Shown: positions 1 through 35,623 of the stretch, piece by piece
How the letters are laid out: each line of letters begins with the position of its first letter
Position numbering within the stretch: position 1 is the first letter of the stretch
Source: Chloroflexota bacterium
GTDB lineage: Bacteria; Chloroflexota; Anaerolineae; Anaerolineales; UBA4823
Assembly (NCBI GenBank): GCA_017860725.1
Contig: JAGDMX010000001.1
Location: forward strand, 1 to 35,623
Length of the DNA stretch: 35,623 nt
Direction: 5' to 3'
Notes under the pieces: generated by a model
Told to the model about the DNA's origin: nothing
Seen by the model: the letters and a program-made list of their open reading frames with translations, nothing else
Databases searched by the model: none
Made by a program: the position numbers and the translations under genes

Positions 1-254
1 GCCGTGAGGCGGTAAATCCAGCGGTTGGCAAAGATCAGCGGCAGCAGCGCAGCGGCAAACAGGAATAATCCACCCCACAACCCGTGAGCGATGTGCAGTG
101 TGCCGTTGCCCAGTTGAGGGTAGCCGGTCAGCCTCAGAAACAGGCGGGTCAGGGTCACACTCAGGGCAAAGCTCAGCAGGGTCAGCAGCAGGTGATCTGC
201 GGCTCCCGGCCGGCGCACCAGGGAGAAAATCACCTCGCGCAGTCGGTTCATCAT
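1..254 (-). CDS. Hypothetical integral membrane protein, N-terminal part only (gene runs off the left edge)
   Basis: Reading the minus strand from ATGATG (254-249) gives MMNRLREVIFSLVRRPGAADHLLLTLLSFALSVTLTRLFLRLTGYPQLGNGTLHIAHGLWGGLFLFAAALLPLIFANRWIYRLT with no stop before position 1. It contains two hydrophobic helices. It is absent from the ORF track, presumably because it is truncated. The + strand ORFs 84..299 and 98..292 are low-complexity Q/G/S/A-rich and look like antisense artefacts. Confidence 0.5.
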   Translation of the reverse strand, partial: MMNRLREVIFSLVRRPGAADHLLLTLLSFALSVTLTRLFLRLTGYPQLGNGTLHIAHGLWGGLFLFAAALLPLIFANRWIYRLT

Positions 255-295
255 CGCTATATACGCTTGGCGACCACTTTGGTTGTATTTGATCC

Positions 296-3283
296 CTAAG
301 CTTCTGCTGCCGCTTCTAGCGCCTGCTCCAGGCTGAGTTGCCGCCCGCTGGCATAGTGAGTATGAAAAGCATCAATTCCCAGCCTGCCCTCAAGCGCTGC
401 CCGCAGTTTCTGGTATTCCAGCAGGTCCACAGGCCAGCGCCCGGCGCCCAGGGTCTCAAAGCTGGCGTCGGCGGCGCCCAGCAGGCGGGCAGCACGCACG
501 GGGTTGCCTTCGGCGGCTGCCAGGGCGGCAAAACCGTCCAGTGCTTCCGCCCGGCCGCGCCGGTTGTCAAACCGGCTGAATAGTTCCAGACTCTCATGTA
601 GTTTTGACCGCGCAGCCGGCAACCTGCCCTGTAGCACCGCCACATATCCCAGGTTAAAGCGCGTGCGGGCATAATCATTCAGCAAGCCCTGCTGGCGCGA
701 GATTTCACCGCTCTCCGTAAAATAATCGCTTGCCGCAGGGTAATCACCTATAGCCTGAGATACATTGCCCGCTTCGCGCAGCGCCCCGGATACCATCCAC
801 ATATCTTTCATCTGCCAGGCTAGTTCCAGCGATTCCTGATTGAGAGCCAGCGCACCGGAATAATCCCCGTCTGAAATCGCCACCAGTTCCAGGCTGTTCA
901 ATACCAGGGATATGACCAACCGGTCACCGGCTGTGCGGCTCCAGATCAGCGCCTGCTCCAGATGTGGCCGGGCAGCCTGGATCTGCCCTTGCTCGAGCCA
1001 GATGCGCCCCAAGCCATAATTGGAGACCGCCAGCCCATAGGTATACTGGATTTCCTCTGACAGTGCCAGCGCCGCTTCTGCTTCTTGTTGGGCGGCGGTG
1101 AAATTTCCCAGGCGCATATCAGCGACGCTGCGATAGTAAAGTACCAGGACCTGGGTGGCGCGTGCCGGAGCACCCATACTTTTGGCCAGGGTGAGCGCCT
1201 GGTCCAGGGTTTTCAGAGTGCTAACATATTCTCCATTCAGCCAGTAATACAGGCCCAGGCCCTCAAGCAACCGGGCCAGCTCCAATGGATGCTGCTGTGC
1301 CGCGGGCAGGCTGGCAGCCTGTTGCAAGTGCTGCATCCCCTCCTGGATGTGACCACGGCGGTACCAGAAGTAATACAGCGCCGCGCCCAGCCGCAGCACT
1401 GCCTGAGTTTCCCCACCCTGCCAGGCGGTTTCGAGCGCGGCGCGCAGGTTGTCGTGCTCCTGTTCCAGACGCTCCATCCAGAGGATATCCTGGCTGCTCC
1501 TCAGCACAAGCCCGGCCTCTTCCGCCAGCGTCAGGTAGGTATCCAGATGACGGCTACGCCAGTAAGCACTCCGGTCGGACTCATCCAGGACTTCAGCAGC
1601 GTATTGCCGAATAGTCTCCAGCAGCCGGTAGCGCGGCAAGCCCTCCGGCTCTTCGACCACCACCAGCGAGCGATCCACCAGGTGCGCCAGCAGGTCGAGC
1701 AGATCAAATTCGCCAATGCCCTCCCCGCTACAGGTCGCTTCGGCGGCTTCCAGCGTCCATCCGCCGGAGAACACCGCCAGGCGCTGAAACAGCTTGCGCT
1801 CTTCTTCTGTCAGCAGGTTGTAGCTCCAGTCGATCAGGGCGCGCAGCGTTTGTTGGCGTGGCAGGCTGGTACGGCTACCGCTCGTCAGCAGGCGGAAGCG
1901 GTCTTCAATCCGGTCGGCGATTTGCTCGACGGATAGAGCCCGCAGGCGGGCGGCTGCCAGCTCGATCGCCAGTGGGATGCCATCCAGCCGGGTGCAAATC
2001 TGCACGATCGCCGGGGCGATGGCATCGGTGACTGCGAAATCCGGGCGGGCGGCCGCGGCCCGCTCGGCAAACAGGCGTACAGCTTCCGATTGGGAGATCG
2101 CCTCGGCCGCTGGCGGCGCTTGCGGGTCGGGCAGGGAGAGAGTCGGTACCCGGTAGAGCACTTCCCCGGGGATAGCCAGCGGCTCCCGGCTGGTCGCCAG
2201 GATTTTGACCTCTGCCCCGGCCTGCAGGAGCGCCTGGGCTATTCGGGCGCAGGCTTCCACCAGGTGCTCGCAGTTATCCAGCACCAGCAGTAGCTTCTTG
2301 AGGCGCAGGTAATCGGCCAGCAGCTCGCCGAGCGGACGCCAGGGCACTTCGCGCAGACCCAGGGCAGCGGCAACCGCCCCAGGCACCCGCTCGGGATCGC
2401 TGAGTGGCGCCAGGTCGACGAACCAGGCGCCATCGGGGAACTCGTCAATCAGGTCGGCGGCGATCTGCAACGCCAGACGGGTCTTGCCAGTGCCGCCCGG
2501 TCCGCTCAGAGTCAGCAGGCGGGTGACAGGCGCCGCTCGCAGCAGAGTCCCCTTGATTTCAGCCATCTCGCCCTGCCGTCCAATGAAGCTGGTGAGCTGG
2601 GCGGGCAGATTGTGTGGGCGGGCGTCCAGGGTCTTCAGCGGCGGGAACTCAGCCGGCAGGTCGGGTGTGATAGTCTGGAAGATGTGCTCAGGGCGCACCA
2701 GGTCTTTCAAGCGAAGTGCGCCCAGGTCACGCAGCTCAACTCCTTCAGGCAGGCGCTCTTGCACCAGCTCGCTGGCGGGCAACGAGAGCAGCACCTGACC
2801 GCCGTGACCGGCGGACAGCAGGCGCGCCGCCCGGCTCAGGGTCAGCCCGGAGACGTACTCGCCGGAGGTGTATTCGCCGAGGCGCAGCTCAACCGCCCCA
2901 CTGTGCAGCGCCATGCGCACCCGGATCGGACCGGTCTCGCCCCAGGCTGCGTCACGCAGCCCGCGCTGGGCCGCCAGCGCCGCGTTCAATCCATCCGGGG
3001 CGGTGTGGAAGGCGGCGCAGAAGGCGTCCCCAATGATCTGAAAGACGTAGCCGCGGTGCTCTTCGATCGCCCGGCGCAAAATCTCGTGGTGGCGCTTCAG
3101 CGCCTCGGGCATGGCATTCGGGAACTGCTGCCAGAGCTGCGTGCTGCCCTGGATATCGGTGAACAGGAAGGTGACTGTGCCGGTGGGGAGGTTAGCGTTT
3201 GACATGGATAACAAGGGTGGATTCAAGCAATATAAGGATGTAGGTTGATTATCGTCCCCAACGTATTGATCCAGAAAGGGCAT
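296..3283 (-). CDS. Multidomain signalling protein: class III adenylate/guanylate cyclase domain, NB-ARC/AAA (STAND) ATPase and TPR repeats
   Basis: The N-terminus has cyclase motifs: GTVTFLFTDIQGST, FQIIGDAF and GLTLSRAARLLSAGHGGQVLLS. A Walker A motif follows (LSGPGGTGKTRLALQIA), with Walker B-like LLLVLDNCEH. The C-terminal roughly 450 aa are helical TPR-like repeats. No LuxR HTH is visible at the C-terminus. An alternative start is MSNANL at 3205. Confidence 0.9.
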   Translation of the reverse strand: MPFLDQYVGDDNQPTSLYCLNPPLLSMSNANLPTGTVTFLFTDIQGSTQLWQQFPNAMPEALKRHHEILRRAIEEHRGYVFQIIGDAFCAAFHTAPDGLNAALAAQRGLRDAAWGETGPIRVRMALHSGAVELRLGEYTSGEYVSGLTLSRAARLLSAGHGGQVLLSLPASELVQERLPEGVELRDLGALRLKDLVRPEHIFQTITPDLPAEFPPLKTLDARPHNLPAQLTSFIGRQGEMAEIKGTLLRAAPVTRLLTLSGPGGTGKTRLALQIAADLIDEFPDGAWFVDLAPLSDPERVPGAVAAALGLREVPWRPLGELLADYLRLKKLLLVLDNCEHLVEACARIAQALLQAGAEVKILATSREPLAIPGEVLYRVPTLSLPDPQAPPAAEAISQSEAVRLFAERAAAARPDFAVTDAIAPAIVQICTRLDGIPLAIELAAARLRALSVEQIADRIEDRFRLLTSGSRTSLPRQQTLRALIDWSYNLLTEEERKLFQRLAVFSGGWTLEAAEATCSGEGIGEFDLLDLLAHLVDRSLVVVEEPEGLPRYRLLETIRQYAAEVLDESDRSAYWRSRHLDTYLTLAEEAGLVLRSSQDILWMERLEQEHDNLRAALETAWQGGETQAVLRLGAALYYFWYRRGHIQEGMQHLQQAASLPAAQQHPLELARLLEGLGLYYWLNGEYVSTLKTLDQALTLAKSMGAPARATQVLVLYYRSVADMRLGNFTAAQQEAEAALALSEEIQYTYGLAVSNYGLGRIWLEQGQIQAARPHLEQALIWSRTAGDRLVISLVLNSLELVAISDGDYSGALALNQESLELAWQMKDMWMVSGALREAGNVSQAIGDYPAASDYFTESGEISRQQGLLNDYARTRFNLGYVAVLQGRLPAARSKLHESLELFSRFDNRRGRAEALDGFAALAAAEGNPVRAARLLGAADASFETLGAGRWPVDLLEYQKLRAALEGRLGIDAFHTHYASGRQLSLEQALEAAAEA

Positions 3284-3486
3284 ATCAGCCCGTTCCTATG
3301 GAATTTGCCCTATTATAGCATTCCTGGCGGGTTGCTATTCTTGCAGTCCAGGGTCTCATCCTCCGTTCGGAACCATAATGATCCTATCCCCCTCAACCAG
3401 AGTCGAGCATGTAACCCGCATGATACAATGACGCTAAAAACGGGCCCGGAAGAACACTACTTTTTGAATGAAGGCAGAGATTATTA

Positions 3487-3986
3487 ATGCATGAAGGTAC
3501 ACTGCTGGTCAATATTGCTGTGGCCTTGGTGGCCGCATTCTTAGGCGGGGTGTTTGCTCGGCGTATTGGGCTGCCTTCGATGTTTTGGAAGGGGGCCTTG
3601 AAATGGTGCGCCATACCCTCCTGCAATTAGGCTTCCCCCTGCAAGAGATTTACCGTTATACGGATGCGGTGCGCCAGGACCACTACGATCTCCAGATCGA
3701 CACCGAAGAAGAACATCGCCTGTTGCACAACTTGACCGATGCCATGAACAGCATCGAAATCACCTGGCTGGTAATACCACCGGACAGCCCACTGGTCGGG
3801 CAATCCCTTGCTGAAGTGAACCTGCGCGCTCGCACCGGCGCTTCCGTGGTCGCAATTTTGCGTGCCAGTCAGCTAATCGCCAATCCAAAGTCAATGACCG
3901 TATTTGAAGAGGGCGACCGCATTGGCTTGATTGGCGATCGCGAGCAGATTCAAGTTGCTGAGCAGTTGTTGACATTTTCCAATTGA
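3487..3986 (+). pseudogene. Internal-deletion remnant of a Kef-type cation:proton antiporter (N-terminal 31 codons joined out of frame to the C-terminal RCK_C/TrkA-C domain)
   Basis: ATG at 3487 encodes MHEGTLLVNIAVALVAAFLGGVFARRIGLPS, a typical first TM helix of the CPA2/Kef family. It then departs from the expected IVGYLLAG continuation and stops at 3628-3630. A different frame (TTG 3585 or ATG 3603 to 3986) encodes LEMVRHTLLQLGFPLQEIYRYTDAVRQDHYD followed by a TrkA-C-like domain (VIPPDSPLVGQSLAEVNLRARTGASVVAILR...GDRIGLIGDREQI). The roughly 500 aa of transmembrane and TrkA-N sequence expected between the two parts is missing. Confidence 0.6.
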
Positions 3987-4026
3987 TGGATCCATAACTA
4001 ATTCTGAAGCTCGACTCTCATGAAAA

Positions 4027-4065
4027 GCCCCGCCTAATGGGATCCTGCCATCCCCGAGGCGGGGC
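4027..4065 (-). terminator. Putative rho-independent terminator downstream of the esterase gene
   Basis: The arms GCCCCGCCT (4027-4035) and AGGCGGGGC (4057-4065) form a 9-bp GC-rich stem, with an inner GGGAT/ATCCC pairing. Read on the minus strand the hairpin is followed by TTTTCA. It lies between convergent genes. Confidence 0.45.
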
Positions 4066-4088
4066 GCCATATTCGTTGGGCAGGTTGA

Positions 4089-5060
4089 TCACCCCCACAG
4101 CTCCTCTAAAAACTTCATCTTCTCCAGGTTTTGGAAGCTCTCACCGCCTTCGTGCTGGTTGTACGGCCACACCTGCATCCGCTTCTGCCCGGCATAGTGG
4201 TTGTAGGCCGCGAAGACCGTCGATGGCGGGCAGGTCTCGTCCATCAGCGCCGTCGAAAACAGTGCCGGGCACTGAGCGCGCCTGGCGAAATTCATCCCGT
4301 CGAAATAGCTCAGCGTGGCGAAGACCGTCTCGATTTGATCGCGATGCACCTTGCAGTAGCTGGCGATCTCGTGGTAGGGGTAGCTGTCGACGATCTCGGT
4401 GGCGCGCCGTATGTGGCACAGGAAAGGCACGTCCGCCATCAGCGCCGCCAGGTTGGGGATCAAGCCGGCGACTGCCAGGGCGATGCCGCCACCCTGGCTG
4501 CCGCCCGTGACCGCCACACGTTTGGCGTCTACCGCCGGGTGGCTGCGCGCCGCTTCCACTGCCCGTACTGCGTCGGTGTATACCCGTCGGTAGTAGTAGG
4601 TTTGCGGGGAAAGGATGCCGCGCGTCATGAAGCCCGGGTAGTGCGGGTTGGCGCCCTCCGGCTCGGGGTCGGGCGTGTCGCCCTTGCGCCAGGTGGAGCC
4701 CTGGCCGCGCGTGTCCATCACCAGGTGAGCATAACCGGCGCTGCTCCACAGCAGCCAGTCGATCGGTAGGCCGCGCCCCCCGCCGTAGCCGATATACTCC
4801 ACCACACAGGGTAACCGCCCGCTTCTCTGGCGCGGCAGCAGCAACCAACCTTTGATTGGCTGCCCGCCGTAGCCGTTGAAAGTGAGGTCGTAGACCTCCA
4901 CCAGGCGCAGCCCGGCGTTTACCCTTTCGAAGCGCGCTTTTAGTGCATGACGCCGTGCTTGCCTCAGCGTCTCTGCCCAGAAAGCGTCAAAGTCCGGCGG
5001 CTCGTCCCGCTCAGGTCGGTAGGTTTGCAGTTGCTTGAGGGGTAAATCGAAGAGCGGCAT
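4089..5060 (-). CDS. Acetyl xylan esterase / cephalosporin-C deacetylase (carbohydrate esterase family 7)
   Basis: [28 protein letters not shown] resembles the B. subtilis Cah N-terminus. Other shared features are the nucleophile motif [21 protein letters not shown]...[13 protein letters not shown] and [11 protein letters not shown]...[11 protein letters not shown]. The start was placed at 5060 because GGGAGGG lies 6 nt upstream. The ORF-track start at 5075 adds MGGTA. Confidence 0.9.
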
Positions 5061-5085
5061 GGCTGTCCCTCCCATCTTACTTTGA

Positions 5086-5130
5086 AATTAGCGCTTTCTG
5101 CTCGTGTGTCTGGAGCCGAAAGCGCTAATT
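5086..5130. other. Perfect 13-bp inverted repeat (AATTAGCGCTTTC / GAAAGCGCTAATT) with a 19-nt spacer
   Basis: The arms are at 5086-5098 and 5118-5130. The repeat sits between the DUF1269 stop (5166) and the esterase start (5060). It could be a weak terminator for the upstream gene (only AATTTC follows on the minus strand) or an operator for the esterase. Confidence 0.3.
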
Positions 5131-5165
5131 CGGTTTGTGAGCGGTTTACTCAGAAACCGATTATC

Positions 5166-5654
5166 CTAAAACTTGCCTTCCATCGCCTTGCGCAGGTTCT
5201 TTTCATCCTCGTCCGATAGTGAGGTGTGGAAAATCTTACCCTTGAACTGGCTCAGCACAGAGATCGCCGGGCCGGGATCGGCAGCGCGCACGATCAGGAA
5301 TAGAGCCGACGAGTTGGGCGCTAAAGCGGCCTCGACTTCTTTGACGAACTTTTTATCGACACCCAGTTTTGCCAGTGCACCGATTCCCCCACCCACCAGT
5401 GCCCCGACCAAAATTCCGGCGATCGGGAAGAGCAACCCGCCGATCAACAGCCCCAGCAGGCTGCCGCCGACGGCGCCGGTCTTTACGCCGCGGTCCATCT
5501 CGTTGTGCACGTGGATTTTGCCCTCGGCGTCCTTGACCACCACCGCCGAATCATCCAGGCTGAGCTGGCTTTCCTTCTGCATGGCACCAATTTCTTCGCG
5601 CACCTGGCCGGCGCGCGCCGGGTCATCGAATGTGACTACGATCCAATATGACAT
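5166..5654 (-). CDS. DUF1269-family membrane protein
   Basis: MSYWIVVTFDDPARAGQV...LDDSAVVVKDAEGKIHVH is followed by a glycine-zipper TM segment (GAVGGSLLGLLIGGLLFPIAGILVGALVGGGIGAL) and then FVKEVEAALAPNSSALFLIV. This is the typical DUF1269 layout. Confidence 0.85.
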   Translation of the reverse strand: MSYWIVVTFDDPARAGQVREEIGAMQKESQLSLDDSAVVVKDAEGKIHVHNEMDRGVKTGAVGGSLLGLLIGGLLFPIAGILVGALVGGGIGALAKLGVDKKFVKEVEAALAPNSSALFLIVRAADPGPAISVLSQFKGKIFHTSLSDEDEKNLRKAMEGKF

Positions 5655-5746
5655 GTGTTTCTCCTTTCGTTTGGTTGGTTGTATGTAGAATAGAATTTGG
5701 ATTGGTTAAATTTTACCAGTATTTGCCCGCTCTGCCGTTGAAACCT

Positions 5747-5775
5747 TTGACGCTGGCTCCTTTACCGCTTATACT
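5747..5775 (+). promoter_or_regulatory. Sigma-70-like promoter for the DinB/ClbS-like gene
   Basis: TTGACG (5747-5752), a 17-nt spacer, then TATACT (5770-5775). An AGAGG Shine-Dalgarno sequence lies before the ATG at 5793. Confidence 0.5.
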
Positions 5776-5792
5776 CAAGAAAGAGGCGTAAA

Positions 5793-6254
5793 ATGACCAA
5801 ATCCGAACTGCTCGCCAATATCCGCCAGGCCCGCGCCGATTGGGAGGCCGCCCTGGCCCAATTGGACGACCCTCAGATTCTCCATCCGGGGACCGGCGGC
5901 TGGTCGCTCAAAGATGTCATCGCTCATATCACCTGGCACGAGCGCGAGATGATCGGCGTGGCCCAGGCACATGCTCTGGTCGGCTCTGAGATGTGGGGCT
6001 GGCCCCTGGATGAGCGCAACCACGCGATTTACCTGTCCAACAAGGATCGCTCGCTGGTGGATGTGCGTCAGGAAGCTGGCCATGTGTATCCGCAGTTGCT
6101 CCAGGTCCTGGATACGCTCAGTGATGATGAGTTAAGCGATCCTGCCCGTTTTCCCGGTATGCCGCAGGACTGGCAGCCCTGGAAGCTGATCGCCGAGAAC
6201 ACCTACGAGCACTACCTGGATCATTTAGCCGACCTGCAGGCCGGGCGCATGTGA
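5793..6254 (+). CDS. DinB / ClbS-DfsB-like four-helix-bundle protein
   Basis: The N-terminus SELLANIRQARADWEAALAQLDD...GGWSLKDVIAHITWHEREM and the C-terminal ENTYEHYLDHLADL match the general pattern of DinB_2/ClbS-like proteins. Confidence 0.7.
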   Translation: MTKSELLANIRQARADWEAALAQLDDPQILHPGTGGWSLKDVIAHITWHEREMIGVAQAHALVGSEMWGWPLDERNHAIYLSNKDRSLVDVRQEAGHVYPQLLQVLDTLSDDELSDPARFPGMPQDWQPWKLIAENTYEHYLDHLADLQAGRM

Positions 6255-6316
6255 CCGTTGGCAGGTCGCTAGTCGAATTGAGCTATCGTTTAATTACGTA
6301 GATTGGGATAGGAGTT

Positions 6317-6730
6317 ATGTCAACAGTATACCTGCACAAAGCCGGGCGACCGGATGACGAGCTGGGCCAGGTCAAGATGAACGGCAAGGTTTACCGTTCA
6401 AAATTCGGTCCCGATCAGCAGGTCGGGCATGTCGACTCAGTAAGCGGCAAGATTTTCCAGCGGCGCCTCGGTCCGGATGAGTATATCGGCCGCGTGGATT
6501 TGCACAATGGCAAAGTCTATCGCCATGTACCACTTGGCACGGATGAATACCTGGGTGAGGTGCATGCCGATGGCAGGATGTACCGCCATGAATCCCTGGC
6601 GGCGGACGATTATATGGGCCGCATGCCCGATTTCATCTCTTATGCTCACTCCGGTGCGGCATTTCTGCTGCTGGTCTTGCCGGCATTCGAGGCTCTTGAT
6701 GCGGTTGCGGGCGATCAGGTGACAGGGTAA
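6317..6730 (+). CDS. Hypothetical protein with five tandem ~21-aa repeats and a hydrophobic C-terminal segment
   Basis: The repeats are VYLHKAGRPDDELGQVKMNGK, VYRSKFGPDQQVGHVDSVSGK, IFQRRLGPDEYIGRVDLHNGK, VYRHVPLGTDEYLGEVHADGR and MYRHESLAADDYMGRMPDF. They are followed by AAFLLLVLPAF. Confidence 0.6.
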   Translation: MSTVYLHKAGRPDDELGQVKMNGKVYRSKFGPDQQVGHVDSVSGKIFQRRLGPDEYIGRVDLHNGKVYRHVPLGTDEYLGEVHADGRMYRHESLAADDYMGRMPDFISYAHSGAAFLLLVLPAFEALDAVAGDQVTG

Positions 6731-6813
6731 AGCTACGTCTTTAAGTTCGTGCAAGCCTGTCGGATGACTGGCCTGCCGGTATTCTAGGTATCACACTCGT
6801 GGAGGATTATAGT

Positions 6814-6957
6814 ATGGAGCTGTTCCTGCTTGTAATATTGGCTGCTGTGATCGGTTATTTCTTCGGAAGAACTCGTTCCAGAAAAGCGCAGGCCAGCGCT
6901 TCGAAGATGGTTATCGACACCGAGGCCAAAGACTCGCCTCCGCCAGCCCAAAGCTAG
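6814..6957 (+). CDS. Possible 47-aa single-pass membrane protein
   Basis: GGAGG (6801-6805) lies 8 nt upstream of the ATG at 6814. The product is MELFLLVILAAVIGYFFGRTRSRKAQASASKMVIDTEAKDSPPPAQS. It is below the ORF-track size cutoff. The only support is the strong SD and the TM-plus-positive-inside pattern. Confidence 0.4.
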   Translation: MELFLLVILAAVIGYFFGRTRSRKAQASASKMVIDTEAKDSPPPAQS

Positions 6958-8186
6958 CCAGACGATTTCTTATCCATAGCCAGCAGTAAATCTCGCAAAG
7001 CCTGCGCAACCTCGGCCAGCCTGGATGGGTCGACCAGCTCGGGTACGTCCTTGTCTGTGTGAGCAATCGCCTCGAGTATGTGAAACAATGCCTCGGAGGT
7101 GATCGCCAGGGCCGGCACCTGATTCTGGATGAATGCTGAGTGATCGCCCTGGTACCAGGGCTCGCCCCGCGCGACGCCTGAGTAAGGAGCGAATGCAGTG
7201 TGTATCAGGTTAGCCAGTTCATCCGGGCAGCCATAGAGAGAATAGCCGGTGTCGCCTCGGATGTACCCGACTCCATCCAGGTTGATGTTCAGCAGGATAT
7301 CACCCAGGATCCCCTGGTTACTCTGAAAATAATGCACCTCTCCGGCGGCGGAGTAGTGGTCCTCGCCGTTGAAGGCCACCAGCTCGATCCCATGCTGCAG
7401 GTTCTCATTTGCCAGTAACTCCGCCAGCAGGAGCAGTACCACCACGCCCGCCGCGTTATCCAGCGCTCCGGGTGTGCCTTCCTTGGCATCGATATGCGCT
7501 GTCAGCACGACTCTGGGGGTTGTCGCATGCCCGGTGCGGGCGATCACATTGCAGCCCTTGGCAGGGATGCGCCGGGCGTCAATCTCCAGCGAGACTGGCC
7601 TGCCGGTATAAGCAACCAGCCGCTTTCCCTGCTCTTCGGTCATGTAGATTGAGGGGATATCGAAATCACCGTCCTCGATCAGCGGGAAAGGGTAAACCGC
7701 CCCGGCCAGCTCGGGGTTACGCGTTGTGGCGGCGATGATCGCCTGGGGTGCATTGCTTTCCAGCAGGCGGATGATTTTCTGGTGGTGCTCCGGATTGTAG
7801 AAGCTGAAGTTCTTCGGCATCAATTGCTCGCTGGCAATCTGGCCGCGCAGCAGCAAAATCTGGCCGGCAGCCTGTACCGCCTCCAATTCTTCCATTGTGG
7901 ACGCGACCCCCAGCACAGCCTTCGCCTGGCAGCCCAAGGAATACGGGCTGATTTGTGCTTCAAATCGCTCGTGATCTGCCAGCAGCCGTGCCTCACCATG
8001 CTCCCAGTCCAGGCAGTCAAACTCCGGGCAGGTAGTTTGGAGGCCAAGGCCGGTAAAAATTTCGGCCAGGTAAGCCGTTGCCATCCGGTTGCCGGCGCTC
8101 CCCGTGCGCCGCCCAGGGATTTCGAGGCATAATTTTTGTAGATATTTTTCCGCCTGCTTGGCTAAGTAGTCGTGGACTGCGCTCAT
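6954..8186 (-). CDS. M28-family zinc aminopeptidase
   Basis: VLTAHIDAKEGTPGALDNAAGVVVLLLLAELL carries the H.D...PGA.DN.(S/A)G metal-ligand pattern. It is followed by VAFNGEDHYSAAG and INLDGVG. Confidence 0.85.
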   Translation of the reverse strand: MSAVHDYLAKQAEKYLQKLCLEIPGRRTGSAGNRMATAYLAEIFTGLGLQTTCPEFDCLDWEHGEARLLADHERFEAQISPYSLGCQAKAVLGVASTMEELEAVQAAGQILLLRGQIASEQLMPKNFSFYNPEHHQKIIRLLESNAPQAIIAATTRNPELAGAVYPFPLIEDGDFDIPSIYMTEEQGKRLVAYTGRPVSLEIDARRIPAKGCNVIARTGHATTPRVVLTAHIDAKEGTPGALDNAAGVVVLLLLAELLANENLQHGIELVAFNGEDHYSAAGEVHYFQSNQGILGDILLNINLDGVGYIRGDTGYSLYGCPDELANLIHTAFAPYSGVARGEPWYQGDHSAFIQNQVPALAITSEALFHILEAIAHTDKDVPELVDPSRLAEVAQALRDLLLAMDKKSSG

Positions 8187-8297
8187 TGTTGCTCCATTTC
8201 TATATCCAGCGCAAACTACCCGGTAGATTGGTACTACCAGGCAGGTGTTGTGCGTAGATTAGCCCGTTTCTATTGTAAGGTTGTCACCGAATGATCG

Positions 8298-8645
8298 CTA
8301 GGACCATCCGCGGTCGCCGCTGCCCTGTTTTTGGCTGCGACCACCGCCGCCACGATAACCCCGCCGTCGATCGTCTCCCCCGCTTCCCCCTCGCTCTTCA
8401 CGCGGTCTGGCTATGTTGACTTTCAGTGCTCGACCATCCAATTCCTTGCCGTTGAACAGTCCGATGGCTTTTTGCGCTTCCTCTTCGGTCTCCATTTCCA
8501 CAAATGCGAACCCTTTCGAGCGCCCCGTCTCTCGATCCTTGATGATCTGGACCGATTTGACGGTTCCGGCTTGTTCGAACAGAGTCTGTAAAGAGGACTC
8601 ATTCGAGCTGTACGACAAGTTTCCTACGTAAAGTTTGTTCTCCAT
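8298..8645 (-). CDS. RRM-type RNA-binding protein with a Gly/Arg-rich tail
   Basis: MENKLYVGNLSY contains RNP2 and KGFAFVEM contains RNP1. The C-terminal tail is RGGSGGDDRRRGYRGGGGRS. The start was placed at 8645 because AGGAGAA lies 3 nt upstream. The ORF-track start at 8666 adds 7 residues. Confidence 0.9.
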   Translation of the reverse strand: MENKLYVGNLSYSSNESSLQTLFEQAGTVKSVQIIKDRETGRSKGFAFVEMETEEEAQKAIGLFNGKELDGRALKVNIARPREERGGSGGDDRRRGYRGGGGRSQKQGSGDRGWS

Positions 8646-8694
8646 CTGTTCTCCTGAAATAGGCAATCTCTGCCAGTCCGCCGTGCTTCTAACT

Positions 8695-8760
8695 TAACGT
8701 CAGTTTGGGATAAGGAAGAAAGGGATAAACCCAAAATCCTTTTATCCCGAATTCACGTTA
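8695..8760 (-). repeat. Palindromic MITE/REP-like element, short copy, in the rbp leader
   Basis: Read on the minus strand it is TAACGTGAATTCGGGATAAAAGGATTTTGGGTTTATCCCTTTCTTCCTTATCCCAAACTGACGTTAA. The 5' 36 nt match 14078-14113 with 1 mismatch. The 3' roughly 31 nt match 14150-14180 with about 3 mismatches. The terminal inverted repeats are AACGTGAATTCGGGATAA and TTATCCCAAACTGACGTT. Confidence 0.7.
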
Positions 8761-8769
8761 CTTAATGAA

Positions 8770-8797
8770 ATTTTAACACAATTAACCTATCCGTGAA
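8770..8797 (-). promoter_or_regulatory. Putative extended -10 promoter for the rbp gene
   Basis: On the minus strand: TTCACG (8797-8792), a 16-nt spacer, then TGT-TAAAAT (-10 at 8775-8770). The repeat element begins 9 nt downstream of the -10, so it would form the 5' end of the transcript. Confidence 0.4.
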
Positions 8798-9575
8798 GGG
8801 TCGATGTGGGTGAAGTTCTATGCATAAGTGCCATTTGTCCCAGTGATACTTCTGTGGCGTATGGGACTGTCATCAGGCCATCCTTGCTGAGACGCACAAA
8901 TATTTCACGAGCCTTTATCTGGAACTCCGGGAAAAGCTCGTGACTTTCCTCCGGTGCGTGTGAATGTGAGCACAGTGCTCCAAAGTAACTCTCCCAGTTC
9001 AAGCGCGCCGCGGCCGGGAAACTCAGCTTCAGATAATCGTCTGATTCAAAGTAAACGCTGACCGGCTGCCCGGGAGATTTGTTCGCCTCGGATGTATCCC
9101 ACCCATAGCGCTCGCTGCGTAAATCCTTCATCAATCGGTCGTAAGACGGGTCGGTGCTGGAATTGCGGAAGACCGCCAGCCACCCATCCGGCTTGAGGAT
9201 GCGCACGAATTCACTTTTAGCAGCCGGCGCCAGGAACCAGTGGAGTGCTTGCCCGACGGTGATCAATTCCACGGCACGATCGGGGAGCGGGATGGCTTCG
9301 GCTCGACCGTCGACGGCTATAAAGGCCGGGTATCCTGCCAACGCCTGGATCGCCCAGCGGCGCATGGCTGCGTTTGGCTCTACTGCGTAAACGCACCGGG
9401 CGCGCGCCACAAAATGGCGAGTCAGTATCCCGGTCCCGGCGCCGATATCCGCCACGCAGGCCTCGGATTTGAGCTGTACGATATCGCACACGGCCTCGAT
9501 CGCCGCCTCGGCATAATCCCAGCGGTAGCGAGCATAATCTTCCGCTCGCGTGGAGAATCTTTGTGTCGTGTCCAT
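8787..9575 (-). CDS. Class I SAM-dependent methyltransferase
   Basis: Motif I is VADIGAGTGILTRHF, followed by VYAVEPNAAMR and the Methyltransf_11-like LITVGQALHWF. Confidence 0.85.
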   Translation of the reverse strand: MDTTQRFSTRAEDYARYRWDYAEAAIEAVCDIVQLKSEACVADIGAGTGILTRHFVARARCVYAVEPNAAMRRWAIQALAGYPAFIAVDGRAEAIPLPDRAVELITVGQALHWFLAPAAKSEFVRILKPDGWLAVFRNSSTDPSYDRLMKDLRSERYGWDTSEANKSPGQPVSVYFESDDYLKLSFPAAARLNWESYFGALCSHSHAPEESHELFPEFQIKAREIFVRLSKDGLMTVPYATEVSLGQMALMHRTSPTSTLHG

Positions 9576-9604
9576 TTTATTGAGGAAACATTTTTTATGC
9601 TGTA

Positions 9605-10780
9605 CTACTGGACTGCCTGGCGGAGCAAATCTTCTAACCAGATATCCGGCTCAAGCGCCTGCTCCTTCCAGCCCGGCATCAACCGGTCCAGCAAGGTTGC
9701 TTGTGCAAAACCGGAATAATAAAAGCGCGTATCCTCCTTGCGGTTGCTCATTCTATTAACTTCGCTTAGCTGATTGCTCCAGTAGCGCAGCCGGGTAGCA
9801 TAATTTTTGAAATCTGGATCTTTGTTCATACCCGGCTCGGGTATATAGTCTTCAGTGAGAGCTGCTTGGCGTTGAATTTCAAGCTCTACATACTTGGCTA
9901 ACCCTTCTTCCCATTCACGCCGCTGCTCTAGGTCGATATACTCTGGCTCCAGTCCGTTTGCTGCCCGGCGTTGGTCACGCTGTGCCAGGAACTCGCGTGC
10001 TAAGACCGCGGCGTCATCCTTGGTGTCGGCGCGGGCAGCTTCATAGAGCAGATTGAGCTCGGTCTGCCAGGCATCTTCCAGGGCGGGGTTTTCCCATGGA
10101 TACTGGCTATCAACCTGCACGCTGCTTTCTGCCTCTGCCAGTCGTTCTGGTGAAGCAATCCCCTGGTAAGCATGGAATGCCTCGTGCTCCAGGGTGCCGA
10201 TGTAGGTCTCCGTATCCCCCATCAGGAGTCGCCACATCACACGATATGGGAAGATAGCCCTTAAAAAGGATGGCAGGCTTTCCCGGATTCCCGAAATTAG
10301 GCTGATCTGGGCGTATTCTCGCGTCTGGAAGCTGGCTACCCAGCGATCTCCAATTTGCACCGTGAAAGCTTCTGGTGTGATTTCTGGGTCGGGTAGCCGT
10401 TGCCGGTAGTAAACCGTGCCTTGAAATGTGTCACCGGGCACTGCCTCCCAGGGGCCGCCTCTTTTTTCGCCGCTCGGTACTTTGAGCCAGCCGTCCGGTG
10501 GATTGGAGTAATTGACCAGGAAAGCGTAACCTTCGTTATACACCAGGATTGGGATATCTGCCTTCTCCCAGCCAGGCCATACCTGCGCTCCAAGAGTCTG
10601 GCGCAGGTGGGATACCTCTGCCAAGTGCGCTTTATCCAACTCACTTAATCGATCCGGCGTACTGCTCCGTGTTGGTAGCCCCAGGTTGCTCAGGGTGGAG
10701 AGTGCGACCGCTCCAATGCATAACAGGAGTGCCCCCGCCACGACAAACCCAGTGATGCGAAAGAATTTTCTTGTTCTCAT
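9605..10780 (-). CDS. Membrane-anchored hypothetical protein with an HExxH motif (putative zinc metallopeptidase)
   Basis: The N-terminal anchor is FFRITGFVVAGALLLCIGAVALS. There is a single HExxH motif in TLEHEAFHAYQG. I do not recognise any other family signature. Confidence 0.55.
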   Translation of the reverse strand: MRTRKFFRITGFVVAGALLLCIGAVALSTLSNLGLPTRSSTPDRLSELDKAHLAEVSHLRQTLGAQVWPGWEKADIPILVYNEGYAFLVNYSNPPDGWLKVPSGEKRGGPWEAVPGDTFQGTVYYRQRLPDPEITPEAFTVQIGDRWVASFQTREYAQISLISGIRESLPSFLRAIFPYRVMWRLLMGDTETYIGTLEHEAFHAYQGIASPERLAEAESSVQVDSQYPWENPALEDAWQTELNLLYEAARADTKDDAAVLAREFLAQRDQRRAANGLEPEYIDLEQRREWEEGLAKYVELEIQRQAALTEDYIPEPGMNKDPDFKNYATRLRYWSNQLSEVNRMSNRKEDTRFYYSGFAQATLLDRLMPGWKEQALEPDIWLEDLLRQAVQ

Positions 10781-10810
10781 ACGCTGCTTATTGCTGTGAG
10801 GATCATCGAC

Positions 10811-11572
10811 TTAGAGAATTAACGTCACCGGGCAATGATCCGAGCCAGCAATATCGTCGTGAACGATCACATCTTTCACCTCCGGGAGCAGGCTTTCGGA
10901 GACCAGGAAGTAATCTAAACGCCAGCCGACATTGTTCTGCCGGGCGTTCATTCGGTATGTCCACCACGTGTACTGCACACGCTGTGGATAAAGCGCCCGG
11001 AAGGCGTCTACAAAGCCATGCGCCAGATAGCGATCTACCCAGGCGCGCTCTTCAGGCAAAAAGCCGGATGTTTTCTGGTTTTGCCTGGGATAACGCAGGT
11101 CGATCTCCTGGTGCGCCGTGTTGAAATCGCCGCCGATTACCAGCCGCTCGCCGGCGGCGTGCAAATGGTCGCATAGATCCAGCAATGCCGCATAGAATTC
11201 CAGCTTATATGCCACCCGCTCCAGTCCGCGCTGGCCGCTGGGGAAATAGGCGTTGATCAGCGTGAATTCCGCATAACGCATCAACATCATGCGGCCTTCT
11301 ATATCAAAACGCGGGTCGCCCAAGCCGGTCTGCACCTCCAGCGGCGGCTGGCGTAAGAAAGATGCCACCCCGCTATAACCGGGACGCAGGGCGGGGTGCC
11401 AGTGACCCTGGTATTCCTGCCAGGTCTGGCGGTGCGCCTCGGCGATCTGCTCCGGGCGCGATTTGATCTCCTGCATGAAAAGTACATCCGGTTGATGTGC
11501 CACTACTGCTCCCAGCCGATCGTTTTTCAATAAAGCCCGCAGCCCGTTGACATTCCATGTAGTGATTTTCAT
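10811..11572 (-). CDS. xth: Exodeoxyribonuclease III
   Basis: MKITTWNVNGLRA, LFMQEIK, GDFNTAH, WTYR...NVGWRLDY and a C-terminal SDHCPV. This is the canonical Xth/APE1 EEP-fold pattern. Confidence 0.9.
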   Translation of the reverse strand: MKITTWNVNGLRALLKNDRLGAVVAHQPDVLFMQEIKSRPEQIAEAHRQTWQEYQGHWHPALRPGYSGVASFLRQPPLEVQTGLGDPRFDIEGRMMLMRYAEFTLINAYFPSGQRGLERVAYKLEFYAALLDLCDHLHAAGERLVIGGDFNTAHQEIDLRYPRQNQKTSGFLPEERAWVDRYLAHGFVDAFRALYPQRVQYTWWTYRMNARQNNVGWRLDYFLVSESLLPEVKDVIVHDDIAGSDHCPVTLIL

Positions 11573-11682
11573 TCGCAGTTATCCTGTTGACAATAATACC
11601 CGAATTCAAGCCTGATCACGGATTTCAAGGCAGGTTTTCAATATTCAGACGGTTAAACCTATACCAATCGCAGTAGAATATT

Positions 11683-11901
11683 ATGGAACCATTGAATTCC
11701 GAAGATGAGGAGATGCCAATTTTGGCATTCATTTTACGCAAGCGCCTTTACAAGATCAACCTGGAAATGGCCAGGAAGACTGGCCTGGAAAGCCAGCAAT
11801 TGACCGAAGAAGTGTTCGAATCCGAGCGCCCGATCGTCTTTGCCCGGGCAGAGAACCGCATGCACGCCATCAAGTCATTCATTAACAACACAGGGATTTA
11901 G
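11683..11901 (+). pseudogene. C-terminal fragment of an ornithine carbamoyltransferase gene (remnant)
   Basis: LTEEVFESERPIVFARAENRMHAIKSF closely resembles the OTCase C-terminus as I recall it from E. coli ArgI ([32 protein letters not shown]). Only about 60 aa of a roughly 310-330 aa enzyme are present. An in-frame TAG at 11674-11676 and the divergent xth start at 11572 leave no room for the rest of the gene. Confidence 0.55.
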
Positions 11902-11910
11902 AGGCTACCT

Positions 11911-12630
11911 ATGCTATCAGCAGTTTTGTGGGGTGGGTTAGCTGCAGCTTCTTTGCTAATTGGCTATGCCTTTGCCATGCGCGGACCTTCCAAGCGCAAC
12001 ACGGGGCTCGTTATGGGATTTGGGGCTGGAGCGCTGGTCAGCGCCATCGCTTATGAGCTGGTGCCCGAGTCGGTCTTCACCGGCCTGGATATCGCTCTTG
12101 CTTTTGGTTTGGGAGCTGTAGCCTTTTTTGTTGGTGATTGGATTGTCGACCGTCGTGGCGGAGCGGAACGCAAGGCGATTGATGGCGACCAGGCAGGCAG
12201 TTCGGGTGCCGCCATTTTTGTTGGCACATTGCTCGATGCCGTGCCTGAGTCACTCATTCTGGGGATGGGCTTGGCGCTTGGCAGCGCCGTGAATGTCGCT
12301 TTTCTGGTCGCTGTGTTCGTCTCGAATATCCCGGAAGCAGTGGCCGGTACACTCAATCTCAAAGCGGCGGGTCGCCCGAGTCGCAGGATCTTCTGGATGT
12401 GGCTGGTCCTGGTCATCGTCTCGGCTGTGTGTGCCGGTTTCGGCTATACTGTTATCGGTTGGCTACCTAGTGCCTCGGGGATATACGCCCAGGCTTTTGC
12501 TGCTGGCGCCATGCTGACCATGCTGGCCGACGCGATGATGCCCGAAGCCTTCGAGCATGGCGGCAAGTTGGTCGGTTTATTCACGGTGCTGGGTTTTCTG
12601 GTAACTGCTAGCTTGTCACTGATTCAGTGA
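11911..12630 (+). CDS. ZIP-family divalent metal transporter
   Basis: The protein is a multi-TM glycine-rich protein with GFGAGALVSAIAYELVPES, LAVFVSNIPEAVAG and AGAMLTMLADAMMPEAFEHGG. This is typical of ZupT/GufA-like ZIP proteins. Confidence 0.85.
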   Translation: MLSAVLWGGLAAASLLIGYAFAMRGPSKRNTGLVMGFGAGALVSAIAYELVPESVFTGLDIALAFGLGAVAFFVGDWIVDRRGGAERKAIDGDQAGSSGAAIFVGTLLDAVPESLILGMGLALGSAVNVAFLVAVFVSNIPEAVAGTLNLKAAGRPSRRIFWMWLVLVIVSAVCAGFGYTVIGWLPSASGIYAQAFAAGAMLTMLADAMMPEAFEHGGKLVGLFTVLGFLVTASLSLIQ

Positions 12631-12659
12631 GGTTGCACCTACCGTGCAGATCTGCCGTT

Positions 12660-13814
12660 TCAGTGAAAAACACTACTGATTAACCCAGCCAGCGCACCTC
12701 CGGCGATCAGCCAGGTGGAATTGACCCTGAAGCGCAGCAGCAGGATCAGCGCCGTCAGGGCGATCAGGATGGTCAACGGGTCCACCAGCGAAGCGCGCCC
12801 GATCTGCCAGGTGACCGCTGCCATCAGGCCCAGCGCCGCCGCGTTGACTCCGTCCAGCAGTGCGCCAAACCAGGGCGAGGCCCGCAGCCGCGGGATAAAC
12901 GGATGGGAAATGGCGACAAAGATGAAAGAGGGTAGAAAGATTCCCAAGGTAGCCAACAGGGCGCCGGGCACGCCGCTGAGCTGGTAGCCGATGAAAGTGG
13001 CAGTGGTGAACAACGGCCCGGGTGTCACCTGGCCTATAGCAATCGCGTCCATGAGCTGAGCGTCGGTCAGCCAGCCATATTGCGCCACAAAGTCTGCCCG
13101 CAGGAATGCCAGCAGCACATATCCACTGCCGTACAGCACAGACCCAATTTTGAGAAATGTCAGGAACATGAGCGGCAGGCTGAACGGGATCGCTGTGGTG
13201 ATTGAGGCGACGGCTGTGATTATAGTGCCGCCCAGCGGGAGCAGCATGGCTCCAGCCGTTGGCGCACGCAGCCGCCTTAAATTGGATACCAGCATCATCA
13301 CCAGGCCTCCGCCAAAGAGCAGCACGAGCTCGTTGATCCCCAGAAAATAGAGCCCCATAATCACTGCCATGACCAGCGCGGTGGGTATGTTTTTGATCGC
13401 CTTACCTCCCAGATTCCACAGCGCCTGGATGATAATGGCAATCACCACCGGCTTAATACCGTACAATAACCAGCCTGCCTGTGGTAGCGTGCCAAATTCC
13501 GTATAAGCCCAGGCCAGCGCCATCACAATTAAGGTGGCTGGTACAATGAAGCCGAGACCACCGGCGATCAGCCCCCACCAGCCAGCCCGCAGATATCCCA
13601 GATGGATCGCCATCTCGGTCGAGTTTGGGCCTGGGATTAAGTTGGTAGCCCCCAGCAAATCGAGGAACTGTTGGTCGGTCAGCCACTTGCGGCGGGTGAC
13701 CACCTCGTCATGCATAATGGAGATATGCGCTGCCGGGCCACCAAAGGCAGTAAGCCCCAGTTTGAGAAATAAAGAGAAAACTTCTTTCAATCGAGCCAAT
13801 GAAGAATCCGGCAT
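12660..13814 (-). CDS. chrA: Chromate transporter (two fused CHR domains)
   Basis: FLKLGLTAFGGPAAHISIMHDEVVTRRKWLTDQQFLDLLGATNLIPGPNSTEMA is followed by a second half with FLKIGSVLYGSGYVLLAFL...IAIGQVTPGPLFTTATFIGY. Confidence 0.9.
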   Translation of the reverse strand: MPDSSLARLKEVFSLFLKLGLTAFGGPAAHISIMHDEVVTRRKWLTDQQFLDLLGATNLIPGPNSTEMAIHLGYLRAGWWGLIAGGLGFIVPATLIVMALAWAYTEFGTLPQAGWLLYGIKPVVIAIIIQALWNLGGKAIKNIPTALVMAVIMGLYFLGINELVLLFGGGLVMMLVSNLRRLRAPTAGAMLLPLGGTIITAVASITTAIPFSLPLMFLTFLKIGSVLYGSGYVLLAFLRADFVAQYGWLTDAQLMDAIAIGQVTPGPLFTTATFIGYQLSGVPGALLATLGIFLPSFIFVAISHPFIPRLRASPWFGALLDGVNAAALGLMAAVTWQIGRASLVDPLTILIALTALILLLRFRVNSTWLIAGGALAGLISSVFH

Positions 13815-14036
13815 GATGATTCCGCTAACTGAGGATTACCTTCGCCGACCAACGCCCGCATTTTTGCAGCGCATCGACCAGGGCAGATTGGCTCGCTGTG
13901 TTGGTAAAAGTTGCGGTTGATGATATCGGAATTCGTTATCGGCATGCGACTATAGTATAGAAATAACGCCGAATTGTCAATCCGGTACTATCGAAATCTT
14001 GGGTGCTCGAGGCTTGACGCAAGGCGTCAAAACCTG

Positions 14037-14065
14037 TTGTATTTCCCGTTTCCTGTTGCTATAAT
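14037..14065 (+). promoter_or_regulatory. Putative extended -10 promoter upstream of the second repeat copy and the 1197-aa gene
   Basis: TTGTAT (14037-14042), a 17-nt spacer, then TGC-TATAAT (-10 at 14060-14065). A 7-bp palindrome TTGACGC-AAG-GCGTCAA (14014-14030) lies immediately upstream. Confidence 0.45.
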
Positions 14066-14077
14066 CAATTTAATAAA

Positions 14078-14180
14078 TAACGTGAATTCGGGATAAAAGG
14101 ATTTTGGATTTATTTTGGGAGGCGAAGCTGCCCAAAATAAATCCAAAACACCCCTTTTTCCTTATCCCGAACTGACGTTA
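14078..14180 (+). repeat. Palindromic MITE/REP-like element, long copy
   Basis: The ends match copy 8695-8760 (see that feature). There is an extra internal ~37 nt. The arms TTTTGGATTTATTTTGGG (14102-14119) and CCCAAAATAAATCCAAAA (14131-14148) form a perfect 18-bp stem around an 11-nt loop. The outer arms CGGGATAA/TTATCCCG and AACGT/ACGTT also pair. Confidence 0.7.
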
Positions 14181-14415
14181 AACACCAACTCCTCAAAAAT
14201 CAAGGCCTCATGCTAACGGTGGGATGCAGCCAGCTTAGGGATACCAATGATCGCCGGGTGAAAAGCAATTGCGGCGGTCGAATGTTGCGCGTTGGTTAGC
14301 CCAATTGTTGGGCATCCCTGCCTTAGATGATGCCGCTCCCTGGGTGGAGATGGCTTAATTGTTTTCACCACTTAAGCCATAAGAAACTCTTGACCGGTCA
14401 GCAGCGGAGGGCAAC

Positions 14416-17400
14416 ATGGACAAGATCAGGCTATCTATCGTCGTAGGTTGTCTATTTGCGTGTGGATTGGTGCTTCTAGCAGCCGGGGCGAGGCTGCAAC
14501 AATTTTCTGCCTTGGCCGCTCCGTCTACCGATGTCAGCGGGTTGATTACTACCAACACGATTTGGTCTCCGGCGGGCAATCCTTATATCGTGACCGGTGA
14601 CGTCACTGTCGAACCCGGCGTGACCCTGGTCATCGAGCCTGGGGTGCAGGTGCGCTTTGACGGTGTTTACGCTTTTAATGTACGTGGCACACTGAACGCT
14701 GTGGGCACACACGAACAGCCGATCGTATTCACCTCCAATAAACCCAGCCCGCTGGCTGGCGACTGGGGCGTGTTGGATATCCGAGCCGACAGTCAGCATA
14801 GCCGGATGGAGCATGTGATGATCGAATATGGCGGTAATAACGGCAAAGCTGGCTGGTACTGTGCCTCTGGAGCCTTGTGCGTCAATACCTCATCTTTTCG
14901 GCTGGAAGCCTCCACCCTGCGCAACAGCGCTACCCGCGCGGTCGTTCTGTCGCAGTCGAGCGCTATCATCTACAACAATACCTTCGACCACGTCACCTGG
15001 GAAGCGATCCGCTTGCATACCTGTGACCTGGCTAAGGGCGAATGCCACCCGCTGATAGTTGGCAACACCTTCACCAATAACCAGTATCCCATCCTGCTGG
15101 ATAACGCCCAGCTCCCGGAGATGAGCGGTAACACTGCCAGCGGCAACCAAGTCAACGGCTTTGTGCTCAGCCCGATGTGCTATTTAAAGGGTAATAATAC
15201 CTTTGTTGCTGGCGATCTGCCTTATGTGGTCGTAGCCTCCGGCTCCTGGTGCCATATCGGAACTTACGGCGTCTCTACTCGCCTCACCATCCAACCTGGA
15301 ACGATCTTCAAGCTGCAGAACACCATCAAGTTTCAGTACGACACGGTCATCACAGCCACCGGGACAGTTGAGCAGCCGATTATCTTTACCTCGCTGAAAG
15401 ATGACAGCGTCGGCGGCGATACCAATAACGACGGTAGCATCACCAGTCCGGCGGGGGAAGATTGGGGTGCAATCTTCCACGAGGGAATCAACGTGAAAGC
15501 CAGCTACCAGCATGTCATCTGGCGCTACGGTGGCGGTACAGCTTTCGGATGGGGACCGTTGGTGGCTGTGCAGGGCGGGGCGAATGTGACTATCCGGGAC
15601 AGCGAGTTAAGCCAGGCTGAGGTAGGAGTCTATACCTATGATACAGCCACCCTGGACTTCCAGAATAACCAGGTCCATCATCTGGTCACATCGGGCGTAG
15701 ATACTTACTCGACCGGTTCCGTTTTGGTGGCAGGTAATCGCTTTACGAATATCACCAATTTTGGCGTGACAGTGCAGAGAGGCGCACCGGTATTGCGCGA
15801 GAACTTCTTCCAGAGCAACAAGACCGGAGTTGAAGTGATCTGCTCAGCGAATCCATGCAGCCCGGTAGTCTCGCCGCACAATCGCTTCATCGGCAGTGGG
15901 CAGACCGGGGTGAATGTCAGGTACCCGGCCAGCGTCTGTGTCGACGGTCGGCGCAACGGCTGGGGCGATGTGAGCGGGCCTCATGACAATTCAACGGTAG
16001 TGGATGCCTGCGGTATGGCCGACAACCCAGGCGGTCTGGGAGCTCCGGTCTCCAATGGGGTCAACTACAATCCCTGGGAAGGCGGTATGGGTCGCCCGGT
16101 GATTTCATCGCCACGCTGCGGGGTGACTGCCCAGAATCAGCCGCTGGTCTACGGCTGGGCACCGGCCGGTGCGCTGGTTTCCTTCTACGACGAGGGCGTG
16201 AAGATCGGCGACACTGTCGCCAATGATGGCGACACCTTCTCCTGGGTGCCGGGTGATCCATTCAGCGATGGACACCATAGCCTGACAGCCATCGCCGAGC
16301 TGGGTGGGCAAACCAGTCTACCGACCCCGATGCTTGTACTCCAGGTGGACAGCAGCCTGCCTTACGACCCCATGGGCGTGCGCATCCGCTACGACCTGCA
16401 TGGCATCCAGTATGTGCAAATGCTGCGCGATGCTCAGGGCTGCTCCAGCCTGGGAACCAGCCTGGAGACGCCGGTATGGGTGCGCCCGGGGACGATCATG
16501 ACCGTCACTGTGCCGGTACGCAGCATGACCACCCTGAGTGATCCGGTACTGCTCTACGATAACCTGGATGCAATATCATCGCCTCATTCTGGTGGGCAGG
16601 CTGCGACGGACTCGTCGGATTGGGAGTTGGCTCCGACACGTGAGGTGCCGGTGCAAAACGACAGCGGTCAGACCATCATCGGCTACCGGGTGGCCGCTCC
16701 TGGTTATTACCCTGGCAACCGCATTTACACCGGCTACGGCCCAGTTGAGAAAATCCCCGGCGGCGATATCCCCGGCGGTATGTCAGGTGTGATTGAAGTC
16801 GAAGGCGTTGCTGACGTAATCCTGGTGACGGACGACGGCGCCCTTCACCGGGTGGATGGCAACCTCGGCGATCCTGGTTTTGGTGGTATCACCGTTCCAG
16901 AGAACAGTAGCCCGGCAAACCTGACAATACATAACAATAGTGGCTCAACTTTATTCCCCGTTTACATAGGTAGAACATCGAGCATCGGAAGCGATTACTA
17001 TGGTGGATCTAACTTGTTTTTGGGGGTAGAGAATGAGCGCAACGAGATGGTCAGCCTGCCGGCCAACACAGATGAAGATACGAGGTATCATGGTCTGGCT
17101 TTAGGTCATGATGGTGGTGAGACGATCTATTACCCGGTGAAGATTTTCATACCGGCAGGAAGATCTGCGGAGACCACCATTGAAAACGGTTACGGAGTGG
17201 TGGATATAACCAATGGCTTTCCGGGGGACATCTGCGATTTTGGTTTGGTGCCTTACGAGGAGCAGCCGGGTGGGACAAGCCACAAACCACTCAACTTGCT
17301 GCAATACCTGGATGCCAGTAATCCGCAGCCCAAGATCCTCGAGGGCGGTCAATTGCCGCGCATCCGCGTCGGCGCCGGTAGGTACTACTGGCAGGCATAT

Positions 17401-18009
17401 TACTGCGATGGCTCACCTGCCGGGCATGGTGAGGTCGTGATTTCCACCGTGCACGATACGAATTTTCCTCAGAATTTCCGGTTGGAATGCCAGGATAAAG
17501 TTCAGATCGGTCCGTATGAATACCCGCTGCAGAAAAAGCCGAAGAACTCGCCAGGTTGGGTCAACACCGGCTTTGACGAATACGAGGCCGCTTTCCCGAT
17601 GTCCCCCGGACCGCTGTCCTTCAAAATCTGTCGGGATGGATATGTGTGTAGTAACTCCATTGGTCAGGTGCTGATCGATCCCGACGGCTATGTCTACGAC
17701 TCCAGCATAAGCCCAAGCGCAGTAATTCAGGGCGCTACGGTAACTTGCAAGATGTACGATGAAGATTACCAGGTGTGGAGCCGCTGGCCGGCCGAGCTTT
17801 TCGAAAGCCAGGTCAACCCCCAGGTGACTCTGGCAGATGGCTACTATGCCTTTTTTGTGCCGCCTGGCCTGTATCGAGTGGAAGCTAGCGCTCCGGGTTA
17901 CACCCCGCATATCAGCCCGAATATCCAGGTAATCAATGAAGTCGTGCACTATAACGTGCCGTTAGTGCCGCTATATCAAAAGATCTACCTGCCGCTGGTC
18001 AACCGTTGA
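14416..18009 (+). CDS. Large secreted protein: signal peptide, right-handed parallel beta-helix (PbH1/NosD-like) repeats, Ig-like region and a C-terminal carboxypeptidase-regulatory-like domain
   Basis: A GGAGGG Shine-Dalgarno sequence lies 5 nt upstream of the start. The signal peptide is MDKIRLSIVVGCLFACGLVLLAAGA. Repeated G-x-rich beta-helix turns are present (IVGNTFTNN, VAGNRFTNITNFGV, RENFFQSNKTGV). The C-terminus has GYYAFFVPPGLYRVEASAPGYTPH and the protein ends IYLPLVNR. Confidence 0.8.
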   Translation: MDKIRLSIVVGCLFACGLVLLAAGARLQQFSALAAPSTDVSGLITTNTIWSPAGNPYIVTGDVTVEPGVTLVIEPGVQVRFDGVYAFNVRGTLNAVGTHEQPIVFTSNKPSPLAGDWGVLDIRADSQHSRMEHVMIEYGGNNGKAGWYCASGALCVNTSSFRLEASTLRNSATRAVVLSQSSAIIYNNTFDHVTWEAIRLHTCDLAKGECHPLIVGNTFTNNQYPILLDNAQLPEMSGNTASGNQVNGFVLSPMCYLKGNNTFVAGDLPYVVVASGSWCHIGTYGVSTRLTIQPGTIFKLQNTIKFQYDTVITATGTVEQPIIFTSLKDDSVGGDTNNDGSITSPAGEDWGAIFHEGINVKASYQHVIWRYGGGTAFGWGPLVAVQGGANVTIRDSELSQAEVGVYTYDTATLDFQNNQVHHLVTSGVDTYSTGSVLVAGNRFTNITNFGVTVQRGAPVLRENFFQSNKTGVEVICSANPCSPVVSPHNRFIGSGQTGVNVRYPASVCVDGRRNGWGDVSGPHDNSTVVDACGMADNPGGLGAPVSNGVNYNPWEGGMGRPVISSPRCGVTAQNQPLVYGWAPAGALVSFYDEGVKIGDTVANDGDTFSWVPGDPFSDGHHSLTAIAELGGQTSLPTPMLVLQVDSSLPYDPMGVRIRYDLHGIQYVQMLRDAQGCSSLGTSLETPVWVRPGTIMTVTVPVRSMTTLSDPVLLYDNLDAISSPHSGGQAATDSSDWELAPTREVPVQNDSGQTIIGYRVAAPGYYPGNRIYTGYGPVEKIPGGDIPGGMSGVIEVEGVADVILVTDDGALHRVDGNLGDPGFGGITVPENSSPANLTIHNNSGSTLFPVYIGRTSSIGSDYYGGSNLFLGVENERNEMVSLPANTDEDTRYHGLALGHDGGETIYYPVKIFIPAGRSAETTIENGYGVVDITNGFPGDICDFGLVPYEEQPGGTSHKPLNLLQYLDASNPQPKILEGGQLPRIRVGAGRYYWQAYYCDGSPAGHGEVVISTVHDTNFPQNFRLECQDKVQIGPYEYPLQKKPKNSPGWVNTGFDEYEAAFPMSPGPLSFKICRDGYVCSNSIGQVLIDPDGYVYDSSISPSAVIQGATVTCKMYDEDYQVWSRWPAELFESQVNPQVTLADGYYAFFVPPGLYRVEASAPGYTPHISPNIQVINEVVHYNVPLVPLYQKIYLPLVNR

Positions 18010-18128
18010 GCCGGAACGCACCAGATCCCGCTTATCGTTGGGCGGGAGTCTTCTCCTGCCGGTCTCAGGATCGGATTCTATACCCGCCTTATATACGGCG
18101 CTTAATTTGTCTGTTCCAGGGAGCGTTA

Positions 18129-19208
18129 TTATAAGAATCCGGCTAACAGGTACAGGATTGCGAAGGCACTGAGGGCAACCAAGATAAACAGCACTGTCAA
18201 CCAGATCCAAAACGGCAGTGTTCTTCCCCCAATCTGCCAGGGACTCGCCAGCAGGCTTCGAACCGACTCGGGCTCGAGCAGGCTTTTCAAAAGCGCATGG
18301 TAGCCGATCTTATCCGGTTGTTCATCTGCCTCCTGGGGCTGCATGGAAGCCGGATCGGAATCCCGTTCGAGTTTGGATAGGGCAGCCTCCATTTCAACCG
18401 CGCCGGAAAACCTGAGTTCGGGATCCTTCTGCAAAGCACGTGTCACAATGTTTGCCAGTCCATCGGGCACCTGTTGGTTGAATTGTTGTGGGGATGGAGC
18501 AGTGTCCATTGCATGCATCCGCACGACGGACCAGGCATCATTGGATTCGAATGGTAGCCGACCGGTAAGCATTTCAAAAATAGTAGCCCCTAAGCTGTAA
18601 ATGTCGGACTGGGGAGTAAGTTTTTTCCCACGCGCCTGTTCGGGTGAAATGTATCCCACCCCCGCAAGCATCACATGGGTTTTAGACAGACCTGACTCGG
18701 AGAGCAGTCTGCTTAACCCAACGTCGGTCACCTTCACCTGCCCATCGGCGGTGAGAAGAATGTTCTGGGGTTTGATTCCTTGATGAACCAATCCTTGCTG
18801 GTGAATAACGTCTAAGGCGACGCAAATCTGGCGAGTGATATACGCGGTAAGGGCCGGGGACAGTAAACCATATTCGCTGATGTATGATCCCAGGTCTGTG
18901 CCATCGACCCATTCCATGATGATGTAATACCGAGTTTGATCGACACCGTAGTCGAGGATGTGTACGAGATTATCATGGGACAGCTCAGCCAGGCGCCGCA
19001 TATGATTACGGAAACGAATGGCAAAGCGCGGGTCAGAATGATATTGGGTATGAAACACCTTGATCGCCACTGGCTGTCCGTTTTCGGGGGGGGTGGCGCG
19101 GTAGACTGAAGCCATGGGACCCCGGCTGATCTCTTCTTGTAGTATGTAGCCGGCGCCAATTTTCGCGCTGCTTTTCGGCTGTGGGTTATTAAGCGTTGTC
19201 GAGACCAT
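18129..19208 (-). CDS. Tail-anchored Ser/Thr-kinase-fold protein with degenerate catalytic motifs (predicted pseudokinase)
   Basis: The kinase fold is recognisable: VAIKVF, YISPEQ and DIYSLGATIFEMLTGRLPF. However, the G-loop is ISRGPMASVY, HRD is HQG (18777-18785), DFG is DVG (18717-18725) and the alpha-C Glu position reads RFRNH. There is a single TM helix at the extreme C-terminus (LPFWIWLTVLFILVALSAFAILYLLAGFL). Confidence 0.85.
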   Translation of the reverse strand: MVSTTLNNPQPKSSAKIGAGYILQEEISRGPMASVYRATPPENGQPVAIKVFHTQYHSDPRFAIRFRNHMRRLAELSHDNLVHILDYGVDQTRYYIIMEWVDGTDLGSYISEYGLLSPALTAYITRQICVALDVIHQQGLVHQGIKPQNILLTADGQVKVTDVGLSRLLSESGLSKTHVMLAGVGYISPEQARGKKLTPQSDIYSLGATIFEMLTGRLPFESNDAWSVVRMHAMDTAPSPQQFNQQVPDGLANIVTRALQKDPELRFSGAVEMEAALSKLERDSDPASMQPQEADEQPDKIGYHALLKSLLEPESVRSLLASPWQIGGRTLPFWIWLTVLFILVALSAFAILYLLAGFL

Positions 19209-19225
19209 GAAATTCTTGCCAGTTC

Positions 19226-21004
19226 TTACGGGTAAGGATTCCCGGATGTAGAATCAGTAGTCCCGGTTATTGGGACGATCAATTCTTGCCCTTCGGAGAT
19301 ACTATTCGGGTTGAGGATCTGGTTGGCATCCATCAATACCTGAATGGTGGTGTCAAAGCGCAATGCAATCTCTAGGAGAGTCTCGCCCGGGCCGACCACG
19401 TAGGTTTGAAATTCCATGCCGCGATAGACGTGCGGCAAAAATACTTTCGACTCAGTCCCGACGCCGTTGGGAGAGATGCTTACAGGAGCTTTATCCCAGC
19501 GGGAATAATTTAGGACGGTGAGCTGTTCGTTAATCCAATCCTCCTGGCGCACATAGCCATGGCTATCCAGCCATCCTTTTACAGACCAGTTCGGATCAAC
19601 AGTCTCTATATCCCGGACGACCAGCCACACATAGGGGACGCCTTTGAATAGAGCATTCAGGTCCCCAACTTCTTTTGGTTTGGGGTGGAGCAGTATTTCA
19701 TCGCCCGGATAGCCTTGCGTCTCAACCGATGCTTCGTAATCCGAGTAATAATATTGGAATGGCAATTCGGCATACCCGGGGAGGAAAATCACCAGCCCTC
19801 CAGGCTTGTCCTTAACCTCTTGCGCAACATAGGCTGCGGTAGCGCGCCAGTCTTCTTTCTCTTCGTTGATGGCGTTATAACCGATTGAGACGAAATTCAT
19901 AGCCACTAAAGGCAGTAAAAATGCCAGCACTGCTTTTGAGCTGCGAAACTGCCCGACGGTGCCGGCGACGAGCAGATAATAACCCAGGGAGGCTGCAATT
20001 AAATTGCGGCTGAGGAAGATTGGCTGCCGCAAGCTGACCAACAATGAAAAGACCAGGGGGATGAAAAGCCATAGCGAAGTGAGGCGGAGTTGCCACCCTT
20101 TCCTGGGGATGATATACGCCAGGATAAAGATCGTCGCCATGTAAACCAGGCTGAGCTCGATATAAGGGAAGTTAAAATTATGGAAATCCAGGAGCGTTTC
20201 TAATACCGTTTGGAAGGAGGGTGGTTGAAGCCAGAAATCTTCCGTCACCCGTCGAGTCTGGGTCCAGAAAAATGGTAGCCACGGCAGGTATAGCAGCCCG
20301 ATTGCCGCCATGCTGATCAGCCAGCCGGTCAAACGCTCTTTATACCGCCGGAGAGACAGCAAGAAGAAGATCGAGATCGTAGCAACATACCAGAATGCAC
20401 CATTGTCGGTATATAATGCCAGCGCTGTGGTGAGTACAAACCAGATCCAATCCCTGCGATTCCCAAAACGTAGTGCCCGAAAAAAGAAATAAGCCGAGAT
20501 CAGGATAAAGCAGGTCAGCATGGCGTACATGCGCGTTTCCTGTGCGTACCAGATGTGGAAGGGTGAAAAAGCCAGCACAGCCGCGGCGATCAAGCCAATC
20601 CGTTCATCCTCGAAGATATTCTTCCCTACCAAGTAGATCAACACAATCGATGCAACGCTGAATAAAGCAGACAGCAGTCGCACCTGTGCTTCACCATCAC
20701 CCAGGACCAGCCACATTTTTAACAGCAGATAGTAAAGGGGTGGATGGGTATCGGTTTGGACAACCATCCGCAGGATGTCCGCCAGGCTGTGCTGGCTGAT
20801 CGCGATACTAAAGGCTTCGTCCAGCCATATGCTTTTTTCCGTCAATTGGTATAGTCGCAGACTGGCCCCGATCACCACCAGGATGGCAAGCATCTTTTGT
20901 TGCAGGGTCAGTTGTGCCAACCACTTTTGGGCGCGTAATAAAATCGGGGATTTTGCATACTCACTTCTATGAACCGATAGATCCTTTTTGGTGTCTTCGC
21001 TCAT
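19226..21004 (-). CDS. GT-C fold glycosyltransferase (PMT_2 / ArnT-like, GT39/GT83-type) fused to a C-terminal LysM domain
   Basis: The protein has about 11 TM helices. The first-loop acidic motif is SIWLDEAF, with THPPLYYLLL nearby. The C-terminal soluble region ends in LysM (YVVGPGETLLEIALRFDTTIQVLMDANQILNPNSISEGQELIVP). Confidence 0.85.
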   Translation of the reverse strand: MSEDTKKDLSVHRSEYAKSPILLRAQKWLAQLTLQQKMLAILVVIGASLRLYQLTEKSIWLDEAFSIAISQHSLADILRMVVQTDTHPPLYYLLLKMWLVLGDGEAQVRLLSALFSVASIVLIYLVGKNIFEDERIGLIAAAVLAFSPFHIWYAQETRMYAMLTCFILISAYFFFRALRFGNRRDWIWFVLTTALALYTDNGAFWYVATISIFFLLSLRRYKERLTGWLISMAAIGLLYLPWLPFFWTQTRRVTEDFWLQPPSFQTVLETLLDFHNFNFPYIELSLVYMATIFILAYIIPRKGWQLRLTSLWLFIPLVFSLLVSLRQPIFLSRNLIAASLGYYLLVAGTVGQFRSSKAVLAFLLPLVAMNFVSIGYNAINEEKEDWRATAAYVAQEVKDKPGGLVIFLPGYAELPFQYYYSDYEASVETQGYPGDEILLHPKPKEVGDLNALFKGVPYVWLVVRDIETVDPNWSVKGWLDSHGYVRQEDWINEQLTVLNYSRWDKAPVSISPNGVGTESKVFLPHVYRGMEFQTYVVGPGETLLEIALRFDTTIQVLMDANQILNPNSISEGQELIVPITGTTDSTSGNPYP

Positions 21005-21007
21005 TAC

Positions 21008-22846
21008 TTAATCCATCGATACCTGCCCTGGAGATTCGGTCTTGGGTTGCTTGACCGGCAAGGCTTCGAGCAATGCAAACCGCAGGGCGGATAGGTAGAT
21101 GATGGCATGCCATGCGAGCAGAATCGCCAGAAGCACACCCTCCCGGTTCGTACGGAGGTTGAGCACCAGAGGGATTGCCGCGACCAGGAGGATTCCCAGA
21201 ATGGTCTCCCAAGAAGTGGCTTTCAAGGCACGCGTGAGGTCGGTTTCGAGGCCATATTTTGGAGTTCGTAGAAAAGTCCCCTTATCGTTCCATAACGCGG
21301 ATATACACGCCCGGGCTACTGTCAAGCTGAGTGCTAACATGGCCATAAACGCCCCCAGTCCGGAACGCCAGGAGCATCCCGTGGTCAGGTGCAGCGCCCA
21401 GGCGACGCGCAAAACCCCGGTGAGGATCGAGATCACAGGGACAAACAGGATCCACTCAGCCAGTTGCCGGATCGGTAACTGCCAGTCGTAGGCAAAAGCA
21501 GCGGTGGTAAGGAGCAAAAAACCAGTAAATATCAATACCAACAAGTCGTTGAACCAGCCCAATAAACCCATCAGGTAGCGAAGACGCTGTTGAAAAGAGA
21601 GTTTTTCAACCTGGTCTGATCTGCTCCAGGGGAGCAACCTCCAGCCATAGCGTTTAAGAATCTGCATCCCTCCGAAAGCCCAACGAAAACGCTGTTTCTT
21701 GGTGGCATCGAATGTCGTGGGGAGCAGACCATGCCCGAAAGCCTGGTTAATGTATACACTCTGGTAGCCTTTTTGTAGCATACGTAAGCTGGCTTCTGCA
21801 TCTTCGGTAATGCACCACTCATCCCAGCCACCAATGCGCTCGAGAACCCGCTTGCGAATGAGCCCCATCGTGCCACAGAAGATGATGGCATTCTGCTCGT
21901 TGCGGGAGCGCATGCTGATCTCGAAGAAGAAACGCTGCGCTAATGCGCTGAAGTGAGCAAACAAGTTTTCATCACGGTTGTAAAAGGATTGCGGCGTCTG
22001 GACGAAAGCCACCCGCGGGTTGCTGAAGTAAGGTACGGTCTCGCGCAGAAAGCTGGGAGTAACCAGGTAGTCGGAATCGACCACCGCGACGACTTCGACA
22101 TCTGGGGCAGTCTGGGTCAGGGCAAAATTCAGCGCGCCAGATTTAAAACCGGGGTAGTCCTGCAGGTGAAATACTTTGATGCCATTCTGATAGCAGAAAT
22201 TCACTACCGGGCGCCAGAGCACATCGTCTGTGGTGTTGTCGTCTACCATGATCACTTCGTAGGTGGGATAGTCGAGTTTGCGGAGAGCAGTTAGGGTCTT
22301 AATCACCATATCAGGCGGTTCGGCATGGGCTGGAACGTGGACGGAGACTTTAGGCCAGTAATCGTTCGGGCCAGTGAACGGGGGAAAGTAACGCTGCCAG
22401 CGAAGACGGGCGACTACATCCAGCACTTCGAAAGCAAAATATAGAGTCAGGAGGACGACGACCACCTCTGCAGAGAACAATACCAGAGAACCGATAACCA
22501 CATGTCGCGCCAGGTTTCCAAAAAGGATCACCCACAAAATTCGCCCCAGGAACACAAGTTGAACTACGCCAAAAGCAGCCAGGAAGGCGTGCCCGCGGCT
22601 GTTCCAATCCGGCAGGCGGTTCCACAAGAAAACGCAAAGTAATGCATATCCCAGGGTAAATATAGCAGTCAGCCCCAGCTCGCGCCGCCAGACAAAATAA
22701 ATCAGTGCAGAGACTACTAGAACGATGGCGAGATGAAGATTGCCGGTAAACCTGCTTTCACCTTTGGGACGATAACCGGTCAGGATCAGCCAGGCGAAGC
22801 TGGCTAAGGTAGCAGTGATCGCGTAATAAAAAAATTCTTCGATCAT
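21008..22846 (-). CDS. Processive family-2 glycosyltransferase (cellulose/curdlan/chitin-synthase-like beta-glycan synthase)
   Basis: The catalytic motifs are EVIMVDDNTTD, AVVDSDY (DxD), CITEDAEASL (TED) and KKQRFRWAFGG (QxxRW). Multiple TM helices lie both N- and C-terminal to the catalytic domain. I see no PilZ-like C-terminal domain. Confidence 0.9.
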   Translation of the reverse strand: MIEEFFYYAITATLASFAWLILTGYRPKGESRFTGNLHLAIVLVVSALIYFVWRRELGLTAIFTLGYALLCVFLWNRLPDWNSRGHAFLAAFGVVQLVFLGRILWVILFGNLARHVVIGSLVLFSAEVVVVLLTLYFAFEVLDVVARLRWQRYFPPFTGPNDYWPKVSVHVPAHAEPPDMVIKTLTALRKLDYPTYEVIMVDDNTTDDVLWRPVVNFCYQNGIKVFHLQDYPGFKSGALNFALTQTAPDVEVVAVVDSDYLVTPSFLRETVPYFSNPRVAFVQTPQSFYNRDENLFAHFSALAQRFFFEISMRSRNEQNAIIFCGTMGLIRKRVLERIGGWDEWCITEDAEASLRMLQKGYQSVYINQAFGHGLLPTTFDATKKQRFRWAFGGMQILKRYGWRLLPWSRSDQVEKLSFQQRLRYLMGLLGWFNDLLVLIFTGFLLLTTAAFAYDWQLPIRQLAEWILFVPVISILTGVLRVAWALHLTTGCSWRSGLGAFMAMLALSLTVARACISALWNDKGTFLRTPKYGLETDLTRALKATSWETILGILLVAAIPLVLNLRTNREGVLLAILLAWHAIIYLSALRFALLEALPVKQPKTESPGQVSMD

Positions 22847-22852
22847 GCTGGG

Positions 22853-24775
22853 TTAATGATTTCTACGCCTCAGCCAGAACACAGCAGCCAGGCAGCCGAT
22901 GGCGAAAGCGGCAAAGACAGCCAGGGCGGTAACTTCCCACATTTTCCAAGCTGGACGAGTAGGAGACTTCGGATCGATGGTAGGAGGGGTCGCGGTCGAT
23001 GAAGCCTGTATGGGATCTGGAGATAATTTTTCTGTGGTCGTACCTTGTGGCGTAGCTGTCAGAGCCGGTACGGTATTGACCGGGGTCACAGAAGACGGGG
23101 TGATGGTTGCAGCAAGAGGGCCCAATTGGGTCGAACCGGGCTCACTACCCCAAATAACCTGACCGTTCATGGCGATAGTCACCCGTTCCCATTCCTGGTA
23201 TTCACCGCTTGGCGAAAAGCTATAGTCATCTGCTTGTTGAAATTCAGTCCAATCCGTGCGGTTGAAGCGAATCTTAATCTCGCCAGTATCTTCACCGGGG
23301 AGCAGTGGCTCCAGCCCGGTTTGAAAATGGAGGCGTAAATAACGGAAGCCTCCTGGTAATATGTTGAACTCTCCGGAGATATTTGCGCAGCCAATCTCGG
23401 CCCAATCACAATGGAAAGTATAGGCCAGATCGTCTTCGTCGCTGAACCAGTAATAGAGCTCGACGGCATCCAAAGGTACAGGCGTTGAGCCTGCATTGAC
23501 AAGGATCAATTCCGGCTTGGAATCGAGTGTGTTTTCCGCCGGATTGGCATTTCGATAGAGTACGCGTAGCGTTCCAGAGATTGGCGGTGTCGCGGAGGCA
23601 ATCCGGGAGGCTGGTTCGGTCCCAATTTGTTCAATCCCAATCAGCGGAAACTGGTAACCGGAGAGCAGCTCTCGCTTGTTCGGGTCAACGCTTTGCCAGT
23701 CATCTAACAGGATGCCCCCGGTGTCCCCGGAGTTAGGATTGAGGGTCCAATAGACATAGCTGACGTTGTTCTCGCGCAGATAAGACACCAATGCCCGCTG
23801 CCAGATACCTTCCCGATCATCACCCACCGAGCGCCCGCCAAACTCACCCACGATCACCGGAGCGATATTTCCCTTTTGCAGGTAACCCCAGTGGCTGTCC
23901 CAAATTTCCGGCATGTTTTCGGGAAAGTCAGGTTCTGCAAACCAGGGTTGAGGATAAACACCCGGCCCATACACATGTGTGCTGTAAACCAAACGTCCTG
24001 GCACGTTAAGGTGCACGGGATACTCGTTGGCGCCCAGCAGGTTGCCACCCCACCAGTACCAGTCGCCTTCAAACTCCTGTACGCCTTGAACGATGATCAA
24101 GACATTGGGGTTAACCTCAAGGATGGCATTGCCGGCACGCTCGGCTGCCAGGCTCCAATCTGTGGCAGGGTCTCCGCTGCCCCATGTCGCCCGCCCATGC
24201 GGCTCGTTATGTAAATCCATGCCGATCACCGTATCATCCCAGGAGTAACGTTCGGCCAGCATGACCCAATCATTGATCCAGCGCTCCTCGCTGTATTGAG
24301 ATGTGTACCACAGTTCGGACTGCGAATGGCTGTCAGGTCGATGGCGATCCAGGATAACTTTCAAGCCCCGCTCGCCAGCTTCAGCGATAATCGTATCCAT
24401 AATTTCGAGGCCGTTTAATCCCTCCAAATCCGGATTGAGATCATAATTGATCCCATTTGGGATGCTGGCAGGGTCAAACAGCTGATTACTGTAGGGCAGG
24501 CGTATCGTATTAAAGCCCAATTCCACGATCTGATCTAGGATACTTTCCAGGTTACGCGCCCATAGGCCGTGTGGGGCATAGCTTTCGGTCTCCAGGCCGA
24601 ACCAATTGATCCCGGTCAAGATCACCTGGTTGCTGCTTGAATCCAAAATTCGACTGCCATCGGTATGCAAATAATTAGGGGTTTGTGCATAGGCGTGCCA
24701 ATAAATGCCAAGGCTACCAAATATGCTCCCGATCAGGAGTGTTAGATATAATAATTTCCGATAAAATTGACCCAT
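22853..24775 (-). CDS. GH5 endoglucanase with a CBM3-like module, an N-terminal signal/anchor and a C-terminal TM anchor
   Basis: GH5 catalytic motifs are MDLHNEPH (acid/base) and VIVGEFGG (nucleophile). The CBM3-like module reads LRVLYRNANPAENTLDSKPELILVNAGSTPVPLDAVELYYWFS...TFHCDWAEIG. A P/T-rich linker is followed by WEVTALAVFAAFAIGCLAAVFWLRRRNH. Confidence 0.85.
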   Translation of the reverse strand: MGQFYRKLLYLTLLIGSIFGSLGIYWHAYAQTPNYLHTDGSRILDSSSNQVILTGINWFGLETESYAPHGLWARNLESILDQIVELGFNTIRLPYSNQLFDPASIPNGINYDLNPDLEGLNGLEIMDTIIAEAGERGLKVILDRHRPDSHSQSELWYTSQYSEERWINDWVMLAERYSWDDTVIGMDLHNEPHGRATWGSGDPATDWSLAAERAGNAILEVNPNVLIIVQGVQEFEGDWYWWGGNLLGANEYPVHLNVPGRLVYSTHVYGPGVYPQPWFAEPDFPENMPEIWDSHWGYLQKGNIAPVIVGEFGGRSVGDDREGIWQRALVSYLRENNVSYVYWTLNPNSGDTGGILLDDWQSVDPNKRELLSGYQFPLIGIEQIGTEPASRIASATPPISGTLRVLYRNANPAENTLDSKPELILVNAGSTPVPLDAVELYYWFSDEDDLAYTFHCDWAEIGCANISGEFNILPGGFRYLRLHFQTGLEPLLPGEDTGEIKIRFNRTDWTEFQQADDYSFSPSGEYQEWERVTIAMNGQVIWGSEPGSTQLGPLAATITPSSVTPVNTVPALTATPQGTTTEKLSPDPIQASSTATPPTIDPKSPTRPAWKMWEVTALAVFAAFAIGCLAAVFWLRRRNH

Positions 24776-24810
24776 ACGCCGTCGAATAAGGCCCTACTCT
24801 AAATAGCGAG

Positions 24811-25305
24811 ATGGAGAATACATTGGTCCGGATCACCATTACAGATCACGATCAAACCGTCAGCTTTCTTTCCAATCGAGAAACCCTTCTGAGGCTCGTC
24901 GCGGGATGCTCGGTCAATCCAGCCAGCCTGGAGGAATTACTCATCGCAACAGATATATACCAACGTGGCACGGCTGCTACGCTCATGGCTGATTTGATGG
25001 AATTTGACAAAGCCCTTCGCATGAAAGGGGCTGATTTTATCCATGCTGCCATTGCCCAGGCCAGAACCAGGGAAGAGCCATTGGCACTGGCGTTCCAGGT
25101 TATCGACGATATTACCACAGAGGAAGCTTTTACTATGCGGGGCTGTGATTTGGTAGTAATCGATCTGGCCCAGCAGGTTATCCAACCATCTGCGGGTATA
25201 GTTATAACTTCTGAGGGCGAAATCAATGTTGACACCGATAAAAAGCTTATCAAACCAACAGTGACCTATATATTGCCCCAGGAGTGGACTGTTCAGGCAC
25301 TGTAA
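24811..25305 (+). CDS. Hypothetical soluble protein (164 aa), no recognisable motif
   Basis: This is an intact ORF on the strand opposite its neighbours. Its start lies only 35 nt from the divergent GH5 start. I recognise no family. Confidence 0.45.
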   Translation: MENTLVRITITDHDQTVSFLSNRETLLRLVAGCSVNPASLEELLIATDIYQRGTAATLMADLMEFDKALRMKGADFIHAAIAQARTREEPLALAFQVIDDITTEEAFTMRGCDLVVIDLAQQVIQPSAGIVITSEGEINVDTDKKLIKPTVTYILPQEWTVQAL

Positions 25306-25316
25306 TTTGCAAGTAA

Positions 25317-26852
25317 CTATTCGTGCCCACTTAGAATAAAATCGCACCTATGGTCAGCAATACGGCAGGAGTGAATGATTTGGCCATCCTGGACGACCTG
25401 AAAGAATGCTCCATCGTCATCGGGAATCCAAAAATGCCATGCTTTGTCGATAGCGACCAGCCAACCCTGGGACATACCGCAGGAGGATGGCTTCGCGGGG
25501 GCTGTCCCGGGGATTAGTTGATTGTCATTGGCTCCGGGACGCAACAATTGAAAGCAGTCTCCTGCAGGAAGTGTATTCAGCGCATTAGGGTTAACCTGCC
25601 CCCACTGTTCAACTGCGAAGGTGGCGGTAACTGTTCCCTGGTCTGATAAGCGCTGAAAAGTGACGCTTGATAAATCGATCGGCAAGTTAGACACATTCAC
25701 CACCGCGATGGCTGATTCATCATAGAAAAGTTGAATGTTTGAAGGTGAGAACAATTCCTGACTACGGGCTGCGGCAGCAGTAAATGCGGCAAATAAAATC
25801 GCGATCCAGGTTACCAGGCTCAGAAAATATAGATAACGTTCTTCGCGGCGCAAGTTGTAGGTAGGTTTTGCGGGTTTCGCAGGTAAGATCACGAATTGAG
25901 GCAAGATCGGTTTGCGAATCTGTGTCTCCTGCAAGGTGGATCCATAAGGCGGTGTAGATTCTTGCGGATCCGGTAGGACCTCCAAGCGCTCCGGAGCTGA
26001 TGCGTCGGGCTTTTGAATTTCACCTTTCTGAGTTTGGTCGCCTGTCTGATACAGGGCTTTTTGGAAAGCATCTACAAACTCCCCTGCGGTTGGAAAGCGT
26101 TCCTGAGGATTTTTTGCGAGGGCCTGCTGGAGGATTGGATCAAGGGTGGCCGGTAATTCAAGGTTGAGTGCGCCGAGAGATGGGGGTGAGTCGTGAATAT
26201 GTTGGAGAAGGACTGACATTGGCTGCTCCCCTTCAAAGGGTAGCCTGCCAGATAGCATTTCAAAAGTAATAACCCCAAGGGAGTAAATGTCGCTGCGAGT
26301 GTCAATCGTTGCTTCCCTGAGCGCCTGTTCTGGGCTCATATAGGCCGGCGTTCCGCTTGCCAGGTTGCTCTGCCAGGTCGATTCAGCAAATAAGGCAATG
26401 CCGAAGTCCGCCAGGTATGCATTGCCATCCTGATCGAACAAGATGTTACTGGTTTTCAAGTCACGGTGAATAATACCCTGGCTGTGAGCGTAATCGAGAG
26501 CGCTGGCGATCCGAGCTAATACCTTAGCGGTTTGTTCAGGGGAAAATGGACCATGCCGCAAATGGTCGGCCAGCGAACCGCCGGACATGTACTGCATGAC
26601 GATATAGGGTTTGCCTCTTTCCACTCCCGATTCATATAACGGGACAATCGCTTCTTGCTCCAGAGCGGCAATTAACTGCGCTTCCTGTTCAAAACGAGAT
26701 CGATATCCCAGATCGTTAAGGTACTCTGAAGGCAGCATCTTGATGGCAACATGCTGGCGATTTAGAGGGTCATATGCCAGGTACACCCGTGACATTGCCC
26801 CCACACCAATCTCGGCCAATATTTCATAGCCGTGTATTTTTTCAACCAGCAT
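25317..26852 (-). CDS. Transmembrane Ser/Thr protein kinase (canonical motifs) with an uncharacterised extracytoplasmic domain
   Basis: The canonical motifs are IGVGAMSRVY, VAIKML, IIHRDLKTSNILF, ADFGIA and YMSPEQ. A TM helix (YLYFLSLVTWIAILFAAFTAAAA) is followed by a roughly 150-aa C-terminal domain of unknown type. Confidence 0.9.
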   Translation of the reverse strand: MLVEKIHGYEILAEIGVGAMSRVYLAYDPLNRQHVAIKMLPSEYLNDLGYRSRFEQEAQLIAALEQEAIVPLYESGVERGKPYIVMQYMSGGSLADHLRHGPFSPEQTAKVLARIASALDYAHSQGIIHRDLKTSNILFDQDGNAYLADFGIALFAESTWQSNLASGTPAYMSPEQALREATIDTRSDIYSLGVITFEMLSGRLPFEGEQPMSVLLQHIHDSPPSLGALNLELPATLDPILQQALAKNPQERFPTAGEFVDAFQKALYQTGDQTQKGEIQKPDASAPERLEVLPDPQESTPPYGSTLQETQIRKPILPQFVILPAKPAKPTYNLRREERYLYFLSLVTWIAILFAAFTAAAARSQELFSPSNIQLFYDESAIAVVNVSNLPIDLSSVTFQRLSDQGTVTATFAVEQWGQVNPNALNTLPAGDCFQLLRPGANDNQLIPGTAPAKPSSCGMSQGWLVAIDKAWHFWIPDDDGAFFQVVQDGQIIHSCRIADHRCDFILSGHE

Positions 26853-26872
26853 CAGCTCTCGCTATTCCCCAT

Positions 26873-27649
26873 TTATTTATCTTTGCCCTTGGGCTTATTT
26901 TTATTCGCCTCGCTGATTACTTTACCTTTATTAACTTTGTCTTTATTCTTGTTGTTATTGTCTTTTACCTCTTCAGAGCGTCCGTTTGAAGCGGGGATTT
27001 CGGTAGCCCATGAGTTGGCATTGCCTGCAGGTGTAGAGACGAGTGTTTCGGTGATCATCGTCACCGGTGGAGCAGGGAATTTATCGAAAGCCACGATCTT
27101 CAAGGCCATCCATCTGTAATCTTCCAGAGCGGTAAAGGTGGTCAGCAGGATCTGACCGAGTTCCAGGTTATCCCCCACCTCGGTTCGCTGGTTCACCACC
27201 AGCGAGTGCCCGCCGATTTGCCACAGGCTTTCCTGGATCATCTCCAGAGGGCCATTGAAGGTGAAGTAGGTTTTATCTTCTTGGGTCAGTTGTATCCGAT
27301 CTGCGAGCCAGGTGCTATCTCGCAGAATGCGACCTGTCAAGACGACAAAATCACCCACATGCAGCTCGCTGGCGAGCTGGGTATGAGCCGCCACCCGAAT
27401 GGGGACATTGCCAATGATCCACACTTCCTCTGAGCCGCCCGTGATCACTCCCTGCCCGATAAATTGATAATCGAAGGGCATATTCGCTACGTCTTGTGGC
27501 CCGTTGATCGCCGATAAACCGCGCGAGGCGGCCCGCGTGGCATCCCCGGAGCCAATAACCAAACCGACCACGGTGATCACTAGCAGCAACCCTGCCAGGA
27601 GCATGCCGAGCTTCAATCCCTTGCTTTGCCTAATCGTCGTCATCTTCAT
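26873..27649 (-). CDS. DUF5666-like membrane-anchored protein, paralog B (Lys-rich tail)
   Basis: It is about 80% identical to paralog A over roughly 165 aa (GPQDVANMP.DYQFIGQG.ITGGSEEVWIIGNVPIRVAA.TQLASELHVGDFVVLTGRIL...WQIGGHSLVV). The start was placed at MKMTTIRQ (27649; 27643 is also possible) by alignment with the paralog N-terminus. The ORF-track start at 27718 would overlap paralog A by 89 nt. Confidence 0.75.
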   Translation of the reverse strand: MKMTTIRQSKGLKLGMLLAGLLLVITVVGLVIGSGDATRAASRGLSAINGPQDVANMPFDYQFIGQGVITGGSEEVWIIGNVPIRVAAHTQLASELHVGDFVVLTGRILRDSTWLADRIQLTQEDKTYFTFNGPLEMIQESLWQIGGHSLVVNQRTEVGDNLELGQILLTTFTALEDYRWMALKIVAFDKFPAPPVTMITETLVSTPAGNANSWATEIPASNGRSEEVKDNNNKNKDKVNKGKVISEANKNKPKGKDK

Positions 27650-28322
27650 CTTTTTCGTGGTCTCGATTCGCACTGTTCCCGTTATTACTCTTTTCTTTTT
27701 CCTTCTGGTCGAGATCAACCCAGTTTACTTTTACCTTGTCTGCGGTAGCTGTGTTGTTCGTAATTTTTGGAGCGGCCACTCCAAATTCAACAGGCACCGG
27801 AGTGGGAATAACCTCCTCCGCGAGGATTATCACCGGTGGAGCAGGGAACTCATCGAAGGCCAAGATCTTCATGGCGATCCAGGTGCTATCTTCCGGGGCG
27901 GTAAAGGTGGTCAGCAGGATCTGACCGAGCTCCAGTTTATCCCCCACCTCGGTTTGCTGCTCCACCACCAGCGAGTGCCCGCCGATTTGCCACAGGCTTT
28001 CCTGGATCATCTCCAGGGGACCGTTGAAAGTGAAATAGGTTTCATCTTCTTGGGTCAGTTGTATCCGATCTGCAAGCCAGGTCTTATCCTGCAGAATACG
28101 ACCCGTCAGCACAACGAAATCACCTACATGCAGCTCGCTGGCGAGTTGAGTTTGAGCCGCCACCCGAATGGGGACATTGCCAATGATCCACACTTCCTCC
28201 GAGCCGCCCGTTATCTGCCCCTGTCCAATAAATTGATAATCGTAAGGCATATTTGCTACATCTTGCGGCCCATGGATCGCCGGTAACCCACTCCGTGCAG
28301 CTTGACTGCTATCCCCGGATCC
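27062..28322 (-). repeat. Tandem gene duplication: ~493-bp units at 27062-27554 and 27831-28322, offset 769 bp
   Basis: By eye the two units are about 85-88% identical. They contain long perfectly identical tracts, for example a 54-nt tract CACCACCAGCGAGTGCCCGCCGATTTGCCACAGGCTTTCCTGGATCATCTCCAG and a 44-nt tract GCCGCCACCCGAATGGGGACATTGCCAATGATCCACACTTCCTC. Confidence 0.85.
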
Positions 28323-28457
28323 GGGAAGCAGGTAGAGCACACTAATCATTAACACCGGTGCGACCAGTACCACGCCAAGCTTGACCCATTTCTGGGGTAG
28401 AACTCTGCCCAAGAGCCTCAAAAGAACTGTGCGTAAACGCAGGAAATAATCTTGCAT
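27630..28457 (-). CDS. DUF5666-like membrane-anchored protein, paralog A (Asp/Glu-rich tail)
   Basis: The N-terminal anchor is VKLGVVLVAPVLMISVLYLL. Two OB-like repeats follow, as in paralog B. The protein ends HEKDEDDDD. Confidence 0.75.
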   Translation of the reverse strand: MQDYFLRLRTVLLRLLGRVLPQKWVKLGVVLVAPVLMISVLYLLPGSGDSSQAARSGLPAIHGPQDVANMPYDYQFIGQGQITGGSEEVWIIGNVPIRVAAQTQLASELHVGDFVVLTGRILQDKTWLADRIQLTQEDETYFTFNGPLEMIQESLWQIGGHSLVVEQQTEVGDKLELGQILLTTFTAPEDSTWIAMKILAFDEFPAPPVIILAEEVIPTPVPVEFGVAAPKITNNTATADKVKVNWVDLDQKEKEKSNNGNSANRDHEKDEDDDD

Positions 28458-28556
28458 GACCGGCTCCCCAAGATTGCGGTATTTAAACTTACCATAAAAG
28501 TTGAGATTAAGAGGCCTGACCGTCCTCTTCTGATAGATTATAATCTTGCTTTAAAG

Positions 28557-29126
28557 TTAATTCTGCCAGGCTTCCCCGCTTTCAGAGGCTTTTGCCATTT
28601 CATATAATGCTGTTATCGTCCTCCAGTTTCTGGTTGTCGCCGGCTGCTTCAGCTTATTCTCGAAAAAGGTATTGGTCAGTTTGGTTTTTCCGTAGCCGTT
28701 GGGGCAGAAAAGATACACCTCTTGCTGACCGATAACAAATTCGTCAGCTTGTTCGCCAGAGATTCTCAACCGGTCCGGATCGATCTCTGCTACAAGTCGA
28801 TACAGGAACGTCACATGCAGCTTGCCGGGGTCCTCGCTTCTCCCAACTAAAAACGGGTTGCCCGCGATGATTCGCTGAAAGTCGTGCGCCTCACGCAAAA
28901 AAACAGGCACTCCCAATCCAAAAACTTGCTCGATTTGCGCCTCGATCCGCCCCGCCAGCAGTTCCATATCGCTCTCTTCGCTCTCGAAGACTACATTGCC
29001 GCTCTGGACATAGCTCCTGACATGCCTCAGGTTCAGCTTCTCGTAAGCCTGCCGTAGCGCTTCCATGCGCATCTGCTTTTGCCCGCTGACATTAATCCCG
29101 CGCAGCATGGAGATGTAGGTTTTCAT
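28557..29126 (-). CDS. DUF1697-domain protein
   Basis: MKTYISMLRGINVSGQKQMRMEALRQAYEKLNLRHVRSYVQSGNVVF matches the characteristic DUF1697 N-terminus. Confidence 0.85.
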   Translation of the reverse strand: MKTYISMLRGINVSGQKQMRMEALRQAYEKLNLRHVRSYVQSGNVVFESEESDMELLAGRIEAQIEQVFGLGVPVFLREAHDFQRIIAGNPFLVGRSEDPGKLHVTFLYRLVAEIDPDRLRISGEQADEFVIGQQEVYLFCPNGYGKTKLTNTFFENKLKQPATTRNWRTITALYEMAKASESGEAWQN

Positions 29127-29162
29127 TACTGTGGGTACCTTATCATCAATAGAGCTTTCTGT

Positions 29163-29795
29163 CTACCCTGCCCCATCGTAGGCTTGCTTGATCCAGGCAA
29201 TTAGCTCCTCGTCAACCTCATCGACCTGCATCACATTGACCTTATACTGGCACATCCCCCCGGCTGGCAATTCGATCAAGCGCTCAGTGCCCTGGACGCC
29301 TTTCATGTTCAATCCCACTTCCACCCGTGTCTTCGTCACCGGCCCGATCATGGCGAACTGCCGCTTACGTCGCAGGCTGACATAGCCCTTCTTGGGCGCA
29401 ACCTCGAAGGCGCCAAATTCGTCGATGGCCGCCACCAGCTTCTCGTGGATCGGCCGCAGGCTGGCTTTAGCCCCCGAGTAAATTTCATCCAGCACATCTC
29501 CCTTGGAAGTGCCGGCTGCCTCGATTTCCTGCTCTTCCATCGCTTTCTTATAGGTCAGCACAAGCGTACTGGCATCCCCGTACCCCAGCCCACACTCTCG
29601 CTGCACCATCTCGCGCACCTCCCCATGTTTGCTGAGACCGGAATTCTTAATCATCGCAAACAACTCTTCCAGCGACTTGCCGCTCCTCGCCTGGATGTTT
29701 TTTAACTGGGTTTCAGTGGCTTTATCAACACTGCTTATGGCAATATCTCCTTTCGGGATGTCTTCTAAAGGTAAGTGTATCATCGTCAACTGCAT
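29163..29795 (-). CDS. DUF4287 plus DUF5655 domain protein
   Basis: The DUF4287-like part is IQARSGKSLEELFAMIKNSGLSKHGEVREMVQRECGLGYGDASTL. The DUF5655-like part is FEVAPKKGYVSLRRKRQFAMIGPVTKTRVEVGLNMKG. Confidence 0.8.
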   Translation of the reverse strand: MQLTMIHLPLEDIPKGDIAISSVDKATETQLKNIQARSGKSLEELFAMIKNSGLSKHGEVREMVQRECGLGYGDASTLVLTYKKAMEEQEIEAAGTSKGDVLDEIYSGAKASLRPIHEKLVAAIDEFGAFEVAPKKGYVSLRRKRQFAMIGPVTKTRVEVGLNMKGVQGTERLIELPAGGMCQYKVNVMQVDEVDEELIAWIKQAYDGAG

Positions 29796-29821
29796 TAGAA
29801 GAAGATCTATTCCACTGAGGC

Positions 29822-29874
29822 ATTAAAAATGGAAGTAGTTTTTTACGAGTTGAATCACTCGTAAAAAACTACTT
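29822..29874 (-). terminator. Rho-independent terminator after dhaK
   Basis: The arms AAGTAGTTTTTTACGAGT (29833-29850) and ACTCGTAAAAAACTACTT (29857-29874) form a perfect 18-bp stem with a 6-nt loop. Read on the minus strand it is followed by CCATTTTTAATG. It starts 20 nt after the dhaK stop. Confidence 0.7.
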
Positions 29875-29893
29875 ATGAACGGAACAAACCTTA

Positions 29894-30889
29894 CTAGAAT
29901 ACGCGAATAGCGATCTCGGCTGGGGCTGCCAGCAGATCCTCTAACTCAGGATCAAGCTTTACCAGGGTAAGTGAGAAGCCAGCCATTTCCAGAGAGGTGC
30001 AGTACTCACCGATATAGTTGCGCTTAATCTTCATACCGCGCTTCTCCACCTGCTCGTGAGCATAACCGTACAGCAGGTAGAGCTCGGAAATCGGCGTGCC
30101 GCCCATACCATTAATCATCAAGGCGACTTCATCGCCGGCCTTGTACGGGATATCGCTGGCGACGGCTTCCAACAGCTCATCGACGATTTCGTTAGCAGGT
30201 GCCATCTTCACGCGCTTGCGTCCTGGTTCGCCATGGATACCGATGCCCATTTCCATCTCATCTTCGGCCAATGTAAAGATCGGGGTGCCTTTCGCAGGTG
30301 GGGTGCAGCCAGTGAGTGCCATACCCATGGTGCGTGTCACAGCTACAACCCGATTGCCCAGGGCTTCCAACTCTTCCAGGCTGGCGCCGCGCTCGGCAGC
30401 TGCACCGGTAGCCTTCATGACGAAGAAGTTCCCTGCCACACCACGCCGACCAATCGTCCAGGTTGAGTCTTTTACCGCAACATCGTCATTGATGGTGACG
30501 GTACGGACTTCGATGCCTTCAGCTTCGGCCATTTCACGTCCCATGTTGAAGGACATTGTGTCGCCCGTATAGTTGTTCAGCAAGTGTAATACCCCTTTTG
30601 GCGATGCAACCAGCTTGGTTGTCTGATAGACGAAGTCGGCGGGCGGTGCAGCAAAGACATTACCGGGACAGGCTGCGTCTAGCATACCGCGCCCGACTGC
30701 CATCACGTGAGCCGGTTCGTGGCCCGATCCTGACCCTTGCATGATCGATACCTTATTCGAGATGGGTATATCGGCGCGCATAATCAGGTTATATTCGGGG
30801 ATGTACTTAAGGGTTTTCGGGTTTGCTAGGGCGATGCCCTTGAGCATTTCTGGTACAAAATTCTTGGGGTCATTGACAAATTTCTTCAT
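29894..30889 (-). CDS. dhaK: Dihydroxyacetone kinase, DhaK (substrate-binding) subunit
   Basis: MKKFVNDPKNFVPEMLKGIALANP, SGSGHEPAH and the substrate-binding His in MGIGIHGEPG. At 331 aa the length is typical of DhaK. Confidence 0.9.
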   Translation of the reverse strand: MKKFVNDPKNFVPEMLKGIALANPKTLKYIPEYNLIMRADIPISNKVSIMQGSGSGHEPAHVMAVGRGMLDAACPGNVFAAPPADFVYQTTKLVASPKGVLHLLNNYTGDTMSFNMGREMAEAEGIEVRTVTINDDVAVKDSTWTIGRRGVAGNFFVMKATGAAAERGASLEELEALGNRVVAVTRTMGMALTGCTPPAKGTPIFTLAEDEMEMGIGIHGEPGRKRVKMAPANEIVDELLEAVASDIPYKAGDEVALMINGMGGTPISELYLLYGYAHEQVEKRGMKIKRNYIGEYCTSLEMAGFSLTLVKLDPELEDLLAAPAEIAIRVF

Positions 30890-30921
30890 GTTCGGGTCCT
30901 TTCGATTGGGGAGAATATGGG

Positions 30922-31545
30922 TTATTCTTTCCAGGCTTTGCTAACGGCTTCGAACAAGACGGCCATAGCAACTGCGCCTGCATCCAACGTTCCTATACTG
31001 CGCTCGCCCGTATAGGCGGCGCGACCGCGCTTGGCAAGCATCGGTCGGGTGGCTTCAGCGGCTTGTCGGCAAACAACAGCGGCTTCATCCAGGGCAGTCG
31101 ACGCATCTTTTCCATCATTGAAAGATTTTTCCAGCTGATCAACCGCGGGCACCAGGGCGTCGAGAAGAGTCTTGTCGCCCAGGTCGGTATTGCCGCGCTT
31201 CTTGATGCCTTCGATTGCCGAACGGAACATGGCGATGACATCCTGTTGGGTGATCTCGGTTTTCGTACCCAGGGTGATGCCTGCCCGTAGGAAAGCCGTA
31301 CCCCATACCGTGCCCGAGACGCCGCCTACTGCACCAACAATCTTCATGGAGACGCCTTTAAGTGTATTACCGGGCAGGCTATGGTCGATTGTATCCCACT
31401 CGTTAATCACTTTCTCGAAGCCTCGCGCGATCGAGTAGCCAAAATCGCCGTCTCCAACTACGCCATCCAGCTCGCTGAAGTATTGCTCGTTCTCAAACAC
31501 CGTGTTTGCAATTAACCTTACGACGTATTCGACATCTTTGCTCAT
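30922..31545 (-). CDS. dhaL: Dihydroxyacetone kinase, DhaL (nucleotide-binding) subunit
   Basis: LDGVVGDGDFGYSIARGF is the GDGD Mg-nucleotide motif, with Phe where His is common. Other motifs are GGVSGTVWGTAF, GDKTLLDALVPA and RAAYTGERSIGTLDAGA. Confidence 0.9.
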   Translation of the reverse strand: MSKDVEYVVRLIANTVFENEQYFSELDGVVGDGDFGYSIARGFEKVINEWDTIDHSLPGNTLKGVSMKIVGAVGGVSGTVWGTAFLRAGITLGTKTEITQQDVIAMFRSAIEGIKKRGNTDLGDKTLLDALVPAVDQLEKSFNDGKDASTALDEAAVVCRQAAEATRPMLAKRGRAAYTGERSIGTLDAGAVAMAVLFEAVSKAWKE

Positions 31546-31563
31546 TAATGTGCTCCTAAGGGT

Positions 31564-32334
31564 TCAGCTATGAAGGCAGGCCTCAAGGTCCTTGAGAGTG
31601 ATGTATTGGCCCGGATTTGCTTTGCTACGATTGGCTACGATCTGCATCGGTGCATCAGGTTCACCTAAGTCACTAACGACTAACAATGCGCCTGACATAT
31701 CTTCTTCCCAAGTATAACTGCTTAGCGTGACGATACAGCGGATCCCAGCTGCCAAGGCAGCCTGCAATCCATTGGACGAGTCTTCAACGACCAGGCATTG
31801 ATCTGCCGGGATGCCTAGTTTTTCTAAGGTAAGCAGGTATATATCTGGCGCGGGTTTTTTCTTTGGAACGACATCACCAGCCAAGACGAGGAATTCTCCA
31901 GCGAGATCTTTACCAACTACATATTCCAGGACCCCTCTCACAGATTCTTCTGCGGAAGTTGATGCGACAGCTAGCTTCCAACCCGCAGCGCTGGCTTCTT
32001 GTACGATGCGCGCCACACCTGGGCGACCCGGCAGGCGACCATCTCGAATCAGTTGTTTATAGGTTTCCGATTTGCGCTTATGCCAATCTGCAATCATTTT
32101 TTTCTGTGCTTCGGGGTCTGTAGGCAGGTTGGCTTTTGCCACAAATTCTGGAGTCAACATGCTGGCCATGCGTTCCTTACCGCCGGCAATTTTTAGCTTG
32201 ATCCCGTATTCTTCTTCTGACCATAGAACGGGCAATTGGAATTCTTGGAAAGTTTGATTAAAGGCCGGCAGGTGCCCATATCGTTCGGTATCTGCCAGGA
32301 CTCCATCACAGTCGAAAATCAGCGCTTTCATCAT
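31564..32334 (-). CDS. HAD-IA family phosphatase (CbbY-like)
   Basis: Motif I is LIFDCDGVLADTE. It is followed by GGKERM, VASTS and VVEDSSNGLQAALAAG. The start overlaps the stop of the upstream aldolase gene (ATGA at 32331-32334). Confidence 0.85.
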   Translation of the reverse strand: MMKALIFDCDGVLADTERYGHLPAFNQTFQEFQLPVLWSEEEYGIKLKIAGGKERMASMLTPEFVAKANLPTDPEAQKKMIADWHKRKSETYKQLIRDGRLPGRPGVARIVQEASAAGWKLAVASTSAEESVRGVLEYVVGKDLAGEFLVLAGDVVPKKKPAPDIYLLTLEKLGIPADQCLVVEDSSNGLQAALAAGIRCIVTLSSYTWEEDMSGALLVVSDLGEPDAPMQIVANRSKANPGQYITLKDLEACLHS

Positions 32335-33188
32335 GCTTTCCCCACCGAACCAAAGATTTCGAGATACCCGGTCACCATTTCGCGTACAGCCTGGTTCACG
32401 TGTTTAAAGAGCGACGGCGGATCCCATTTATTCTTGGCTTCCGCTTCGCGCAGGAAAGCCAGGTTCGACTGCATGTAAGTAATTTTTAACGCAGTGGATA
32501 TGTTCACTTTGGAGCAGCCGCGGGCGATCAGGTCCTGGAATTGTTCGTTGGTCAACCCAGTCCCGCCATGTAATGCCATCGGGAGAGGTTGCACCGACAC
32601 GATATCCGTGACTCTTTGTGCATCTAACTTGGGGGTTTCTTTGTACACGCCGTGGGCATTGCCGATAGCTGGGGCAAAGCAGTCAATCCCGGTGGCGCGG
32701 ATGAAATCGAGAGAGACTTCCAGTGTCTGGCGCGCCGACTCGGTATCAGACCCGATTCCATCCTCGACGCCTTTGATGCCTTCAATTTCGCCCTCTACCC
32801 CCGCCCCGTATTGTTTAGCTTCCGCGACAACTTCAATGCATTGGCGGCGATTTTCTTGGTAGGGAAGGGCAGAGGCGTCAAACAATACCGAATCCCAACC
32901 CCTGGCCAGGCAGGCGCTGATCACCGCTCGATCCGGGCAATGATCCAGGTGTAGGCAAACTGGAACAGTAGTCTTGCGCGCCATTTCGAACCACATGGTG
33001 TAGAGTACGTCCAGGCCAATTTGTTTGACCGTCTTTACAGAGGTTTGCACGATCACCGGAGATTGCGCGGCTTCTGCGGCTTGTAATACGGCTTCTAAGG
33101 TTAGATCGTTTACGATATTGAACGCCCCGACACCATATCGTTTATCAAATGCGTCCTTCAGGATGACTTTGAAGGGTGTTATAGGCAT
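32331..33188 (-). CDS. Class II ketose-bisphosphate aldolase (FBA/GatY/KbaY family)
   Basis: AFNIVNDLTLEAVLQAAEAAQSPVIVQTS, CLHLDHC, EGEIEGIKGVED, PAIGNAHGVYK and LHGGTG. At 285 aa the protein is the size of the tagatose-bisphosphate aldolases. Confidence 0.9.
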   Translation of the reverse strand: MPITPFKVILKDAFDKRYGVGAFNIVNDLTLEAVLQAAEAAQSPVIVQTSVKTVKQIGLDVLYTMWFEMARKTTVPVCLHLDHCPDRAVISACLARGWDSVLFDASALPYQENRRQCIEVVAEAKQYGAGVEGEIEGIKGVEDGIGSDTESARQTLEVSLDFIRATGIDCFAPAIGNAHGVYKETPKLDAQRVTDIVSVQPLPMALHGGTGLTNEQFQDLIARGCSKVNISTALKITYMQSNLAFLREAEAKNKWDPPSLFKHVNQAVREMVTGYLEIFGSVGKA

Positions 33189-33339
33189 AACAATTTCCTT
33201 CCTGCCGGATTTGCCGGCCTATGCTTGATAGCAGTCACATGCTCGATTTAGCCACATATTTATTTAGAGAGTGGCAATGGCTAGCGATGATCGGTTAATT
33301 TTTTTGGTTTTCCTCCAATCTTCGTTAATATTGGGCATT

Positions 33340-34068
33340 TTAGCGGTTGAGCACAATCGTTAGCGAATAGCGGTCTCCTCGGTTGTAACAGTAGGTGAAC
33401 TCAACCGGAGTTCCATTATCTAGGTACACGGTACGCTCTTTATAGAGAATGGGTAATCCCTCATCCATCTCAAGTAGCCTGGCTATCTCTTCGTCGGCCT
33501 CGCGCGCTTCCAGCCGTTGGACAGCGCGTTTCACGCGGAAGCCATAAGAGTCTAAAATATCCCATAGATGATGAGACTCCAGGTCTTCTTGGAGTAATTG
33601 GGGAAACAACTTATATGGGACATAGGTGTCGTGAACGGTGATTGGGAGATTTGTGATAAAGCGTAGCGTTTTTACGTGTACCACCAAATCTCCTTCTTCG
33701 AGGGACAAGGATTGGGCAACCTTTAGTTTTGCAGGGAGAATGTCTGCAATCAAAACCCGAATACTGAGATCAATACCCTCCTCTTTAGCGGTTTCAACAA
33801 AGCTGGTCAGTCGTGAATGATCACGCTCGAAATGAGGCTGGGCTACGAATGTCCCTACACCATGCCGGCGGTAAAGCAATCCCTCGTCGATTAAATCAGA
33901 GATTCCCTGGCGCACGGTCATCCGGCTGACGCCAAATTTAGCTGCCAGCTCATCTTCGGATGGGATCTTTTGTCCGGGCGCGAGTACTTTTTTGGTGATG
34001 TCATCACGCAGCGATTTTCGAATTTGGGTGTAGAGGGGTATACCTTCGGATTTTTTTAGAACTGACAT
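33340..34068 (-). CDS. GntR-family transcriptional regulator, HutC subfamily (wHTH plus UTRA domain)
   Basis: IPLYTQIRKSLRDDI...GQKIPSEDELAAKFGVSRMTVRQGISDLIDEGLLYRRHGVGTFV is followed by a roughly 150-aa UTRA-like effector domain. Confidence 0.9.
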   Translation of the reverse strand: MSVLKKSEGIPLYTQIRKSLRDDITKKVLAPGQKIPSEDELAAKFGVSRMTVRQGISDLIDEGLLYRRHGVGTFVAQPHFERDHSRLTSFVETAKEEGIDLSIRVLIADILPAKLKVAQSLSLEEGDLVVHVKTLRFITNLPITVHDTYVPYKLFPQLLQEDLESHHLWDILDSYGFRVKRAVQRLEAREADEEIARLLEMDEGLPILYKERTVYLDNGTPVEFTYCYNRGDRYSLTIVLNR

Positions 34069-34131
34069 AAAGCACTGGCCTTATCAGTATGCTCCGAATA
34101 TAAAGATTTCGAGACTTTGCTTAAATTCGCT

Positions 34132-34161
34132 GTATAGACGATTAATCGACGGTGTGTAGAC
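34132..34161. promoter_or_regulatory. Two candidate HutC-type operator half-sites (GTnTAnAC)
   Basis: GTATAGAC (34132-34139) and GTGTAGAC (34154-34161) lie in the divergent gntR/transaldolase intergenic region. Both fit the GT-N-TA-N-AC pattern reported for HutC-subfamily regulators. Confidence 0.35.
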
Positions 34162-34234
34162 CTCTTAATCCTAATTTATTTTTTGTGTTATGTCAAGAAA
34201 TCCGCGACTATTCATCTAATTCTTGCGTGGATAC

Positions 34235-34282
34235 TTGACTCAGTTTTGATTTAACGCTATTATGATGTATACACGTCTATAA
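34235..34282 (+). promoter_or_regulatory. Sigma-70-like promoter for the transaldolase gene, with overlapping operator-like sites
   Basis: TTGACT (34235-34240), a 17-nt spacer, then TATTAT (34258-34263). GTATACAC (34267-34274) and GTCTATAA (34275-34282) sit at the predicted transcription start. Confidence 0.45.
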
Positions 34283-34321
34283 AGCTAACATCTAGATGCC
34301 AAGTCTGTTTCTGCCTGATAG

Positions 34322-35599
34322 ATGTCAGAGGCTTTCTCATTCAGAAACTATTCGAAAGGAAGCGTAGCGATGTTCTCCCAGAGTATAACTAATGAAGAAA
34401 CCATTCTCGACCGCTTGATGCAAACCGCGCCATCTCTCGAAATTTGGTGGGATTCCTCGCCGCTCGTCTATCGCACTTGGGCCAAAGGACTGATCGCTAG
34501 TTTTCCTGAGGAAAACAGGGAAGGATTAGCGAGGCAATTGCAGCGCCTCTACGATCCCGAAAATCCGGCAGCCACACGCTTTACTGGGGTTACCACGAAT
34601 CCGCCCCTCTCATACCAGGCCATCCAGGATGACCCGGCACGCTGGACCGCTTGGGTAGCCAATTACGCCTCACAGCATCCTGACCAGGACTCCTCACAGG
34701 TGGGTTGGGCACTTTACAAGGAAATCGTGCGCCTGGGAGCGCTGATGTACATGCCGGTATATCAACGCACCGACTATTGCTATGGGCAGCTGTCTGGGCA
34801 AGTGAATCCCTACAGCTTCTTTGATACCGACACTATGGTAAAACAGGCGTTGGAGTTGAGATCGCTGAGTGAGAATATCGCCATTAAGATCCCTGGTAGT
34901 TGTGAAGGCGTAGAGGCTATTCGCAGGCTAACTGCGTTGGGGGTGCCGACCAACTGCACCTCTGGTTACACGGTCTCCCAGTTTATTGCTGTCGCCGAGG
35001 CCGTCCATGCCGGTTTGATCGAAGCTCGCCAGAACGGTGTTGACCTTACGGGCTGGAGGTCGGTGATTACATTCATGAGCGCCCGCTGGGAAGGGGCGGC
35101 AGAGTTCGGTGAGCAAGCGAAACAGGCGGGCTTTGACCTCACCGTAGAAGACCAACGCTGGGCTGGTTTAGCGGTTTTTAAGAATGCCTACCGCATTTTC
35201 CGCCAACGGGCTTACCCAAGCAAATTACTCATCTGCTCGCTGCGACCTGGCCCGGTGGTGAACGGTGAATTGCGCTGCTGGCATGTGGAGGAAGTTGCTG
35301 GTGGGCGGATCATCTTTACGCTGCCGCCGCCATTCCTGAACGATATGTTTTTGAAGCTCTCCCACCTGCGTTTTGAGCCGCGTATCCGCCACGATATTCC
35401 GGCAGATGTCATGACCCGCCTGCGCAAGATACCCTATTTCATAGACGGTTATGAACCCGACGCTTTGACAAAACCGGAATTCAACCAGCTCCCCGCCTTG
35501 CTGAGCACCAAGAAAGAATTCAGCAACGCCATGGATAAGATTGTCGCCTTCGCGGCTCAGGCTATGCCGGTTGCTCAACCCGAGGCACGACCGGTTTAA
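34322..35599 (+). CDS. Transaldolase-family protein (long form, ~410-425 aa)
   Basis: WWDSSPLVY, GVTTNPPL and the Schiff-base Lys context IAIKIPGSCEGVEAIRRLTALGVPTNCTSGYT. An alternative and possibly better start is the ATG at 34370 (MFSQS), which is preceded by AGGAAG. Confidence 0.85.
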   Translation: MSEAFSFRNYSKGSVAMFSQSITNEETILDRLMQTAPSLEIWWDSSPLVYRTWAKGLIASFPEENREGLARQLQRLYDPENPAATRFTGVTTNPPLSYQAIQDDPARWTAWVANYASQHPDQDSSQVGWALYKEIVRLGALMYMPVYQRTDYCYGQLSGQVNPYSFFDTDTMVKQALELRSLSENIAIKIPGSCEGVEAIRRLTALGVPTNCTSGYTVSQFIAVAEAVHAGLIEARQNGVDLTGWRSVITFMSARWEGAAEFGEQAKQAGFDLTVEDQRWAGLAVFKNAYRIFRQRAYPSKLLICSLRPGPVVNGELRCWHVEEVAGGRIIFTLPPPFLNDMFLKLSHLRFEPRIRHDIPADVMTRLRKIPYFIDGYEPDALTKPEFNQLPALLSTKKEFSNAMDKIVAFAAQAMPVAQPEARPV

Positions 35600-35623
35600 T
35601 TCTGTTGCGCTTATCTGGTTAAA

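Follow-up and report, generated by a model that had tools for sequence, protein, structure and literature searches.

The window, the whole 35,623-nucleotide stretch of Chloroflexota DNA that was analyzed, contains a cluster of glycan-associated and kinase-fold genes (Table 1). The GH5, GT2, GT-C, and kinase-like ORFs lie on the minus strand and are separated by intergenic gaps of 6, 3, and 17 nt in the ORF list. A first-pass annotation of the DNA had described exactly this arrangement, and a Pfam profile search of the four proteins upheld its domain assignments. The four-gene unit that it proposed was too small, however, and missed o164, a small protein encoded on the opposite strand, and a receptor kinase with intact motifs, both of which are conserved with the cluster. 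The unit is six genes, not four, and its minus-strand genes, four or more, probably share a transcript. A pair of TM-anchored DUF5666 proteins (Pfam DUF5666 E 3e-8 and 7e-8) is encoded upstream of the receptor kinase in the same direction, and DUF5666 genes are also found upstream of the kinase in L001, L081, and many metagenome loci. The DUF5666 pair is possibly part of the cluster, but its membership is uncertain. In L084, a weak DUF5666 match is given by the downstream kinase-like protein itself. No BcsB, BcsC, BcsQ, PilZ, or GGDEF protein was detected among the scanned ORFs of at least 150 aa across the window, and the earlier statement that the synthase has no PilZ domain and no BcsB/BcsC/BcsQ-like partner holds for these ORFs. 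TM segments and topology were called by hydropathy.

Table 1. Coordinates of the cluster genes and the adjacent DUF5666 ORFs in the window.
Feature	Position	Strand	Remarks
GH5-CBM3 glucanase gene	24775..22853	-	640 aa
GT2 synthase gene	22846..21008	-	612 aa
GT-C/LysM gene	21004..19226	-	592 aa
Kinase-like (pseudokinase) gene	19208..18129	-	359 aa; Pfam Pkinase
o164 gene	24811..25305	+	164 aa; 73 homologues, all 'hypothetical'; AF2 model
Receptor Ser/Thr kinase gene	25317..26852	-	Pfam Pkinase; intact motifs; TM
Two overlapping DUF5666 ORFs	26873-27718 and 27630-28457 (26873..28457)	-	Pfam DUF5666

The GT2 protein matches the Pfam GT2 families (E 9e-31) and, weakly, Cellulose_synt, and it is devoid of PilZ and GH17 domains. 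About five TM segments precede the cytosolic GT domain and about five follow it. The DDN, DSD, TED, and QRFRW motifs named in the first-pass annotation were found and align with BcsA and NdvB, and the FCG and FLRTPK motifs are also present. The enzyme belongs to the NdvB/BcsA superfamily of processive synthases and is intact. BcsA (4hg6) is the best solved-structure match with E 1e-27, and the NCBIfam scores are 155.6 bits for CelA/BcsA (cut-off 699.1), 91.9 for PgaC (cut-off 422.3), and 34.5 for NodC (cut-off 550). The alignment with Pseudomonas aeruginosa NdvB covers residues 116-607 (80% of the length) at 38.7% identity and scores 298 bits compared to 152 bits for BcsA. By these scores, the nearest named relative is NdvB rather than BcsA, and the protein is an equivalog of neither. 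The earlier view of a non-Bcs enzyme stands as far as the unmet BcsA, PgaC, and NodC equivalog cut-offs are concerned, with NdvB as the closest named protein. Where the GH17-fused NdvB types have (E/Q)HG, the GT2 has the FCG of the BcsA motif FFCGS, and the putative gating loop FLRTPK is closer to the FFRTPK of NdvB than to the FxVTxK of BcsA. A neighbor-joining tree calculated without bootstrap support places the GT2s linked to kinases and o164, including the window protein, in a single clade apart from the NdvB clade.

The GH5 glucanase contains Pfam Cellulase/GH5 (E 4e-54) and CBM_3 (E 1e-11) domains. A hydrophobic amino-terminal segment with a signal-peptidase-like site (AYA↓Q) by hydropathy is followed by the catalytic domain (~34-370), the CBM3 (~400-547), a Pro/Thr/Ser-rich linker, and a TM segment (615-633). 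The catalytic domain is subfamily-1-like and matches Acidothermus endocellulase E1 (1ece) with E 1e-129, the catalytic Glu motifs NEP and GEFG align with those of 1ece, and the CBM3 region matches CBM3 structures in the PDB with E 1e-24 to 1e-29. The protein is predicted to be a secreted, carboxy-terminally membrane-anchored endoglucanase located outside the membrane, and it is close to characterized endo-β-1,4-glucanases. The membrane-tethered GH5 that had been noted in place of a GH8 is present here, but the substitution is not unprecedented since a GH5 instead of a GH8 is already known beside a cellulose synthase in clostridial CcsZ (PMC7710045). The glucanase beside the core is swapped non-orthologously among loci, and each replacement is of the β-1,4 type. 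Chloroflexia loci have a GH8 closest to BcsZ-type enzymes in place of the GH5_1-CBM3, and a sister GT2 clade that has neither kinases nor o164 has a different GH5+CBM3 after the GT2. The GH5 is missing from L083, L021, and L085. The Chloroflexia GH8 has an S/T/P/A-rich linker after an amino-terminal anchor that is comparable to the GH5 linker.

The GT-C protein has Pfam PMT_2 (E 2e-17) and LysM (E 3e-10) matches and consists of a PMT_2/GT39-like region and an extracytoplasmic carboxy-terminal domain with one LysM at residues 535-578. The loop-1 motif WLDE is invariant or nearly so (n = 34 homologues). Foldseek searches with the AF2 model (pLDDT 82, pTM 0.77) returned ArnT (5ezm/5f15), STT3/AglB/PglB, and Pmt4 as the best matches, and the PDB matches to the LysM are chitin- and peptidoglycan-binding LysM proteins. 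The protein has an ArnT-like fold, its loop-1 acidic motif is intact, and its LysM is of the peptidoglycan type. The GT-Cs of L083 and L005/L006 have no LysM, and no GtrB/DPM1-type enzyme for a lipid-linked GT-C donor is encoded in the window. GT-C homologues carry the NCBI name 'glycosyltransferase family 39'.

Two kinase-fold proteins flank these genes. The receptor kinase (Pfam Pkinase E 1.5e-51) has a kinase domain at residues 1-270, a TM segment at 343-361, and an extracellular domain of ~150 aa that contains Cys and matched no Pfam family. It is a Hanks-type Ser/Thr receptor kinase, and its GVGAMS, VAIK, E, HRD, and DFG motifs are all intact. The kinase-like protein (Pfam Pkinase E 9e-47; kinase-like domain 20-280) is tail-anchored by a TM segment at 337-355 by hydropathy, with the carboxy terminus four residues beyond. 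HRD is lost (HQG), as are the Gly-rich loop (SRGPMA) and the αC Glu (His), and DFG is altered to DVG. The earlier description of dead catalytic motifs is only partly right because the VAIK Lys, the catalytic-loop Asn, and the DxG Asp are retained, and the protein is a predicted pseudokinase that is degenerate rather than fully dead. The HRD Asp is gone in 10 of the 15 distinct kinase-like orthologues examined, the window protein included, and is substituted by G, N, A, or V. HRD is kept in L002, L007, L114, and L005, and therefore some of the orthologues may be active; in L099, HRD is present and the VAIK Lys and loop Asn are lost instead. The degeneration is recurrent and heterogeneous across the orthologues.

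The o164 gene diverges from the GH5 gene, with 35 nt between it and the GH5 start, and encodes a small, soluble protein whose homologues all lack a Pfam domain. The family is conserved and confined to this cluster type, and 1.84 billion proteins yielded only 134 representatives. The AF2 model is of high confidence (pLDDT 93.8, pTM 0.89), and a Foldseek search of the PDB returned no match at E ≤ 0.001. Protein P0343 is a Rosetta-stone fusion of an o164 domain with a degenerate kinase domain, and o164 is a probable partner of the pseudokinase.

Independent genomes and metagenomes share the gene order of the cluster, with protein identities of 48-82%. The recurrence is more than chance because it is found in independent genomes while the flanking genes differ. 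Loss of synteny, set beforehand as evidence against the unit, was not seen, and the GH5-GT2-GT-C-kinase-like order is kept wherever contigs are long enough. The complete order is found in L001, L002, L007, and L084, and L003 has the same order up to the GT-C, where the contig ends. Synteny counts centered on o164 were restricted to evaluable loci. The GH5 is head-to-head with o164 in 26/26 evaluable metagenome loci, the GT2 follows the GH5 in 16/16 evaluable loci, the GT-C follows the GT2 in 8/8 evaluable metagenome loci, the kinase-like gene follows the GT-C in all six evaluable loci, and the receptor kinase is tail-to-tail with o164 in every evaluable locus but one. In orthologous loci, start and stop codons overlap by 1-4 nt, which suggests that translation is coupled. 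The cluster is tightly conserved and Chloroflexota-specific, and Anaerolineales and other Chloroflexota relatives with enough DNA share the order. More distant arrangements are GT-C > o164 > GT2 > kinase-like > GH8 in Chloroflexia (L005/L006), o164 > GT2 > kinase-like (L021), o164 > PASTA-kinase > GT2 (L085), and GT2 > GT-C > two kinases (L083, where o164 lies on the other strand). A core of the GT2, a kinase-like protein, and o164 persists across distant Chloroflexota, and only these three are universal.

The cluster shares parts with several known systems. Like the Bcs operons (BcsA-BcsB-BcsZ-BcsC, PilZ/c-di-GMP activated), it has a processive GT2 with a TM channel and the motifs D, D, D, and QxxRW, keeps FCG, and encodes an endo-β-1,4-glucanase alongside. 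It differs in a GT2 below the BcsA equivalog cut-offs, the lack of PilZ and BcsB/C/Q, the FLRTPK rather than FxVTxK loop, a GH5_1-CBM3 rather than a GH8, and the additional GT-C, pseudokinase, o164, and receptor kinase genes. NdvB-type GH17-GT2 cyclic β-1,3-glucan synthases are the 'Orphan' BcsA-like proteins of Pseudomonas (PMC10237404). NdvB is the closest named GT2, has the FxRTPK loop and no PilZ, and pairs a synthase with a glucan hydrolase as the window cluster does, whereas the window GT2 has a TM bundle at the amino terminus in place of GH17, FCG rather than (E/Q)HG at the acceptor site, partner hydrolases of the β-1,4 type, and a place in a separate clade and in a six-gene module rather than as a genomic orphan. 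The clostridial ccsZABHI locus (PMC7710045) is likewise a Gram-positive-type cellulose synthase locus with a GH5 endo-β-1,4-glucanase rather than a GH8 as the cognate hydrolase; by its published description, Ccs has genes for acetylation proteins and for a BcsA homologue and is without GT-C, kinase/pseudokinase, o164, and CBM3.

According to the review PMC12599244, which cites Gee et al. 2012, the MviN pseudokinase of Mycobacterium tuberculosis controls wall synthesis with FhaA downstream of the receptor kinase PknB. Both systems have a membrane-attached degenerate Hanks fold by an envelope-polymer machine with an active receptor kinase upstream. The MviN pseudokinase is joined to the lipid II flippase in one protein and recruits an FHA protein, whereas the window pseudokinase is separate, tail-anchored, and next to a GT2. 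No FHA protein accompanies it, and the o164 domain is the candidate partner. The review of bacterial pseudokinase families makes no mention of Chloroflexota or glycosyltransferases. The GT-C resembles ArnT/PMT (GT83/GT39) in the PMT_2 Pfam match, in its closest structural matches (first ArnT, then oligosaccharyltransferases and Pmt4), and in the conserved loop-1 acidic motif, and differs in the carboxy-terminal LysM fusion and the fixed place directly after a processive GT2; a literature search found no description of either feature for ArnT or PMT. The Streptomyces CslA-GlxA-CslZ system also has a PilZ-less cellulose-synthase-like GT2 in a monoderm filamentous bacterium, a non-GH8 endoglucanase, and a wall-associated β-glycan, but it uses GlxA, a copper radical oxidase, together with a GH6 and has no GT-C, pseudokinase, or o164.

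The favored interpretation, held with somewhat more confidence than doubt, is a six-gene Chloroflexota module for synthase-dependent envelope polysaccharide production that operates as follows. The GT2 would polymerize UDP-glucose and thread the β-glucan through its own channel, and the product would most probably be β-1,4-linked (cellulose-like). The anchored GH5-CBM3 would trim or release nascent chains at the outer face in the manner of BcsZ, CcsZ, and KORRIGAN. With a polyprenyl-phosphate sugar as donor, the GT-C would either decorate the polymer or link it, or a protein associated with it, at the peptidoglycan layer, where the LysM positions the enzyme. Synthase activity would be set by Ser/Thr phospho-signaling with no PilZ/c-di-GMP switch. 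The receptor kinase would sense an envelope cue and act on or through a cytosolic pseudokinase-o164 pair docked at the membrane beside the synthase. Contact or phosphorylation among the kinases, o164, and the synthase is hypothetical, and the pseudokinase may have a scaffolding role. The arrangement suggests that protein phosphorylation, and not c-di-GMP, controls an envelope sugar polymer. Independence from c-di-GMP is presumed; a trans-acting c-di-GMP receptor is conceivable, and o164 itself could be a candidate.

The β-1,4-glucan (cellulose-like) product advanced in the first-pass annotation is plausible. The linkage of a glucan is not readable from sequence at 30-40% identity, and the cellulose-like assignment rests on the glucanase partners rather than the synthase because the GT2 is closest to NdvB. 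The replacement of the GH5_1-CBM3 by a BcsZ-like GH8 beside the same core in Chloroflexia favors a cellulose-like product. On the synthase side, the nearest named relative makes β-1,3-glucan and the FLRTPK loop is more NdvB-like. The same architecture and regulation could serve a curdlan-/NdvB-like β-1,3-glucan or a mixed-linkage polymer on which the GH5 or GH8 acts. Mixed-linkage glucans are cleaved by some GH5 and GH8 enzymes, and the 298-bit NdvB match and shared FxRTPK loop fit this reading, which is nevertheless unlikely: the GH5 is very near the strict endo-β-1,4-glucanase E1 and fused to a cellulose-binding CBM3, the alternative partner is BcsZ-like, the β-1,3-specific GH17 domain of NdvB is missing, the FCG acceptor-site residues are those of BcsA, and the GT2 clade is separate. 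A GlcNAc-containing chitin- or PNAG-like polymer is very improbable. LysM modules bind GlcNAc-containing glycans and the GT2 weakly matches the PgaC and NodC models, but these scores are far under those of NdvB and BcsA, both partner hydrolases are of the glucanase type, the carbohydrate-binding module is a CBM3, several orthologous GT-Cs have no LysM, and the simplest reading of a bacterial LysM is a peptidoglycan anchor.

The genes could also constitute a surface-glycoprotein/cellulase module in which the GH5 is a nutritional anchored cellulase, the GT-C O-glycosylates the GH5 linker, and the GT2 glycan is unrelated. The family 39 name of the GT-C homologues, the Pmt4 match of the model, the long P/T/S-rich linker ahead of the GH5 TM segment, and the comparable linker of the Chloroflexia GH8 are compatible with this explanation. 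It is improbable given that the L083 GT-C still adjoins the GT2 with no glucanase adjacent, the glucanase changes family yet remains by the synthase, endoglucanases are standard in cellulose-synthase operons (BcsZ; CcsZ, PMC7710045), and the GH5 is tied to the GT2 by a 6-nt gap and by 4-nt overlaps in orthologues. Chance placement of anti-phage defense kinases beside polysaccharide genes is highly improbable. Both kinase-fold proteins score 260-280 bits against the PADLOC PD-T4-6 and mad6 models, but these models describe Hanks-kinase domains in general, the catalytic Asp is missing from the downstream protein, the other four cluster proteins have no PADLOC match, and the kinases and o164 follow one GT2 clade through several rearrangements.

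The four minus-strand ORFs that the first-pass annotation read as an envelope polysaccharide operon are all present, with gaps of only 6, 3 and 17 nt in the ORF list, and every domain name assigned to them is confirmed by Pfam. The four-gene limit does not stand. The unit is larger, and both o164 and the receptor Hanks kinase also belong to it.

Genes of the cluster and their positions in the window
Gene	Position	Strand	Product	Basis
GH5-CBM3	24775-22853	-	640 aa	ORF list
GT2	22846-21008	-	612 aa	ORF list
GT-C/LysM	21004-19226	-	592 aa	ORF list
Kinase-fold protein	19208-18129	-	359 aa	ORF list
o164	24811-25305	+	164 aa	ORF list
Receptor Hanks kinase	25317-26852	-		Pfam, motifs, TM

The synthase matches the Pfam GT2 families (E = 9e-31) and, weakly, Cellulose_synt. 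Its motif set (DDN, DSD, TED and QRFRW) is present as first reported and aligns with that of C. sphaeroides BcsA. Hydropathy analysis places the catalytic domain between two TM bundles, the first formed by residues 1-135, and the C-terminus extends only 24 residues beyond the last predicted TM. Pfam detects no PilZ domain in the protein at E ≤ 0.01, which agrees with the initial view of a PilZ-less GT2 flanked by TM bundles. The scanned window ORFs likewise contain no PilZ, GGDEF or BcsB/C/Q partner, as had been noted, and no BcsB-like protein was found in the related loci with Pfam-labelled genes. Two members of the wider GT2 family (790-810 aa) are extended at the C-terminus, L012 by a SnoaL-like segment and L019 by SH3_3, at the position where BcsA has PilZ.

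Among solved structures, BcsA matches the GT2 best (E = 1e-27). The possibility that the protein is itself a BcsA, PgaC or NodC was checked against the NCBIfam equivalogs, and it falls short of the cut-offs for all three by wide margins (BcsA, 155.6 bits versus 699.1 for TIGR03030 and 116.7 versus 992 for NF008558; PgaC/IcaA, 91.9 versus 422.3; NodC, 34.5 versus 550). Pseudomonas aeruginosa NdvB is the best match in annotated replicons (38.7% identity over residues 116-607) and the best named match by direct blastp (298 bits); BcsA genes score at most 152 bits and PgaC genes 66-80 bits in tblastn. NdvB-type proteins are GH17-GT2 fusions and the proposed makers of cyclic β-1,3-glucan (PMC10237404). 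Pfam finds no GH17 in the window GT2. The proteobacterial relatives that were fetched are 870-940 aa long and have an extra N-terminal domain that is absent from the window protein, recognized by a weak GH17 match in the related locus L060 and by the NdvB annotation. The acceptor-site segment, IIFCGTMGL, contains FCG residues that match the FFCGS motif of BcsA, whereas the GH17-fused types have (E/Q)HG at this position. The gating-loop-like segment, FLRTPK, keeps the F, T and K of the BcsA FxVTxK motif with V replaced by R, and is of the same type as NdvB FFRTPK and unlike BcsA FEVTAK. In a neighbor-joining tree built without bootstrap, the GT2s linked to kinases and o164, including that of the window, form one clade, apart from both a second Chloroflexota/Nitrospirota/Dormibacterota clade and the GH17-fused NdvB clade, with BcsA as a distant outgroup.

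The glucanase contains a Pfam Cellulase domain (PF00150, E = 4e-54, 184 bits against a cut-off of 23.5), and its nearest solved structures are Acidothermus endocellulase E1 (1ece, E = 1e-129) and other GH5 endo-1,4-glucanases. Both catalytic glutamate motifs, HNEPH and GEFG, align with E1. Its fold, catalytic glutamate pair and likeness to characterized enzymes place it as subfamily 1-like, with a predicted endo-β-1,4-glucanase activity. The CBM3 module is recognized by Pfam CBM_3 (E = 1e-11, 45.5 bits against 22.4) and by solved CBM3 structures (E = 1e-24 to 1e-29). Hydropathy analysis locates an N-terminal signal-like segment ending in AYA|Q and a C-terminal TM at residues 615-633, so the Pfam and PDB matches and the C-terminal TM uphold the description of a membrane-tethered GH5 with a CBM3-like module.

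The enzyme proposed to be a GT-C ending in a LysM domain proves to be one by Pfam, which detects both PMT_2 (E = 2e-17, 64.4 bits against 26.1) and LysM (E = 3e-10, 40.3 bits against 20.9). In sequence searches of the PDB the LysM module alone was matched (E = 1e-9 to 4e-20), and the remainder was placed by fold search. Foldseek comparison of the AlphaFold model (pLDDT 82) returned ArnT as the best match (TM-score 0.55/0.60, probability 1.0), followed by oligosaccharyltransferases and Pmt4. The WLDE motif of the first loop is conserved in 34 homologues, where Trp60, Leu61 and Glu63 are invariant and Asp62 nearly so. Pfam, the fold and this acidic motif, which lies in extracytoplasmic loop 1, thus identify an ArnT/PMT-like GT-C, and the fold and motif together imply a transferase that uses a polyprenyl-phosphate sugar at an outward-facing active site.

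The kinase-fold protein is a clear Pfam Pkinase (E = 9e-47) with a TM that ends four residues before the C-terminus. Its HRD motif is HQG, its glycine-rich loop reads SRGPMA and the αC glutamate is replaced by histidine. The loss of the catalytic aspartate, the GxGxxG loop and the αC glutamate makes it a predicted pseudokinase. The earlier statement that its catalytic motifs are dead holds for these three elements but not for the VAIK lysine, the catalytic-loop asparagine (KPQN) and the DFG aspartate (as DVG), which are retained; with these in place the protein may bind nucleotide. Downstream kinase-like proteins were compared from 15 distinct loci, that of the window included, and 10 of them lack the HRD aspartate. 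The replacements are HQG (window, L100), HRG (L001, L083, L107), HQN (L081), HLN (L082, L021), HQA (L084) and HRV (L006). HRD is intact in L002, L007, L114 and L005, and also in L099, but there the VAIK lysine and the catalytic-loop asparagine are gone. Lineages therefore lose different catalytic residues while the fold, tail anchor and gene position are kept, as is characteristic of a pseudokinase family. The label of tail-anchored pseudokinase suits the window protein, but some orthologues keep HRD and may still be active.

The receptor kinase has all its catalytic elements intact (GVGAMS, VAIK, E, HRD, N and DFG) and a TM at residues 343-361. The upstream receptor kinases of the other loci are also canonical, except in L084. 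The extracellular C-terminal ~150 residues (25317-25769) contain conserved cysteines and have no Pfam match, and the start of the L002 contig encodes what appears to be the same cysteine-containing domain. This domain is a candidate sensor.

The o164 product has 73 homologues, all annotated as hypothetical and none with a Pfam domain; those with a taxon name are all from Anaerolineales or Chloroflexota. Only 134 family members were recovered when 1.84 billion representative proteins were searched with a profile. The AlphaFold model is confident (pLDDT 93.8, pTM 0.89), and together with the homologues it establishes that o164 is a real gene. Pfam returned NanE alone, below threshold (E = 0.06), the best E value of the o164 profile against PDB sequences was 0.27, and the model matched no PDB fold at E ≤ 0.001, with a best TM-score below 0.2, so no function can be assigned by homology. 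A connection to the pseudokinase comes from gene fusion. The o164-family protein P0343 joins an o164 domain (residues 1-158) to a likewise degenerate kinase domain (residues 179-426; LLHGNLK), and P0380 is a second, truncated o164-kinase fusion. These Rosetta-stone fusions tie o164 to the pseudokinase.

Synteny around the GT2 was examined on contigs of related genomes by tblastn and ORF clustering; many high-GC proteobacterial loci, in which the GT2 escaped the simple ORF caller, were used through tblastn only. Synteny in related genomes had been put forward as a check, and the order GH5, GT2, GT-C and kinase-like gene recurs across related loci. It is complete in L001, L002 and L007, is kept in L003 up to the GT-C, where the contig ends, and is seen as GT2 and GT-C on the short contig L004. 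Upstream, o164 is found in L001, L002, L003 and L007 and the receptor kinase in L001 and L003, while L002 begins inside the apparent C-terminal domain of that kinase. L081 and L082, from the o164-based search, have the same six genes. A metagenome survey with the o164 profile, scored by tblastn, gave 31 loci, which include the window's own sequence (L088) and L094/L095, seemingly the L001 sequence. Among loci whose sequence extends far enough on the side in question, GH5-CBM3 is head-to-head with o164 in 26 of 26, GT2 follows GH5 in 16 of 16, GT-C follows GT2 in 8 of 8 and the kinase-like gene follows GT-C in 6 of 6; the receptor kinase is tail-to-tail with o164 in all evaluable loci except one. 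Among the clusters listed, 29 GT-C clusters have a longest contig equal in size to that of a GT2 cluster, which is taken to mean that GT-C and GT2 lie on shared contigs.

More distant Chloroflexota carry partial sets. L005 and L006 from Chloroflexia (GT2 47-48% identical) have a GT-C without LysM, an o164-like gene, GT2, a kinase-like gene and a GH8, and the GH8 of L005 is nearest to BcsZ-type endo-1,4-glucanases. The order is o164-like, GT2 and kinase-like in L021 (40% identical) and o164-like, PASTA-kinase and GT2 in L085 (50%). L083 (70%) lacks a glucanase and has GT2, GT-C, a kinase-like gene and an intact kinase in that order; its o164 lies on the other strand. These partial sets define an invariant core of GT2, a Hanks-fold protein and o164; a GT-C often accompanies this core, and the glucanase varies. 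The PASTA-bearing kinase of L085 (2881-4650) lies directly upstream of the GT2 with a 4-nt overlap and may be another tie of the synthase clade to peptidoglycan sensing. In a sister GT2 clade (L008, L009 and L011; 41-42% identical) a different GH5 with CBM3 is encoded directly downstream of the GT2, and kinases and o164 are absent. A short upstream ORF in this clade clusters with the GT2 N-terminus, perhaps through a split gene or a frameshift.

The o164 gene is wedged between its neighbors. Its start lies 35 nt from that of GH5 (24776-24810), and its end lies 11 nt from the receptor-kinase stop (25306-25316). In other loci, including L001, L082 and L094-L118, o164 and GH5 start ~11-70 nt apart or overlap, and o164 and the receptor kinase end 2-12 nt apart. 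Two conventional divergent promoters do not fit such short gaps. Either promoters would lie inside neighboring coding sequences, or the kinase transcript would continue into the GH5 operon, antisense to o164; the arrangement may thus involve antisense read-through or transcriptional interference. A consensus scan of 17800-27000 gave promoter and terminator counts no higher than shuffled sequence and is therefore uninformative on operon structure, and no tRNA or Rfam family was detected in the window. Successive genes in orthologous loci have start/stop overlaps of 1-4 nt, consistent with translational coupling.

The domain identities, intact catalytic motifs, topology, gene order, clade structure, o164-kinase fusion and absence of PilZ are the established ground for a proposed mechanism. 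The GT2 would polymerize and export a β-glucan, most probably β-1,4-linked. This linkage is favored because two unrelated families of endo-β-1,4-glucanase, GH5_1 with CBM3 and the BcsZ-like GH8, were both recruited beside this GT2 clade, because a different GH5 with CBM3 was recruited beside the sister clade and because the FCG acceptor-site residues are those of BcsA. A β-1,3 or mixed-linkage glucan is unlikely, since the resemblance of the GT2 to NdvB is countered by the absence of GH17 and by the specificity of the partner hydrolases, and a polymer containing GlcNAc is very improbable. The anchored GH5 would trim or release β-glucan chains at the outer face, and the GT-C would modify or anchor either this glucan or a protein associated with it at the peptidoglycan layer, to which its LysM module and the PASTA domain of the L085 kinase both point. 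The genes could instead encode a nutritional cellulase with a P/T/S-rich linker O-glycosylated by the GT39-like GT-C. Linkers are indeed present, but the GT-C stays with the GT2 even where there is no adjacent glucanase (L083), and we consider this reading quite unlikely.

The receptor kinase, pseudokinase and o164 would constitute a regulatory device in the place held by PilZ and c-di-GMP in Bcs systems. Thr9 and Ser18 of o164, both invariant, are candidate phosphorylation sites. The nearest precedent is the mycobacterial assembly of PknB, the MviN pseudokinase and FhaA (PMC12599244). PADLOC scores the kinases highly as PD-T4-6; these matches reflect the generic kinase domain and the genomic context speaks against a defense role, so a PD-T4-6-like defense system was rejected as extremely improbable. 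The overall picture of glucan synthesis, trimming, anchoring and kinase control is reasonably likely, and each inferred step taken alone is less so. A more specific and tentative version, possible but on the doubtful side, is that the Chloroflexota synthase clade swapped PilZ/c-di-GMP control for phospho-signaling, in which the receptor kinase would act through a membrane-tethered pseudokinase bound to o164, itself of a new fold, as an on/off switch and the GT-C/LysM enzyme would couple nascent glucan to the peptidoglycan layer.

Synthase-dependent secretion of cellulose, PNAG, alginate and curdlan is understood chiefly from Proteobacteria, where the synthase is gated by c-di-GMP and PilZ-type receptors. 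Chloroflexota are a large, mostly uncultured, filament-forming phylum, and Anaerolineae filaments are abundant in sludge, sediments and soils. The cluster is a conserved alternative in this phylum, in which a synthase of this type is coupled genetically to three uncommon partners: a Hanks kinase/pseudokinase pair, a small protein of no known fold and a GT-C with a peptidoglycan-binding module. The individual parts all come from known families, and the pairing of a GH5 with a cellulose synthase has been described before (PMC7710045). We could not find a description of the combination of a PilZ-less NdvB/BcsA-like synthase with a GT-C-LysM, a pseudokinase, a receptor kinase and o164, a small protein that matches no known fold, in the literature on Chloroflexota cellulose synthases, on pseudokinases with cellulose synthase or on GT39 with LysM. 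If the proposed roles hold, the cluster offers a testable bacterial case of Ser/Thr phospho-control over a processive glycan synthase, functions for the orphan o164 family and for a bacterial pseudokinase family, and a lead on the composition of Anaerolineae filament envelopes or sheaths. The phospho-switch, if true, would be a bacterial counterpart of plant kinase-regulated cellulose synthesis and define a new synthase-regulator family. The exchange of glucanases (GH5_1-CBM3 or GH8) around a fixed synthase and regulator core is a natural experiment that connects gene context to polymer chemistry.

Convergent with the cluster, 14416-18009 (+) encodes a secreted or anchored right-handed β-helix protein of 1197 aa (Beta_helix, NosD and CarboxypepD_reg). 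It was considered as a polysaccharide lyase or adhesin partner and excluded, as it is syntenic in no related locus. Two TM-anchored DUF5666 paralogues are encoded at 26873-28457 (-). Their ORFs share 89 nt, which probably reflects too early a start call for the downstream one. Related loci also have DUF5666 paralogues upstream of the receptor kinase, and the downstream kinase-like protein of L084 has a weak DUF5666 match. A 391-aa ORF at 9605-10780 (-), between methyltransferase and Exo_endo_phos genes, has no Pfam match. In the 995-aa product of 296-3283 (-), unrelated to the cluster, an adenylate/guanylate cyclase domain is joined to an NB-ARC/STAND NTPase and to TPR repeats. A sugar-phosphate metabolism block at 29894-35599 encodes Dak1, Dak2, a HAD hydrolase, a class II fructose-bisphosphate aldolase and a GntR/UTRA regulator, together with a divergent transaldolase-like gene.
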